In this document: positions 1 through 64,000 of the stretch, in pieces
How the letters are laid out: every line of letters begins with the position of its first letter
Numbering within the stretch: position 1 is the stretch's first letter
Translations under genes and position numbers: made by a program
IMG/VR virus record: IMGVR_UViG_3300044658_000017
Span: 24,639 to 88,638 of that record
DNA from: a virus
Lineage: Duplodnaviria; Caudoviricetes
Length of the DNA: 64,000 nucleotides
Strand: one strand, 5' to 3'
Notes under the pieces: generated by a model
Told to the model about the DNA's origin: nothing
What the model saw: only the letters and a program-made list of their open reading frames with translations
Database searches by the model: none

Positions 1-306
1 ATCAGAGATGGAATCTACTGGTTTAGGGTTAAAATATTTACTGATGCTAATAACTACACTTATGAAGAGGATTGTGCCTTTATGGACGTTACCTATAAGT
101 GTAAAGTAGCTGGTTATATAGATAATCTTAATGATACTATAGTAACTGAAGATAAGCAAATCAGTACCAATGTACATTTATTACACTATGCTCTTACAAA
201 TGGTTCCAACTGTGGTTGTAACTGTACATCATTATGTGATGTATTTACAGAGCTAACAAAACTTATTACACCAATAACACCTCAACAAAGAAGCTGTGGC
301 TGTTAA
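1..306 (+). CDS. 5'-truncated Cys-rich virion-associated protein (begins before the window)
   Basis: Frame 1 is open from base 1 (IRDGIYWFRVKIF...), so the ORF-track start at 82 is internal. Ends ...SCGC and overlaps the next gene. Confidence 0.65.
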   Translation: MRDGIYWFRVKIFTDANNYTYEEDCAFMDVTYKCKVAGYIDNLNDTIVTEDKQISTNVHLLHYALTNGSNCGCNCTSLCDVFTELTKLITPITPQQRSCGC

Positions 307-805
307 ATGTAACATACCTACATTGGCCTTGCAACAATTGCAACAAATGTATTTTGGATTTACTTGTCAGGATTTTACTACCAAGATAGTCCAGAATTAC
401 ATGGAGTTTCTGCATTGTCCTACTGTAGATTATTATATATGTGATGATTTTCCTTGTGCAGATGTTGAGGGAACTGTATTCTGTTCAGTAGATTCAGTTA
501 ATCTTACTGTAAGTAATATAACCGTAGCTGGTGCTACTGTAAGTTTCACTCCACCGACTCAACCTTATGTAGTTAACTTAATACTTAATGGTACTATAGT
601 CGATACTAAGGTTAACCCTACTTCACCTATATTGTATCAAAATCTAGGTGATGATTTAACATATACTGTACAGTTAACTATAAGCTGTCCTGCTGGTGAA
701 AGTAAAACAACAAGTACCAATTTTCATACATCACCGATCTGTGTAGTAACTAATAATTTTGAGGCTACTACGGCTGATGTTTGTGATTATCCAATTTGTA
801 ACTAA
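296..805 (+). CDS. Cys-rich structural protein with an FN3/Ig-like beta domain
   Basis: Thr/Val-rich beta pattern (VTVSNITVAGATVSFT...YQNLGDDLTYTVQLTISC) resembles FN3. Translationally coupled to neighbours in the tail region. Confidence 0.55.
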   Translation: MAVKCNIPTLALQQLQQMYFGFTCQDFTTKIVQNYMEFLHCPTVDYYICDDFPCADVEGTVFCSVDSVNLTVSNITVAGATVSFTPPTQPYVVNLILNGTIVDTKVNPTSPILYQNLGDDLTYTVQLTISCPAGESKTTSTNFHTSPICVVTNNFEATTADVCDYPICN

Positions 806-1872
806 TGAAGATTACATTAACTAAAATAGATTTAGGAGAAGCTACCTCACAAAATCAGGTAATACATCTTTTTTGGAAGAAAGATGGAGAAGCTGATACT
901 GCCTATAGAGCATTACCTGATGCTACTACAGATGTGAATGGTAACATTATAAGCCCTACTCCTTATCAGTTTACTACAGAAGGAACTGTTAATGTTCCTA
1001 TATGGGTATTAGCAGTTAATGCTTGTGATGGTACAAAAAGAGTTACTCATAAGTTTGATGGCCTTGCTTTGTGTTGTCCCGGTGGATATACTTTGTCTCC
1101 TGATGGATTACAATGCTCTCAGACTATTATACAAACACCTACGGTTACACAAGCAGGAGTATGTGTAGCATGTAGTAGATTATCTCCTGAATATGGTCAG
1201 GCTACAAGATTCTGGTCAGGATTTAACTATGCTCCTGATTTAAGTGATAATAATTATCAACTATTAAATACTCCTTACTGGTCAGGTAACCCTGCCGGTT
1301 CTGGTTCTACAGCAGCTTGTGGTGATACAAGTCCTGTATCTGGTTTTCCTATATCACCTGTTAATAGACAAGGTGTATGGGTAGATACAAACTGTGATGG
1401 TACAAAGAATGCATTAACTGCTGGTGCTCAATTACAATTTACATGGGTTATTAATAGTCCTACACCTAAAGTAGTATATGTAGGACTAGCTGGTGACAAT
1501 AACTTTGTACTAACATTAAATGGTACTCAGATAGCTGCCAGAACAAATAACTCAGACCCTACGAACTTTTATTTCCTATGGCTATTTCCAATACAATTAA
1601 TATCTGGTACTAACTATATAGGAGCTTCATTTACTGGAGATGGTTCAGTAAGTGATATGGGTTGTATGATTATTATAGATAATGACCCATCTACAATACC
1701 GGGTATTACTGATGATAGTCAAATACAATACTTATTTCAGACTTCTCAAATGATAGGAAGTCAACCAATAGATATAGCAACTTGTAATCCGGGCTTTACC
1801 TTAGACACATCAGGAGGTTCGGGTAATTATAGATGTGTACAAGTAAATACAGTACCTTCATCACCCTGTTAA
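805..1872 (+). CDS. Putative tail fibre / receptor-binding protein with a PA14-like or lectin beta-sandwich and Cys motifs
   Basis: 355 aa, rich in Gly/Thr/Ser/Cys. Motif VYVGLAGDNNFVLTLNG resembles PA14/CBM-like domains. Two CxxGY/FxL...C motifs. Confidence 0.5.
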   Translation: MKITLTKIDLGEATSQNQVIHLFWKKDGEADTAYRALPDATTDVNGNIISPTPYQFTTEGTVNVPIWVLAVNACDGTKRVTHKFDGLALCCPGGYTLSPDGLQCSQTIIQTPTVTQAGVCVACSRLSPEYGQATRFWSGFNYAPDLSDNNYQLLNTPYWSGNPAGSGSTAACGDTSPVSGFPISPVNRQGVWVDTNCDGTKNALTAGAQLQFTWVINSPTPKVVYVGLAGDNNFVLTLNGTQIAARTNNSDPTNFYFLWLFPIQLISGTNYIGASFTGDGSVSDMGCMIIIDNDPSTIPGITDDSQIQYLFQTSQMIGSQPIDIATCNPGFTLDTSGGSGNYRCVQVNTVPSSPC

Positions 1873-1884
1873 TAAAGAAGTAGT

Positions 1885-2199
1885 ATGTCAGCAAAGATAA
1901 CATTAACACATGCAGATTTTGATAGGGTTCCCGGTGTCAATCAGATTTGTACTGTAAAATATAAAGTACAAGGACAACCTGATTCATCCTTTATCACTGT
2001 GACTACTACTGCTGTAGTTGATATGGGTACAGGGAACTTCACTCCTTCTGTAGTTATATCAGGACTACTTAATGGAGTAACATATATTGTCAGGGTTTCT
2101 GATAATTGTAATAATATACCAGTTGACAAGCCCTTTACAACACCTCTTAGTATATGTGTTGCCTTAACAGATGTTGAAGGTACCACTGCTGTAGAGTAA
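1885..2199 (+). CDS. Small FN3-like structural protein
   Basis: 104 aa. VKYKVQG...VVISGLLNGVTYIVRVSDNC matches the FN3 pattern. N-terminus resembles that of 805..1872. Confidence 0.55.
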   Translation: MSAKITLTHADFDRVPGVNQICTVKYKVQGQPDSSFITVTTTAVVDMGTGNFTPSVVISGLLNGVTYIVRVSDNCNNIPVDKPFTTPLSICVALTDVEGTTAVE

Positions 2200-2271
2200 A
2201 CTATGAAAAACGATGATGACTATAGCAACAATCCGAATCCTATTTGTTAACCCGTTTAATCCCCCGTAAAG

Positions 2272-2658
2272 ATGATGACTATTTTGGACTGGCTTTCAAA
2301 CATTGCTTGGAAGAAGCCACGGACTCTGGCAATTATTATTCTAGTAGCTGGCACTATTATTTTAACAAGAGTTATAGTGTACCAACAAAATAGAATAGTA
2401 GACCTTGAAACCACAAATCGGAACATTACCAAAGAGGCAAATCAAAGAATTGATAGCTTGACTTTGGCCTTTTCTTTGAAAGAAGAAAGAATGAATGCTG
2501 AAACTAAGGCCACTCTTAACTCAGTAATTGAGGACTATAAATCTCAATTAAAAGAGCAAAGAGACATAACTAGAAGAGTAAACAACTCTATTATAGAGGC
2601 TAACAGAACTCTTAAGGATAACGAAGAAAAATTAAAACAGTTAAGCAATGTCAACTAA
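2272..2658 (+). CDS. Membrane-anchored coiled-coil protein (holin- or i-spanin-like candidate)
   Basis: One N-terminal hydrophobic helix (LAIIILVAGTIILTRVIVY) followed by a long heptad-rich region. Confidence 0.4.
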   Translation: MMTILDWLSNIAWKKPRTLAIIILVAGTIILTRVIVYQQNRIVDLETTNRNITKEANQRIDSLTLAFSLKEERMNAETKATLNSVIEDYKSQLKEQRDITRRVNNSIIEANRTLKDNEEKLKQLSNVN

Positions 2659-2962
2659 GATTATGGCAGTTTTAATGGTGCTACTCATACTGGTAGCTGC
2701 CTTTGTAGGCTTCAGTGGAAGTCCTACGGATTCATTAAGCCATAGCTATCAATTACCCGTGGCTTCTCGTAGTCATGCTACAAAAGAGGTCATTGATAGT
2801 GTGAAGACTGTTAGAGATCAGTTTGTTGCTCAAAAGGAAGACCTGAAGACGAAAATTCAGATTCTACAGGAGCAACAGAGAAAGATTAAGGACAGTCAAA
2901 AACAAATTGATAGCTTAACCGGCAATATTGTAGTTCAGCAGGTAATGTCTGCTACTAATTAA
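2648..2962 (+). CDS. Membrane-anchored or secreted coiled-coil protein (lysis accessory candidate)
   Basis: N-terminal hydrophobic helix (IMAVLMVLLILVAAFVGF) and a coiled-coil C-terminus. Overlaps the previous gene by 11 nt. Confidence 0.4.
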   Translation: MSTKIMAVLMVLLILVAAFVGFSGSPTDSLSHSYQLPVASRSHATKEVIDSVKTVRDQFVAQKEDLKTKIQILQEQQRKIKDSQKQIDSLTGNIVVQQVMSATN

Positions 2963-2986
2963 TGTCTCGGAGAAAGAGATAAAGTT

Positions 2987-3030
2987 AAGATTGAGTGTTA
3001 CTATTAATTAACACTCAATCTTTATTTTTA
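2987..3030 (+). terminator. Rho-independent terminator
   Basis: Perfect 14-bp stem AAGATTGAGTGTTA (2987-3000) / TAACACTCAATCTT (3009-3022), followed by TATTTTT, downstream of the 2962 stop. Confidence 0.7.
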
Positions 3031-3032
3031 CT

Positions 3033-3040
3033 TACATTTG
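3033..3040 (+). promoter_or_regulatory. Candidate Bacteroidota housekeeping-sigma -7 element (TAnnTTTG)
   Basis: TACATTTG lies just after the terminator and 16 nt before the ATG at 3057. No clear -33 TTG at the canonical spacing. Confidence 0.4.
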
Positions 3041-3056
3041 TATTAAACCCTCATAG

Positions 3057-3815
3057 ATGATACAGAAGATCAGAGAGAGTTTATTAGAGATGTTTTCGGA
3101 CATAAGGTTTGATGAAAGCCGGCACCTTTACTTTATAAATGGTGATAATTATCCTTCTGTATCTAAAAAGCTGGAATTACACTACGAAAAGTTTAATAAG
3201 GAGGTGTTACTTCCGAGGTGTGCAGCCAAAGAAGGCATCAGTATTTCAGAACTTGAAGAGAAGTGGAATCAGAAGAGAGATATAGCTTGTGATATGGGGC
3301 ATGATACCCATTACTTCCTCGAAACATATAGACCTGGGCTTGAATACTTGGCTGATATTCCTCAGAAAAAAGCTGGTATCAAATTCTTCCGGGACTTTAT
3401 ATACACCTCTAAGCCAAGATATTTTATTATTACGCAGGAGCTTAGAATGGTTCAAAGGATTTTCCGGTACTGTGGTACTACAGACTTATTATTGTGGGAT
3501 TCATGGGAGGAAAAGATTGTTATTGCAGACTGGAAAACTAATGAAGACCTCTTTAAGACTTATGGCTATCTTAAGCCCCCTTTTGATTATTTTGAATCAA
3601 ATCCTTTTAATAAATATCAATTACAATTCAACTATTATCAACTTTGTATAGAACAAGGTAAATATAAAGTAGGAGATAGATGGCTTATCTACTTAGATAA
3701 TCAAGAGAATTATACTATACATAAAGTGCAGGATTTGACTAAACAACTTAGAGAGTTCTTAACTAACCCAAATCAATTTGAAAAAGTTCCTGCCGGATAT
3801 GGTCTGGTATGGTAA
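3057..3815 (+). CDS. PD-(D/E)xK family exonuclease (Cas4/RecB-like fold)
   Basis: Motifs GHDTHYFLE, CGTTDLLLWD, IADWKT and YQLQFNYY. Confidence 0.8.
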   Translation: MIQKIRESLLEMFSDIRFDESRHLYFINGDNYPSVSKKLELHYEKFNKEVLLPRCAAKEGISISELEEKWNQKRDIACDMGHDTHYFLETYRPGLEYLADIPQKKAGIKFFRDFIYTSKPRYFIITQELRMVQRIFRYCGTTDLLLWDSWEEKIVIADWKTNEDLFKTYGYLKPPFDYFESNPFNKYQLQFNYYQLCIEQGKYKVGDRWLIYLDNQENYTIHKVQDLTKQLREFLTNPNQFEKVPAGYGLVW

Positions 3816-3824
3816 ATCAAGGAT

Positions 3825-4556
3825 ATGTTAGTATCAGAAGCAATACAAGCAGTTCAATCATTATATTCAAGAGGTGTACAATCTCAGGATAGTAGACTTA
3901 TGCCTAAGCATATATGGAATAAATTGCTTAGAGCAAGATCAAGTATCTTAATTCAAATGCTGAATAAGAAACAATTCTTATCTCAGTTTATTTATCAGAC
4001 TATTCCTTGTGTTGAACTTATTCAGTCTAATGCCTATGAATGTCCTTGTGTAGTTCCAGCAGGATGTATGTTACTCAGAAGTAAGTTTCCAATACCTAAA
4101 CCAGTAGCAAATATAGGTCAACATGCTATACAAAGTGTTACCTCATTAGATGGTAGCTTAGTAATAGATGGGGTAGATTTTGCTACTAATAAATACACTC
4201 CGGGTAATAAGTATACAAGTAAGAAACCACAGTGGTTCATATATAATAACTATCTGTATGTCACAATTATTAAGTATCTAAAAGTAGTACAGATAACTAT
4301 GATTGCTGACAATCCTGAAGAAGTGTGGGCTTATCCTTCATTCTGTGATGCTGAATGTACTGATTGTTGTTTATCTCCATTGGATAGAGAATTTCCAGCA
4401 GATCAAAATGTAACAGATACTGTTATACAGATGGCAAGTAATGAATTAGTTAATCTGTTTACACAGATGAGACAAGATAAGTGGAATAATGCTGATGACG
4501 ATACTTTAAATGCTAATATAGTACATCAACCCCAACAACCATTACCCGGACAATGA
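3825..4556 (+). CDS. crAss-like tail ring protein
   Basis: 243 aa, positioned directly before the IHF-like gene. N-terminal helical SQDSRL motif and C-terminal 'DREFP..D' as in crAss ring proteins. Confidence 0.55.
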   Translation: MLVSEAIQAVQSLYSRGVQSQDSRLMPKHIWNKLLRARSSILIQMLNKKQFLSQFIYQTIPCVELIQSNAYECPCVVPAGCMLLRSKFPIPKPVANIGQHAIQSVTSLDGSLVIDGVDFATNKYTPGNKYTSKKPQWFIYNNYLYVTIIKYLKVVQITMIADNPEEVWAYPSFCDAECTDCCLSPLDREFPADQNVTDTVIQMASNELVNLFTQMRQDKWNNADDDTLNANIVHQPQQPLPGQ

Positions 4557-5023
4557 GAACAGTAAACCTAAGACAATCTTACAGATTTTATCAAAAGCAC
4601 GTAGAAGAACCAGTAGATATTAAAATATACTTAGAGATCGTTCATGGTTTTCTTAAGTTTATAATGCAGAAGATATTTGATGGTAAAGATGTAAAATTAC
4701 CTTGTGAACTTGGAGCTATAGGAGTAAGAGGTAAAAAGATAAAGCCTTACATCGGAACAGATGGAGAAATTAAGGGCTTATCTCCAAATTGGAGAAAGAC
4801 CAAAGAGTTATGGGATAAAGATGAAAAGGCCAAGTTAGAGAAGAAAATAGTGTTTGATTTTAATGAGCATACATCAGGATTTAGATATAAAATTATATGG
4901 TGGAAGAAAAGAATGAAGTTTAAGAATAAAATGGTGTATTCATTAAGGTTTAGCCGACCAAACAAAAGAGCATTACATAAATTAATCAAACAAGGGAGAG
5001 AATATCCCGAATACCAAGCATAG
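4553..5023 (+). CDS. IHF/HU-like DNA-binding protein of the crAss tail module
   Basis: Basic 156 aa. 'IFDGKDVKLPCELGAIGVRGKK' resembles the HU/IHF core (G..V.l..lG.f). Position is conserved in crAss-like phages. Confidence 0.65.
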   Translation: MRTVNLRQSYRFYQKHVEEPVDIKIYLEIVHGFLKFIMQKIFDGKDVKLPCELGAIGVRGKKIKPYIGTDGEIKGLSPNWRKTKELWDKDEKAKLEKKIVFDFNEHTSGFRYKIIWWKKRMKFKNKMVYSLRFSRPNKRALHKLIKQGREYPEYQA

Positions 5024-5026
5024 GTT

Positions 5027-5311
5027 ATGGCCACAGAAACATCTATAAGAAAAGTATCTAAAGCAGAAAATAAACAGATACCTGCTGGTGCTAAGATACT
5101 AAGTAAAGAAAATCGTGTAACAGTTGAAGAAATAGAAAATGGTTTTCTTATATGTAAGTCAACTGATGTACGATATACTCTTGGTACAGGTAAGGATGCT
5201 CACACTGAGTATGCCTATATTACTAAGAGATGGTTTAGTAAGGAAGACCCATTGGAAATTAAGTTAAACAATAAGGATAAGTCTTTAGCTGATGCCTTTA
5301 ATGATGACTAA
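5027..5311 (+). CDS. Hypothetical protein
   Basis: 94-aa ORF tightly packed between the IHF-like and ring genes. Confidence 0.6.
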   Translation: MATETSIRKVSKAENKQIPAGAKILSKENRVTVEEIENGFLICKSTDVRYTLGTGKDAHTEYAYITKRWFSKEDPLEIKLNNKDKSLADAFNDD

Positions 5312-5313
5312 CT

Positions 5314-6372
5314 ATGTCAACTAATCCTAAATATGATCTTGTACCCATTGTATCTATCTTTGCAAAACTAACCAGAGACTTAGGACTTCAGACAGTAGAT
5401 GAAGCTGATGTAATAGAGTGGACGGGTGAAGCTCTTCAGGCTATAGGTTCAGTACCAATGTATGAAGATGCAGTGGCTTTTATGGAGGTAAGAAACCATC
5501 AGGTATACTTACCTAATGGAGCTTTAATGGTAGATCAGATTGCCCGAAATAAATGTTGGGCTGGCCCTGAAGCTAACCCTCTTTGTCCGGCTGATTTACT
5601 AAATGATATTAATAGCACTATCAATGTACAGGAATGTCTTGATGCTAATAACCCCTGTAAAAACCCATTACCGATTCCTTTGGATTGTAAGGGCCAACCA
5701 CTCAATGATTATAGTATAGCCTATTACCGGCCATATTATGATCTCCTGAGTGAATACTATGGTTGGAGTTGGAATGCTTCAAGATTAAATCAGGAATGTT
5801 TTATACCTGTAAGACTTACCACTAATACTTTTTTCTTAGCTCAACAGGATTACCAGCATAATCACGGTTTAAATAACCAACAGATATATCACCCCGGAGC
5901 TTCTTGGCAGGATGAATATATTATTAACCGAAAACTTGGTATTATCCGATTTAGCTTTAAAACTGGTCAGGTAGCTATAGCTTATAAAAGACAAGCTGTA
6001 GACCCGGAAACAGGTTATCCTCTTATACCTGATACTTATGCTCATAGAACTGCTATCACCAAGTATATTACTATGATGATGCAATCAAGAGAGTTTTATC
6101 AAGGTAGAGAAGGAGCTAAAGGTAGATTAGATAAAGCAGAACAGGATTGGCATTGGTACTGTAAACAAGCTGGTAACTTAGATTTAATGCCGTGGGGTAT
6201 TGATGAACATCAAAACCTCTATGATCAAAGAACAAGACTTTTACCGAATAATAAACAATATTTCAGCTTCTTTGGAAAGATGAATGTTCCTGAAGGTAGA
6301 AAGTGGGATGACCCCGACCATAGAAACTATGCAGTGAACTTCTTCAGAGGAGCTAAAGGATATGCATTCTGA
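5314..6372 (+). CDS. crAss-like tail tubular / ring protein (P22 gp4-like position)
   Basis: 352 aa. Motifs 'VIEWTGEAL', 'GYPLIPD' and 'WHWYCKQA'. Directly upstream of the muzzle gene. Confidence 0.65.
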   Translation: MSTNPKYDLVPIVSIFAKLTRDLGLQTVDEADVIEWTGEALQAIGSVPMYEDAVAFMEVRNHQVYLPNGALMVDQIARNKCWAGPEANPLCPADLLNDINSTINVQECLDANNPCKNPLPIPLDCKGQPLNDYSIAYYRPYYDLLSEYYGWSWNASRLNQECFIPVRLTTNTFFLAQQDYQHNHGLNNQQIYHPGASWQDEYIINRKLGIIRFSFKTGQVAIAYKRQAVDPETGYPLIPDTYAHRTAITKYITMMMQSREFYQGREGAKGRLDKAEQDWHWYCKQAGNLDLMPWGIDEHQNLYDQRTRLLPNNKQYFSFFGKMNVPEGRKWDDPDHRNYAVNFFRGAKGYAF

Positions 6373-6386
6373 TACTGATTTGTAGC

Positions 6387-9300
6387 ATGGCAAAAGCAAC
6401 ACAAGATCAATCACAGTACAAGGCCAATGTAACTAAGGTTTACACTGGCCTTCATAATGACAATAACCCTATAGATCAACCTAAGGGAACACATAGATTT
6501 GCACTTAATGCAGTTAATGAGGCCAATGATGGTCAACAGATGAATTTATCTAATGAAAGAGGTACTGCTATATCTGCAAATTTACCCGATGGGTTTTATA
6601 TACTTGGTGATAGATATTTCGAGAATGGAGAAGGAGTATTAATACTTAAAAATCCTATTACTGGTAAAGAAGAAATAGGATTAGTTGATAGATCAGATAA
6701 GTACACTACAGTAGTAAATACTGCTACTTTAGGACTTAAAATGAATCATCAATGTGATATTGTATTCAGAATACGTAGAGGTAGAGAGAGAGTTATCTAT
6801 TGGGTTGATGGCTATAATAAAGCAAGAACTTTCAACTTTGAAAGACAATATGAGTATTATAGTAATGATTATGCTAACTATCTTGCCGGTGGTGGTGACC
6901 CTAATACTTATATAGGAGAAAAATGGGATGGTAGTGCATTCAACTTAATTAAGGTTGCAAAGAGTATTCCTTTCTTTACTGATGTGTCAGTAATTGATGT
7001 AGGTTCCATTACTCCGGGTTCTTATAATTTTGCTATTCAATATGTAGATAGTGATCTTAATCCTACAGATTGGCTAACTACTAGCATGACTGTTAATATC
7101 TTTAATGACAGTCTTGATAATGCCTATTATCAAATTAGAGGTAGTAGAAACAGTCAAACAGCAGTACAATCTTTTGACCCTGCTAATAAAAGTATTAAAC
7201 TTACTATTACTAATCTGGATGATAATTTTCCTTTTTATAGAGTTGCTATTATACAAGCTGATGGCTTAACAGGTCAACCTGTATCTGTATATGCTTCAGA
7301 TGTACAATCAACAAGCAATAGTATATTCACTTTCTCTGGTAATACAGCTTCACTTACTAAGATAAGTCTTGAAGATATTCTTATTCAGAATGAAGTATTG
7401 TTTTCACCTAATCATATAGAGCAAATAGAGAATAGACTTATACTTGCTGATACAAGAGGAAAAGGAGTTAATTATTGTGACTTTCAAAAATTTGCCTCCA
7501 AGATTAGCAGTGATCTTGTTACTAAGGATATTATTCTAAATTCTACTGCTAGTGACCCTAACTTTAAGAATGCAAAAAGTACGTTCCTATATCGGGGGTA
7601 TATGCCGGGAGAAGTACATTCTTTTGGTATAGTATATGTTTTTGATGATGGCACTTTAAGTCCGGTATTTCATATACCGGGGGTATCATCAAGTAATATC
7701 AATACTTCAATGGTTCCTTATGAGGTACAGAATACAATCTATGAATCTATACATAACTGTGCTAAGAATAACTATTGGGGTGTAGATAGTGAGGGAAACT
7801 CATTGGTTGGTCATAATGTAAGACACCATAGATTTCCTTTTAGAAAAGATGTAGGGCTTCCCTTATTTAGTCGTAATGGAGACACTGTTACTATCCAAAA
7901 GTTTCGACTCCTCTTCAAAGTTTCATTGGCCACGGGGCAAACATGGCCAACTAATAGTGACGGCTCAGATAAGGTTATTACTTATAAAATAATTTATAAA
8001 GTAGGTAGTACAGGTTCGGTAGTAACTCTTACTAAGACTTTAATTAAGGGTGATCTTGACAGTGACATTGTTATTTATGATAATACTGATGCTTTAGGTG
8101 ATGTATCAGGAACTGCTGGTACTATGCCTATTAGTGGTACAGTACAGGAAGTATTACAAATAGAAACAGGTACTTTATCTGATTATGTTACTTCAGGAGT
8201 ATTTACTCTTAGTGGCAGTTATACCCCATATAATGCTGCTAGTGTATATAATACTGATACCTCAAAGATATTTGGTATTCAATTTTCAAATATAGAAAGA
8301 CCAGCAGATAATGTAATAGGCTTCTATATTGTGAGAAATGAAAGAAGAGAGGATGATAAGTTAATAATCGACAATGCCATCTTTGGCCCAATGACTGAGA
8401 ATAGTCAGTATAAATCATTTGGGTTACTAATGCCTAAACAATATTATCCTGTTACAAAACCTTGTGGTGGATTAATACCAGTAAGAAATTCAGGTAAGAC
8501 TGTATCTTATTATAAAAGAGGAGTTTGGTTCTTTAATCCAGAATATCAATTCTTTGCTAAGAAGACAAACTTCAATGGAGTTAATATACAAGGTATGTAT
8601 CTGGAAACAGGTGTTAATCTACCTACCAGAAAAGAAGAGTATAACGGAGGATTGTGTAGTGACTTTAGAGGAGTATATATCGAAGATGTACAACCCGGAA
8701 CTTCTTATAATTCAAGTGTAAATAAAGGTTCTGATAGTGATGGATTTGATATGATTGTAGGGTATAGAAATACCAATGTAAATTATCAAAACTATACTCT
8801 TACATTTCCTACATTTCAAAATACATTTTACTTAAATGCTGCTACTTATCAGAATCATAACGGTGATGTATTATACAATGTGTCCTGTGATAATAAGATT
8901 GGGGTAATGTATTTTAACTCTGATATTAACACAGACAATTTTTATAATCCTACTACTAAGAGAAACTATTTAATGTATGGAGCATTAACTAAGAACAATC
9001 CTAGTGCTTATGCTAACTTTATGAGTAGACCTTACTATAAAGAGCATAATAATCCTTTCTTATTTGGTGATTCCAGTATATTAAATGGAGTAGCAGTATA
9101 TAATGGAGATGCCTATATAAGTCCTATCACTCTTAGTAGTACTACTTTTTATGACACTTTAGTAGCTGAAAGAAAAAAGAAAAGTAGGGTATGGCAAATA
9201 GTAGTGGGAGCTATTCTTACTATTGCAGGAGTAGCATCATTAGTATTAACTGCTGGTGCCAGTTCTGCATTGAGTATTGCAGCTATTAGTTATGGAGTCT

Positions 9301-11201
9301 CTCTTGCAGTAGCTGGCTTTAAGTTTGAGCAGTTTAAAAATATGATGGATGTAGACTACTCAAAAGGGCTTAAAGATTGTGTTACCGATGGGGCAGTATT
9401 TGAGTGTATAGGAGATGATGTAGCCAGAGGAGATGATACTATCAGATGGTTTGGTGATAGAGTAAACTCACTCTATATAGAAAGCTCTGTACCTTTTGCT
9501 CTTCGTGACGGTATAACTTCAGGTGTGGTAGACTTTATTGATAGTCCTAATCAATTTGATGAGGATGGATATAGAAGTTATTTAACAGAGAAACTTACAA
9601 CCATTGATAGAGATCAGGGTTCAGGTAGATTATATAAAGGCTATGCTTCAGCAGAGTTTTATAGTATGAATCCTGACTATCAAAGATTCAATAAAGAAGA
9701 AGTATTTAGTCATCTGGATATAAGTTATGATTGTTGTAATGACCCTAAAGAAGACTTTTCTACAAGAGTATGGTGGTCAGAGCAATCATTTCAGGAAGAA
9801 ACTGTAGACAACTATAGAGTATTTCTACCTAATAACTTTAAGGATATTGAAGGAGAACATGGAAGTATTACCGATCTATTTAGAATGGGTAATGCTTTAT
9901 TTGTTCATTGTAAAGAAGTACTCTGGCAATTACCTCAAAATATTCAGGAGAGAGTTACTACTGAAGTAGTATCATTCATTGGTACAGGAGACTTCTTTAG
10001 TATACCTCCACGTAAAGTACTTGATGATAATCTTGGTAGTGGTGGAACACAACATAAATGGGCTAGTGTTAAAACAAAGTATGGTTTCATCTTTGTCAAT
10101 GAAGTTGAAAATAAAGTCTATCTATTAGGTGATAAACTAAGAGAAATAAGTAATGAAGGAGTAAGAAACTGGTTTGAATTAAACCTAAGATCATTCCTCA
10201 GTCAACAGTTTTATGTAGCACTAGGAGTTCCTTATCCAAATGATAATAATCCAGCTAATCCTTCTGGTACAGGTTATCTGGCAGCTTTTGATACAAGACA
10301 TAATAGATATATCTTAACTAAGAAGGATTATATTTACTTAGGAGATTTTTCAAAGATTGTTACTGATTTCGACCCTTCAAATAATTATCCTGTAGGCACA
10401 GTAATAATTGATGATGGAGGATTTGAAGAGATAACAAATATAGACTTTGCTTCTCCTGTAACTGTTGATACATCTGATTGGGTTAAAGATACAGTAGGTA
10501 ATATTAGTCCTTCATTGGGTATACCTGCTACTCCTGATAATCCAATACAACTGAACTATGGTAAGGTATACATGCAAAATGGTCAACTTATTTACGAAGC
10601 AAAGTCATTTGAAGATATAAACTTTAATGGTAATGATCATGTGAGTGACTTTATAAATGTATTTTTAAATTCATGCTCTGCTGAACAAGTAGAAGTTGAT
10701 ATACCAAACATACCATCTAAGAGGTGTCCTAACTTCTTCTCTGCCGGTGGTAGTGTTGCATATCAGGAGACTAAAATAGTGTTAGGATTAAAACCGGGAC
10801 AAGTTAAGTTCTTACTAAGTACTTATACTATACCTGATGCATTTAAAATATATTATGGAGAACCTTCTAATAATATCTTATTATGGAGTACTTGTTCACT
10901 GCCTTCTTCAGACCCAAGTACGTGCATGGTGTCTACAGATGGTTTAGCTGGTAATCCACATTATCAACCTTGTTCTACTGACCCTCAGGATAGTAATGTA
11001 AGTGGGCCTTATCAGGTAGCAATATTCTTTGACTATCCAGCTACTAATCCTGATGTTCAGCATGTAACTTTAGTTACTCAAGCTCCTTTATCTGGAACAG
11101 CATGGTCTTATAATATGGGGTGTCCTTGTCAGGGTGGTTTACCAACAGACCCTTCTGATATGACAACATGGAATTATTGTGAAGATTGTTCTACACCTTA
11201 A
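6387..11201 (+). CDS. Muzzle / tail stabilisation protein (P22 gp10-like), N-terminal part, with inserted C-terminal accessory domains
   Basis: 1604 aa. Start 'GLHNDNNPIDQPKGTHRFALNAV', 'RGYMPGEVHSFGIVY', 'WWSEQSFQEE..DNYRVFLPNN' and 'DTRHNRYILTKKDY' are muzzle-type motifs. Confidence 0.75.
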   Translation: MAKATQDQSQYKANVTKVYTGLHNDNNPIDQPKGTHRFALNAVNEANDGQQMNLSNERGTAISANLPDGFYILGDRYFENGEGVLILKNPITGKEEIGLVDRSDKYTTVVNTATLGLKMNHQCDIVFRIRRGRERVIYWVDGYNKARTFNFERQYEYYSNDYANYLAGGGDPNTYIGEKWDGSAFNLIKVAKSIPFFTDVSVIDVGSITPGSYNFAIQYVDSDLNPTDWLTTSMTVNIFNDSLDNAYYQIRGSRNSQTAVQSFDPANKSIKLTITNLDDNFPFYRVAIIQADGLTGQPVSVYASDVQSTSNSIFTFSGNTASLTKISLEDILIQNEVLFSPNHIEQIENRLILADTRGKGVNYCDFQKFASKISSDLVTKDIILNSTASDPNFKNAKSTFLYRGYMPGEVHSFGIVYVFDDGTLSPVFHIPGVSSSNINTSMVPYEVQNTIYESIHNCAKNNYWGVDSEGNSLVGHNVRHHRFPFRKDVGLPLFSRNGDTVTIQKFRLLFKVSLATGQTWPTNSDGSDKVITYKIIYKVGSTGSVVTLTKTLIKGDLDSDIVIYDNTDALGDVSGTAGTMPISGTVQEVLQIETGTLSDYVTSGVFTLSGSYTPYNAASVYNTDTSKIFGIQFSNIERPADNVIGFYIVRNERREDDKLIIDNAIFGPMTENSQYKSFGLLMPKQYYPVTKPCGGLIPVRNSGKTVSYYKRGVWFFNPEYQFFAKKTNFNGVNIQGMYLETGVNLPTRKEEYNGGLCSDFRGVYIEDVQPGTSYNSSVNKGSDSDGFDMIVGYRNTNVNYQNYTLTFPTFQNTFYLNAATYQNHNGDVLYNVSCDNKIGVMYFNSDINTDNFYNPTTKRNYLMYGALTKNNPSAYANFMSRPYYKEHNNPFLFGDSSILNGVAVYNGDAYISPITLSSTTFYDTLVAERKKKSRVWQIVVGAILTIAGVASLVLTAGASSALSIAAISYGVSLAVAGFKFEQFKNMMDVDYSKGLKDCVTDGAVFECIGDDVARGDDTIRWFGDRVNSLYIESSVPFALRDGITSGVVDFIDSPNQFDEDGYRSYLTEKLTTIDRDQGSGRLYKGYASAEFYSMNPDYQRFNKEEVFSHLDISYDCCNDPKEDFSTRVWWSEQSFQEETVDNYRVFLPNNFKDIEGEHGSITDLFRMGNALFVHCKEVLWQLPQNIQERVTTEVVSFIGTGDFFSIPPRKVLDDNLGSGGTQHKWASVKTKYGFIFVNEVENKVYLLGDKLREISNEGVRNWFELNLRSFLSQQFYVALGVPYPNDNNPANPSGTGYLAAFDTRHNRYILTKKDYIYLGDFSKIVTDFDPSNNYPVGTVIIDDGGFEEITNIDFASPVTVDTSDWVKDTVGNISPSLGIPATPDNPIQLNYGKVYMQNGQLIYEAKSFEDINFNGNDHVSDFINVFLNSCSAEQVEVDIPNIPSKRCPNFFSAGGSVAYQETKIVLGLKPGQVKFLLSTYTIPDAFKIYYGEPSNNILLWSTCSLPSSDPSTCMVSTDGLAGNPHYQPCSTDPQDSNVSGPYQVAIFFDYPATNPDVQHVTLVTQAPLSGTAWSYNMGCPCQGGLPTDPSDMTTWNYCEDCSTP

Positions 11202-11210
11202 ACTTAGAGA

Positions 11211-12338
11211 ATGTCGATAATAATGCAAGTAAATGTGTTTGCTGGATATACGAAGCAAATCACAGTTCCCGGTCTGGTACTTCAGGATAGTTGGAATGTA
11301 ACTTCCAGCTATCTTGCTCATGTACAAAATGTAAAAAGTACAGTACATAAGAAGATATCTTCATTAAAATTAAATACCGTATATAGAATTACTTATGAAG
11401 TATTTGATTATGTTAGCTGTTCAGTGTATTTAAAAGTGGGTACTCAAGAAGGCCCAGTAAGAACTGCTCCGGGCATATATACTGAGTATTATACAATCAA
11501 CACTGATGCTGATAGAACTCTCACTTTTGTAAGTGATGGAATATTAAAGATTAGAGGTATCACTTATGAAGAAAAACAATTTACTACTACTAATATTCCA
11601 TTTACAGATACAACTAAGTTTGAGAATAAATCGTGGACTTTAAGTTATAGTTTTTATAGTAATTCATGGATTAGTTGGCATAGTTATATGCCATTGTATT
11701 ATATTCACAATCAGGATAACTTCTATTCTTTTATAGGAGATAGTAGGATTCATAAACACAATATTGAGGGTGTCTTCCATAAATATTATGGTATTAGTCA
11801 TCCTTATATTATAGAATATGTTCCTCAGGCTTCCTTACAAACTAAGACATGGGAAGACCTTACCTTCTTAACTAAAGCAAGAAGATGGGATACTACAAAG
11901 AAGCAATATAATGATGAAAGGTTTATTACCTTTAATAAGATATTAGCTTATACAGATAGAGGGGCTACAGGTGAACAAAATATGATAGTTAAGGATATAA
12001 TGGGACAACCTCAAGACTGGCTATTTCATCAATTAACTAATACTGCTGGCACTGTACTTTTGACAAGGAAAGAAAGGGATTGGAACATGAATGAACTTAG
12101 AGATTATGTGGCTGACCCCTCATTACCGATATTTAGTAGTGCTTGGGCTGATACTCAAAACTTCTACTTCATAGATAAAGTATTAAATCAATCTAATATA
12201 GACTTGATGAAACAATGGGATAATGTAGAAATGTTAAGGGATAAATTCATTGTTATTAGATTAAAATTTGATAGTTTTGATAATGTAAACCTTATCTTCA
12301 ATTATTCAATCGAAACTGAACTGACCTCAAGTAGATAA
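11211..12338 (+). CDS. Muzzle C-terminal part, preceded by a CBM-like beta domain
   Basis: Contains 'FENKSWTLSYS...WISWHSYMP' and ends '...DKFIVIRLKFD', the usual C-terminal muzzle segment. Confidence 0.65.
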   Translation: MSIIMQVNVFAGYTKQITVPGLVLQDSWNVTSSYLAHVQNVKSTVHKKISSLKLNTVYRITYEVFDYVSCSVYLKVGTQEGPVRTAPGIYTEYYTINTDADRTLTFVSDGILKIRGITYEEKQFTTTNIPFTDTTKFENKSWTLSYSFYSNSWISWHSYMPLYYIHNQDNFYSFIGDSRIHKHNIEGVFHKYYGISHPYIIEYVPQASLQTKTWEDLTFLTKARRWDTTKKQYNDERFITFNKILAYTDRGATGEQNMIVKDIMGQPQDWLFHQLTNTAGTVLLTRKERDWNMNELRDYVADPSLPIFSSAWADTQNFYFIDKVLNQSNIDLMKQWDNVEMLRDKFIVIRLKFDSFDNVNLIFNYSIETELTSSR

Positions 12339-15300
12339 TGTACACTGGCAAGAAATATAAGAAATATGCTTTAGGGGGAGAGGGAGATAACAACCCTCCC
12401 TTAAAACTATATAAGCCAAAGGACACTATCAAGTATGTTCAAATTGATGATAAGAGAAAGATAAATCCAGCTACAGGAAAACCTTTTAAAAAGATAGGTT
12501 CAAAGAGTGTTAAGGTAGGCCCACAGGAGATTCAAAATATAATTGGTCAGGCTAAAGCTCAGGGAGTAAATCCATTGACTGCATTGGCTGTAGCTTTACA
12601 GGAAACTAATTTAGGACAGTCTGATGATAACTTAGGTCATGTTATAGGTAAAGATAACTGGAAAAATTTACCTAAAGGATTACCAGAAGACCAAGAGGCA
12701 GCATTCATGTTAGTTTCAACTTTAAAGAATAAGCTGGCATTAGCAAAAAGGTTAGGTTATGATAAGAAAGGAGAAGACTTTGCTTTACAAGCCTATAATG
12801 GATACGGAAATTTGTATCCTTCTACAGAAGCTGACTATCATGGTGGTAATCAACCTTCTTTTTATGAAATACCAGTAAGTAAGAAGAAACCACTTAAGTT
12901 AAGTGAAAATCCTGCTTATGGTAAAACTATCATTTCATTAAGAGATGAGCTACTTAAAAACAATGATACAATAAACGAATTAATAGAAAATACTCCTGCT
13001 TATAAAACTCAATATGCTATGGGTGGATTAACTTCAAATAAAGCTAAGGAAATACTTAGAGATGGTACTACCAATGGTAAACCTCTTACATTAAAACAAA
13101 AGAAGTATTTTGGTTATATAGCAGGAGGAGGAACACCTAAATATCCGACTGGTGGAGAAGTAGGAGAACCTAATCCCACTACTACTTCTACCACTCAAAA
13201 GTTAGACTCTAAAGCATTAAAGAAAAAATATGCTTCTAATCCTTATTTAGTGGGTGATACCAATAGATATTATTGGGCAACTCAACTTGATAGAGAATTT
13301 CCACTAACAGAAGGTAAAGTAAGAGATGCAGTTTATTCAGCAGCTAAAGCTAATAAAATAGACCCTGCCTTGTTATATGGTTCTGCTATGGAAGAGGGTA
13401 TGTCAGGAGCTATTGACGATAAGAATTGGGAGAATGCTTCAGAGGCTTATGTACAATGGTCAAATAAAAATAAGAGCAAGGCAGAACAATATCCTGTAGA
13501 TAGTTTCTACAACTATGGATTAGATCAATTTGCTGGTATGGCTCCGGCTCTTGTTAAGAAAGGATATTTACCTAAAGATTTTCAGAACAACTTCACAACC
13601 TTTGATGCTATGAATGAGAAGGACGAGAAGATAAAAGGTTCTGCTTTCAATACAGATGCTAATGCTCTCATGGCAAAAAGTGCTATGATGAGATTAGCTC
13701 AAGATCAACTAGAAGATTACTTAGGTAAAACAGGAACTAAACTTAGTGATAAACAAAAGCAATTCTTTCTTCTTGCTAATTATAATGGTGGAGAAGGCAA
13801 TATGCAAAAAATGCTTAATAGTTATAAACAAAAAGGCTATCTGAAAGATGATAAATTTCTTGACCCTACCTTTAAGCCAGATGCTTATGGTGGAATTTAT
13901 AAAAATGTAATGGCAAGAATGCAAGCAGCTAAAATGCTAAGAGATGAAGGAGTAATGAATGACTATTACAACCCTCCAGCACAACAACAGAAAATGGCTA
14001 CTGGTGGTGAAGCTGATGGAAGTGATACTGGTGGTCAGGGTTATGCAATGATGGGACAATTATTACCACAAATAGGTAATCTACTTACTACTCTTTTAGA
14101 TAAGCCTAGTTATAGTAATCAACCTTACGTAAACTCTCAAACAGCAAAAAATATGACTTCTCCTTATGCTATGGGTGGAGAACTTGATGATGTTGATGAT
14201 AATCAATATCAGGAGTGGCTTCAGGCTATGTTTATGAATCAGCTTATGAGTGATCAGGGACAGGGTGATCAGGAAGATGAAACCCTCAATGAAGGTGTAG
14301 CTGAGGATGATGATAATCTTGAAGAGGAAGGGAATGAAGAATTTGCTATGGGTGGTAAAGCAAAGAAAGGTAAGATTTATATTAAGCCTTCTAAAAGAGG
14401 AACCTTTACTGCTGCTGCAAATAAACATGGTAAATCAGTGCAGGCTTTTGCTTCGGAAGTACTGGCCAATAAATCTAAGTTTTCACCAGCAATGGTAAAG
14501 AAAGCAAACTTTGCCAGAAATGCTGCTAAATGGCATCATGCTATGGGTGGTGAAGCTGAATATGCTTATGGTGGTATACATATTAATCCTGCTAATAAAG
14601 GTAAGTTTACTGCTACTAAAAAGAAGACAGGTAAGACTACTGAAGAATTAACTCATAGTAAGAATCCTCTTACTCGTAAGAGAGCAATCTTTGCACAGAA
14701 TGCAAAGAAATGGCACCATAAAGCTATGGGGGATGAGATAGGTCAGAGTGGTTTAGTTCATCCTATGTTAGCAGCTATGGGTTACTATGCTGATGGTGGT
14801 GATGTACCTATTGAAGTAGAAGGTAATGAGATAGTACAAACACCTGATGGTCAAATGCAGAAAATGCAAGGGCCATCACATGAAGAAGGTGGTATTCAAA
14901 TGCAGGTTCCTGAGGGTACTAAGATATTTTCTGATAGACTTCAGATTGAAGGTAAAACCATGCAGCAAAGAAAAATGAGTAGAGAGAGGAGATTAAAGAG
15001 TGCTCAAAAGTACCTTGAGAGCAATCCTACTGATCAGTTAACAAAAAATAGCTTTGATAGAACTAAAGAAATAGTTGCAAGAGAGGAAGCTCAGGATATG
15101 GCTTTACAAAAGGCAGCTAATAAGATATATTCTGCTCCACAGAAAGCTGCTTATGGTGATGAAGTAGAAGCTGGTGGAACTGACCCGTGGAATGAATATA
15201 TTAACTCCTTAACTCCGGGTATACAAGCACAGATTCCCTTTAAGCTCGGTGAGAGTGGAGTAAATCTTCAAGGCTCGAAATTACCCTCTTCGGCTTATGC

Positions 15301-16060
15301 TGATGCCAATCCGATAAACACAGGTAGAATCCCTGTAAAAGCTCAAACCGGCTCAAATTTGAGTAATCCGGGATATGAAGATGCTAAAAATGCTCAGGAG
15401 CATAGTGAAGGTTTTACAAGCCCCGGTGGTCTTACTACTGGTGATTATATTGGCTTAGGTGCTAATTTATTTAATGCAGTAGCTCCTATCATTAATACCA
15501 AGAATGCAAGAAATGCTACCAAACCTCAAATGAACCGATTTGAAGGTTTTGGACATGAAGCAATGGAAGCTAATGCTAAAGCTCAAGGATTTGCTGGTAT
15601 TCAAGCAGCTAATGCTAAGAGAGATATAGATAGTGCTACTAACTCAGCTATTCTAAGAAATAGAATGGGTGCAAGAAGTGTCAATACTCAAAGAGCATTA
15701 GATACTGTAGCTGATATTAACAGAAATAAAGCTATAGGTGATATAAATGCAGGTTATGCACATGAAATGGAAGGGTTATTAGGACAGCAGGCTCAACTTG
15801 CAAATCAGAGAGATCAAGTAGTAATGACAGGTAGGACTATGAGAGATGAAAGGCAAGCTCAGGACACTGATAACTATTATAGTAACATGGCTCAGAACTT
15901 AACTAACTTTGGAACTAATATTGGCAATATTGGCAGAGAGTTGAATATGTCTCAGGCCAATAAAGATAATGCTTCATTGTTATCAGCAATGTCTGAGTAC
16001 TTTGATTTCGGTAGAGATAAAAATGGTAGATTGGTACTTAAAAATAAAAGCAAAAGTTAA
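12338..16060 (+). CDS. Modular virion cargo protein with two lytic-transglycosylase-like domains and repeated (Y/F)AxGG motifs
   Basis: 'GVNPLTALAVALQET...AYNGYG' and 'KIDPALLYGSAMEE...NYNGGEG' are SLT-like. 'EVEGNE...GPSHEEGGI' and two 'F.RNA.KWHH'-type modules are typical of crAss cargo. Confidence 0.7.
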   Translation: MYTGKKYKKYALGGEGDNNPPLKLYKPKDTIKYVQIDDKRKINPATGKPFKKIGSKSVKVGPQEIQNIIGQAKAQGVNPLTALAVALQETNLGQSDDNLGHVIGKDNWKNLPKGLPEDQEAAFMLVSTLKNKLALAKRLGYDKKGEDFALQAYNGYGNLYPSTEADYHGGNQPSFYEIPVSKKKPLKLSENPAYGKTIISLRDELLKNNDTINELIENTPAYKTQYAMGGLTSNKAKEILRDGTTNGKPLTLKQKKYFGYIAGGGTPKYPTGGEVGEPNPTTTSTTQKLDSKALKKKYASNPYLVGDTNRYYWATQLDREFPLTEGKVRDAVYSAAKANKIDPALLYGSAMEEGMSGAIDDKNWENASEAYVQWSNKNKSKAEQYPVDSFYNYGLDQFAGMAPALVKKGYLPKDFQNNFTTFDAMNEKDEKIKGSAFNTDANALMAKSAMMRLAQDQLEDYLGKTGTKLSDKQKQFFLLANYNGGEGNMQKMLNSYKQKGYLKDDKFLDPTFKPDAYGGIYKNVMARMQAAKMLRDEGVMNDYYNPPAQQQKMATGGEADGSDTGGQGYAMMGQLLPQIGNLLTTLLDKPSYSNQPYVNSQTAKNMTSPYAMGGELDDVDDNQYQEWLQAMFMNQLMSDQGQGDQEDETLNEGVAEDDDNLEEEGNEEFAMGGKAKKGKIYIKPSKRGTFTAAANKHGKSVQAFASEVLANKSKFSPAMVKKANFARNAAKWHHAMGGEAEYAYGGIHINPANKGKFTATKKKTGKTTEELTHSKNPLTRKRAIFAQNAKKWHHKAMGDEIGQSGLVHPMLAAMGYYADGGDVPIEVEGNEIVQTPDGQMQKMQGPSHEEGGIQMQVPEGTKIFSDRLQIEGKTMQQRKMSRERRLKSAQKYLESNPTDQLTKNSFDRTKEIVAREEAQDMALQKAANKIYSAPQKAAYGDEVEAGGTDPWNEYINSLTPGIQAQIPFKLGESGVNLQGSKLPSSAYADANPINTGRIPVKAQTGSNLSNPGYEDAKNAQEHSEGFTSPGGLTTGDYIGLGANLFNAVAPIINTKNARNATKPQMNRFEGFGHEAMEANAKAQGFAGIQAANAKRDIDSATNSAILRNRMGARSVNTQRALDTVADINRNKAIGDINAGYAHEMEGLLGQQAQLANQRDQVVMTGRTMRDERQAQDTDNYYSNMAQNLTNFGTNIGNIGRELNMSQANKDNASLLSAMSEYFDFGRDKNGRLVLKNKSKS

Positions 16061-18663
16061 TGGGAAGGTTCTATAAGACAGCAAATGCTAATCCTATGGA
16101 TTATATGTATCAGTTGAATCTACCACTGATGCAGAATGTGCTTGCAGCTAATGAAGCTGGTTTAAATAATGAACTTAATCAAGCAGATCAAATAGGTTCT
16201 CTTGCTGAAAAGTTTAATTATCTTACTCCTGATTCTGATAGAGCTAAACAGATAATGGATAGTTATAATAAGCAGGTAGATGACTTAAGTAGGTCTATAC
16301 AGACAGACCCTTTAAGTTGGAGAAAGAAAAAGGGAGAATTAAAAGCTCTTGGTAGGAAATTAGAGACTGATTATCGAGCAGGTGAAATTAGCAAGATAGC
16401 AGGTAACTATGCTCGATACAAAGAACTTGATGACTACATTACTAAAAGGGAGGAAGCAGGTAAACTTTCTCCATACGAAGGACAAGTATTTCGTCAAAAG
16501 GCTCTTGAAAGTCTTAAAGAAGGAACAAGTTATAACCCTCAAACAGGGCAATATAATTTGCTTAATGCCGTCAAGCCAATGGATACTATTGATATTCGTG
16601 AAAGATTATCTAAATTCATTGACAACATGAAGGCTAATGAGGGATTAGAGTGGGATACTCAGGCAGGTCAGTACTTTAAGAAGACTACTAAAGGAAAGGA
16701 GTATATATCACCAGAAAGAATTATAGAGACTGCTATGAGTGGTCTTATGGGTGATAATGAACTTCAACAGTATCTTAAGCAAAGAACTGATTTTGGATTA
16801 ATGAAGGGAGTATATGACAAAGAAGGTAAGTTTATTAGTCCATATAACTACGTGATGAATCCTGCTAATGAGATTGAGAAGCAACAAATAGCTACACTTC
16901 AAAATCAAATTAATCAGGCAAGGAAAACTAATCCTACTGTAGCTGATCAACTTCAGCAAGAACTTGATGCCAAAGTTCAAGGATTAAGTTCGAGAACTAA
17001 ACTTCAGGCAAATAGAGAGAGTTCTTTAATGCCTATTATTGCATCACTTGCTGGTGAATACAGTTATGAAAAAGTAAAAGAAGGAATAGACTTAAAAAAT
17101 AATAGTCTTTATAATCTTGGAATCAATCTTGATTTTCAAGGTAAACAAAAGGCTTTGGACAGAGCACAAAAAGAAGACTTCTTCAATGCAAGACAAAAGC
17201 AGGCAGAACAATTCCATAAAGATGTTATGGAACTTGGCTGGTATAAGGCTATGAATCCACCACAAAGAGGAACGGGTTCAAAAGCTACTGCTAAAGCTGG
17301 AAGTAAAACAAAAGTTGAAGAAACTCCTACACCAACAAGTGTGGGTGCTCAGGATGCTACACCGTGGTTTGGAGATAAGTTCTATACTAATGCTGGCTTA
17401 AGTGAAACTCTTGATCAGGGTAAGAAGGATATGGATAGTTTAAGCAATAAGATTAAGGGTTATCAAACTGAACTAATAAATACTCTTAGAGGTAGAAGTA
17501 TTGATCAACTTACTCCACAGGAAAGAGCACAAGTTGATAAACTTAATATGGGTTTACAGAATGCTCAAAATCAATTGCAGGATAGAGCTTCTACTACAGA
17601 TCAAGCAAGACAGTGGTATAATCAATCAGTAGATTATGCTTTAAGAAGTCCTGATGCTAGTAAGAGATTTAATATTTCAGATAAAGATAGAGAACTTTAT
17701 GCACAATTTGGTAGTGATAGAATGGCTCAAAAGCTGAAAGAAGATATTGATAGAAGTGCAGAAAGTCAATATGTATTCCCCGGTGCTCACAAAGGAACAG
17801 TGGGTTGGTTTGGTAGAAACATAACTGAAGATGACCCTGAACTCTTACAAAAAAGACAACTATTAACTGACTATCTTTCTGCTAAAGAAAGAATTGATAA
17901 GGCAAGAGATTTCTATTTACAAAAAGCAAGAGAAACTACTAATCAGGCACCTACTATTGAATTTGGTAGTGAAGATAAGAAGGCTATTGGAGCTTTACTA
18001 AACAATAAAACACATGGCCTTCAATTATTCGACTCTAAAGGTAACGAAGGTGCCGGTATGGATTTAGGTAATGAATCAGCTACCTTTAGAGATGGTTCAT
18101 TGCAAAAATATATACAGTCACATAATGGAGAAATAGAATGGCTTGGTGTGTCTCCTTCTTTGGGCTTTGATGAAGGTAAAACTGGTGCTGTAGTAAGAAT
18201 ACGTGTAAAAAACAAAGATAAATCCAAAAATTCTGTAGGTGATATTCCTTCTGATAAAGACTTATATGTAACTTTAGACCCTGACAGTCAGCAAGCTATT
18301 GGTCTTAAATATGCCACTGATAAAAACCCTGAAATTGCTTCATTAGGACAGAAGTTACTTAATGCAAGAGATCAGCAGATTAGGAATAAGTTCATGGATA
18401 TAAGAAATGGCATTAATCCACAGACAGGAGAATATGGCCCTGCTAAAACAGTTCAAATACCAGTACCGGGGGGTAGTGTTCCAGTAACTGTTCGTAGTTT
18501 CTACAGAGGAGATGGAGAGTATGATTACTATGTTACACTGAAAAAATCCGATGGTACAGAAGTTCCTATGAAATCCAGTGGTTCAACAAATGGCTTTTTT
18601 GATAGTATAGACCAGTTTATACAGGACTTTAACCAGAATTACCAGAACAAAACATTCGATTAA
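16060..18663 (+). CDS. Large ejected / internal virion protein upstream of the RNAP
   Basis: 867 aa, largely helical. First of three large tandem genes, the typical crAss arrangement around the vRNAP. Confidence 0.6.
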   Translation: MGRFYKTANANPMDYMYQLNLPLMQNVLAANEAGLNNELNQADQIGSLAEKFNYLTPDSDRAKQIMDSYNKQVDDLSRSIQTDPLSWRKKKGELKALGRKLETDYRAGEISKIAGNYARYKELDDYITKREEAGKLSPYEGQVFRQKALESLKEGTSYNPQTGQYNLLNAVKPMDTIDIRERLSKFIDNMKANEGLEWDTQAGQYFKKTTKGKEYISPERIIETAMSGLMGDNELQQYLKQRTDFGLMKGVYDKEGKFISPYNYVMNPANEIEKQQIATLQNQINQARKTNPTVADQLQQELDAKVQGLSSRTKLQANRESSLMPIIASLAGEYSYEKVKEGIDLKNNSLYNLGINLDFQGKQKALDRAQKEDFFNARQKQAEQFHKDVMELGWYKAMNPPQRGTGSKATAKAGSKTKVEETPTPTSVGAQDATPWFGDKFYTNAGLSETLDQGKKDMDSLSNKIKGYQTELINTLRGRSIDQLTPQERAQVDKLNMGLQNAQNQLQDRASTTDQARQWYNQSVDYALRSPDASKRFNISDKDRELYAQFGSDRMAQKLKEDIDRSAESQYVFPGAHKGTVGWFGRNITEDDPELLQKRQLLTDYLSAKERIDKARDFYLQKARETTNQAPTIEFGSEDKKAIGALLNNKTHGLQLFDSKGNEGAGMDLGNESATFRDGSLQKYIQSHNGEIEWLGVSPSLGFDEGKTGAVVRIRVKNKDKSKNSVGDIPSDKDLYVTLDPDSQQAIGLKYATDKNPEIASLGQKLLNARDQQIRNKFMDIRNGINPQTGEYGPAKTVQIPVPGGSVPVTVRSFYRGDGEYDYYVTLKKSDGTEVPMKSSGSTNGFFDSIDQFIQDFNQNYQNKTFD

Positions 18664-18666
18664 GAT

Positions 18667-21600
18667 ATGTCTAAATCAGTAAGACCAGCAGGCTCTAATG
18701 GTAGTGAGAAAGCTCCTTTAGAGCCTTCTGACTTTTTAAAGGAATATGGCTTTACCCCTAATCCTTATGCCGGAGTAGATGCACAGGAAACACTAAAGCA
18801 AACTCATTTCAACCCTGATCAATACGAATATATAACTAATCCTTCTTCACTTGATAAAGGTTCTGCTGAATCATTGCAGGCAGCAAGACAACCAGCCATT
18901 GATGTTTTAAAGAGATCAATAAAACAATTTGGTGCTAATGTAGCTGGTGCTATTGCTACAGGAGCATTAAATACTGCTGATGTTAAAGGAACATTTGATA
19001 TTCTTACTAATAAAGAAACAGACTTTAATAGTAAAATATTTGGAGTATCTGCACAGGATATAATGAACTGGTCTAATGAAGTTCAGCAAAAGAATCAGAT
19101 ATATGAAAAGAATCCCGGTAGCTTTTCACCCGGTAAACTTTCGTGGTGGGGTAAACAATTTGCAAGTTCAGGTACTGGTGTAGGTATGGGGCTTGAAGCA
19201 TTAGGTGAAACTCTTGCTGTAGGTGCTGCTACAGAAGGATTAGGGGCTATACCTGAACTGGGTAATGCTATAAGCAAATTCCCAAAACTATTAAGAACTA
19301 TTAAAGCAGCTAAAACAGTAGAAGAAGCTGCTGAGATTGCCAATGTTGCAAGTAGATTAAAAAAGACTGCTACTACATATGCTATTCTCAATAGATTAAA
19401 TGAATCTAAGAGTGAAGCTCAACAAACATTTCAGGATGCTTATGAAGAATTAATTAATCAAAAGAATCCTGATGGTACTAATAAATACACTGAAGAGCAG
19501 GCAAGAAGTGCTGCTGCTGCTGGTGCCAGAAGAGATTTTTTATGGAATATGCCTCTTATGGCATTAGATATTCTTACTTATAGGACTATGGTGTTTAATC
19601 CCTTTTCAGGAACTGGTACTGGTTTAATCGAGAAGGGATTAGAACATGCTGCAACCAAGTTGGCATCTAAAGGAGTAGTAGGTAAAGCTGTAGGATGGGC
19701 ATTACCTCATATAGTAGGTGCAGCTTCTGAAGGTTCTGAAGAAGGATTACAGTTTATAGGTTCTGAGGAAGGTAAACATTATGCCAGAGTATTAGCAGGT
19801 CTGGATGACGATAGTAGTTTCTTTCAGAGACTAGGTAAAGATGTTACCAGTGCAGAGTTCTGGAATAACTTTGCTGGTGGTGTTATAGGTTCTCCTATTA
19901 TTGGTGGTGTTATGAAGTTATTCAATTCTGCTATGAATGGCCGGCAGCAGAAAAGATTAGCAGATATGCACAAGGATTTTGTTGCCAATGTAGGTAAGAT
20001 GGATGATCATATATCCAATCTTATACGAGAGTATGAAGCACAGGGTAATGTAGAAACTGCTAATGTGCTCCGTAGAAACTTTGGTGCAATGAAAGTTTTA
20101 AGTGCTCTTCAGTTAGATGCATTAAAAGATAGTGATGTAGCTTTTGATTCATATAAAAACTTCCTTAGACAAACTCTTGATGAAGTAAACAATGGTAAAA
20201 CTGATAGTCTTAATGACTTAGGTTTTAATAATGTTACAAAAGAGCAAGTAGATCAAATCAAAGCACACTTTGGTACTTACTTACAGGATGCTGAAAGAAT
20301 GAAGAAGATATTCGATCAGGTATCTAATCAACATGAAAAACAGTTTGTACCAGAAATTGCTATGCAAATGTTTTCTGTCGAGACAAGAAGAGAGAAACAA
20401 GTTGAATTAGCTCAGGATATTTCAAACTTGAAGAATAGTGTCTTCGGTTATTCTTCTTTGTCCGATAATGGGAAGAAGATACATGATTTAGAGTATCAAA
20501 TGTTAGCTCATAAGAATGAGTTAAAAAGATTACAGAAAATTAAACAGGAGTACAAGAATCCTGCTGAACAAAAGAATGTAGATGCTGTAATTGCAATAAC
20601 TGAGAATAAACTCAACAATCTTAATGAGCAATTAAAGGATATTAATAAAGATGAATCTTATACACAGGAACAAAGAGATTCTGATGCTAGTCTATTAGCA
20701 ACTCCTGTAAAAGATCAAAAATACTATCAGGCTATAAGGGATAATGTAGCTAATGCTTCTCAAATTGATATTGAAAGTAGAAATCTGGCATTGTGGAATG
20801 ATCAACAGTTTAAGAACGAACAAGCTATTCATGGAATTATTAATTCCAGAAATAAAGAACAACTTGATCAACTCGAACAAGACTTAACTAAGAATGGAAA
20901 ACTTACTGACCCTATCAAAGAAGCTATTGCTGATAGAAGAAAGAAACTAGCAGCAAAACAGGCTATAGATAATCAGAATGCCAAAAACGATGATGTAGCT
21001 AACCCTGTAGCTAATGACCCCACTATTGAAAATAAACAGACTACAGTAGCAAATCCCACTGTTACTACTGAAGTACAAGTACAACAGCAGGCTGAAGCTC
21101 AAGAAGCTGAAAGTAAAGATAATGGTAGTGTATTACCACAAGGAGATATACAAAGTGCTGTAGCTACTGCACCTGAGATGAATTTTAAGAACTTCGATAT
21201 GTTCAGTGAACAGATGGCTGAAATTGCTCAGATAGCTAATGAACAGTCTGCTTCAACAGAAGATGATGCTCATGCAGCAGTATTAGAAGCAGTTTCAAAA
21301 ACTGAAATCACTAATATTGAAGATATTCTTAATGAAGATGCTGGAAGACTTGATATTATCTATGATGGTAATCCTGTATTATTTAAAGCCTTCGATGTAT
21401 TTTTAAACACTGATAATTTTACTCTTCAACTAATAGGATTAAAATACGGTAAAGCCAACGATATTGAAGCAGTTATATCAGCTATTAAGTTAGGACAAGA
21501 ACTAAATAAGAGAGGTATAACCTTTACAAGTGAAGGTATCGAAGTTAAAGGAGGAGAGATAAATACTCTATGGGATAACTTAGTTGAGCTTGGATTTGCA

Positions 21601-24600
21601 ATCAAGAAAGAAAAGGGATATGTATTTAAGAGAGATATAATACCAGCAGCAGAAGAATATGCTGGCCCTGTAGAGGTATCATTAGCTCCGGTAGAGCTTA
21701 GTGATAATATGACAGGAGAACAAAAGGAGAGATTAAAATCAGCAGTAGCCATATTACTTCAGGGTTTTGAACATCCTACTTTTGAAGATTTAGTAAGAGC
21801 AGCTATTAAACAATCTAATATAGATACTGCTGATAAGACTTTTAATCTTTTAACTAGGGGTTGGGAATTGAATGGTTATTCAAGAGTAGATTATCGACAA
21901 GTTTATACTAAGATATTTCAAGACCCTATAGGAACTCTTAATAGCTTATTAGGTGAATTAGCTACTGTTAATGACCCTACTACTGAAATAAAATCTTCTG
22001 TTATTACTGAAGGAACGGAAGCTGCTATACAAGATACTATTGCAGAACAAACAAAGCCAAATGACTTTGATAATAATGGTCAGCCTATATATAATTATAC
22101 AGGAGTAGTTACAAATGAGGTGGAAATGAAGTTTGCTTTTTTAAGTGTTCCTTATGATCTTATTCTTACTACAGAAGAAGATGGTAGTGTTACAGTTAAA
22201 AAACAAACAAGAGAAGGTCAAATTAATGCTGGTGAAGATGTAGATAGTTTAAAATTGCTTGACCCTAATAAGTATCAGGAAGGAACCGAGTTGCATGTAA
22301 TGATTCCTTCAAACTTCATGGATATTAAAATAGGTACATGGAATGCTGATGGTACACCGGGGCCAGCAATGTCATTCGGACAATATGTAGCACAGAATAA
22401 CCTAAGTCCTGAAGATCAGGAATATAAGGATAAAATACCAATGATTATCTATGATAAAGGCAAAACCAATGAAAGAGGAATTGCCTTTATACATGATACT
22501 CAGTGGTATAATCCTATTAATTTTAACCAGTCTAAGCCGGGACAAATGGAACAGGCTATTAAGTCTGTTAGAGAAATGAGGCAGGCTATATTAGATGCTA
22601 AAGGGAAGCCTGTTAGCATTACTGTAACTGGTAAACGAGAAACCACTTTTGATTCTCTTAAATTACCACAGGGTAATCAAATAACTTTAAAAGAGGCAAA
22701 TCCTGATACTACTATTGCAGTAGCTATAAATATTAATCAACTTACTAAAGACGGTAAGAATATAGTATTTGAAGGTCAGTTAAATAATACTAAGCCATTT
22801 AGTGAAAATATGGCTTATGATGTAAGACAAACAGGTATGAAGGATGGTAAACCTACTTATACTGCATTTCCTGTAAGTCAACCTCCATTAAGTGATTTAA
22901 CAAAATCATCTATCTTAATGGCTTTAAAAGTATTTGTTAATGCTAAGAACCAGAATCTTCAGGCAGGTGATAAATCAGTTTTTGATAATGTACATGCACA
23001 GATACTAGCATCTTCTGGTATTGATATAAGAAGTGTGAATGGTATTACTCAATATCTTTCTCAGTTTATGCATGTAGCTAACCTTGAGAATGCAAATAGT
23101 GTTGCTGAAGCTGAAGCTCAATTAAAAGGTAAAGGGAAAAAAGAAGGTTATAAATACTTAACTATAAATAGCTCTGGTGGAATTGTATGTGGTACTGTAG
23201 GAAAACCTATGACACCAAAGAACAATGGATTCTTCATTAATCCCAACCCCGGTAAGGATATGGAGACTTCATTTAAGTTAGCTAATGCATTCTTAGATAA
23301 TATTATTAAAACTAACTTCTTAGAAGGCTATCAACAACATGTACATTTTGGTTCTTTAAATAGAAATAAACCAGTAGTGCAATTCAATATGAAAGGAGAG
23401 CCTACCACTACTGGTAGTTACAATGATTACTTAATGAGTAATCTTAAGACCAATATCAGAAGTATAAACATCGGCACTAAAGAGAATCCTAATTATGTAA
23501 CAAGTGTTCAACCTATAATTACATATCAATTAACATCAAAAATCAAACAAGATGAAAAAATCAGCCCCGAAAAAATCAGAGAAGAAATCATCGAGCAAAG
23601 AAGAGAAGAGAGCAGAACAGATGGGCAGCAAGTTTCCTCCGAAGAAGGAAAAGGGCAGCAAGAAAAAATAGCTGAATTAAGAAAGGAACAAGAAGACCTT
23701 ATTAAACAAGCTAAAGAAGAGTTAGGCTTTGATTTCTTAAATGATTTATCAGAAGAAGACTTAGCTCCCGTAGAGCTAACTGATTCTCAAAGGGAATCCA
23801 TAGAGCAATCAGTTCAGAGTATTGCAGGTTTAAATCCTCAACAACAATCTGAACTGATTGACTTTATGTATAATCAGGTTGCAGCACAAATAGATTTAGA
23901 TAATAAAGAGGGTATAAGTAAGGAAAAGGTATATGCTGAAGTGAAGAAAAACTTTGAAGCTATTATTAAACCCTTAAGAAAAACCTATGCAGATAAGGTT
24001 AAACAGATTCAAAAATTAATTGATGCTGACCCTGAAACTCCTCATCTTCAAGATTTGAAATTAGCCATTGCTTCATACAATAAATCCATTCAGAGGATAA
24101 ATGATATTCAGGCTAATTATAAGTTAATGGAGGCTGAGACTGAGTTAAAAGTAAGTAAGTATACTAATATTCAAAAGGGTAAACTCAAAGAAAATCAGGA
24201 GACAGATGATGATAGTGAAACAGATGAAGATCGTCCTTTTGATGAAGGTGATGGTAGTACAGAAAGAGCAAAAGAATTTGGTACTGATAGTTTAAGTGAG
24301 AACCCGGATAATAAGTTGACCTATGCAATGAGAAGATTCTTAGGTCAAATAAGAAAAGTAGATAAGGATGGAAAACCTATGACTGGTTTTCTTAAATTAC
24401 CTACTTATGTAGGAAGTGATACAGTGGCTAATACTGTAAGAGATTTATTGGCTGATGTACCTTCTGACTTTAGTACTATGATGGCTAAACTGGAAAGGTC
24501 AGTTCCGGGTTATCCGTGGTTAAGAGAACTAATTGATAGATTGCAGGCTAGTACTAAAGAAAGACAGAATCAATTTGTAACTGTATTCAGTAATCATAGA

Positions 24601-27600
24601 TTAAGTATGAAATTTTCTATGATTAGCTATGATAATAAAAATAAAACATGGCACTCTAAAGTATATGATACTTTTCAAAGTGGCCTTGCTGCACAACTGG
24701 CATTAACATGGTACAATAATTTTATTGATAGTGATCTTGTACATATGGTTAATGAAGTGTATTCTCTTAATACAGACGAGGCACAAAAATTAGTGGATGA
24801 ATATGATTCATGGATAGGAACCAATGTACCAGTACTTAAGTCTGATATAAAGAATATAGTAGCTACTATAAGCATGATAACTGGTAAAAAGCCAGAAGTT
24901 ACTATCATGCCTACTGGTGAACTGAAAACTGAACTAGATGCTTTAAAAGAAGGAGAGAAAAAAAGATTTAAGTTTAGAAATATTGAGTATCAAATTCAGA
25001 AGAATGGTAATCAATTTAAGGCATCTTTCTTTAATAAAGCTCAATCAGTTAATCCTGAGAATGTAAGACAATGGTTAGAGAAAATAGGTATCAGGATGAG
25101 TGATGCCGGCTTTCAGGAGCTTATGAGCAATGGCTTATATCATAATTTTGAGAAGATTAAAGGTGATGGCTTATATACAAATCCAAATGGATTGTTCAGA
25201 ATATTAGCTACTGCACTTAGAACTGGTATAGCAAGTCCTAATAAAGACTTAGTTACTGGTGAAGGCAATCCTTTATTTCAATCAGTAGTTAAATCTTTAG
25301 CTAACCTAGAGTCAAACTTTAATACTTCTGTTAACTCTCCTAATGGTAGAGATAATGGTAAATCAATATTTGGTTTTACAGCACCTAAGTTTATTACTGA
25401 TAGAACAAGAGACTTAAAAACCAAAGATGGTAAAGTTATTCAAGAGCTTAGTACCATTTCCTTTTCCAAAAAGTCCTTGTGGCTTGATTTGTTAGTAAAC
25501 TCTGAGAAATTCAGAGATCAGTTTGAAGTTAGTCATATTGGATTAACTGCTCTGAAAGAGATGGGTAAGAAGATTTATCGTGATAATGGTATCACTAAGT
25601 TGTCAGATGTAGACCATGAACTTACTAAGTTGGTAATGTTTTGGGATACTAAACAAGGAGAAGTTGTATATAATAATCAACTTAATACTGCTAGTGATAC
25701 TACTATATCAATGAGGATGGCAACTATGTTTGCTCCTACTATGTCAGATAAATCCAATATGATGCTGTTAAAGACAGCAGTGCTTAATTTGGAAGATAAA
25801 CACTTTGTGCTTGATTCAAATGGTAATCCAACTTTAGGTAAGGAAGGAGTTAAGATATTATATGAGCAGGCTGTAAGACCTGAATTAATGAGAATGGTTA
25901 AACATGCTCAGTTAGGAGGTAAAACAAATATCAGTGCTTATGATAAGGGAGCTAAGATGTTCCTTTTAATTCCTGAATTAAACTATGTTAAGTTTAATGA
26001 AGATTTACTTTTAATAGATGCTATTGCTAATGGAGTACAGGAATTTAATCTTGAGTATATTGAAAGTAGACCTGAATTGATGAATCAGATAGCTGATGTA
26101 TTAAAGTCTACTTTAGATCAATTAGTGAAAGAAAAAATATCTGCATGGGATAAGTATGGTTTCTTAACTAAAACTCAGAATGGTGACATTACCGGAATAG
26201 AGTTTATGGATAAGAAATACTCCGATAAATTTAATGGTACCTCTAAAGAAAAAGTATATAAAGCAGCTATTGATTTTGAATTAAACTCAATGATAGCTAC
26301 AGCTAATAGCTTTATGTTATATGCTGGTGACCCTGCTATGTACTATAAATCTAAGGCTAAAGATTATATTACTATAGCTAGAGATACCTTTGTTAACGTA
26401 GGTAAAAGATTGGCTAATCAAATAGCTCCGGGTACTACTATTGCTAATAGTGAGAATGAAAGATATGTACAGTTATTTCTTGAAGATAGAAAAAGTATAG
26501 CTGAAGTACCTTTCTTGAAGTTTGCTACTAGAGTAAATGATGGTAAAGAAATCACTGATAAAGAAATTGAGAAACTCTTAAATGGTACTAAAGAAGAAAA
26601 AGAGAAGATTGCAGAGAAATATCCTAAATCTGCTGGTTATTTTAATATAGAAGGCTCTGATGCTCAAGAATACACTACATGGAAAGAACATCTTTCTTTA
26701 CTTGAGAAATTAGGTAAAACTTCAGATAGTATATTTGAAGTAACTCCTGATGAAATTCAGGAAGCAAAAGAGTTATTTTCTTCATGGGAAAATGGTAAGA
26801 AAGCACCTTTAACTAAACGTCAGGAAAAGTTAATAGGTAAAGTTCTCCAACCAATGAAGCCGGTATATACAGGTCAAATATATGACCCTACTCAAGATGC
26901 AATGAGAGTAGTGTATATCAAGTCTTCTTCATTTCCCTTAATACCACAACTCACTGCTGGTTTAGAAATAGACAAACTCCGTAAAAAAATGGAGGATATT
27001 GAGGCTAGAGAAAAGAAAACTGTAAGAGCTTCCTATCAAACAGCTAATAAGGTAGGTTCAGTTAACAATCCGGCAGTACTTTGGAAAGAGGGTAGTATAA
27101 TGGATGATGAAACATTAAACAATCTTGAAAAGAGTTCTCTTATCTTAGATAGAAAGAACTTTAGAATACAACAAGATGTACCCTTTAAGTCAGGAAAAAG
27201 ACTTGAAGATAAAATTACATTAGGTACTCAGTTAATGAAAGTACTTTTTGGTAATGGAGTTATTGATGCTGATGACTTTGAGTTGGATGGTAAGAAATAT
27301 AATGGCAAAGTCCTACATAAATTTTATAATGATGCATTTAATGATCTTATAAGAAATAAAAAAGCTCAATTATATGATGAATTAGGACTTGATGAAAGTG
27401 GACATTCTAAGGATTTAAAACATACATATAATAAGCTACAAAAACTTCTTAAAGATGAAGCTATCAACAGAGGATACCCTATTCAGGATATTGAAGGTCT
27501 TAATCTTGATGACAATGGTAATTTTATCACTCCTTTGTGGAGTTCTGCTAATAGTAACAGATACGAGGCTATGCTCAATGCTATCGTTTCTAATAGACTA

Positions 27601-30600
27601 ATCAAGATTAAATTCCCCGGTAACTCTTATGTAGTAGGTTCAGAAGAAGGCTTTAGATTTCAGGATAATTTAGAAGGGGTAGATCAATCAAAAATTATTT
27701 GGACTTCTAAATGGAATGGTAAAGGTCTTCAAGGTTCATTTAAGAAAAATGGTAGTATCGAAAAAGCTCAGGTACTAGTAGCATCTAAATTCAGAGATAA
27801 TGATGGTAATCTTATAGACCTCTTTACTAAGAAAGATGGTCAGTACATATATGTAACAAAGAGTGAAGATGGTAAATGGATGCTTAAGGAAGATATGATT
27901 GATAGTAAGCTGCTATCACTTACTTCTTTTCGTATTCCTACATCTGGTCACGTTTCTGCTGCACAAGTAGAAATAGTTGGTATTTTACCAGCACAGAGTG
28001 CTGACTTAATGATAGTTCCTCGAAACTTCACTAAGCAGATGGGTCTTGACTTTGATATTGATAAACAATATACTTATCAGTTATGGCATCATATGACTGA
28101 GGATGGCAAGTTTGTTGAGCTTGATGAAAAAATCAAAGAAGATATACTCAATAATGCTAAAGGTACATTAAAAGATGGTACTAAAGCTGGTAAATTGATG
28201 CAGGCTATTTTTGGTGATGAATTACCTTCATTCACTGAGGAAGAAATAAAGAGTGATAGTCAGCTTCGTGCTCTCAATTCTAAACTTGAAGAGAAGATTT
28301 TACAAAATAGAATCATAAAGATTCATAGTGCAGTATTAACCAATCCTGATGATAATATACAATCTAAAATCAATGGTATATTATCTACAGATTATGCTGA
28401 AGAGCAGGCTGATATGATTGAGCAGTTAAGTAACAAAGCTGAACAATCTAAAGTATTTACACCATTGAGTAGTGAATACCAGAAAATGAAAATGGGATTA
28501 GGTGCTGCTGGTAAAATTGGTACTGGTGCTTATTCACTTGACGTAACTTTTCACTCATTAGTACAGCAAATAGCTGCATTAGGTAAGCCTTTACAACTTA
28601 CATATCCTGTAGTTGATGAAGAAGGAAATGTAACTATAGAAGAAAAAGAGTTTAGATTTGGTAATCAGGTAAGTGATGGTAGATTGGGTAACGAAAGAAC
28701 TATAGATGGAAATAGAACTATTGCTGAAGTACTTGCAGAATTACAAAATATAGCTTTGGATAATGAGAAACTTCAAGTAATGGGTAGAGTAGGTCTTAAT
28801 GATCTTACTATTGATGTATCTAAAGCCTTTGCATTACTTGGTTTTGATAAAGGAGAAGATGAGGGTAAATCTTCAGTACAATTCTTGTTCTTATCACAAC
28901 CAATTGTAAAAGAGTTTGTAGAAAGAATGAAAAATGCAAACTCTAACATGGCTGAGTTTAGTCAGGATAAAGAACAATTAGTAGTAACTCAACTATTAAG
29001 AAAATATGTAGGAGATAAAGATAATTGGGACAGACTTAATAATGATTCCGAATATCAAAATCTTATGAGTAGAAGGATGAGTACTACTGAGATGCTGGCA
29101 GCTTTAAAAACTACTTCTCCTGATGGAGCTTTACAAGAGGCTATCTTACATAGATTCCTTGAAATGAGGGATTATGGTGTAAAGATTAGAAGTATTCAAA
29201 CTGGTATTAATGCTGATGCTAAAGGATTAGGTAAATCTTTTTACGATGTAATAGCAAGAAGAGAAGCCTTAAATAAGATTGGTGATAATAATGCCTTTAT
29301 TAGAGGAGCTAGTAATTTAATTGGAGATTATTCTATTACTCAAGAAACTCCTAGTCATGTATATATAGGAAACTATTGGGTTAAGCCTACAAGTCTTACA
29401 GGTAGTTTTAACATTCATGCAGTTTCTACAGCCTATAATATGTGGAGTAATTACTTACCATATGATGCTCCTATAATGAATCAAGTATATGACGAAATAA
29501 TGTCCTCGATTAGTATGGGGGATAATACTAGTTTAATAGATAACAAAGGAATTATTATCAAACAGGAAATCTTTAAGGCTTTTAAAAAGTATCTATCGGC
29601 TAATACTCAAAATGGTATTATTAACTATACTGATGATATAGTTGAGGAAAGAAAAAGGTTATATATAGATAGTGATACTAACACCTCTTTAGCTAAGTAT
29701 ATTAAAACTCTGAGAGATACTATTGGTAATAAAATCATTGATAACTATATTAAAACTAATAAGCTAATAAATAGGTTTGAATTTAATATTCAAAAAGATG
29801 GTCAACCTTCACTTATAAAGTTCAATAATGCAGTTGGAGAAGAGTTTGATGAACAATATTTATACAATTCACTTTCTTATCTGCTTGCAGCAAATAAGAA
29901 ATTACCCGACTTCAATGGGAAGTCTTATACTACTACCAAATTAGCACAAGATTTAATTGCATATACTTACTTAGGTAATGCCACTCAGGAAGCTATTCAG
30001 TTTACAAAGTATATACCTGTAACGTATACTAATATGGTAGGCTATGGAGACTTTATGAGAAAAGTAGGAATAAGATTAAGCAATGATCTTAGTGTAGTAG
30101 GTGCTAAAATGAAAGAGGAAGAATCGAGTATAGATAGTAACTTTACTATACAGTTTATGCAGCATAATCCTGAAAGAGTTAAAAATAAAATACCTGCTAA
30201 TCAGGTAGATAAAATGACTCATAGTAGGAATGCAGATTATAAATCAAGTGATCTTAATACTCTTCAATCATTCTCTTTGGTTCAAGAAGAGGGACAAACA
30301 CCACCTAAATATATTTCTATCTATAATAGAGGTATGGTTAAAGGAGAAAAGAAGTTCCAGTTATATATGAATCAGGGGGATGGTACATTTAAGAGAATAC
30401 CAGTATTAGGAACTTTTGGTATGGATGAATATGATGCTAGTCAGAGTGTAGGACAATCTTTAGTAAATGGTAAACCAAAAGCTATAGTAGTACCTAGTAA
30501 TATAAATAAAACTGCACCAGTACCAACTCATAGTGATACTTTTGGTATTAACACTGGTAATGCTAAAACGGTACTTGAAAATATATCGAGAGCCGGAATA

Positions 30601-31467
30601 AGTGGACTCTCTGCTTTAGCCGGTGAACTAGCACCTTATTCAAGTAATATAAGTATTTCTTATGCTGATATAGTAAGTGATGGTAGAGCTTTAGATAACT
30701 CTATACAAATAAGAAGTAATCTTGGAGAAAAAGGAGACTATCATGTAGCTATGACCATTCTTCATGAAGTTATACATGGTCTTACTGTAAAACAAATTAG
30801 TCCTTATCTACAAGAAGTAAAAGGTAGTTATCAGGTAGTAGATAAAGCTCCGGCTTATGTAAGCAAATTAGTTCAATTATATAATGTTGCCAGAGGAGCT
30901 ATAGGAGATCAGAATATTGAAAGACTAAGAGAAAAAATAGCTCTTCAAACAAAGCTCAATAATGAATTACAAGCTGCTGCTACTGATGAAGAAAGATCAG
31001 CTATAAGAAGTAGAATATCTGATATAGCCTTAACTCCTGAAGAAAAGAGAGTTCAATATGGAGCTTATAATATCAAAGAGTTTATGGCTATGGCCATGAC
31101 TCAGCCGGAGTTTCAAAAAGAAATGGCTAAATATGAATACAAAAATACTGGCCAAAGCCTGCTGGAAAGATTTAAAGAAGTACTTAATCAAATATTAAAG
31201 GCCATAGGGCTTGATTATTCAGAAAAATCTGTAACAGCACAGGCTATAAATAGTATATTTGAGCTTATTACAGATAAAAATGAAAAATTCTCAACTCCAA
31301 ATACAGAAAAGTTTAATGCTATAGCTGAAGGTGCTTTTGGAGATTCTGAAGAGGATGAGTTTAGAAAATGGCTTGAAGTAAACAAGTGGGAGGGAGATAC
31401 TGAGGAAAGTCTGAGTATTGCTGAATTACCATCGGTTCAAAGTATAAACGAAAATAACTGTTATTGA
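18667..31467 (+). CDS. Virion-packaged DNA-dependent RNA polymerase polyprotein (phi14:2 gp66-like) with a C-terminal zincin domain
   Basis: 4266 aa. RIP motif (R3089, nt 27931) and GLDFDIDK catalytic motif (nt 28042-28065) of crAss two-barrel RNAPs. HEVIH (nt 30763-30777) with a downstream 'EF' zincin motif. Confidence 0.9.
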   Translation: MSKSVRPAGSNGSEKAPLEPSDFLKEYGFTPNPYAGVDAQETLKQTHFNPDQYEYITNPSSLDKGSAESLQAARQPAIDVLKRSIKQFGANVAGAIATGALNTADVKGTFDILTNKETDFNSKIFGVSAQDIMNWSNEVQQKNQIYEKNPGSFSPGKLSWWGKQFASSGTGVGMGLEALGETLAVGAATEGLGAIPELGNAISKFPKLLRTIKAAKTVEEAAEIANVASRLKKTATTYAILNRLNESKSEAQQTFQDAYEELINQKNPDGTNKYTEEQARSAAAAGARRDFLWNMPLMALDILTYRTMVFNPFSGTGTGLIEKGLEHAATKLASKGVVGKAVGWALPHIVGAASEGSEEGLQFIGSEEGKHYARVLAGLDDDSSFFQRLGKDVTSAEFWNNFAGGVIGSPIIGGVMKLFNSAMNGRQQKRLADMHKDFVANVGKMDDHISNLIREYEAQGNVETANVLRRNFGAMKVLSALQLDALKDSDVAFDSYKNFLRQTLDEVNNGKTDSLNDLGFNNVTKEQVDQIKAHFGTYLQDAERMKKIFDQVSNQHEKQFVPEIAMQMFSVETRREKQVELAQDISNLKNSVFGYSSLSDNGKKIHDLEYQMLAHKNELKRLQKIKQEYKNPAEQKNVDAVIAITENKLNNLNEQLKDINKDESYTQEQRDSDASLLATPVKDQKYYQAIRDNVANASQIDIESRNLALWNDQQFKNEQAIHGIINSRNKEQLDQLEQDLTKNGKLTDPIKEAIADRRKKLAAKQAIDNQNAKNDDVANPVANDPTIENKQTTVANPTVTTEVQVQQQAEAQEAESKDNGSVLPQGDIQSAVATAPEMNFKNFDMFSEQMAEIAQIANEQSASTEDDAHAAVLEAVSKTEITNIEDILNEDAGRLDIIYDGNPVLFKAFDVFLNTDNFTLQLIGLKYGKANDIEAVISAIKLGQELNKRGITFTSEGIEVKGGEINTLWDNLVELGFAIKKEKGYVFKRDIIPAAEEYAGPVEVSLAPVELSDNMTGEQKERLKSAVAILLQGFEHPTFEDLVRAAIKQSNIDTADKTFNLLTRGWELNGYSRVDYRQVYTKIFQDPIGTLNSLLGELATVNDPTTEIKSSVITEGTEAAIQDTIAEQTKPNDFDNNGQPIYNYTGVVTNEVEMKFAFLSVPYDLILTTEEDGSVTVKKQTREGQINAGEDVDSLKLLDPNKYQEGTELHVMIPSNFMDIKIGTWNADGTPGPAMSFGQYVAQNNLSPEDQEYKDKIPMIIYDKGKTNERGIAFIHDTQWYNPINFNQSKPGQMEQAIKSVREMRQAILDAKGKPVSITVTGKRETTFDSLKLPQGNQITLKEANPDTTIAVAININQLTKDGKNIVFEGQLNNTKPFSENMAYDVRQTGMKDGKPTYTAFPVSQPPLSDLTKSSILMALKVFVNAKNQNLQAGDKSVFDNVHAQILASSGIDIRSVNGITQYLSQFMHVANLENANSVAEAEAQLKGKGKKEGYKYLTINSSGGIVCGTVGKPMTPKNNGFFINPNPGKDMETSFKLANAFLDNIIKTNFLEGYQQHVHFGSLNRNKPVVQFNMKGEPTTTGSYNDYLMSNLKTNIRSINIGTKENPNYVTSVQPIITYQLTSKIKQDEKISPEKIREEIIEQRREESRTDGQQVSSEEGKGQQEKIAELRKEQEDLIKQAKEELGFDFLNDLSEEDLAPVELTDSQRESIEQSVQSIAGLNPQQQSELIDFMYNQVAAQIDLDNKEGISKEKVYAEVKKNFEAIIKPLRKTYADKVKQIQKLIDADPETPHLQDLKLAIASYNKSIQRINDIQANYKLMEAETELKVSKYTNIQKGKLKENQETDDDSETDEDRPFDEGDGSTERAKEFGTDSLSENPDNKLTYAMRRFLGQIRKVDKDGKPMTGFLKLPTYVGSDTVANTVRDLLADVPSDFSTMMAKLERSVPGYPWLRELIDRLQASTKERQNQFVTVFSNHRLSMKFSMISYDNKNKTWHSKVYDTFQSGLAAQLALTWYNNFIDSDLVHMVNEVYSLNTDEAQKLVDEYDSWIGTNVPVLKSDIKNIVATISMITGKKPEVTIMPTGELKTELDALKEGEKKRFKFRNIEYQIQKNGNQFKASFFNKAQSVNPENVRQWLEKIGIRMSDAGFQELMSNGLYHNFEKIKGDGLYTNPNGLFRILATALRTGIASPNKDLVTGEGNPLFQSVVKSLANLESNFNTSVNSPNGRDNGKSIFGFTAPKFITDRTRDLKTKDGKVIQELSTISFSKKSLWLDLLVNSEKFRDQFEVSHIGLTALKEMGKKIYRDNGITKLSDVDHELTKLVMFWDTKQGEVVYNNQLNTASDTTISMRMATMFAPTMSDKSNMMLLKTAVLNLEDKHFVLDSNGNPTLGKEGVKILYEQAVRPELMRMVKHAQLGGKTNISAYDKGAKMFLLIPELNYVKFNEDLLLIDAIANGVQEFNLEYIESRPELMNQIADVLKSTLDQLVKEKISAWDKYGFLTKTQNGDITGIEFMDKKYSDKFNGTSKEKVYKAAIDFELNSMIATANSFMLYAGDPAMYYKSKAKDYITIARDTFVNVGKRLANQIAPGTTIANSENERYVQLFLEDRKSIAEVPFLKFATRVNDGKEITDKEIEKLLNGTKEEKEKIAEKYPKSAGYFNIEGSDAQEYTTWKEHLSLLEKLGKTSDSIFEVTPDEIQEAKELFSSWENGKKAPLTKRQEKLIGKVLQPMKPVYTGQIYDPTQDAMRVVYIKSSSFPLIPQLTAGLEIDKLRKKMEDIEAREKKTVRASYQTANKVGSVNNPAVLWKEGSIMDDETLNNLEKSSLILDRKNFRIQQDVPFKSGKRLEDKITLGTQLMKVLFGNGVIDADDFELDGKKYNGKVLHKFYNDAFNDLIRNKKAQLYDELGLDESGHSKDLKHTYNKLQKLLKDEAINRGYPIQDIEGLNLDDNGNFITPLWSSANSNRYEAMLNAIVSNRLIKIKFPGNSYVVGSEEGFRFQDNLEGVDQSKIIWTSKWNGKGLQGSFKKNGSIEKAQVLVASKFRDNDGNLIDLFTKKDGQYIYVTKSEDGKWMLKEDMIDSKLLSLTSFRIPTSGHVSAAQVEIVGILPAQSADLMIVPRNFTKQMGLDFDIDKQYTYQLWHHMTEDGKFVELDEKIKEDILNNAKGTLKDGTKAGKLMQAIFGDELPSFTEEEIKSDSQLRALNSKLEEKILQNRIIKIHSAVLTNPDDNIQSKINGILSTDYAEEQADMIEQLSNKAEQSKVFTPLSSEYQKMKMGLGAAGKIGTGAYSLDVTFHSLVQQIAALGKPLQLTYPVVDEEGNVTIEEKEFRFGNQVSDGRLGNERTIDGNRTIAEVLAELQNIALDNEKLQVMGRVGLNDLTIDVSKAFALLGFDKGEDEGKSSVQFLFLSQPIVKEFVERMKNANSNMAEFSQDKEQLVVTQLLRKYVGDKDNWDRLNNDSEYQNLMSRRMSTTEMLAALKTTSPDGALQEAILHRFLEMRDYGVKIRSIQTGINADAKGLGKSFYDVIARREALNKIGDNNAFIRGASNLIGDYSITQETPSHVYIGNYWVKPTSLTGSFNIHAVSTAYNMWSNYLPYDAPIMNQVYDEIMSSISMGDNTSLIDNKGIIIKQEIFKAFKKYLSANTQNGIINYTDDIVEERKRLYIDSDTNTSLAKYIKTLRDTIGNKIIDNYIKTNKLINRFEFNIQKDGQPSLIKFNNAVGEEFDEQYLYNSLSYLLAANKKLPDFNGKSYTTTKLAQDLIAYTYLGNATQEAIQFTKYIPVTYTNMVGYGDFMRKVGIRLSNDLSVVGAKMKEEESSIDSNFTIQFMQHNPERVKNKIPANQVDKMTHSRNADYKSSDLNTLQSFSLVQEEGQTPPKYISIYNRGMVKGEKKFQLYMNQGDGTFKRIPVLGTFGMDEYDASQSVGQSLVNGKPKAIVVPSNINKTAPVPTHSDTFGINTGNAKTVLENISRAGISGLSALAGELAPYSSNISISYADIVSDGRALDNSIQIRSNLGEKGDYHVAMTILHEVIHGLTVKQISPYLQEVKGSYQVVDKAPAYVSKLVQLYNVARGAIGDQNIERLREKIALQTKLNNELQAAATDEERSAIRSRISDIALTPEEKRVQYGAYNIKEFMAMAMTQPEFQKEMAKYEYKNTGQSLLERFKEVLNQILKAIGLDYSEKSVTAQAINSIFELITDKNEKFSTPNTEKFNAIAEGAFGDSEEDEFRKWLEVNKWEGDTEESLSIAELPSVQSINENNCY

Positions 31468-31468
31468 T

Positions 31469-34400
31469 ATGAAGTGCATTCAAGATGTTAAGTTTGACAT
31501 TATAGATAAGATAAGAGAAGACCTCATTAAAGGAGGTCTTTTCTCTACCGGCCCTACTATTGATAATGTAATAGCTAAGGTAAGTAAGGAGGAAGTTGAA
31601 CCAGTAGTGAAGGAGTTAAATCATATGTATAAGGAGAGCTTGGTAACTCTTCAAGTTTCAAATGACCAGATAAGTCTGGCTATAAATCCCTCAGATGAAC
31701 TTGCTCAAAAGTATCTGAATCAGTATAAGCAAATAAAGATTGACCCTGAAAATGTTCCATTTAGTGAAGAACAAACTGAAAGAGGTTATATACTCGATAA
31801 TACTGGCCCTAATACTGCTCAAAACTTATCTCCTCTTGAGGAAGAAGAAACAGTAGGAGTATTTGAACAGTTTATAAGACATAAGCAGAGACTACAGACT
31901 TTTCTTGAGCAAAGATTAGCTGATATACAAAAGGAGTTAAAAAATCCCAAGACAACTCAGGCTCGAAGAGTGGAACTAAACAATCTTCGATTAAGTATTA
32001 AGCATAAATTAGAAGGTGACTCGGCTAAAGGTATAACCGGCTTAATAGGGGAAATTTCAGACTTGAAGAAGAATGCAAACATTGATGCAGTAGGTTATTA
32101 TGTAGAGAAAGACTTAGCAAGGTTAAAGGAACTTACTAAATCAAATAATCCTTTAGATATTAAAGAAGCTAGAACTATTATAGACTTCTATGATGCTGCC
32201 GGTACTTTTCAAAGTGATAGGGAAAATCCCTTCTTTCCACAGAATCAAATGTTCTTCTTTGATGAGAACGATAAGCAAACTCCTGATTACAAATTAGGAG
32301 AGGAAACTATGAATCAATTTAAGCAATGGAGGGATATTGCAATGGGTTTTGCTCCTGCTATTGATTTAAAGGCTAAAGAAGTTACAGTAAGTAATTTTAA
32401 TTCCAATAAAGGAGTACAATCTGTATATGAAGGAAAGGAATTTAATTTTGATGAAATAGTTCATACCAAAGAGGGATTAAAAGATGTGGATTGGGTATCA
32501 GCTTGGGCAATGGATGTAACACAATCTATTTTTTCTAAGTCGGCACAGTTGGCACAAGTAATGCATAGCATCCTCGTTGATGCTATTGAGAAGCATGAAA
32601 ACTTTTCCCGTGACTATGCTAAAAGAATAGAAGAAATTACTCCTAAAGTAAATAAAGTATTAGCAGAAATTAGCAATGGTAAGTATAAACTTAAGGCTTT
32701 TGGTATACTTGGTATTAACGGAGTTACTTATGATCTATTCTTAGATACTACTAAAAATGGAATGCAGACTGGTACTTTGGTTCAAAGATTTACTAAGGAA
32801 TTTGTAGATAGTCAGGTAGATCAAAGTAATCAGATGAAGCAGGATTTTGAACATGCAAGAACTTCTGATGATACTGTAAAGGCTAATTTATATAATACTG
32901 CTTTTGAAAAGAATAAACAGTGGAAAAGAGCCAATACCATAATGATGAACCCTGCCCTTATTGATGAAATTATAAGTGACCCCGAATATGCAGAGTTCAA
33001 AAAAGATGGAGTTACTGAAGACCAGAAGAAAGAACATAAAGAACAACTTGTTAAGTTACTTGGAGAGAGAGGCTACAAAGAAGAAATACAGAGACAGAAG
33101 GAACTGCTTACAAGATTTTTGGCTGATAGAGCTTCTTATACTAATGCACAAATGGTAGCCGAAGGTGTAAATAGTGAAGATAAACTATCTGCACATAGTA
33201 AGTTTATTATTAAACAATGGAATTTACAGCATAATCCTACTTATGGTGTTCAGGATTATTTTGCTGCTGGTGGTTTATTTGTAGATAATAGGAAGGTTAA
33301 TACCTATATGGATTATAACAACACTATCCCTAGAGCAAATAAAACCAAAATAACTGCTGTAAATGGTCAACTTCAATTTGAAGATACAAATCAATCTACA
33401 GGGTATTACAATGATAAGTTTAAAACTATTGATTCCGATGAAACTCTCAGAGAGTTTTATGATCTTGTAAAAGAAGGTATAGAAAAGATAATAGAATCTG
33501 CTCCCTATGAATTACAAAAGTCATTACCTGCAATGACACTTCCAACCCTTATGAAATCCACTACTGAGTTCTTGATGGACAACCATAATGGAACTCTAAA
33601 GATGTTATCATCTGCTTGGAGAAGATTATGGGATAGAATCAGACTCAGCTTTGGTTTAATACAACAAAGTGAAGTCTCTTATGCAGTTAAAGACCCGATT
33701 ACTGGAAAATACAATTACAAGGTTAATGACAGTTTCTTACAAGGTAACCAAAGGGCTGTCAAGGAGAGATCAATTATTGAAAAAAGTAAGTTTATTCAGG
33801 CTTATAATTTGGGTAGAACTAAAGGTAGGCTGGAATCTATTAATAGATTTTCTATCGTACCTCTGAATGAAATGAATCCTTCTGCACTAGCACATCTTGC
33901 ACAACTACTTCATGTAGATATAAGTATGAGTGAAATACAAGCTGGTAAGATTGACAAGATAAGAAATATAATTGGTGAGAGTGTTTCAATAGGTAAAATT
34001 ATCAGAGATTATTCTGTACACTCCGTAGTGCAATCTCAGAGTTTTGACTTACCTAAACTAATGAAACACTTCACTAATCTTGCAGCAGCTTATGCAGCTA
34101 GAACTGAGACTCTACCTATGATGGAGATAATGAAGGCACATTATGAAGGAATTAAAAACCCAAAGACTACTAATATAGGAAAGCCTATATTAAATATGGT
34201 TGAAAATGCAATAGCTTCTGAAGGTGATAGAAAGAGGGCCATACAACAAATGGAAGACTGGTTCCAAAGAGTAATGCTTAATAACTATGGTCTTAAGCAT
34301 GCAGGAGTATTTGGTTTTAAAACTAAAACAGAGAAGGATGATAATACCGGCAAAGTAAGTACTAAAATACCTCTTATTGGTGAACATATTTATAGTAATG

Positions 34401-36202
34401 AAGAGAAACAAAAGATTAAAGAGATAGATGAATTATTAAGTAAGGGAGGTTTAAGTGATGCAGAAGCTGGAAAACTTCAGGACATTAAAAAGGGATTTGG
34501 TAAGGTAAGAACAGCTACTGCATTTGTAACTAATTTCCTTAATCTTATCAGGGGACTTAGACTTGGATGGAACTTATCTTCAGGTATAACAAACTTTGCT
34601 GAAGGTTATACATCTAATATGATACTAGCTGCTGGAGGAGAGTATTTCAATCCTGAAGAGATATATTATGCATACTCTGTAATAAGAGGTTCATGGGTAA
34701 AGAATCTTACATTTGGTAAACGTGTAAGCCGTGCTGCAAATAAGGCTAGAATACTTATGGATAGATTTAATGTACTTATGGATTCAAAAAATGAATTACA
34801 GAAGGCTACATTAAAGACTAATCTATCTAAACTTGAAGCACTTAATCCATATGAAATTAATGCAAGAGTTGAGTATCTTAACCAAGCTCCTGTAATGATT
34901 GCTATGCTTAGGAGTACTATAATTAAGGATAAGAATGGTAAAGAGGCTTCAGTATGGAATGCTTTAGGTGATGATGGTAATTTGATAGAAGACTTCAGAA
35001 CAGAAGAGAACATCAACAACTGGGAAAAACTCATCAATAAAGATTACCTAGCCTTCAAAAATAAACTAAATCAGGCTATTGTAGTAGGTCATGGTAACTA
35101 TGATGATCTCCGGGGTATGATGGCAAAATCCGGTTTAACCGGCAAAGCTCTGATGATGTTTAAGACCTGGCTTCCTATGCAAATTTATTGGAGGTTTGGA
35201 GAAGAACAGGTAAATCTGAAAACCGGCAAAACGGTTAAAGGAAGATATAGGAGCTTTACCCCCGGCAGTGCAGCTACTTTTGCTGCTGGTGTTGGTTTTG
35301 CTGCTTTTGGGCCTGTAGGGATAGCTTTAGGAGGTTTGGGATATGCTGCCGGCAAATTCTTTGGAGTAGAAACAGAACTTGGAGCTTTACGGGAACTGGT
35401 TACAGTTAATAAGTTATTATTTAAGAAGGCCATAGGGATGCCAGTAAATATACTTGCAGGAAGAAACTTAGTTAAGAGCAATGATGACTTCTCTGATTGG
35501 GTTGGTAAGGGTAAGTTTACAGCATTAGATGCTCGTAATCTAAGGGGTAATATGGCTGAGTTATCTATAATGATGACTACATTAGCATTAACTCTACTTA
35601 TTAAATCCTTATTCTGGCATGATGACGATGATAAAGATAGTGCTGAAAGACAGTTTCATAATGTAGCAGTTAACAAACTTATGCAGTTAAGTTCTCAAGC
35701 TATGATGTATGTCAATCCTTCTGAGACATGGAAGAATGTATTTGGTGACATTGGAGTACTTAAGTTTCTTACTGATTGTGGTACTGAACTTAAACATCTT
35801 GAAGAATTAATGACTGGAACTGACCCCGGTGGTACTAAAACATGGAGGCAAACAAAGAAACTGTTTCTTCCGGGCCTATTTAAAGACCTTAATTTAAAGT
35901 TAGGCTTTGGTACACAAATGGAAAAGCAATTTACTCCTTCACCTTTCGATGACTGGTTTAAGTCTGAAGAAGTAGTAACTGCTAAGAAAGAAAAACTTGA
36001 GAGACAAAACCTCAATGAAAAGCTAAAGGAAATGGGGTATAAAGATCAAAAACAAAGATTGCAAATTATTAACATGGAAATGCCTACTACAAAGCAACTT
36101 AATAAGAAAGGTTATACAAGAGAAGAATGGGAGGAAGAAAACAGAGATTGGGAAAGACCAGAACCATTAGTACCTGAAGCTGAAGAGCAAGAACAACAAT
36201 AG
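31469..36202 (+). CDS. Large ejected / internal virion protein downstream of the RNAP, with late hydrophobic segments
   Basis: 1577 aa, helical. Gly/Ala hydrophobic stretch at nt 35267-35365 and a second at nt 35561-35617. Confidence 0.65.
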   Translation: MKCIQDVKFDIIDKIREDLIKGGLFSTGPTIDNVIAKVSKEEVEPVVKELNHMYKESLVTLQVSNDQISLAINPSDELAQKYLNQYKQIKIDPENVPFSEEQTERGYILDNTGPNTAQNLSPLEEEETVGVFEQFIRHKQRLQTFLEQRLADIQKELKNPKTTQARRVELNNLRLSIKHKLEGDSAKGITGLIGEISDLKKNANIDAVGYYVEKDLARLKELTKSNNPLDIKEARTIIDFYDAAGTFQSDRENPFFPQNQMFFFDENDKQTPDYKLGEETMNQFKQWRDIAMGFAPAIDLKAKEVTVSNFNSNKGVQSVYEGKEFNFDEIVHTKEGLKDVDWVSAWAMDVTQSIFSKSAQLAQVMHSILVDAIEKHENFSRDYAKRIEEITPKVNKVLAEISNGKYKLKAFGILGINGVTYDLFLDTTKNGMQTGTLVQRFTKEFVDSQVDQSNQMKQDFEHARTSDDTVKANLYNTAFEKNKQWKRANTIMMNPALIDEIISDPEYAEFKKDGVTEDQKKEHKEQLVKLLGERGYKEEIQRQKELLTRFLADRASYTNAQMVAEGVNSEDKLSAHSKFIIKQWNLQHNPTYGVQDYFAAGGLFVDNRKVNTYMDYNNTIPRANKTKITAVNGQLQFEDTNQSTGYYNDKFKTIDSDETLREFYDLVKEGIEKIIESAPYELQKSLPAMTLPTLMKSTTEFLMDNHNGTLKMLSSAWRRLWDRIRLSFGLIQQSEVSYAVKDPITGKYNYKVNDSFLQGNQRAVKERSIIEKSKFIQAYNLGRTKGRLESINRFSIVPLNEMNPSALAHLAQLLHVDISMSEIQAGKIDKIRNIIGESVSIGKIIRDYSVHSVVQSQSFDLPKLMKHFTNLAAAYAARTETLPMMEIMKAHYEGIKNPKTTNIGKPILNMVENAIASEGDRKRAIQQMEDWFQRVMLNNYGLKHAGVFGFKTKTEKDDNTGKVSTKIPLIGEHIYSNEEKQKIKEIDELLSKGGLSDAEAGKLQDIKKGFGKVRTATAFVTNFLNLIRGLRLGWNLSSGITNFAEGYTSNMILAAGGEYFNPEEIYYAYSVIRGSWVKNLTFGKRVSRAANKARILMDRFNVLMDSKNELQKATLKTNLSKLEALNPYEINARVEYLNQAPVMIAMLRSTIIKDKNGKEASVWNALGDDGNLIEDFRTEENINNWEKLINKDYLAFKNKLNQAIVVGHGNYDDLRGMMAKSGLTGKALMMFKTWLPMQIYWRFGEEQVNLKTGKTVKGRYRSFTPGSAATFAAGVGFAAFGPVGIALGGLGYAAGKFFGVETELGALRELVTVNKLLFKKAIGMPVNILAGRNLVKSNDDFSDWVGKGKFTALDARNLRGNMAELSIMMTTLALTLLIKSLFWHDDDDKDSAERQFHNVAVNKLMQLSSQAMMYVNPSETWKNVFGDIGVLKFLTDCGTELKHLEELMTGTDPGGTKTWRQTKKLFLPGLFKDLNLKLGFGTQMEKQFTPSPFDDWFKSEEVVTAKKEKLERQNLNEKLKEMGYKDQKQRLQIINMEMPTTKQLNKKGYTREEWEEENRDWERPEPLVPEAEEQEQQ

Positions 36203-36219
36203 TATAAATACGGTACGTT

Positions 36220-36269
36220 AAAAAGGGGAGTAAGCCGGGGTTGATTCCAGCTTCTCCCCTTTCATTTTT
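36220..36269. terminator. Bidirectional rho-independent terminator at the convergence of the two gene arms
   Basis: AAAAGGGGAG-T-AAGC ... GCTT-CTCCCCTTT stem with an A-tract before and a T-tract after, between the 36202 (+) and 36272 (-) stops. Confidence 0.8.
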
Positions 36270-36271
36270 AA

Positions 36272-36634
36272 TTACGGGTAAACAAAGACTACAGTATAAG
36301 ATTGTACTCCATAAGCTAGTGGCTGGCTCATATCAGGTGTCATATAATATGCCTGTTGCCATCCCGGATTAAAGTCAAATAGTATTGTGTGGAATGTGTT
36401 GGTACTAAACCCATAGGGGTCTGTGTAATAAGTAATATCAATGTAGTACTGAGTTTCTTCAGTTACTGCACTCTGTAAGGTCATCAAAAATCCTGCATAC
36501 TTTCCTCCTACATTGTGGGGAACAATAGAACTGATTCCGGGGCCGAAAGTAACAGTTTTTGATCTTTGTGTACTAGCATCTGTCATTGATACTGTAATCA
36601 ATGCCAGTAGCAAACTAAGGATTAACCTTTTCAT
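36272..36634 (-). CDS. Putative secreted / periplasmic protein
   Basis: Classical Sec signal peptide MKRLILSLLLALITVSMTDA, followed by a beta-rich 100-aa domain. Confidence 0.6.
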   Translation of the reverse strand: MKRLILSLLLALITVSMTDASTQRSKTVTFGPGISSIVPHNVGGKYAGFLMTLQSAVTEETQYYIDITYYTDPYGFSTNTFHTILFDFNPGWQQAYYMTPDMSQPLAYGVQSYTVVFVYP

Positions 36635-36666
36635 TTGTTTTGATTTTATGGTTTGATAATGATTAA

Positions 36667-37056
36667 CTATTCTTCATCCCACGGAGCAGATTCTTCTGAT
36701 TGAAACTGATCTTTTCTTACTACCTCTGTATCTTCATCAGGGTTAAGATAACTCTTCAAGTTTCTAAACTGATTGTTATTTCCTTTATCCCAAACAGTAC
36801 CACATTGAGGACATTGCCAAACTCCTGTAGATATTTGGCCATGTATTATATCAACACTATTCAGTTTAGTGAAATGAAGTTGATTAGTAGGAGTATAACC
36901 ATAGTTTTCCTGAGCTATGGCAAGTAATTCTTTTTGACTCTTACCTTTAAATACATCAAGTGTAGATAGTTTTTCAAGAACATCACCATCATCCCATCCC
37001 ATTTCACACACAGGACATTGACCGTATCTGTTTAATGTCTTCGTAGACTCTGACAT
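36667..37056 (-). CDS. Zn-ribbon protein
   Basis: CPVC and CPQC pairs; acidic C-terminus. Confidence 0.65.
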   Translation of the reverse strand: MSESTKTLNRYGQCPVCEMGWDDGDVLEKLSTLDVFKGKSQKELLAIAQENYGYTPTNQLHFTKLNSVDIIHGQISTGVWQCPQCGTVWDKGNNNQFRNLKSYLNPDEDTEVVRKDQFQSEESAPWDEE

Positions 37057-37441
37057 AATCCATTGTTTTATTATTTTTGAAGTAATAGCTGGCTATCTTT
37101 TTAAAAATTTTAGATTCTGATTTGTATATATCTAAGTTTCTACTAAAGACAGCATCATTATAAACAATGTAGTCTCTGATCTTTTCTCTCATGGAGACTG
37201 CACTTGTATGATCTCTCAACATTGCTGCTGCTATCCTTCTGACACCAGCATGTTTTCTTGGAAGAAATATGGTGATATAAGCAAAGATTTCACGACACTG
37301 AGTAAGATTTCTTGATTTACTCTTAGACAGTATCTCGGTTGGCTTTACTTTGAATATCATACATATTTCATCTAATATATCATCCAAAGGAATAAGTAGT
37401 TCTTGTTCCAGCTTAATCCTTCTATCTCTTATTCTAGCCAT
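37004..37441 (-). CDS. Stand-alone DnaA C-terminal (domain IV) helix-turn-helix protein
   Basis: 'ILDEICMIFKVKPTEILSKSKSRNLTQCREIFAY...IAAAMLRDHTSAV' matches DnaA domain IV (I...V...f.v....l.sk.R...i...R.iamY...Ig..f.RDHtTV). Confidence 0.75.
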   Translation of the reverse strand: MARIRDRRIKLEQELLIPLDDILDEICMIFKVKPTEILSKSKSRNLTQCREIFAYITIFLPRKHAGVRRIAAAMLRDHTSAVSMREKIRDYIVYNDAVFSRNLDIYKSESKIFKKIASYYFKNNKTMDYVRVYEDIKQIRSMSCV

Positions 37442-37452
37442 AGAAATAGGTT

Positions 37453-37758
37453 TTAATTCAGAATAGGGTTTCCCTGAAAATGAAGATTAAATATCTTCAC
37501 TTGAAAGTCTTTTATGAATCGTTGGTTTTCACCTTCTGAATACCAATAGGTATAACCATCTTTTCTATTCTCCCAATAATAGACAAGAAGTGAATTTGGC
37601 CTTAACTGTTTATCAATCTCTATGCTAATTAGAACTTCTTCGATAAGTTCAGGTAAAGTTTTTCCTATTTCAAAACCCATTTGAATATGTTCTATTGAAA
37701 TAAAGAAAGTTCCTGTTACATATTGTCTATCTCCTCCTTGTCGTCTTCTTGGAAACAT
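37453..37758 (-). CDS. Hypothetical protein
   Basis: 101-aa ORF in the packed - strand array. Confidence 0.6.
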   Translation of the reverse strand: MFPRRRQGGDRQYVTGTFFISIEHIQMGFEIGKTLPELIEEVLISIEIDKQLRPNSLLVYYWENRKDGYTYWYSEGENQRFIKDFQVKIFNLHFQGNPILN

Positions 37759-37769
37759 AGTATTTATTT

Positions 37770-38513
37770 TTAGAACAAGGAGAGTAGCTTATAACCTATG
37801 CCTATACCGGCTTGAGGTGTAAACTGTACTGTACCTTGAAGTGGTATACCATAACCACCATATAGAAAAAGACAAACTCTTTTCTGTCTTTCTTTAGGTA
37901 CATCTACTTTATATACTCTCATTGCTGTAGTGGAAGAATAGGGATTATGATTAATTACATCTGCAAACCATGTTTTATCTTTAGGGTCTTTTCCTATAAT
38001 CACATCGTAACTGTTAATTACTTTAAGATTAAAGAAAGTGGAATCTTTATTCATCTTTAGGTTAGCAGTAAACCACTTATTAGTGATTAGTTTTTTATAA
38101 GTAGGATATACGATAACAGAACCACTATCAACATGATTAGGTATATACACCTGATCTGTCTTACTTGAATCTGCTATTTTAGTTTCTCCTTTGACTACAG
38201 TAACAGAACCACCAGTTTTTAATTGTTTTTCATACTTCTTTACTACATTCTGTAGTGCAGTAATGGCTGAATCATTACTTTTCATAATCAAAATATCCTC
38301 CACCTTTTCGGACATTAATATATCAATTTGAGCTAATTGACTACTATCATTTAGCTTAAATGTATGCAGACTGTCTGTAAGAGCTTGAATAAGGTTTGTT
38401 TGATTAGATATTGTGTCATCTTTTCTCTTGTTGCTACAGCCTAAGCAATATAGCAAAATAGCTACTACTAAAATCAGGATTGCCGATAACCTTGTAAGGA
38501 ACTGATTACTCAT
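37770..38513 (-). CDS. Envelope protein with an N-terminal TM/lipoprotein signal and C-terminal amphipathic beta-strands (spanin-like candidate)
   Basis: LSAILILVVAILLYCLGC N-terminus; C-terminus QAGIGIGYKLLSLF. Confidence 0.55.
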   Translation of the reverse strand: MSNQFLTRLSAILILVVAILLYCLGCSNKRKDDTISNQTNLIQALTDSLHTFKLNDSSQLAQIDILMSEKVEDILIMKSNDSAITALQNVVKKYEKQLKTGGSVTVVKGETKIADSSKTDQVYIPNHVDSGSVIVYPTYKKLITNKWFTANLKMNKDSTFFNLKVINSYDVIIGKDPKDKTWFADVINHNPYSSTTAMRVYKVDVPKERQKRVCLFLYGGYGIPLQGTVQFTPQAGIGIGYKLLSLF

Positions 38514-38758
38514 ACTTGATAGTTTGTAAGGGTTTTAGAATAATAGTCTACTTGTTTTTCATAATAATAACGGATATTTTTCTCGTAGTAATCCTTAGGC
38601 ATAAACTGTGTTATATGATCTGGTAAAGGTTCACTACTATTAACAAATGTACGTAGAATTTCTGGTGTAAAGTCCCTCCTCAAGTTACAAAACAGAGTAT
38701 AAGTATCAGCTAAGGCTAGTTCTGATGATACTTTAGTTACATCTACTGTAATGATCAT
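38510..38758 (-). CDS. Hypothetical protein
   Basis: 82-aa ORF with a 4-nt overlap with the downstream gene. Confidence 0.55.
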   Translation of the reverse strand: MIITVDVTKVSSELALADTYTLFCNLRRDFTPEILRTFVNSSEPLPDHITQFMPKDYYEKNIRYYYEKQVDYYSKTLTNYQV

Positions 38759-38761
38759 GGT

Positions 38762-39073
38762 TTAGTTAGTGGTTTTATCGTTTAGGATTGCTATTGCATA
38801 AGGTACAATATTTCTTATTTCCTGTCTACGTGGGCCAGCAATTCTTCCTAAAAGTTCGACTCTTGTTGTAAAGATGGGTAATTTATAAACAACTCTTGTT
38901 GTTTTACCATAGTATCTATCATTAATTTCTACTTCTTTTCTTGTAACATAACAAGCTACATAATCATTACTATTAACATGAGTAGCTATTATTTTATCAT
39001 TTTCCCACACTTCATATAGATACTTACCTCTCTTTATATTTATCTCTCTTTTAGTCATTTTCAATTCTAACAT
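38762..39073 (-). CDS. Hypothetical protein
   Basis: 103-aa ORF in the packed array. Confidence 0.55.
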   Translation of the reverse strand: MLELKMTKREINIKRGKYLYEVWENDKIIATHVNSNDYVACYVTRKEVEINDRYYGKTTRVVYKLPIFTTRVELLGRIAGPRRQEIRNIVPYAIAILNDKTTN

Positions 39074-39082
39074 AAGAAAGAT

Positions 39083-39106
39083 TTAAAAGAGGGGTTTCCC
39101 CCTCTT
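39083..39106 (-). terminator. Rho-independent terminator with a GAAA tetraloop
   Basis: On the - strand: AAGAGGGG-GAAA-CCCCTCTT followed by TT, immediately after the 39108 stop. Confidence 0.65.
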
Positions 39107-39107
39107 A

Positions 39108-39617
39108 TTAATGGTAATGGAAACAATGCTCACTATAGATTTCGATAACTAAAAACTTACCGGGAATAACATCAGTATCCACTGTTTTATTTGTTACTCT
39201 CCATGTTGGAATGTTGGTATACTCAGATTCTGTATTAACTGGTACATCTTTAGGTACAGCCCAGTTATATACCTCGATAATATCAGTCATCTCTTCACCA
39301 TCTTCTAACCAAGCACACTCTTCAGAGATTACACCTATTACTTTAATAACCTCAGTAATATCTGCTTCCAATGTAGTTTCTCCGGCTTTCAGAATAAAGC
39401 CAAACTGAGGAGTATCAGAGCCAATACTATCAACTTTGAAATCCTCAATGAAAGCAAATGTAGACCTCTTTCCTTCGGGGTCAAACCAATAAACTAAATC
39501 CCCTCTTTTAAAATTGTCGTGGTCACAAAGAAATAGTTTCCACGGGCCATTGTAGTCTGCATAACCAGTCTCAGGTAATGCTTGAATAGGCAATTCATAC
39601 ACAATCTTCTTTTGCAT
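39108..39617 (-). CDS. Hypothetical protein
   Basis: 169-aa ORF ending HCFHYH. Confidence 0.6.
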   Translation of the reverse strand: MQKKIVYELPIQALPETGYADYNGPWKLFLCDHDNFKRGDLVYWFDPEGKRSTFAFIEDFKVDSIGSDTPQFGFILKAGETTLEADITEVIKVIGVISEECAWLEDGEEMTDIIEVYNWAVPKDVPVNTESEYTNIPTWRVTNKTVDTDVIPGKFLVIEIYSEHCFHYH

Positions 39618-39630
39618 AATCTGTGTTTTC

Positions 39631-39990
39631 TTATTTAACGTTAAATAAAAGATGATACCACCTTCTTTTCCTTAGTTTGGATATAGTATGACTAAGAGAG
39701 TTATTATCACTTATTAGCTGCTCTTTATCCTCTCTAACAGTTTTATACTGTTGTTTTACTGTTCTAAGTTCTGTAGCAAGATCAACATTGTGTTTTTGTT
39801 CTGACCTCCAATTATTAAAATGACGGTTCTTTTCAACCATCTCTGTTTCTAACTTAGCTTCAAATTCAGAGAGTAATCTTGTCTTCTCTCTGAGTGCTCT
39901 ATCAAGACCTACGATTTGAGCTTTAAGATCAGCAACTATAGCATCATGCTTTTTGATGCTCATTACGGCAGGTTTTCTTTTTTGGGTCAT
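39631..39990 (-). CDS. Coiled-coil hypothetical protein
   Basis: 119 aa, heptad-rich, ending RKRRWYHLLF. Confidence 0.6.
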   Translation of the reverse strand: MTQKRKPAVMSIKKHDAIVADLKAQIVGLDRALREKTRLLSEFEAKLETEMVEKNRHFNNWRSEQKHNVDLATELRTVKQQYKTVREDKEQLISDNNSLSHTISKLRKRRWYHLLFNVK

Positions 39991-39993
39991 GGA

Positions 39994-40899
39994 TTATATG
40001 ATTTTATAGTGTTTAAGCATAAGATATACTTGTCCTTCAAGCAAAGGCAAGTCATAGTTATTACGAATTAAATATTTGAAGGGATAGTGATCTAAAGCAG
40101 TTTCAGAGGGATGTTCATCATTAGATTTAATAGAATCTCTATTTACTCTTATAACAATACCACCTCTATCTTCTATAGCTTTAACTTCATTTGGAAATCT
40201 TACATCAGTGATAATCCAATCTGGCATTCTAACTTTCGATCTTTCAATAAGTTCATACCATTTGAATAACTTGTCAGGGATAACTTTATTATGAAACTCT
40301 TTAGGGTAGGTACTATAAGCAGGAATTATATAGCCACTCTCAGTAAAATCAGCAATACCAGTTCTTTCTACAGTAACTACTTCTCCATCTTCTTTTATAA
40401 TTTTATCTGTAGTTTTGTAATCATTCATCAAAGCATTTACCCAAATATTAGGATGAATAATTTCTCTCCCACACTCCGTACCCATAAGCTGAAGTAATTT
40501 TCGGGGAGTAAGTACTTCTTCTACAAGATAGATAGAAGATGCAGCTAAATGTCTATATAGAGCCTCTTCTTTTGAGCTATATATTTTACCACTAACTTTT
40601 TCACTACCACTATCTCCTTTATGTACCCAGTACCATACTCTCCATTCTTCTCCTAATGGAGTTTCTTTAAAGTTATTATCTTCAAGTTGAGTAACACTAC
40701 AACCAATAAGAAAGGCAACTATCTGCTTAAGTTTATCAGCAAACTTTTTTATAATAAAACGAGATGGGCCTTTCATGGGTGATAACATACCATCTTTAAC
40801 CTCTACATAACCACTACTTACGGGAGAGGTTAAATCCTGAATGATCTTAGCAACAGTATCTTTGCCATGTTGTTTCTTACCAGAAATACCTATTATCAT
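39994..40899 (-). CDS. Deoxynucleoside monophosphate kinase
   Basis: IIGISGKKQHGKDT P-loop, PRKLLQLMGTE, IITDVRFPNE and HPSE motifs of phage dNMP kinases. Confidence 0.9.
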   Translation of the reverse strand: MIIGISGKKQHGKDTVAKIIQDLTSPVSSGYVEVKDGMLSPMKGPSRFIIKKFADKLKQIVAFLIGCSVTQLEDNNFKETPLGEEWRVWYWVHKGDSGSEKVSGKIYSSKEEALYRHLAASSIYLVEEVLTPRKLLQLMGTECGREIIHPNIWVNALMNDYKTTDKIIKEDGEVVTVERTGIADFTESGYIIPAYSTYPKEFHNKVIPDKLFKWYELIERSKVRMPDWIITDVRFPNEVKAIEDRGGIVIRVNRDSIKSNDEHPSETALDHYPFKYLIRNNYDLPLLEGQVYLMLKHYKII

Positions 40900-40901
40900 T
40901 A

Positions 40902-41114
40902 TTAGAATTTGAATTTGTTAGAGATCAATTCTTCACCAAGAAAAATGAATACAAAGACATGTGTATTCATATGAGTTGTTTGTATAGTTTCTATACTATA
41001 AAGAAAGCCCTCTATATTTAAACTTCCTGATTCCTGAATTTCTTTTCTTTGAGTTTCATCAATTTCTCTTTGTTTCAGTATAGAGTGCTCACGAATAGCA
41101 AAGGCTATCATCAT
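40902..41114 (-). CDS. Hypothetical protein
   Basis: 70-aa ORF with a coupled overlap to the upstream gene. Confidence 0.5.
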   Translation of the reverse strand: MMIAFAIREHSILKQREIDETQRKEIQESGSLNIEGFLYSIETIQTTHMNTHVFVFIFLGEELISNKFKF

Positions 41115-41449
41115 ATCTGAGCTTGTTTAAAAAGGTTAATCAATATAATTAAAGCAAGCTCGTCATGGGTATCACTGCCTGCTACTTTCTTATGTGGATT
41201 CTGAATCCTTACATTAGGTACTTCTTTACCGGCCCTGATTTTTACTTCATTCTTGTATTCTATACCTACAATAAATTCATTAGGTTTAAAGTTAAAAGGG
41301 ATGCTCTTAAGTTTGAAGTACACATCTACAAATACATCTTGTATATCCTGTCCATGAGCAGTACCAAAATTCATAACCAAAGTAGATTCAGGGCAATTTT
41401 CTGCATACCATTTTAAGGCTTCTTCTCTTTGTCCGGGGGTAAATGTCAT
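41111..41449 (-). CDS. Hypothetical protein
   Basis: 112-aa ORF with 4-nt overlaps on both sides. Confidence 0.55.
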   Translation of the reverse strand: MTFTPGQREEALKWYAENCPESTLVMNFGTAHGQDIQDVFVDVYFKLKSIPFNFKPNEFIVGIEYKNEVKIRAGKEVPNVRIQNPHKKVAGSDTHDELALIILINLFKQAQI

Positions 41450-41676
41450 ATGGGGTATTTTTTAATAAGGTCATTAATTTCAAGTACAGAAGATACATAC
41501 TGAATTACATATATGGCATAATCAGGGTCTAACTCATAACGATTACCCTCAAAAAAGAAGAAGCTAGACTTTAACTGTTTAGCTTCCTCATATCTCTTCA
41601 CAAATTCATTAATACTTTCTTCATCAAAGGTAACATACTTGTTATTACCTATGTAAATATCAACCGTTGTCGGCAT
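41446..41676 (-). CDS. Hypothetical protein
   Basis: 76-aa ORF in the packed array. Confidence 0.5.
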   Translation of the reverse strand: MPTTVDIYIGNNKYVTFDEESINEFVKRYEEAKQLKSSFFFFEGNRYELDPDYAIYVIQYVSSVLEINDLIKKYPI

Positions 41677-42166
41677 ACTGTAATCCCTTTAAAGGTAATG
41701 AAAATCCACCATTATAAGTAATAACAGAGTGTTCTATAGCTCTATTATAATGATGGTCTAATGCCATTGCTACTAACCACGGTATGTTTCCTAAGAGTTG
41801 AGGATGACCAATAGAAATAGCTTTGAGAGGATGGAAGTAGACTTCTTCTTTTGTCATAGAGACAAACATAGATTTGTCTACTTGAATTTCCTGAAGAGTA
41901 GTGTAATAACATTGTACTAACCATCTGGAAGTTTCTTCTCCCATAGTACAGAAGTGATGCCAGTGTAAAGACTTAGTTTTTACCCCAGTCTCCTCTTCAC
42001 ATTCTCTTACCATAGCTTCGGCATAAGTAAGATCAGTTGGTTCCTTCATTCCTCCTATACCATTGTAGAAACCTCTTTGCCATGAAGGTTTTTGTTTTTG
42101 AATGAGTAATACTCGATTCACATCCAAATCAAAGACGAAACCAAGTACATACTTTTCCTCTTGCAT
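41660..42166 (-). CDS. Nudix hydrolase
   Basis: Nudix box GIGGMKEPTDLTYAEAMVRECEEETG; upstream VLLIQKQKP. Confidence 0.9.
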   Translation of the reverse strand: MQEEKYVLGFVFDLDVNRVLLIQKQKPSWQRGFYNGIGGMKEPTDLTYAEAMVRECEEETGVKTKSLHWHHFCTMGEETSRWLVQCYYTTLQEIQVDKSMFVSMTKEEVYFHPLKAISIGHPQLLGNIPWLVAMALDHHYNRAIEHSVITYNGGFSLPLKGLQYADNG

Positions 42167-42195
42167 AATTGTAAGTTTTATGTTATTAAAGATAG

Positions 42196-42256
42196 GAGAA
42201 AGGTTGCAAAGAATATTATTCCTATTAGGATAATAACGATCATTGCAACCTCTTCT
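42196..42256 (-). terminator. Intergenic stem-loop (terminator or processing site)
   Basis: AGGTTGCAA (42201-42209) / TTGCAACCT (42243-42251) outer stem, plus an inner TATTAT..TCCT-ATT-AGGATAATA stem. Confidence 0.5.
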
Positions 42257-42259
42257 TTC

Positions 42260-42853
42260 TTATTCAAAATACTCTTCTTTCTGGTTAGGGGGTAAATCTA
42301 GTTCTCCTTCATAATCAATAGTCCTTAATGTAGTACCAAATAACTTATTCAAATTTCTCACGAACTTGATTCTGTATAAGTTATCTTTTGTAAGAACTTT
42401 TTTAGTCTCTGGATGCTTGCCGAAAAAGGAATCTATGTCTGCTAAGGTAAACATTTCACTGTATTTTCCCTGTAGAAATTTTTCAAAAGAAGGAGTATAT
42501 TGATCAGGAATCTTAATCACCACCATATGACAAGGAGACTTTTTAATATCTCCATATACATAATCATCCTGATAACACTCTTGTCCACGAATCCAATTAA
42601 GGAAAGACACAAAATTCTTAGGCCATATTCGGCTATCAAGTAGGATGAACAAATGTTTTTCATACCTATGTTCATTATCCATGAATACCAAATCACCTAA
42701 GCCCAATGCTAACTTAAAGACACTATTATACCTTTGTTCAAATTCATGTCCATAGCTTTTTAAGCATGGAGTTAAATACTTCCATGTTCGATTATTTACA
42801 GGAATACCATGATCTACTTTACCCATTAATACCTCACCTATCTGTATCTTCAT
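42260..42853 (-). CDS. Hypothetical protein
   Basis: 197-aa ORF coupled to the nuclease gene. Confidence 0.65.
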   Translation of the reverse strand: MKIQIGEVLMGKVDHGIPVNNRTWKYLTPCLKSYGHEFEQRYNSVFKLALGLGDLVFMDNEHRYEKHLFILLDSRIWPKNFVSFLNWIRGQECYQDDYVYGDIKKSPCHMVVIKIPDQYTPSFEKFLQGKYSEMFTLADIDSFFGKHPETKKVLTKDNLYRIKFVRNLNKLFGTTLRTIDYEGELDLPPNQKEEYFE

Positions 42854-43995
42854 ACTGGTTTAATCAAGTTGAAACGTGAATCAATTTGTAATGCTTCAGG
42901 TACAGCTTTATTAAGAGCAGATTCTATATTAAAATCATGTTCTCTCCAATAAGCATATTCTTCAACAAGTTGTCGGAACCCCGGCATATTATCATCTCCT
43001 TTTTCTCCTACCCACATAGCTCCATCATCAAGTCGAAATCTTAAAGGAAGACCGGGATTACTAGTACTTTCTACTATGAAATGCATGTTATCAAGACTGA
43101 AATTATAAATAGAGGTTGACCCTATAATGTCCCCTAACAGAGCAAAATTCTGTCTTAACCCTTCCGTATAGAAAGCACCTTGAATGTCATACCTTCTTGA
43201 CTTTACTATTCTTGGAAAATTAAGTGTGAAACCCCTCATGGTTTTAAAGTCATAAGGTATAATCTTATTAGTAATAAGATTAATTCTTACCTTATCAATA
43301 AGACCCTTACAAGGAGTTTTATCTACTAAAAAGTATATAGGTAACTGATAAATATCTACAATGTCCTTAGAGTCTTCAAACTCATTTTTTGTATAAGGAT
43401 GAGTAACCCAGTTATTGTAAATAATGTTTATCAAATTATACTCTTCAGTGGAGAGAACTTGCTTACCTCTGGCTCTTACTATATCAGCCCAATAATCCAT
43501 ACAGGCATCATCTCTTAGTACATCTGTAATCCGATTATCCATATCCCATCTTGGCTTTGCCCTATTCATATAGTAGCCAATTTTTAATTCTCCATCTTTT
43601 ACAGTTTCTACTGTATTGAGAGCTTCATGCAATAAAGGCATATAATTAGCTGCATTACTATGATTAAGGGGATACACTTCATGTTCATTCTGTAGCTTTT
43701 CCATTACCATATGCAACACAGTTTTAAGTGTAGCACTTGGTTGCTTTTCTACATCAGAGTTATGATAGATGGTATTGAAATGATTTCTACCATATGAAAT
43801 AAGAGTATCCGTAGCCTTTCCAATTAGAAAATGTTGTTTATCTTCAAAATACTTTTCTGAAGTTAACAAGTTCTGTTGATTTACAAGGAATGACTGAATA
43901 CCATTAAACATAATCTCTTTAAGACCAGATTGATTAATGGAGTTTAAATCCTGCTCATACCGAGCTACTATCTCCGGTGGTGTTCTGATTATCAT
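42850..43995 (-). CDS. PD-(D/E)xK nuclease (ExoVIII/PDDEXK-like)
   Basis: FLIGKATDTLI, CKGLIDKVRI, YDFKT and YDIQGAFY motifs. Confidence 0.8.
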   Translation of the reverse strand: MIIRTPPEIVARYEQDLNSINQSGLKEIMFNGIQSFLVNQQNLLTSEKYFEDKQHFLIGKATDTLISYGRNHFNTIYHNSDVEKQPSATLKTVLHMVMEKLQNEHEVYPLNHSNAANYMPLLHEALNTVETVKDGELKIGYYMNRAKPRWDMDNRITDVLRDDACMDYWADIVRARGKQVLSTEEYNLINIIYNNWVTHPYTKNEFEDSKDIVDIYQLPIYFLVDKTPCKGLIDKVRINLITNKIIPYDFKTMRGFTLNFPRIVKSRRYDIQGAFYTEGLRQNFALLGDIIGSTSIYNFSLDNMHFIVESTSNPGLPLRFRLDDGAMWVGEKGDDNMPGFRQLVEEYAYWREHDFNIESALNKAVPEALQIDSRFNLIKPV

Positions 43996-44497
43996 TTTCT
44001 ATTGTTTGTGATGATGAATCTTCGTTTATAGGAACAGGATTACCTTCTTCATCAGATAATGAGACAACAGGAGAGTACTTACCTTTTTCATGCAGCATAC
44101 ACAACAAATCGAAATAGTCTGTAAATGTCATAGAGACTATACTATCAAACTCCGAAGGATGATTACCTCTGCCGGGGAGCTTATCATGTATTACAATAGC
44201 ATGATGTTTTCTTTCAGGATAGTGAGCAGGTAATTTTTCTACTGATGTATTTATATCTCTTAAAGCCTGTCTTACATTAAGACCATTTTGAGCACCAGCT
44301 TTAATTTGAGCATTTACCGGAACAAAAGCTAAGTCAAGTTTTCTATCATCTCTCATCTTTGAGACATATCTCATAGTAAGAGCTTCCTTCCAACCTGCTT
44401 CTCTAAATATTCTGGCATACTTTCTTTCTGCTTCGTTACCTATTCTTTTATTCCTCTTTCCCTGCTTTTTAAAGTCTCTTTTTTCTTGACTGCTCAT
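43955..44497 (-). CDS. Holliday-junction-resolvase-like PD-(D/E)xK endonuclease
   Basis: GNEAERKYARIF, LDLAF and NAQIKAG motifs of archaeal/phage Hjc-type resolvases. Confidence 0.7.
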   Translation of the reverse strand: MSSQEKRDFKKQGKRNKRIGNEAERKYARIFREAGWKEALTMRYVSKMRDDRKLDLAFVPVNAQIKAGAQNGLNVRQALRDINTSVEKLPAHYPERKHHAIVIHDKLPGRGNHPSEFDSIVSMTFTDYFDLLCMLHEKGKYSPVVSLSDEEGNPVPINEDSSSQTIENDNQNTTGDSSSV

Positions 44498-45165
44498 TAT
44501 AGTGAAAGGTTTTTAATAACAAGTTTAGTTAAATCCTTGTACATATTCTTAGCCTGAACAATATTTACAGGACGAATCTTAGGTACAGGAGTATGATTAT
44601 AACATGAAGTTAGGAGACTTCTTGTAATAATAGTATCTATCCTTTCGTTAATAACAGGCATAGCTATTTTTTCAAAATTTCTCCACATTAATTCATATGT
44701 ACTTTCCTCTGTGAATTTCTTATCTATCATAAGAAAGAATTGAGAATAATCAGGATTAGTCTTATCTATATGAAATAAGTGAGACTTATGTACTGCTATT
44801 ACTGCAAGAGGAACAACTTCTCCACTATTTTTTAAATGTACAAGTTGTCCTACTCTTGTAAGATAGATATTATCTACATTCTTCTTATCGAACCTTGTCC
44901 AAAGTTCACGATACATCATTATATTAAAGAAGTCTTCATAGACTTTCTTTATATATGGTACATGAATAGGAACATCTAAGCTATATAGTAATGACCTAGA
45001 TGTTCCTACTTGTAATAACTTTCCTGTTATCAAAGCATGATAAGGAATAAAGTTATTATCATCAGATGTTGAAGGATAATAAGAAGAAAGTCCCAAACTA
45101 CTTGGTTCTGCATTGCAGAATCTTGATTTGAAAAAGCCATCGAAGTTTATCTGGAACTCTCTCAT
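44497..45165 (-). CDS. Hypothetical protein directly downstream of E1/ThiF
   Basis: 222-aa ORF starting 11 nt after the ThiF stop. Confidence 0.65.
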   Translation of the reverse strand: MREFQINFDGFFKSRFCNAEPSSLGLSSYYPSTSDDNNFIPYHALITGKLLQVGTSRSLLYSLDVPIHVPYIKKVYEDFFNIMMYRELWTRFDKKNVDNIYLTRVGQLVHLKNSGEVVPLAVIAVHKSHLFHIDKTNPDYSQFFLMIDKKFTEESTYELMWRNFEKIAMPVINERIDTIITRSLLTSCYNHTPVPKIRPVNIVQAKNMYKDLTKLVIKNLSL

Positions 45166-45176
45166 GGGTTTGGGGA

Positions 45177-46322
45177 TTAAAAAGGTAACTCATTTGTGTG
45201 ATCATCAGTTGGGTCTTCTGGTATATCAATATCAGAAGGGTCTTCCTCCGGCTCAGAAGAGGGCAATTCCAAACTTGAAGAGTCTTCGTTTCTATCTTGA
45301 ATCTCCTCCTTTTCAAGACTATCAAGTTCATTAATTAGGTCATTGTAAAGTTCTTCTTCACTTTTATCTGATTCCTCACGATTATAAAATAATCTGGAAT
45401 CGGGAACTGGCAATTCTCCTGCTGTACCCGTAATAACTGGTTGTCCCCACTGATCTAAAGGAACTTGATTCTGAGGCATAAACATACGAGAGTTTTGCAT
45501 CTCTTTGTATAGTTCATTTACTTCTTCTTCAGTTAAATCGGTTTCTTCAGTAGTGCCTAATTGATGTAATTCTTCCGGGCCTACTTCATCAAATACTTCA
45601 GTTACAGCTTGAACACTATTATCTACTTCGACTTCATAACTAGAAGTATAACCAATAGGAATTATGTATTCCCAAAAGAAAGGATAATCTCTTGAAGTAT
45701 CTTTACCAAGAATACCGGCATACCAATTAGTAAACTTAGCTACCATATGTGCTGCAATCATAGCTGCACCATGAGAAGTTTGCTTTAAGGTACAATCCAT
45801 CTCTTCAACTTCACTATCATCAAAGAGATGTTTGGAAATATACTCTTCGATCTCTACCTGATTACCCCCTTTTATACAGAATATTGTAAGCTGCTCCATA
45901 GTAAGCCTGCCATCTATAAAAATAGCCTGCTTATTATTTCTGTTTTCTTCTTTCCACTTATGAAACATTATACTTCTGGCTTTCATATTGTCAAAGGCAG
46001 AAAAGACAATATCATTAGTCATAGTATCTGCTGTTACTTCTTCATTGTAAGGAATTATTTCTTCCTGACATATTTCTCTTACTACATCACCAAGAGCTTC
46101 TACCTTGCTTTTACCAATGCTTTTATGCATAAAACACTGGCCTGCCATATTTACTGCTTCAAGACTATCGAAATCAAAAACATGAGTTTCAAAGCCTGCT
46201 CTGTTTAATAATAAAGTAAGCCATGAACCAATCCCTCCGGCACCACCAATTAGTACTGCTGGTCTTACATCTTCCTGAAACCACGGAGCACCCTTAAATC
46301 TATCATACTTCTGTGTTGCCAT
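45177..46322 (-). CDS. E1-like / ThiF-family Ubl-activating enzyme with a long acidic tail
   Basis: IGGAGGIGSW nucleotide-binding loop, FDFDSLEAVNMAGQ, KSKVEAL, FDNMKAR and IDGR motifs. Candidate catalytic Cys177 (DCTLKQT). Confidence 0.9.
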   Translation of the reverse strand: MATQKYDRFKGAPWFQEDVRPAVLIGGAGGIGSWLTLLLNRAGFETHVFDFDSLEAVNMAGQCFMHKSIGKSKVEALGDVVREICQEEIIPYNEEVTADTMTNDIVFSAFDNMKARSIMFHKWKEENRNNKQAIFIDGRLTMEQLTIFCIKGGNQVEIEEYISKHLFDDSEVEEMDCTLKQTSHGAAMIAAHMVAKFTNWYAGILGKDTSRDYPFFWEYIIPIGYTSSYEVEVDNSVQAVTEVFDEVGPEELHQLGTTEETDLTEEEVNELYKEMQNSRMFMPQNQVPLDQWGQPVITGTAGELPVPDSRLFYNREESDKSEEELYNDLINELDSLEKEEIQDRNEDSSSLELPSSEPEEDPSDIDIPEDPTDDHTNELPF

Positions 46323-47538
46323 TTTGATTTAAGTTTAGTTGTGAGAATTTAGTTAGAATAAGTTCAAGCCCTGTTTTCATCGGAATTAACCATGAATAGA
46401 ATTGAGAATATACCTCACAGAATATAATAAATTCATTCATTGTATCTTTAAACTCTTCTTCGTCTGTACCATAGAGTTCTGTTTCATAGTAAGTGGCATA
46501 ATAGGTAGCAAAGTTTGATACTACCATATCAGTTACTATTTCACCAGTTTTCTCTTTATCTATCCTCATTAAAAGTTCAAGTAATTCTTCCATCCATGTT
46601 TGCATCCCAAAGTCAGGCTCTGAACCTCCATTCAAACAGAATGCAAAAAACTGATCGTGACCAAAGAAGTCTGGTTGTGCTTCGTCATCTTCAGGTTCTA
46701 TATCCCTGATGTTAGAGTTCTCAAATCTGAAGCTACGTTGAGAACTCTTAGTAAAATCCTCTGAACCCCACCCTCTTCTGGCAGAGTAATCAGGTACAAT
46801 AGTACTTACACCTTTATGTTGTTGTGCATGTACTTGTTGAGCTTTGAGAGCAGCATCTGCCTTAGCTTTCTTTTCAGCTTCAATTTTTTCTTTCTCTGCA
46901 ATTTCTTTCTTCACTTCTTCAAATGTTTCAGCAAATGAGTCATCAACAACTACTTCATCTTTTGGAAATAATAGCTTGCAGTCATACAAAAAGAGTGTGC
47001 TCTTAACTCCTTCTACCTCGAAGTTGTATTCATTTCCATCCTCATCAGGACAAACAAATTTCATTCCTTTACCAAGAAAAACCACCTTAGCTACCATATC
47101 CATGAAGTTATTAACGACTAAGGATAGATAGATATTGTGATTCATTGCATTCTCATGGAGTTCATCAATATCAACTCCACTAAAGAATACATTCATAGTA
47201 TTATGACTATGAATCATTCCATGTTTAGCCATGTAAAGATCATTTTTCTCTACAAACTCTAAACATTTTTCATCATATTCATAGGCAGTACTGGCAGCTT
47301 TACCTATATCTCTGATGAATATTTCTATTGGGGTGATGACCATATTTTCAGGGTCTTTTATAGTCCCATCAATATTATAAAATAACATACCAGACCACTC
47401 CACTCTTGGTATGTTCTTACATAAGAATTTAACTTTGTTTAGAAAGGCTTCTGTTATGTTCATTTTGATTAAGCCTTTCAAGGGTATACTCTCGTACCTT
47501 AATTTTGTTGCATACATGTTCGAGCTTGTGTTTGACAT
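46303..47538 (-). CDS. JAB/MPN+ (JAMM) metalloprotease
   Basis: E47 (VEWSG) ... H110-S-H112 ... S120-G-V-D123 form a complete JAMM motif. The true start may be a downstream Met. Confidence 0.85.
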   Translation of the reverse strand: MSNTSSNMYATKLRYESIPLKGLIKMNITEAFLNKVKFLCKNIPRVEWSGMLFYNIDGTIKDPENMVITPIEIFIRDIGKAASTAYEYDEKCLEFVEKNDLYMAKHGMIHSHNTMNVFFSGVDIDELHENAMNHNIYLSLVVNNFMDMVAKVVFLGKGMKFVCPDEDGNEYNFEVEGVKSTLFLYDCKLLFPKDEVVVDDSFAETFEEVKKEIAEKEKIEAEKKAKADAALKAQQVHAQQHKGVSTIVPDYSARRGWGSEDFTKSSQRSFRFENSNIRDIEPEDDEAQPDFFGHDQFFAFCLNGGSEPDFGMQTWMEELLELLMRIDKEKTGEIVTDMVVSNFATYYATYYETELYGTDEEEFKDTMNEFIIFCEVYSQFYSWLIPMKTGLELILTKFSQLNLNQNGNTEV

Positions 47539-48778
47539 ACTGTTTTATTTTCGGATTTATATACGGTTTACGTTCTCCGGCAAACTTAAGTTCACCTTCG
47601 ATTTTTAAATAGACTTTTTGACCCTTAAATATTAAAAAGTCTACATCATTAATCTTAACACTTTCTTCGGTAAGTTTAGTGGGGACAAAATAGCTTCCTG
47701 TGTCATCTTTATAAACTATAAAGTCTTCAGGCATTGATTGAGAATAACAATTCCTAAATAGGTTTTCAAACTTTTCATTATCCACTATCTTGTATTCTCC
47801 ATCTTCATACTTCCAATCAATATCTGGATAGTACTGTCCGAATATAGCTATTTTATTAAGAACATCTTTACAGTCATCTAATGAAGGAGTTGGAATATCA
47901 TTTGTCTTAGGTATTACATTCTCTATTCTTTGATATGGCCCTCCTTCGAGTGATTCCCAACTTACTACTGTTTGAATCATTAAAAGATAGGAATCGAGAT
48001 CACCTTGATTTTTATTACCATTAAAGTATTGCATAAAGTCAATGATCTCTCCCTGACCTAAGCAAAAGCTACCAAAATATACTTTAGGAGTACCCGGCTG
48101 TTTTTCATTCCAAGTGGAAAATGAAGCACTATGTAGATGACTATGTACGTACCCCATAGAATACTCAGCTAAAGTATAAGTAGTTTTAGTTCCAGACAGT
48201 CCTTGTCTAATTGTACCATTAATATCTATACCAAACTTAACAAAGAAGTCTTTCATATCAAGACTTTGCTTTCTTGAGTTCTTTATAGTTACTTCTGGAT
48301 AGTGAATAATAACATCGAAGCCAATTACTACAACTCCTACTGGATAAATAAAACTTTGATAAGAAGAATAAGTAGGATATATCAGATTAAAGAAGTCTCT
48401 TGTTCTTTGCCATCTATCACGACTATTATAATAATAGTCTAACATGTTTTGCTCTGCCTGCTCCCATGTTGTAGTAGAAGTCCTAAAATCTGATACAATA
48501 CTTGCATAATTTCTTTCGTGAAAGTAAACAGGTTGATACATTCCCTGTGTTATATATGTATTATTAAAACCCCAATGAAATATTATATCCCATCTATCAG
48601 GATATATAGCTTCTAAAGAAGGTATTAACATATTCAAAGTCTCTAAAACTGGTGGATGTATTCTACCTTTCTTTACCATTCTTTCGAGCCATTCAGAATT
48701 ACGAAAGTCCTGCCTTATAGACATTTTCTGATTAAATATCTTAATCCATGTTTCCCACTTTCTGTTTACATAAGACAT
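47429..48778 (-). CDS. Prokaryotic E2-like (UBC-fold) protein
   Basis: 'GYVHSHL' followed about 25 aa later by 'FCLG' (Cys239, nt 48062-48064), like the HPH...CLG signature of prokaryotic E2 families. Flanked by Ubl and JAB genes. Confidence 0.65.
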   Translation of the reverse strand: MSYVNRKWETWIKIFNQKMSIRQDFRNSEWLERMVKKGRIHPPVLETLNMLIPSLEAIYPDRWDIIFHWGFNNTYITQGMYQPVYFHERNYASIVSDFRTSTTTWEQAEQNMLDYYYNSRDRWQRTRDFFNLIYPTYSSYQSFIYPVGVVVIGFDVIIHYPEVTIKNSRKQSLDMKDFFVKFGIDINGTIRQGLSGTKTTYTLAEYSMGYVHSHLHSASFSTWNEKQPGTPKVYFGSFCLGQGEIIDFMQYFNGNKNQGDLDSYLLMIQTVVSWESLEGGPYQRIENVIPKTNDIPTPSLDDCKDVLNKIAIFGQYYPDIDWKYEDGEYKIVDNEKFENLFRNCYSQSMPEDFIVYKDDTGSYFVPTKLTEESVKINDVDFLIFKGQKVYLKIEGELKFAGERKPYINPKIKQYVKHKLEHVCNKIKVREYTLERLNQNEHNRSLSKQS

Positions 48779-48788
48779 ATAAGTTTAG

Positions 48789-48829
48789 ATTAAAAAGAGT
48801 AATCCCACACAAAGGCAGGATTACTCTTT
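48789..48829 (-). terminator. Rho-independent terminator between the Ubl and E2-like genes
   Basis: 12-bp stem AAAGAGTAATCC (48794-48805) / GGATTACTCTTT (48818-48829). On the - strand it ends in a T5 tract. Confidence 0.65.
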
Positions 48830-48853
48830 AAGTTATAAATGTACGTAGTTCAC

Positions 48854-49636
48854 TTAATAGTGTGCAATACCAGTTAAGTCTTTCATTAGCTCATCATGCT
48901 CTTCCAAACCTAACTCTTCTTCAGTTTTTACAGGTTTAGGAGTAATAGCTATCTGTAATTTAGAGATAGCTTCTTCAATATGTCCCTGATTAAGATGACC
49001 TTTGATAGTTTTGAGCATATTAATGCTCTCAGAAATAAGATCATTGGGAGTTGCTTCAGTAACTTTGTGTGTCTTTACTGATTCAACCACATCAGCAACA
49101 CCATTGTTTTCGGCTTTTACCTGACCTTTTACAGTCTTCTCCTTTTTCTTGGAAGGCTTTGAAATTTTAGCAGCTTTAGCTTCAGATGCTACCGGGGTAG
49201 TTTCACCAACAGCAATTACACCATTTTTCTTTTCATATTTGGCCACTAGAGCTTCTAATTCATCGGTTTTCTTCCGGGTATAGTTCTGGTCACCATTAAA
49301 GAATTTTTGAGCTTTATTGGCATCTAGGGCCAGTGCAGCTTTAATTTTTGCATACACTTCCTGTCTGCTGGCACCACCTTTAGTTTTTTGAGGATAAAGA
49401 TGTAGGTTGAAATTAGTTGCAGGCAATACTGCTTTAGGATGCTCCAATACTGACTTACGAATGTTTTCAATACATTTCATACTGTCCACATTGTAACCTT
49501 CCTGCTTTAAACGGGCTTTGAGTTCACCCCAATGACTACCAGTGAAGGAGATTTTGTAGTTGTTCTTACCTTGAGAGGAGAAGATAGTAATATCTCTTGT
49601 TACTACTTCTTGATTTACTTGTTGTTCAGTTGACAT
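48854..49636 (-). CDS. Ubiquitin-like (beta-grasp) domain precursor with internal KTKGG and a C-terminal extension
   Basis: Residues 14-88 show a beta-beta-alpha-beta pattern (ITIF..YKISF..WGELKARL...LP..FNLHLYP) ending KTKG87G88 (nt 49373-49378). Immediately upstream of the E2/JAB/E1 genes. Confidence 0.7.
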   Translation of the reverse strand: MSTEQQVNQEVVTRDITIFSSQGKNNYKISFTGSHWGELKARLKQEGYNVDSMKCIENIRKSVLEHPKAVLPATNFNLHLYPQKTKGGASRQEVYAKIKAALALDANKAQKFFNGDQNYTRKKTDELEALVAKYEKKNGVIAVGETTPVASEAKAAKISKPSKKKEKTVKGQVKAENNGVADVVESVKTHKVTEATPNDLISESINMLKTIKGHLNQGHIEEAISKLQIAITPKPVKTEEELGLEEHDELMKDLTGIAHY

Positions 49637-49659
49637 AACTCTGTCTTGTTTGTGTTTGT

Positions 49660-50691
49660 TTAAATAATGGGATTAATACCTATGTATTTAAGTACTTCTT
49701 GTGTGTCTTTCCTACCTTCTTTTTTAATAAAATCTGATGGGTCTTTGTGTGGGAATTGTCTTACAGGCAAATGTATACATCTTATGTTACAGTTTGGATT
49801 AACTCTAATAAATTCCTGCATTAATCTTTGTGCTGCTTCTTTTCCGGGCTGATCATTATCAAAGAATATCGTAACAAGTTCAAATCTTTGTGATAAGTCT
49901 AAGAGGATTTTGTCATCAGGAATACAACCTTCATTTTGTGTCCAAACTACAGACTTTAGGCCAAAACCAATGTTTCTTAATACTCTATGATCTTTGTAAG
50001 CCTTAGTAATGATTAACTCTTTGCCAATTAAAGGAAGATTGTGAAGATTACCTATATCATTTTCTGTACAATTACTTATCCATTTATACTTAGGATTATT
50101 GTAAGGCTGATATAGTTTAACATGATGTTTGAAGTTATAAGCATAACATACAGAAATAGGATTGAAACTTCTCTTGCCTTTTCTACTATCAATATGTACT
50201 GTTTTAACAATACCAACTTCGTCTTCTGTAAGATTTTCTGGTGTAATGATAAACTGTGACCAGTATATTTTATCCTTCTTTTCTATAGGTCTACCATCCC
50301 ATGTGATAATGGTGGGATATGGAATGATTTTACCTTGTTCCTGCTTAACTTCCTTTACTGGTTCGTAGTCTACTAAGTTAGTTGATAATCCAAATTGAAA
50401 TGCTACTAACTTAAGAGCTACAGGAAATGTACATTTGTGATATCTCATTACTGCTTTCCAGCAAGTAATATGAGTTTGTCCTGAAGGCTCTCCGAAGTCT
50501 ACGAATAATAAAGTACCATCTTCTACTTCTTCAAATCTACAATTGGGAGTCTTATCATTTCTAAATGGTGAAGTATACCTTTCTACTGTATTAATATTCT
50601 GCTGGAATATCCATTCAAAGACCTGTTCTTGTGTGATTTTCTGCAATAGTTGTTCTGGTAGGATTTCAAAATCATCATTGTAGCCATACAT
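49660..50691 (-). CDS. dnaG: DnaG-type DNA primase (TOPRIM)
   Basis: SPFRNDKTPNC, IITKAYKD, FFDNDQPG and KDPSDF motifs. Confidence 0.85.
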   Translation of the reverse strand: MYGYNDDFEILPEQLLQKITQEQVFEWIFQQNINTVERYTSPFRNDKTPNCRFEEVEDGTLLFVDFGEPSGQTHITCWKAVMRYHKCTFPVALKLVAFQFGLSTNLVDYEPVKEVKQEQGKIIPYPTIITWDGRPIEKKDKIYWSQFIITPENLTEDEVGIVKTVHIDSRKGKRSFNPISVCYAYNFKHHVKLYQPYNNPKYKWISNCTENDIGNLHNLPLIGKELIITKAYKDHRVLRNIGFGLKSVVWTQNEGCIPDDKILLDLSQRFELVTIFFDNDQPGKEAAQRLMQEFIRVNPNCNIRCIHLPVRQFPHKDPSDFIKKEGRKDTQEVLKYIGINPII

Positions 50692-50704
50692 AGGGGTTGA
50701 AATT

Positions 50705-50795
50705 AAAAACTAATATAGTGACTATTATGATTAATAGCAAGGGGAATCAAGACCTCATTATGCTAAAATTAATCACAGTCACTATATTAGTTTTT
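50705..50795. repeat. Long intergenic inverted repeat / hairpin
   Basis: Perfect 19-bp arms AAAAACTAATATAGTGACT (50705-50723) / AGTCACTATATTAGTTTTT (50777-50795), plus an inner 8-bp pair TGATTAAT/ATTAATCA and AGCA/TGCT. Confidence 0.85.
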
Positions 50796-50816
50796 TAAAA
50801 TTAGGTTATAGTATAA

Positions 50817-51617
50817 TTACCATCCTGCTACTGTAGAACCAGCAGCACCACCACTATTAGTAGAACCAGCACCGGCACCACTATTCATATTTTGTGCAGC
50901 TTGTTCCTGTGCCTGAGCTTCTTCAGATTTTTGCTGATTAGCTAATGGGCCTTTCACATATCTACCATGTCTTTTGAACAGGTGAGTATTGTTGGCTTCA
51001 TCTACATAATACAATGCATTCTGATCATTATCAGAAGGGTCTGCTTTACGAACCTCTTTCCAGCTACCTACAGGTGCAATAGCAGGACATAACCACTTAC
51101 CATTTTTCATGCTTGGTGGTATCTCCAAATAGGTCTGCTTCTGACCTTCACGAAGATTCCACTGATATTGCATGAAAATATCCAGCTTTCTTTCTTTGAA
51201 ATCTGCTGGTAACACACTGGCACAAACCTGTGCAAATTGTTTGAAGCTGGTAACAGGCTTACTAAATGCTGCCATTAGTTGATCATCTGTTACAAAGCAC
51301 TTCAGGATATGAGTAATAACACTATTCAGGGTTTGAACAGCATCACGAAATTCCGGTGCAGAAGGGTCAGTAACTTCCTGATTGTTTTTATCAAAGGCTT
51401 TAGTGATTGGAAATTTCCGGTATGATTTTTCAGTGCCATTGATCTTAAAGATAATATCAATAGCTTCCTGTTCAGCACCATCTTTACCACCATTGGGAAT
51501 CCATTCAAATTTCTCTAAGGTAGTAACTCCTGCATTAAGACCAAAGACAAAAGGAACTGACACCTGTACGTCATCGGAGGCATAACCATACATGTTGTTA
51601 ACTGGTTCATTAGCCAT
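50817..51617 (-). CDS. Putative single-stranded DNA-binding protein (crAss type)
   Basis: 266 aa between the AAA/HTH genes and the primase. Beta-rich N-half and a flexible Gly/Ala tail. Family inferred from position only. Confidence 0.4.
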   Translation of the reverse strand: MANEPVNNMYGYASDDVQVSVPFVFGLNAGVTTLEKFEWIPNGGKDGAEQEAIDIIFKINGTEKSYRKFPITKAFDKNNQEVTDPSAPEFRDAVQTLNSVITHILKCFVTDDQLMAAFSKPVTSFKQFAQVCASVLPADFKERKLDIFMQYQWNLREGQKQTYLEIPPSMKNGKWLCPAIAPVGSWKEVRKADPSDNDQNALYYVDEANNTHLFKRHGRYVKGPLANQQKSEEAQAQEQAAQNMNSGAGAGSTNSGGAAGSTVAGW

Positions 51618-51664
51618 AACTAAAACTTGTGTTTAAAATTTAAAGATAGATGTGAGATACATAA

Positions 51665-51823
51665 CTACTTAGAGTTATGTACAATATGTTTTTGTTTACC
51701 GGGTTTCCACTTAGGATTCTTTACCTTCATTGGCTTGCCCCGGTGGCTCCTGATAAGAAATTCAGGAACATCAACTACCTGAAGTAGTTTCTTTTTACCT
51801 TTTCTTGTTCTGCTTTTAGGCAT
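51665..51823 (-). CDS. Small highly basic protein (52 aa), below the ORF-track cutoff
   Basis: Translated by hand: MPKSRTRKGKKKLLQVVDVPEFLIRSHRGKPMKVKNPKWKPGKQKHIVHNSK*. It fills the intergenic gap. Confidence 0.55.
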   Translation of the reverse strand: MPKSRTRKGKKKLLQVVDVPEFLIRSHRGKPMKVKNPKWKPGKQKHIVHNSK

Positions 51824-51834
51824 AGGTGAAGATG

Positions 51835-51870
51835 AAAAATGCTGGCATCAATTAAGACACCAGCATTTTT
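51835..51870 (-). terminator. Rho-independent terminator
   Basis: 11-bp stem AAAAATGCTGG (51835-51845) / CCAGCATTTTT (51860-51870), just after the 51885 stop. Confidence 0.7.
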
Positions 51871-51884
51871 GTTTGGTTGGGTGA

Positions 51885-52277
51885 TTAGATTCCTGTACTT
51901 TCTGCTACTTCACGGGCTGCAATAGAGGAGGCAGGTTGTGCATCATTTGTTACCTCTACTACTTTGGCACCTTCAGGGATGAAAGCACCATCAGTATTTT
52001 TGTCTGATTCAGCTTCTCCTTCGTGTTTCTTTACTTTCTTGGTAGGTACATAGTCCTTAGCTGCTATATTGGGAGAGATAGCAGTACCATCTTCCAATAC
52101 CAGTTCAATATCACTGGCATGTTTAGGACGAATACCACGGAGTGAAGGATGTTTAAACAGTTTATCTACGGCAGCTTTAGCAATACCGTACTTTTGAGCA
52201 ATAGCTTTTCTGTTTAAACCATTAAGAGAGTCTTCTTTCAGAGCTTCTACTGTAATCTGAATTTTACCAGTTGACAT
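51885..52277 (-). CDS. HTH-containing protein
   Basis: LNRKAIAQKYGIAKAAVDKLFK is HTH-like; low-complexity C-terminus. Confidence 0.55.
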   Translation of the reverse strand: MSTGKIQITVEALKEDSLNGLNRKAIAQKYGIAKAAVDKLFKHPSLRGIRPKHASDIELVLEDGTAISPNIAAKDYVPTKKVKKHEGEAESDKNTDGAFIPEGAKVVEVTNDAQPASSIAAREVAESTGI

Positions 52278-52345
52278 AACCTTTGTTTTATTGATTTGAA
52301 TAATTGATTTGGGGCTGTGAAGATAGGGTTTTCTATTGAAACTTC

Positions 52346-53089
52346 CTACTCTCCATTATAATATTTGTTCACTTCTTCAATGACATATCCTAAATCATTG
52401 ACGATATAGGTGTCTTTAAAGATTTGCTGATCTTTAGCACCAGTATAGATGCCATCATCTTTAGTTACAAACTGCTTGATAACTTTCTTTTCGGCAGGAT
52501 TTGATTCATCCAGAAATGATCTCATAAACAGAACAATATCAAATTTACCTTCAGGAGTTACATATTCCTGTACCATGTTACCAGTTGTCTTCATTCTGGC
52601 ACCTAACCGGCCCTCTACAGTTTTATACTCTTCAAAGTGAGCCATCATAATGAAGTTCTTATCTTCAGGCAGTCTTTCCATAGCCTTAAAGATTTTATTC
52701 ATCTCATAGCCTATCTTTTTTGGAGCATCCCAACCAGTAGATAATGCCTTTTCCATATACATATCCTGCATAAAGTAATTGGAATCATCCAATACTATAT
52801 TCTTGATTGTATGTACGTTACCTAAAAGAGTAATTGCATGGGCAGCAATAGCAGGGTCATTAGTAATTACCCTCCTATAATCTTTAAGGTCTATTGCCTG
52901 TGATTGAAGACTGAAATTAGGTATACTGGGCCATCTTTTTCTACTTCCTCTGCCAGATAGAGGTTTTGAAGTTGCAGTAATGAAATAAGTCTCATCAGGA
53001 TTTAGCCCCTTAATCCCTAAGTCATCATTACCTGCTGCACTGGTTGTTTTGCCAAGACCAGTTGGCCCTAAGACCATGATTTTTGCCAT
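52346..53089 (-). CDS. AAA-family ATPase (Sak4/AAA_24-like recombination ATPase)
   Basis: GPTGLGKTT Walker A, IVLDD Walker B, and MMAH, EGKFDIVLF and AKD motifs. Confidence 0.8.
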   Translation of the reverse strand: MAKIMVLGPTGLGKTTSAAGNDDLGIKGLNPDETYFITATSKPLSGRGSRKRWPSIPNFSLQSQAIDLKDYRRVITNDPAIAAHAITLLGNVHTIKNIVLDDSNYFMQDMYMEKALSTGWDAPKKIGYEMNKIFKAMERLPEDKNFIMMAHFEEYKTVEGRLGARMKTTGNMVQEYVTPEGKFDIVLFMRSFLDESNPAEKKVIKQFVTKDDGIYTGAKDQQIFKDTYIVNDLGYVIEEVNKYYNGE

Positions 53090-53106
53090 CTGTAAGTGTT
53101 ATTTTG

Positions 53107-54225
53107 TTATTGAAATTGGGAATGTAAAGGTACAAAATAATTGATGTTCCTGTATGCATTCATTTGAATATGTGCAGGACATTCTGTATTTCTTGACTCA
53201 GTTATATGAAGACTTAAATAGTTGGGATTATCAGCTAACTCAACTCCCATATGCCTTGTCAAGTTATACTTTTCATCATGTGCATTAAACAGGGTCATCA
53301 GGATAGTAGAATCTTCTGCCAGATTACCAGTATCTTTTACATCATCGGCAGTTGGAAAAATCATTTCACCAGCTTGTTGTAGCCTTTGTACATTAGAAAC
53401 TCCTCTATTACTATGACAGACATTGACAAATATATAATTACACTTGTCTCTAAGTATAGTAGTATATTCCAACCACTTATCTATATTCTCCTTCATAGTA
53501 TATCCTCTCTCTCTTGTCAATTTTCTAATATGATCTACAAGAAATATTCTATACTTATGAGGCTCTCGATCTTTAAAGCCGGTAATCCTTTCCCTTCTTT
53601 CTTCTCTACCTTTTTCATCCTTCACTACAAAACTTTCCCACTTAAATTCACCATGACTTTTAGCCTTATTAATACAGTATTTATATATTCCTGTAGGATT
53701 ATCAGCTTGCTCAATAAACTTGATTTTTCCGGGTTGAATTTGATTACCATCTTCATCAAACTCACCAAATAAAGGAATTATTCTACTGACATAGATTTGT
53801 TTAAGCATTTGGGTATGCTCTTCACTGACTGGTACAACTTCATCTTCATTATACATTAATCTCCCCATTAAATAATCTAATGTCATAGGATAGGTCTTCT
53901 CTTTATATTTTACTTCTGATATTCCGAAGTCATGGTACATAAAAAATGCAGCAAACTTAAACTCTTTTGATACTCTATCAATCTCCATTGACCAATAATC
54001 CCATTCTATATCTTGGAGTTTACCAATCTTCTCCATGTGTAAATATGGAGCTAATATAAAGGCATAATCTATAAATGTTGTCTTGCCACATTTAGGTGCT
54101 GCTGCTACTCCATAACTATGACCTCTTTGAATACCATTAATAGCTCTATCTAAATTTGGTAATCCAGTTGTCAAACCCTTGTTCATTCCTGCCTGTCCTG
54201 CCTTGAATTTGGCAACAAAGTTCAT
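53107..54225 (-). CDS. dnaB: DnaB-like replicative helicase
   Basis: GLTTGLPNLDRAINGI, AAAPKCGKTT, WSMEI, FLVDH and KDTGNLAED motifs. Confidence 0.85.
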   Translation of the reverse strand: MNFVAKFKAGQAGMNKGLTTGLPNLDRAINGIQRGHSYGVAAAPKCGKTTFIDYAFILAPYLHMEKIGKLQDIEWDYWSMEIDRVSKEFKFAAFFMYHDFGISEVKYKEKTYPMTLDYLMGRLMYNEDEVVPVSEEHTQMLKQIYVSRIIPLFGEFDEDGNQIQPGKIKFIEQADNPTGIYKYCINKAKSHGEFKWESFVVKDEKGREERRERITGFKDREPHKYRIFLVDHIRKLTRERGYTMKENIDKWLEYTTILRDKCNYIFVNVCHSNRGVSNVQRLQQAGEMIFPTADDVKDTGNLAEDSTILMTLFNAHDEKYNLTRHMGVELADNPNYLSLHITESRNTECPAHIQMNAYRNINYFVPLHSQFQ

Positions 54226-54226
54226 A

Positions 54227-54778
54227 CTAAACTATTTTACCTTTCATTAATGGGTTAACTCCCTTATCTGTTGATTTCAGTTCCTTAACTCTTTCACACC
54301 ATATAGATAGCATACTTACTCTCATAGCCCCTTCACCTTCATAAATAAATTTGTAAGATGTTTTTACAAATTGCATAGTTGGCTTTTCTGTCCTGAAATA
54401 TAAATCTCTTGCAGCAAATACATCTTCTTTTCTATACTCAGGATTCTTAGCAAACCATTCTTTCATTCTTTTGGTTACTATGGCTACACTACCTTTCCTT
54501 GCCGAACCTCCTATTTGACCAAATGGATACATCCATTCAGAAACCCATGAAAAAGCTCCTGCTTCCTGATCAGTAAATAAAGGAACATTCCATGTAATTG
54601 TTTTACTGGTATAATCCTTCTCTATGATCTTAGTCAGGTTAATCTTTCTCATTAGTTCTTCAGGAATAATTCTATCTGCATCCAAGTTATGATAAATAGA
54701 AAGTAAACATAAAATACCCTGATCTACATCAATCTTGCTACCTTTTAGAATGGCTTTAATCTCGGGGTTAATCTCCAT
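54227..54778 (-). CDS. Hypothetical replication-module protein
   Basis: 183 aa between the SF2 helicase and DnaB; tightly coupled. Confidence 0.6.
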   Translation of the reverse strand: MEINPEIKAILKGSKIDVDQGILCLLSIYHNLDADRIIPEELMRKINLTKIIEKDYTSKTITWNVPLFTDQEAGAFSWVSEWMYPFGQIGGSARKGSVAIVTKRMKEWFAKNPEYRKEDVFAARDLYFRTEKPTMQFVKTSYKFIYEGEGAMRVSMLSIWCERVKELKSTDKGVNPLMKGKIV

Positions 54779-54783
54779 GTGTA

Positions 54784-56127
54784 TTAGTTTTTAAAGGTTA
54801 AGATTTCTTTTCCTGCAACCAAATCAGAAAATGTAATCCATCTGATTCTATTTTGGTTTAAGCCTGCTATAGCTTTCTTAGTCCACTTCTCATCCACTGT
54901 ACCTTTTACACATAAGATGATAATCCTTCCAGTATGTCCCGGTCTAAATCTAAGTACTCTGCCTATTCTCTGAATCAAGTCAAGAGCTTTACTATTGAGT
55001 TGTTGAATAAAAGCAATATCCAGCATTGGTAAATTATCTCCTTCATTAAGAGCTTCTACACTTGCCAGTATATTTATCTTTTGATTCACAAAATCATTGT
55101 AAGATTCTGTACCTGATTTACTATGATATGTATATAAACATAGCTTTTCAGCATGATCTATACTACCACAGAATATTAAGGTTCTTTGGTCTTTGGGAAT
55201 GTAATTTCTTACTATGAGTTGAGCAGCATCTAACTTAGATTGTAGATTATAGATAGTTTTCATTCTATTGATATAGAAAAACTTTGTTAGCTTTTCTTTA
55301 TCTTCCGGTTTTTCACTGTTTTCAATTTTAGAGTAGTACTCATAATTCTTAGCTTCAGTAGTATAGAATGTCTTAGCTTTTGTCTCAATCTTAACATTCC
55401 TTCTGACTGAATCCAGTTCAGTAGTTATGATTGTTATTTCGTATGGAGCTACTACACCTAAGTCTACAGCTTCATCAAGAGTTATTTTGTAACATACTTT
55501 AAGACGGAGTTGTTTCTCAAGAATCTGTCTCTTTGTCCAGTCTTCAGGTTCTGTAGCAGTTAATGCCATTAATCCTCCGACTTGACCATGTTGGAAAAAC
55601 TTTGCAGAGTTTTCAGTTATATTATGACACTCATCAAGTACCACAAAATCAAAATACAATCCTGCTTTCTTAACAAGTGAAGCATAACATACTTTCTCTA
55701 CATTATTATTCCATATATCTTCATAACCCCATTCTTTAAACTCCTCTGCCCATGTCCTATCTCTTAACTTAGCTGTAGGAACTACTATAAGTACTCTTGC
55801 CTCTGACTTAAAGGTTACAAGACTAACTATAGCATCAATGGCTGTTTTACTTTTGCCAGTTCCGGTAGCCATACAGATCATCCCCCATCGGTTCATAGCC
55901 TTATGAGCTTGGTTGGCCTCCTGTTGAAGTCTGCTTTTCAAGTTTGAAGAGAGATGCCTAACCTGATCTTCTGAAAGATAATCTATAATGGATTGCCTTA
56001 ATTCTGCAAACCACTTAATATTATCCTTAAGTCTTGTACTTGCAACAGGATTAGGCAGATAATCATTCTGTCCATGTAGATAATCATGGAGTATATCATA
56101 TGTTGCTTTTACTTCAGATGTAAGCAT
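54784..56127 (-). CDS. Superfamily 2 helicase (DExH, ResIII/UvsW-like)
   Basis: MATGTGKS, VLDECH, ALTAT and IQRIGRVLR motifs. Confidence 0.9.
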   Translation of the reverse strand: MLTSEVKATYDILHDYLHGQNDYLPNPVASTRLKDNIKWFAELRQSIIDYLSEDQVRHLSSNLKSRLQQEANQAHKAMNRWGMICMATGTGKSKTAIDAIVSLVTFKSEARVLIVVPTAKLRDRTWAEEFKEWGYEDIWNNNVEKVCYASLVKKAGLYFDFVVLDECHNITENSAKFFQHGQVGGLMALTATEPEDWTKRQILEKQLRLKVCYKITLDEAVDLGVVAPYEITIITTELDSVRRNVKIETKAKTFYTTEAKNYEYYSKIENSEKPEDKEKLTKFFYINRMKTIYNLQSKLDAAQLIVRNYIPKDQRTLIFCGSIDHAEKLCLYTYHSKSGTESYNDFVNQKINILASVEALNEGDNLPMLDIAFIQQLNSKALDLIQRIGRVLRFRPGHTGRIIILCVKGTVDEKWTKKAIAGLNQNRIRWITFSDLVAGKEILTFKN

Positions 56128-56138
56128 AATATAAGTGA

Positions 56139-58052
56139 TTAATGAATATCAGCATAACTGTGACCAAAGGCTACAGATATGCCAAGTGGTACATTTAATT
56201 TTAATTCTTCGTTTGTATCTGCAATAGCAGCTTCTAACAGTGACTTGTGTTGTTCTTCTTGTCCCTTTTTTATTGGGTCAACATGTTCATCATGGAATTG
56301 ACCACAGATTTTAACTCCTCTTCTACGGATATGTTTGATATTAGTGTCAAATGCATATACACCAGTACCCTGATTAAGAGTTGAAAACTTATCCTTCTCA
56401 AACCTTAATGCATACCAGAATCGAGACACAGGATTAAATAGCCACATCTGCTTACCAATAGTTTTGGTTATACATGCATTAGCTACCATCTTTACTGCCT
56501 TATTAAGTCCCCAATATGCTTCAAGTAGTTTCTTACATTTACTAATTGGCCATCCAGTAGTAAGAGACATTTTTCTTGCTCCTACTCCATATACAGCAGA
56601 AAAGTTTACAACCTTTGCATCTCCTCTTATCTTCTTTATGGCTTTAAATCTTGCTTTCTGTTCATCAGTAGCTTTAAAATTAGGGTCTGACATATTCTTA
56701 TCAAACTCCTTATAGAAGTTAGAATCTTCTTCTGTAATCATTCCGGCAAATACTGCCATTGATAAGTGAGGGTCAAACCCCGGAACTCTCATCTTCTTTA
56801 CATATTCCGGGTCAAAGAAGAACATATAATGTTGCTTAGTAGTATCTTCCAGTGCCGACATATCAGAACCACATAAGGTATATTCATCATTAGGAGCTAT
56901 TAAACACCCTCTGACTAATTCACCATATGGTCTTGATACTTTAGGAAGGTTTACTACTGTCTTGTGCTGGAATCTTAAAGTATTAGTAAGACCTGCTATC
57001 TCAGCCTCTACAAAGCCTTCTGAATCCATATCCCTTAGAAAGCCTTTTAATAAGCCAAGTCTATGTCTTATAATAAACAAGCCTTCTAAGTTTTCTAAAG
57101 CTGGTTCTTTTTCAAATAATCTTTTAACACTTTCACATACACCTGTGTTATCAGCATTATTTATCTGAGGTATTCTTTTAGTGATCTGATGATTTTCATC
57201 TTTTGCAAACTTAAATGTTTGTGGTTCCCATCCCAGTGAATCAAGCCATCTTTTAAGCTGTGTGAATGAACCGGGATTACCCTTTTCAGTACCAGCTACA
57301 GTTCTTATTGGTTGACTATAATCTTCAGGTAAACCAAGATCATTAAGTATTTCAAACCATCTCTTACCAGCTTCAGAATGACTACCATCTTTCTTATATG
57401 GATTCTTAGGTCTTTTGTTGATCTTATAGAGAATATTATCAGGCATAGCAGCAGCTAAAGCATTTACCTTTCGTATCTCCTCCTCTTCAAGTTTGGAAAT
57501 ACCTGCTCTGCATCGGTCTATGTCTACCCTCCACTTGATCTGTTCCTGTTCTCTTGCACAATCCATCTTCCATGTTAAATAATCCATTATTCTATCAATG
57601 CCAGCATCACCGTAAATTGCTTTAAGATAATCCTTTTGCATAAAGAACAACTTCTCATTAATCTTAGTATCCTCCTGACACCTATGCATATAGGTTTCAA
57701 CAGGTAAATCTCTCCAATTATCAATTGGAGGTTTTTGTATACCAAAATCATTACCCCATTCATCTAAACCATGCTTAGGTCTAAGTGGGAATAAATACCA
57801 TGAAAATGCAAGAGTATCAAGTAACCGGGCTTTGATTTTTACTTTAAGGATTCTTTGGAGTTCAGGTATATCAAATCTTACAATGTTATGACCAATTAAT
57901 ATTTCTTCTTCTTCAAGAAACTTAGCCATATCATTGTAATTAGTAAAGGTAATAGTAGACCTTACTCCATTGTTATACCTTATTGCAGCAAGACAATGAA
58001 TTTTAGTTGAGACTAAACCATCAGTCTCAATATCAAATATGCTAAAACGCAT
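56139..58052 (-). CDS. polA: Family A DNA polymerase (T7-like) with a 3'-5' exonuclease domain
   Basis: FDIETDGL and HNIVRFD exonuclease motifs; SDMSALE (motif A), AKVVNFSAVYG (motif B), QFHDE (motif C). Confidence 0.95.
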   Translation of the reverse strand: MRFSIFDIETDGLVSTKIHCLAAIRYNNGVRSTITFTNYNDMAKFLEEEEILIGHNIVRFDIPELQRILKVKIKARLLDTLAFSWYLFPLRPKHGLDEWGNDFGIQKPPIDNWRDLPVETYMHRCQEDTKINEKLFFMQKDYLKAIYGDAGIDRIMDYLTWKMDCAREQEQIKWRVDIDRCRAGISKLEEEEIRKVNALAAAMPDNILYKINKRPKNPYKKDGSHSEAGKRWFEILNDLGLPEDYSQPIRTVAGTEKGNPGSFTQLKRWLDSLGWEPQTFKFAKDENHQITKRIPQINNADNTGVCESVKRLFEKEPALENLEGLFIIRHRLGLLKGFLRDMDSEGFVEAEIAGLTNTLRFQHKTVVNLPKVSRPYGELVRGCLIAPNDEYTLCGSDMSALEDTTKQHYMFFFDPEYVKKMRVPGFDPHLSMAVFAGMITEEDSNFYKEFDKNMSDPNFKATDEQKARFKAIKKIRGDAKVVNFSAVYGVGARKMSLTTGWPISKCKKLLEAYWGLNKAVKMVANACITKTIGKQMWLFNPVSRFWYALRFEKDKFSTLNQGTGVYAFDTNIKHIRRRGVKICGQFHDEHVDPIKKGQEEQHKSLLEAAIADTNEELKLNVPLGISVAFGHSYADIH

Positions 58053-58055
58053 ATA

Positions 58056-58418
58056 CTATTGTTTTGATCTTAGGAAAATGCTGTAGATAACAGCTACCTG
58101 ATGCCCAACAGGAACATTACGTTCCTTACATTCTTCGGGTGTAAGTTCACTGAATGCAGTAATAATATCAATGAACTCATCAGTATCATAAATAGGAGAC
58201 TCATTAGGCACATATAATGCAAAAGTGAAAGTTTCTCCTTGTATATTACCATCTGCATCAGTAGGTAATATAGTTGGTACACCATAAAATGCATATATGC
58301 CATCAGGAAGGAGTGCTACTTTTAAGAACTTAGCACCCTTTGGTAAGAATTGCTCAACTACAAATTTCGGCTTAACGTGTGGGCTAAATGGTACTAATAC
58401 CTGTTTATCAATTGTCAT
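58056..58418 (-). CDS. Hypothetical protein
   Basis: 120-aa ORF coupled to its neighbours. Confidence 0.55.
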   Translation of the reverse strand: MTIDKQVLVPFSPHVKPKFVVEQFLPKGAKFLKVALLPDGIYAFYGVPTILPTDADGNIQGETFTFALYVPNESPIYDTDEFIDIITAFSELTPEECKERNVPVGHQVAVIYSIFLRSKQ

Positions 58419-58774
58419 TTTTTAATTCTGAAGATATGGTTATAAAATAGATTGAAAACAAGATTCCATATTAATCCTCTTAGTGCAAGATCAATATACC
58501 AGCTAATTACTGGCTTTTGATAATAGGCTACAACTGATGAAACAGTTACAAGTATTATCATAATACTCTTGGCTATATGCCATGCATCAAGTTTATAGCC
58601 AAATATCTTTTTGGCATACTTCCATGATTCTCTTTTATACCAGAAGCCAAGTTGGTTAACTTCTTTGGTTTTAGAGAATATGGATTGGTAGAAATTTTCA
58701 TTTTCTACCAAATCCATAATAGCATTAAAGATGGGGGCTAATGCCCATAAGATTAGAGAAACCATAATAGACAA
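58415..58774 (-). CDS. Small membrane protein
   Basis: Two to three hydrophobic helices; LDAWHIAK motif. Confidence 0.6.
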   Translation of the reverse strand: MSIMVSLILWALAPIFNAIMDLVENENFYQSIFSKTKEVNQLGFWYKRESWKYAKKIFGYKLDAWHIAKSIMIILVTVSSVVAYYQKPVISWYIDLALRGLIWNLVFNLFYNHIFRIKK

Positions 58775-59109
58775 AACCCTCCTAAGGTAAATACAAAGAA
58801 TGCAATTAATGATAATGGCCTCATAGTATCCTGATCATCATCCATACCAAAATAGATAGCTAACCGGGGGCCAATACTACTTAACCATATGTCCCCGATA
58901 AGGAACATAATGTAGCCTATTACATCAACAGCAGATGTAGGATGTACTCGACACCATGCACCTACATTGTCAATGTCACATTGCTGAGGAATAAACCAAA
59001 GAAAGATTGTTGCCACAACAGCAGCAAATATAGCTGCTACAGGTACGAACCAAGTCATAATCTTCTCAAAAAGACTAAGATTCTGATACTCTTGTTTTTC
59101 TGTTGCCAT
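58753..59109 (-). CDS. Small membrane protein (3 predicted TM helices)
   Basis: FVPVAAIFAAVVATIFLWFI, VIGYIMFLIGDIWL and LSLIAFFVFTLGGFCLLWFL hydrophobic segments. Confidence 0.6.
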   Translation of the reverse strand: MATEKQEYQNLSLFEKIMTWFVPVAAIFAAVVATIFLWFIPQQCDIDNVGAWCRVHPTSAVDVIGYIMFLIGDIWLSSIGPRLAIYFGMDDDQDTMRPLSLIAFFVFTLGGFCLLWFL

Positions 59110-59569
59110 TTGATGAATTGGGTTTTGTTTCGTTAATATAAAGACCTAACATTTCCTTAGTAGAGAGTTTCTCGTTGATATTTCTCCATTCAAATACAAA
59201 CCACTCAATTTCTTCCATCTTCTCAGTAACATCAAGTTCGAGTCTATCATATCCACACATCACAAAACTAGCTCGATACTCATATACATCAAGTTCGTAC
59301 ATCATTATACATCTAACTGTATCTCCCATACCAAAGAGATATGTATTAGAGGAAGATCGGGCCACAATATAAGCTCTTATATTGTATTTTGCAACAGGCC
59401 AGAAAAATTGTCTTAGTCTTCTTTTGGTTCTTGAATACTTTTTGGTTGTTAATGCATAAGCTCTTAATACTTTGTAGATAGCATTGCCTATAGTAAATAA
59501 TATCCATAATACAAGTACTATATCAAATACTATAGTAAGGATGGTGAGAGTTGCATTTTCTGGTTTCAT
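59075..59569 (-). CDS. Membrane-anchored hypothetical protein
   Basis: N-terminal TM helix (LTILTIVFDIVLVLWILFTIG) followed by a basic segment. Confidence 0.55.
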   Translation of the reverse strand: MKPENATLTILTIVFDIVLVLWILFTIGNAIYKVLRAYALTTKKYSRTKRRLRQFFWPVAKYNIRAYIVARSSSNTYLFGMGDTVRCIMMYELDVYEYRASFVMCGYDRLELDVTEKMEEIEWFVFEWRNINEKLSTKEMLGLYINETKPNSSNGNRKTRVSES

Positions 59570-59958
59570 GCATTTAGGGTTAAGTTGTTAGGAATAGGTG
59601 GAGTAAAGTCAGAAGGCATTACTCTTGTACCGGGAGCATCAGCAAACTCAAGAGAATGCTTTTTACACATCAGATGATATACAGGTTCTTCACCATTACT
59701 GTCTTCCAGCCAATAAGCTCTGTCACTTCTCTTACCACAAAATTCACATTTATGTGGTTTTAAATGAAGACCGAGAGTTGCTGAATTACCATCCCAGTTT
59801 TCTATAAGCCTTTTGATCTGGTTTTCGATACTTTTAAAGGCTTCTAATTCACCGGGATTTAGAGTATCCTTGTTTACATTTTTACTTACTGTATGCATAC
59901 CTTTTAATTGAAGTAGCATCCAGTTTCTCTTTCGGGCAAGTTGGGGTTTGTTTAGCAT
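59566..59958 (-). CDS. Zn-finger protein
   Basis: CEFC ... LMCKKH potential Zn ligands. Confidence 0.55.
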   Translation of the reverse strand: MLNKPQLARKRNWMLLQLKGMHTVSKNVNKDTLNPGELEAFKSIENQIKRLIENWDGNSATLGLHLKPHKCEFCGKRSDRAYWLEDSNGEEPVYHLMCKKHSLEFADAPGTRVMPSDFTPPIPNNLTLNA

Positions 59959-59959
59959 A

Positions 59960-60211
59960 TTACGGTGTAGAATTTAACTGTTTTTCAAGATCATCAAGAC
60001 CATTAGGGAACACAAACTCTTTAGTTACTGTACCTCCGGGTCTTGTTTCACTTAGCTCAAAGGACAAGATAGTATTAATTTTTTCCTTATTACTTTGAGC
60101 TAATAAATTAGCATTATCTAACACTCCATTAATAGCCTTAGTTATAGCATCAGCTACTACATTGATATTAGGAGCATTAGTTCTTAGTTTTGTGACTATA
60201 ATAACATCCAT
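59960..60211 (-). CDS. Hypothetical protein
   Basis: 83-aa coupled ORF. Confidence 0.5.
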   Translation of the reverse strand: MDVIIVTKLRTNAPNINVVADAITKAINGVLDNANLLAQSNKEKINTILSFELSETRPGGTVTKEFVFPNGLDDLEKQLNSTP

Positions 60212-60552
60212 TAATCTTGGAATTTGTTGTTAGCAAAGATTTGTTTCATTTCACTAAAAGATAAACGAACTGAGTTATCTGGTAATTTATGGAGAACAAT
60301 ATTCACATCAATAATAATAGGAACTTTATCAATTGTGTATTCCCCCGGTATGAATGGATATTCTAACGTTCCTTTAGTAAATCTACCTTCATATACTACC
60401 ATATCTACTTTGGAATATACTCTTTGAAGTAACCAACGAGGGAACATATAAAGTCTTACTCCATCTTTTACTGACCAATCTCTCTTTTCGAGTTTATCTT
60501 TTATCCATCTGGATTTTATTTGTTTCTCTGTTAGGGGTTGGGATTGCTGCAA
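60211..60552 (-). CDS. Hypothetical protein
   Basis: 113-aa coupled ORF. Confidence 0.55.
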   Translation of the reverse strand: MQQSQPLTEKQIKSRWIKDKLEKRDWSVKDGVRLYMFPRWLLQRVYSKVDMVVYEGRFTKGTLEYPFIPGEYTIDKVPIIIDVNIVLHKLPDNSVRLSFSEMKQIFANNKFQD

Positions 60553-60555
60553 GGT

Positions 60556-61836
60556 TTAGACATTATTTAGGATTAATAATTTTGCAGCCCTTGTTATACC
60601 AGTATAAAGCATCCTTTTTCTTTCTTCCGGCTTTTTATTAAAGTTAATATTACCTACATTCAGGACTGCTTCTTTGTAGGTACTTCCTTGAGACTTATGA
60701 ACGGTTATTGCATGATTATATTTTGTTTGTGCAAATTGTTCTTCAAAGAAATATTTAGCTTTCCATGACCATCCAAATTTTGAGCAATTAGCTTTAATAC
60801 TTGCTAATATAGTTTCAAACATCTTTTGAGAATGTTCATGTACTATATCAAAGTCGTCATTAACTCTATACACTCTCATCTTAATCTTATCACAATTAGT
60901 AGGGCCATTGGCAGTAAACCTTGAAAAAGAAGTTGGTATCATAACCTGCTCGGTAACTATTTTTAAGTCTTCTACTTTAACTTCTTTATTTGTCCAGTGT
61001 TCACCTTTCGGAGCATCCATCACAAGAGTTTCACCAAGCTCAACCTTATTGGGAGTGCTACCATATAGTAATTCTCTTACTCTTTTATTCATAGTATCTA
61101 CTTCCATATTAGACCATGCCAAATATTTAAGCTCATCTGTACCATTGGCTTCAGCTAAATGAGAGATAATTCTTGTTCTATCATTCGAGAATATGTAACC
61201 TAATCCATCTGAAGTTACACATGGTTCTCTTTTCTTAATAAGATCAAGATTTCTACTTAGTTCAATAATAGGATTACCCTCACCCTGTCTGATTATTTCG
61301 GTCAATGAAAAGATAGGATAACCTCTTTTAAATACTGGACTTTCCAGTTCACCAACAGGGTTTAACTGTTGAGCATCACCAATAAATATAATTGGGAAGT
61401 TAAAGTCATCCAATAAATTCAACAAAGCAGTTTCAAGCATTGAACACTCATCAATAATAGCAAGACCACATCCTTCAAATGGTGGATTTTTATCTGTTCC
61501 TGTAGGTTTAAAATAAACTTTATCGAACTTATCGTCAATGATTCTATTGAGCTTTAATGCTGAGTGAACTGTTTTAAATGCAATGGCTGGATGATCTGGA
61601 ATCTTACCTTGAAGAATACTCAATGCCTTATTAGTGGGTGCTGTTACATAAATGAGTTCAGGTGCCCATTTACTGACTTTAAAACTCTTTGTATTAATGA
61701 AATGTTGAACTAATTCATTTGCTACAAAGGTCTTTCCCACACCGGCAGAACCTGTTAAAACAAGTCTTTTAACACCACTATTGATGCTAAAGATTATATT
61801 GCTTATTACTTCCTGTTGATGGGGAGTAGCTGGCAT
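60556..61836 (-). CDS. Superfamily 1B helicase (Dda/RecD-like)
   Basis: GSAGVGKT, APTNKA, IIDECSM, GDAQQLNPV, AITVHKSQGSTY and LYTGITRA motifs. Confidence 0.92.
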   Translation of the reverse strand: MPATPHQQEVISNIIFSINSGVKRLVLTGSAGVGKTFVANELVQHFINTKSFKVSKWAPELIYVTAPTNKALSILQGKIPDHPAIAFKTVHSALKLNRIIDDKFDKVYFKPTGTDKNPPFEGCGLAIIDECSMLETALLNLLDDFNFPIIFIGDAQQLNPVGELESPVFKRGYPIFSLTEIIRQGEGNPIIELSRNLDLIKKREPCVTSDGLGYIFSNDRTRIISHLAEANGTDELKYLAWSNMEVDTMNKRVRELLYGSTPNKVELGETLVMDAPKGEHWTNKEVKVEDLKIVTEQVMIPTSFSRFTANGPTNCDKIKMRVYRVNDDFDIVHEHSQKMFETILASIKANCSKFGWSWKAKYFFEEQFAQTKYNHAITVHKSQGSTYKEAVLNVGNINFNKKPEERKRMLYTGITRAAKLLILNNV

Positions 61837-61862
61837 TCTGTAAGTTTTATATGTTATTGAAG

Positions 61863-62048
61863 TTATTGACCTCCCATTGGAGTAAAAATTATAGCAACTT
61901 TTAAAGCCTGTTCTATTTGTTCATTACCTGAAGTTACTATTTCTTTCTCAAGAATAACTATATTAGTTATATCTCCATGATCTTCGGTAATCTCAGCACA
62001 GGCTTGATCTAGGCTAACAATGCCTTGTTTCCACATAAGTACGGCCAT
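61863..62048 (-). CDS. Hypothetical protein
   Basis: 61-aa ORF filling the gap. Confidence 0.45.
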   Translation of the reverse strand: MAVLMWKQGIVSLDQACAEITEDHGDITNIVILEKEIVTSGNEQIEQALKVAIIFTPMGGQ

Positions 62049-62057
62049 AAGGAGAAT

Positions 62058-62513
62058 TTAAAGTCGGGGTTTAACAAAGTTGATGGATTTCATAATCTTA
62101 CCATCAGTTCTTTTAATAATGTAAACTTTATACTTTTCATTGTATTCCCATATGGTAGCAATCCCCTGTTTCATATAACTGATTACACTTTCTTCAGCTT
62201 CTTCCTGATCTTTACAGAACTTAGACATATTGGAAGCACAAACTTCTTCAAGTATATCCAAGAATTTAGCTTTCAGTTTATTTTTAAGGATAGTACCATA
62301 AAGAACTACAAAAATATCTGCCAGTGCATCTCTTACTTTCATATCATTACCTTCAAGAGCACCCTCAAGATATTCCATAACTTCCTCCTTTAACATATCT
62401 ACTTCTAGTTCAGGATTTACTGGCTTATTAAGGTTACCAGAGATTTCATTAAATGCTTCAATAGATTGAAGACATAGACCAAATTTTCTGGAATCTGTTG
62501 CTGTAAAAGTCAT
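62058..62513 (-). CDS. MazG-like / PRA-PH-family NTP pyrophosphohydrolase
   Basis: MLKEEVMEY, DALADIFVV, EVCASNMSK and DGKIMK motifs. Confidence 0.85.
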   Translation of the reverse strand: MTFTATDSRKFGLCLQSIEAFNEISGNLNKPVNPELEVDMLKEEVMEYLEGALEGNDMKVRDALADIFVVLYGTILKNKLKAKFLDILEEVCASNMSKFCKDQEEAEESVISYMKQGIATIWEYNEKYKVYIIKRTDGKIMKSINFVKPRL

Positions 62514-62809
62514 TTAGATTTAGAATTTATAAGTGATTGAATTTGTCCTGCATATTTAGGAAGTCTCTTTCGTGCAACTTCAAACTGTCTTTCAGAAAGA
62601 TGATAATCGGGATTCTTTGATAGTTGTTCAGCAAAACTACTGAGTATTTCCGAATCCAAAGCATTAAAACCTACACCATTTGGCTCTGAAGTGAATCTTG
62701 CTTGCTTCTCTTCTTCTGTTTGTCTTTCCCACAATACTATCAAAGCTCTTTCAATCCATGATAAATCATTTTTCAATTTATCCTTTATGAATGATATAGT
62801 GTAGCCCAT
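62510..62809 (-). CDS. Conserved-looking small phage protein of unknown function
   Basis: ERALIVLWERQT...NGVGFNALD..LSSFAEQ pattern, which I recognise from other phages. Confidence 0.6.
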   Translation of the reverse strand: MGYTISFIKDKLKNDLSWIERALIVLWERQTEEEKQARFTSEPNGVGFNALDSEILSSFAEQLSKNPDYHLSERQFEVARKRLPKYAGQIQSLINSKSK

Positions 62810-62827
62810 AATTGAATGATTTAAGAA

Positions 62828-62861
62828 AGGTAACTTGTGTATTTTTCAACACAAGTTACCT
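62828..62861 (-). promoter_or_regulatory. 13-bp inverted repeat overlapping a candidate Bacteroidota-type promoter
   Basis: AGGTAACTTGTGT / ACACAAGTTACCT arms. On the - strand: TTG - 19 nt - TACCTTTC (consensus TTG-N19-TAnnTTTG, one mismatch). Confidence 0.45.
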
Positions 62862-62896
62862 AATCTAAACTTAAAACACATAGTGTCAAACACACT

Positions 62897-63577
62897 CTAC
62901 AGGGTCTGTCCCTCTAAAATGTTTGGAGTAACAAGTGCAGTATGAATGGCAGAAACTGCATTGTATTCCAACTCGATTTCAGGAGACATGTAAACATCAG
63001 CAGGGTCAGTAGACCTTACATCCTGATCTTCCAAAGGTTCGTTCCAGAAGTAAGTTCTTCTGTATTGTACCTTATTGTTTGCATCTAAGCAAAGCTGTCC
63101 CTCATGTGAATGTCCCTGTGGGTATCTTACCACTTGTGAGTTTGCAAACCTGTCCATAGTAACACCATTGAAGCCAGTAGCAATAGCTCTTTTCTGATCA
63201 TTAGTCAGAATAGGCTGATTGCTCAGTACTTTGTAAATAGTAGCACCGGCAGCATTTGCTACTTTTAACTTTGATTTGATTTGTTCTTCTGTAGCATTTT
63301 CCGGTACATCAATGAATGCCACTCTGTTTTCAGTATTAGAAAAAGTTTGGCCGTCTCCGAAGCCAAATTCTTCCATACTGAAAAGATTCTTTTGTTTATC
63401 ATTCTCTATTCTTTTAGAGGGATAAACACTGACAGTAGTAACTGTTTGACGAAGTTGTGCTGTCTTTGTACCGGCTTTCTGAAATTCAGAAACCATTAAT
63501 TTGTCTAAGGTAACTTCACTAAATGTAGTTGTGTGTTTGATACCGTTTTCTGTTCTTGTTTTTGTTCTGTTTGACAT
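62897..63577 (-). CDS. Hypothetical protein
   Basis: 226-aa ORF with a typical AT-rich leader (..CAGTTATG). Confidence 0.65.
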   Translation of the reverse strand: MSNRTKTRTENGIKHTTTFSEVTLDKLMVSEFQKAGTKTAQLRQTVTTVSVYPSKRIENDKQKNLFSMEEFGFGDGQTFSNTENRVAFIDVPENATEEQIKSKLKVANAAGATIYKVLSNQPILTNDQKRAIATGFNGVTMDRFANSQVVRYPQGHSHEGQLCLDANNKVQYRRTYFWNEPLEDQDVRSTDPADVYMSPEIELEYNAVSAIHTALVTPNILEGQTL

Positions 63578-63628
63578 AACTGCTGAAATTTAACTGTGAA
63601 AAAATAAACGTGTGTGTATTGTGTACTT

Positions 63629-63850
63629 TTAATACCTCTGTAGTGGATAAGGAAGCTCAGTTGGAGGAATCTTTGGTTTTAGTTTTATTCTAATACCTTC
63701 AAATCCTCCTCTTTGTCCTTCTTCAATTGTAAGAGTAGAAATATCTAACTCCATATTGATTTGATTAAGTTCTTCACGTAAGCTATTAGTAATTAAAGCT
63801 GCCAACTCATTCTTAGTAATAGTTACATGAGCATCTATGTTTATAGGCAT
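63629..63850 (-). CDS. Hypothetical protein
   Basis: 73-aa ORF. Confidence 0.5.
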   Translation of the reverse strand: MPINIDAHVTITKNELAALITNSLREELNQINMELDISTLTIEEGQRGGFEGIRIKLKPKIPPTELPYPLQRY

Positions 63851-63871
63851 AAAACGAAACTTAATTTGATA

Positions 63872-63909
63872 AATAAAGAAGGGTAGCCCCCGTATGAAAC
63901 TACCCTCTT
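63872..63909 (-). terminator. Rho-independent terminator
   Basis: On the - strand: AAGAGGGTAG...CTACCCTTCTTTATTT, after a partial ORF ending at 63929. Confidence 0.5.
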
Positions 63910-63928
63910 GTGGCTCGTTCCTATATTG

Positions 63929-64000
63929 CTATAGTGCTCCACGAAAAAGTTGTGTAGACCCTGTATAACTGGTTAGGCCATACAGTCTTTTGAACCAGTC
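63929..64000 (-). CDS. 3' end of a CDS that starts beyond the window
   Basis: Open frame DWFKRLYGLTSYTGSTQLFRGAL* running in from base 64000, followed by a terminator-like hairpin. Confidence 0.35.
   Translation of the reverse strand, partial: DWFKRLYGLTSYTGSTQLFRGAL

Follow-up and report, generated by a model that had tools for sequence, protein, structure and literature searches.

Genomic organization of the locus

The locus lies in the 88,638-bp genome of a lytic-type crAss-like phage and was read within a 64-kb window, the term used here for the whole stretch of DNA that was analysed (64,000 nucleotides). Positions 45177–49636 are occupied by a cassette of four co-oriented open reading frames on the minus strand, in the order ubiquitin-like protein (Ubl), E2, JAB and E1. 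The four genes, and the two that flank them, are:

48854..49636, minus strand: Ubl precursor gene, 260 aa
47429..48778, minus strand: E2-like gene, 449 aa
46303..47538, minus strand: JAB/JAMM metallopeptidase gene, 411 aa
45177..46322, minus strand: gene for a minimal E1/ThiF-type adenylating enzyme, 381 aa
44497..45165, minus strand: gene for a possible fifth component, 222 aa, no known family
49660..50691, minus strand: DNA primase (Toprim) gene, PHROG DNA primase match at 1.5e-52; context, outside the cassette

The cassette genes overlap or abut one another, with the 5' end of the JAB gene overlapping the E2-like gene by 110 nt in a different reading frame, and no terminator-like site was found on the minus strand within the cassette. 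The neighbouring genes encode the primase together with RusA-like resolvase, exonuclease VIII-like, Sak4-like and NUDIX proteins, and the cassette is probably co-transcribed with this replication and recombination module. Public records describe one of the four genes only as 'thiamine biosynthesis protein', another only as 'metalloprotease domain' and the remaining two as 'hypothetical'. The four reading frames lie exactly where a first-pass annotation of this DNA had placed them, and every residue that it named is present. The key residues among them are invariant across homologues, and thus their presence in the window is not a matter of chance.

The Ubl precursor and the JAMM peptidase

Residues ~12–86 of the Ubl (nt 49379–49603), a segment of ~75 residues, form a confident beta-grasp domain in the predicted model, in agreement with the original proposal of a beta-grasp-like domain ending in KTKGG. 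In this motif, K84-T-K-G-G88, the codon of the final glycine occupies nt 49373–49375. Gly88 is invariant (71/71 Ubl homologues); crAss001 gp79 has KIKSG at the matching position, and across the family the motif reads K-x-K-[S/A/G]-G. Every homologue continues beyond the glycine, by 1 to 252 residues (n = 71; median 124 aa), and thus all of the Ubls are precursors. The extension in the window comprises 172 aa and is variable, helical and Lys/Ala-rich, and those of the homologues retain some conserved helical sequence. An invariant glycine followed by a tail is what one would expect of Ubl precursors that undergo processing, and Gly88 is the predicted site of both cleavage and activation. The Ubl matched no Pfam family and, specifically, gave no match to the ThiS family.

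The JAB protein consists of a catalytic domain (residues ~25–180) and a helical C-terminal half. All five residues of the JAMM protease motif assigned at the outset, E47...H110-x-H112-x7-S120-x2-D123, are present and are invariant in 53 sequences. By itself the window protein scored an E value of 0.16 against Pfam Prok-JAB; 50 of the 53 family members match this model (best E 1.4e-7), and the JAB assignment is settled because of these matches across the family. Matches of the protein in the PDB profile search, which were to helical repeats and covered the C-terminal half only, were rejected as spurious.

The E2-like protein

The public gene call for the E2-like protein begins at Met34 (nt 48679), giving 416 aa as against the 449 aa considered here. 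The protein comprises a UBC-like core with large insertions (residues ~40–315) and a C-terminal domain of no assigned fold (residues ~320–449). It contains the motifs H212-S-H214 and F238-C239-L-G241, of which S213, H214 and C239 are invariant in 66 E2-like sequences; in the predicted model these three residues follow the sheet and precede the long helix. The invariant residues of the family follow the order N167, S213, H214, C239, G241, E275, with no histidine after the cysteine. In canonical E2s an HPN motif precedes the catalytic Cys, the same order as HSH...Cys in the phage protein, and Cys239 is a candidate for the catalytic residue.

In both structural searches the model matched almost exclusively UBC/RWD folds, at modest Z scores (5–6), and another method provided weak leads to UQ_con and Prok-E2_D. 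Sequence profiles returned no match in Pfam, NCBIfam, PADLOC or the PDB profile search, nor was a Pfam match obtained for any of 16 E2-like family members. The Pfam models UQ_con, Prok-E2_B and Prok-E2_D found nothing in the whole genome at E values up to 10, Prok-E2_A, C and E being covered by the general Pfam scan only. Aligned by hhalign, the E2-like family scored a probability of 0.1 against Prok-E2_B domains and did not match Cap2-type E2 domains that were extracted from five genomes in a sample of the phylum Bacteroidota. The HSH...FCLG motif with Cys239 in the first-pass claim of an E2-like protein is present, with S213, H214, C239 and G241 invariant; a UBC-like fold is suggested at modest Z, and no known E2 family is matched by sequence. 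Overall, the E2 assignment is only moderately supported. Relatives of the protein form 3,357 clusters at 50% identity. Cellular homologues were limited to 4 loci, all on MAG contigs, in a scan of 185,579 species genomes that used one peptide pattern and can miss distant relatives.

The E1-type enzyme and alternatives to conjugation

The E1 comprises an adenylation domain (residues 1–228; nt 45639–46322) and an acidic tail (residues 229–381) that ends in ...TDDHTNELPF. In most of 64 homologues the core is likewise a single domain of ~228 aa. The enzyme matches Pfam ThiF at 6e-16 (58.8 bits against a cut-off of 28.1), and the family profile matches structures of UBA5, MccB, Uba1, SAE2, NAE, ThiF, MoeB and Cap2 at 1e-12 to 1e-6. 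Both the adenylation motifs and the Cys177 previously noted in this ThiF/E1 protein were recovered, the residues invariant in 51 sequences being G27, G29, D50, D52, N58, Q62, K73, D111, R116, R139 and C177. Among these, G27 and G29 represent the GxGxxG loop of a Rossmann-type adenylation domain, and D111 the catalytic Asp. In the 'RQ' motif usual in E1s, Arg is replaced by Gly61. Cys177 is a candidate catalytic Cys; HMMER alignments to solved E1s end at residue 121, before this position.

It could be argued that the cassette makes a sulfur carrier comparable to ThiS/ThiF, MoaD/MoeB, TtuB/TtuC/TtuD or CysO/Mec, and that no protein is tagged. JAB would trim the Ubl, E1 would adenylate it, the Ubl would become a thiocarboxylate, and the 449-aa Cys protein would move the sulfur into a nucleic acid, nucleotide or cofactor. 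The best curated (NCBIfam) matches of the E1 are indeed ThiF models, the enzyme is of the small single-domain type typical of ThiF/MoeB, and neighbourhoods with Ubl, JAB and E1 that do not perform conjugation are known in sulfur metabolism (PMC1779556). The moderate support for the E2 assignment also leaves room for such a role, and host enzymes could supply the sulfur. This explanation is weakened, however, by the lack of a sulfur-transfer partner: rhodanese, ThiG, MoaE, PP-loop ATPase (ATP_bind_3), cysteine desulfurase (Aminotran_5) and ThiS gave no match in the whole 88,638-bp genome, which extends to the entire phage the initial remark that no sulfur-transfer genes lie nearby. The Ubl, moreover, is without a ThiS family match, and the fourth protein resembles UBC folds and no sulfurtransferase. 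We consider a sulfur carrier to be quite unlikely. Thiamine biosynthesis itself was rejected, as the genome contains no ThiS, ThiG or sulfur-donor match.

A second possibility is that the Ubl is activated without classical conjugation. It would serve as a cleavable N-terminal module that folds or delivers the extension, or times its release, while the E1 and the 449-aa protein act on a peptide or nucleotide carboxylate in the manner of MccB, PaaA and TcdA, which are among the best structure matches of the E1. The extensions are long in most homologues and partly conserved, and a phage Ubl–JAB pair that operates with neither E1 nor E2 has a precedent in the lambda tail-assembly Ubl (PMC1779556). 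It should be emphasized, however, that 7 of the 71 Ubls have tails of just 1–5 residues, showing that the extension is dispensable, whereas the glycine, JAB, E1 and E2-like protein are kept. That the E1 and the E2-like protein each possess an invariant Cys also fits a relay, and this second explanation appears very unlikely.

Distribution and synteny in related phages

Related loci were recovered by an alignment-based scan of IMG/VR; a scan with the E1 as a single protein found nothing, and megablast of the cassette against phage records revealed no close DNA relative. The order Ubl-E2-JAB-E1 is retained in 70 of 81 related loci, most of the others being cut by contig ends, and in 76/81 a primase gene is found upstream of that for the Ubl. 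The co-occurrence of the four genes in related genomes, on which the earlier reading had depended, is thus borne out. The same order is found in crAss001 (gp79–76) and FpV4 (gp53–50), and a cassette beside the DNA primase gene is shared by the window, by crAss001, a cultured phage of the gut, and by uncultured relatives that number in the thousands. All of the related loci, however, derive from a single phage lineage, and thus the retention of gene order cannot count as independent evidence for a common function. Among the members of the lineage are crAss-like gut phages of the Steigviridae and Flavobacterium phages of the FpV4 type. A search of the literature on crAss-like phages and Crassvirales for ThiF, ubiquitin, JAMM or E1-like proteins, with most subscription journals outside its coverage, found no description of the cassette.

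The gene that encodes the 222-aa protein starts 11 nt past the E1 stop codon. An iterated HMM detected this family in 37 of the 81 loci, in 36 of which the gene is coupled to the E1 stop (–11 to +11 nt), and longer versions carry acidic C-terminal peptides resembling that on the E1 of the window. Searches of Pfam, PDB profiles and the ESM Atlas with the 222-aa protein returned nothing usable. Its status as a fifth component of the cassette is tentative because a pairwise comparison with FpV4 gp49 showed no significant similarity. The acidic peptide, which resembles an SSB tail and occurs on the E1 and, in relatives, on the product of the next gene, hints at recruitment of the machinery to proteins of replication or repair.

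Comparison with known conjugation systems

The closest parallel is with the anti-phage system Bil (bacterial ISG15-like; BilA-BilB-BilC-BilD; PMC11601596), which likewise has four parts encoded by separate genes in the same order of Ubl, E2, JAB/JAMM and E1 (PMC10557695; bioRxiv 10.1101/2023.09.04.556158; PMC11601596). BilA is trimmed by its own JAB (PMC10557695). In both systems trimming exposes, or in the phage would expose, the C-terminal glycine of the Ubl, there is no E3 gene, target choice is presumed to reside in the E2, and conserved Cys in the E1 and E2 imply a thioester route. In contrast with Bil, which is found in bacterial defence islands, the phage cassette is located in the replication module. 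The phage E1 is a single adenylation domain of ~228 aa, whereas the Bil E1 contains tandem inactive and active domains and a Cys domain. The phage E2 (380–450 aa) has large insertions, an extra C-terminal domain and the motif order HSH...C...E, rather than the CEHH of the Bil E2 (PMC10557695), and the phage Ubl, which in most cases bears a long tail, consists of one beta-grasp domain ending in K-x-K-S-G. PADLOC models detected no similarity in the cassette beyond the generic E1 fold.

Bub (6E/DUF6527, types I and II) contains Ubl-E2 and JAB-E1 fusions, or E2-E1, whereas the phage genes are separate (PMC11601596). Bub, moreover, is without catalytic Cys and uses Tyr and Ser oxyesters instead, in contrast with the invariant Cys in each of the phage E1 and E2-like proteins, and it carries the DUF6527 serine protease BubE, which is absent from the phage: a search for DUF6527 (PF20137) in the 88.6-kb genome gave no match at E values up to 1. 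CBASS type II Cap2/Cap3 shares the general type of E1 adenylation domain (6e-7 for the phage E1 against Cap2 structures and 2e-8 against PADLOC E1-E2 models) and a JAB peptidase; Cap2, however, has its E2 and E1 fused (E2-E1) and conjugates the CD-NTase itself rather than a separate Ubl. The lambda/T1 tail-assembly proteins TAPI and TAPK are comparable in that a phage beta-grasp with a conserved glycine and extension adjoins a JAB, but they have no E1 or E2 and belong to the tail module rather than the replication module (PMC1779556). The PRTRC (ParB-related, ThiF-related) cassette of plasmids and ICEs is a further mobile-element system in which a small ThiF-like protein is associated with small proteins. 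Membership was rejected, as the E1 scored 28.9 bits against a PRTRC_ThiF cut-off of 144.75; PRTRC families did not match the Ubl, E2-like or JAB proteins, and PRTRC ParB is absent from the genome. The cassette belongs to none of the four systems Bil, Bub, CBASS and PRTRC.

All characterized prokaryotic Ubl-E1-E2-JAB systems act in phage–host conflict (PMC11601596, PMC10557695), which raises the possibility that the cassette is a true conjugation or deconjugation kit devoted mainly to counter-defence, which would strip or out-compete the tags of host Bil-like or Cap2-like systems, or disable a defence protein by tagging it. In favour of this, a sample of 401 genomes from the phylum to which a Flavobacteriales genome belongs contained Cap2-type E2-E1 genes in 5. 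The cassette, however, has a fixed place among the core replication genes of an old and very large lineage, not in a variable accessory region, a position that fits a housekeeping role in infection better than counter-defence. Furthermore, searches detected no similarity to Bil, Cap2 or Cap3 components other than the general fold. We therefore regard a dedicated counter-defence function as unlikely.

Discussion

The first-pass annotation held that the phage carries its own protein-conjugation machinery. Our analysis supports this view, and it is fairly probable that the cassette specifies a phage-run, Bil-like, thioester-based Ubl conjugation cascade. The parts would be a Ubl and an E2 that are both orphans by sequence, together with a minimal E1 of the homodimer type. 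That the Ubl is synthesized in precursor form is evident from its tail. The JAMM peptidase would cut after the invariant Gly88 of K-x-K-[S/A/G]-G, and the E1, judging by its conserved residues, would adenylate Gly88 and form a thioester on Cys177. From there the Ubl would be handed on to Cys239 in the UBC-like protein, the additional C-terminal domain of which probably selects the target, and would finally be attached to a lysine in at least one protein of the phage or host, a modification that the JAMM enzyme could reverse. The benefit to the phage may lie in host take-over, control of replication or counter-defence. A broader proposal is that a very large lineage of tailed phages runs complete Ubl-E1-E2-DUB tagging as part of its core replication programme, with the acidic SSB-tail-like peptide recruiting the machinery to replication or repair targets; this we advance tentatively, as a possibility somewhat short of probable.

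Work on prokaryotic Ubl conjugation, as exemplified by Bil, Bub and CBASS Cap2, has so far dealt only with its use by bacteria as a weapon against phages. In the present cassette the same logic is encountered as a fixed core module on the phage side. If the proposal is true, ubiquitin-type conjugation among prokaryotes would be not only a means of cellular defence but also a tool of viruses. The families of the Ubl and the E2, which are invisible to sequence profiles, would in that case be new additions to both groups. The module is present in cultured, tractable phages, namely crAss001 on Bacteroides intestinalis, DAC15, and FpV4 on Flavobacterium psychrophilum, and conjugation, if demonstrated, would represent a new and testable layer of crAss-like infection biology, and would bear on the origin of Ubl cascades and their movement between viruses and cells.

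Organization of the cassette

The first-pass annotation proposed four consecutive, co-oriented genes for a ubiquitin-like (Ubl) conjugation system, and intact open reading frames (ORFs) were found for all four on the minus strand, which GC skew identifies as the coding strand of the whole surrounding arm.

Genes of the cassette and its flanks (window coordinates)
50817-51617, minus, SSB-like protein (phrog_15339), upstream of the primase
49660-50691, minus, Toprim DNA primase, upstream of the cassette
48854-49636, minus, Ubl, 260 aa
47429-48778, minus, E2-like protein, 449 aa
46303-47538, minus, JAB peptidase, 411 aa
45177-46322, minus, E1, 381 aa
44497-45165, minus, 222-aa protein directly after E1, stop/start-coupled in relatives

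A Sak4-like annealing protein is also encoded upstream, while the 222-aa unknown, a RusA-like resolvase, an exonuclease VIII-like protein and a NUDIX protein follow downstream, and the cassette contains no terminator-like site on the minus strand. The virus record comprises 88,638 bp (completeness 93%, CheckV). The E2-like gene runs into the start of the JAB gene, the two sharing 110 nt out of frame (47429-47538, minus). Almost every related locus has such an overlap (median 86 nt, using the longest ORFs), which may serve translational coupling, reflect a true start further downstream or mark a recoding site.

The Ubl and its peptidase

The beta-grasp fold suggested for the first protein was borne out by its structural model. 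The AF2 model, built from an alignment of 71 sequences (mean pLDDT 83; >=95 over residues 11-80), displays the strand-strand-helix-strand-strand order of the beta-grasp, and its best Foldseek matches are DWNN, UBX, SUMO1, ubiquitin and ISG15, at probability 1.0. No Pfam family, including ThiS, recognizes these proteins. The sole invariant column across the 71 sequences is Gly88, within the motif K/Q-x-K-[S/A/G]-G (Ser in 57, Ala in 10 and Gly in two). Every homologue extends beyond this glycine by 1-252 residues (median 124) and none ends at it, which is the hallmark of a modifier synthesized as a precursor and explains why a peptidase gene always accompanies the Ubl gene. It could be argued that the Ubl is simply a cleavable pro-domain of the polypeptide that follows, but this possibility is weakened by seven homologues that are almost devoid of a tail (1-5 residues). 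One related locus (L044) has two tandem Ubl genes (4658-5104 and 5176-5649) upstream of the E2-like gene.

The third protein had been described as a JAMM protease, and all five residues named (E47, H110, H112, S120 and D123) are present and invariant across 53 sequences. The window protein alone barely matches Pfam Prok-JAB (E 0.16), but 50 of the 53 family members match this Pfam profile, with a best E of 1.4e-7.

E1 and the E2-like protein

The fourth protein, assigned as ThiF/E1, matches Pfam ThiF at 6e-16, and its family profile matches the structures of UBA5, MccB, Uba1, SAE2, NAE, ThiF, MoeB and Cap2. The glycine loop, D50, K73, D111 and a single cysteine, C177, the candidate catalytic residue, are invariant in 51 sequences, while Gly61 occupies the Arg position of the usual E1 'RQ' motif. 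The core spans ~228 aa in most relatives; the window E1 carries an extra 153-aa acidic tail at its C terminus (45180-45638, minus), and the ~150-aa extension of gp76 from phage crAss001 is N-terminal.

The E2-like assignment is the weakest link of the cassette. Of the HSH motif and cysteine highlighted in the first-pass annotation, S213, H214 and C239 are invariant across 66 sequences, as are G241, E275, S276, G279 and P281, and the model resembles UBC folds, but no sequence method used identified the protein as an E2. Foldseek returned no match; structural matches to the model, almost all UBC/RWD folds at modest Z (5-6), number among them the Citrobacter BubB E2 domain, a second structural search gave the same picture, and the ESM Atlas pointed weakly but concordantly to UQ_con and Prok-E2_D. 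In the model HSH and Cys239 lie between the sheet and the long helices, apparently the region that houses HPN and the catalytic Cys of canonical E2s.

The cassette could instead serve as a sulfur-carrier system. The reported lack of sulfur-transfer genes nearby extends to the whole genome, in which nothing matched rhodanese, cysteine desulfurase, PP-loop ATPase, ThiG, MoaE or ThiS. This and the UBC-like appearance of the E2-like protein weaken the explanation, although host enzymes could substitute for the missing partners. Ubl conjugation machinery is the supported reading, within which the E2 step and conjugation itself are predicted.

Conservation in related phages

No close DNA relative of the cassette was present in the phage collection. 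At the protein level, E2-like, JAB and E1 genes co-occur in several phage groups: FpV4-like Flavobacterium psychrophilum phages (E1 identity 47%; block gp53 to gp50 in FpV4), Bacteroides phage crAss001 and the PhiCrAssBcn isolates, DAC15 and Kolpuevirus, and uncultured phages cr85, cr106, cr111, cr112, cr126 and cr128. Every named crAss-like match checked belongs to Steigviridae, subfamily Asinivirinae. The crAss001 block comprises gp80 (primase), gp79, gp78, gp77 ('metalloprotease domain containing protein') and gp76 ('thiamine biosynthesis protein, ThiF').

Scanning IMG/VR with an alignment of E2-like proteins yielded 80 loci, and ORFs of related loci were screened with iterated HMMs, one per window protein. 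This synteny survey, advocated in the first-pass annotation, revealed the order Ubl-E2-JAB-E1 in 70 of 81 loci searched, most of the others being cut by contig ends; the primase lies upstream in 76/81. The E2-like family numbers 3,357 representatives at 50% identity in a library of 1.8 billion proteins. A scan of 185,579 prokaryote species genomes with one peptide pattern, which can miss distant relatives, turned up only four loci, all on MAG contigs, including L084 (Bacilli bacterium MAG; 639,747-bp contig, 12558-27421) and L083 (contig binned to a Nitrososphaerota, archaeal, MAG); these two could be prophages, phage contigs binned in error or genuine cellular copies.

In several relatives inserts of 0.2-1.3 kb interrupt JAB or E1, leaving two ORFs (L075, 9237-9517; L007, L008, L014, L022, L029, L031, L044, L059 and L072). 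Rfam identifies a group I intron in the L075 insert (RF00028, 89 bits), and the Fpv20 record annotates an 'endonuclease' within the JAB region. These conserved genes appear to be targeted by selfish elements.

A gene after E1 occurs in 37 of the 81 loci, with stop/start coupling in 36; its family was assigned tentatively with iterated HMMs, pairwise BLAST matches being non-significant. Long versions of the protein have acidic C-terminal peptides (L[IV]DDTE, ...EDLPF or ...DNLPF; gene regions 6678-7766 in L001, 8595-9743 in L078 and 9315-10403 in L014), a further ORF just past E1 in L014 ends ...DDIPF, and the window E1 itself terminates in an SSB-tail-like ...TDDHTNELPF. This suggests that the post-E1 protein is a fifth partner and that a docking peptide is shared. 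The SSB-like protein of the window has no such acidic ...PF tip and finishes in ...STVAGW; in six related loci, ORFs of 185-260 aa that precede the cassette, possibly SSB homologues, end ...[DEKS][LI]PF.

Relationship to known systems and possible role

The cassette shares its parts list and gene order with BilA-B-C-D (PMC11601596), and its Ubl, like that of Bil (PMC10557695), is predicted to need trimming. In contrast with Bil, the phage E1 is single-domain and the E2-like protein lacks the CEHH motif, and we therefore do not regard the cassette as a Bil member. Identity with Bub was rejected in view of the absence of fusions, the invariant Cys in both enzymes and the lack of any DUF6527 protease in the genome; CBASS and PRTRC were likewise rejected. 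The sole phage precedent found in the literature is the lambda/T1 tail-assembly Ubl and JAB, which lack E1 or E2 (PMC1779556), and our search retrieved no paper tying crAss-like phages to ThiF, ubiquitin, JAMM or E1.

Counter-defence is a possible role of the cassette rather than a separate mechanism. That it keeps a fixed place within the core replication module throughout a very large lineage favours a housekeeping function during infection. Interest in the cassette is high, since its function can be tested in phages and hosts already in culture.
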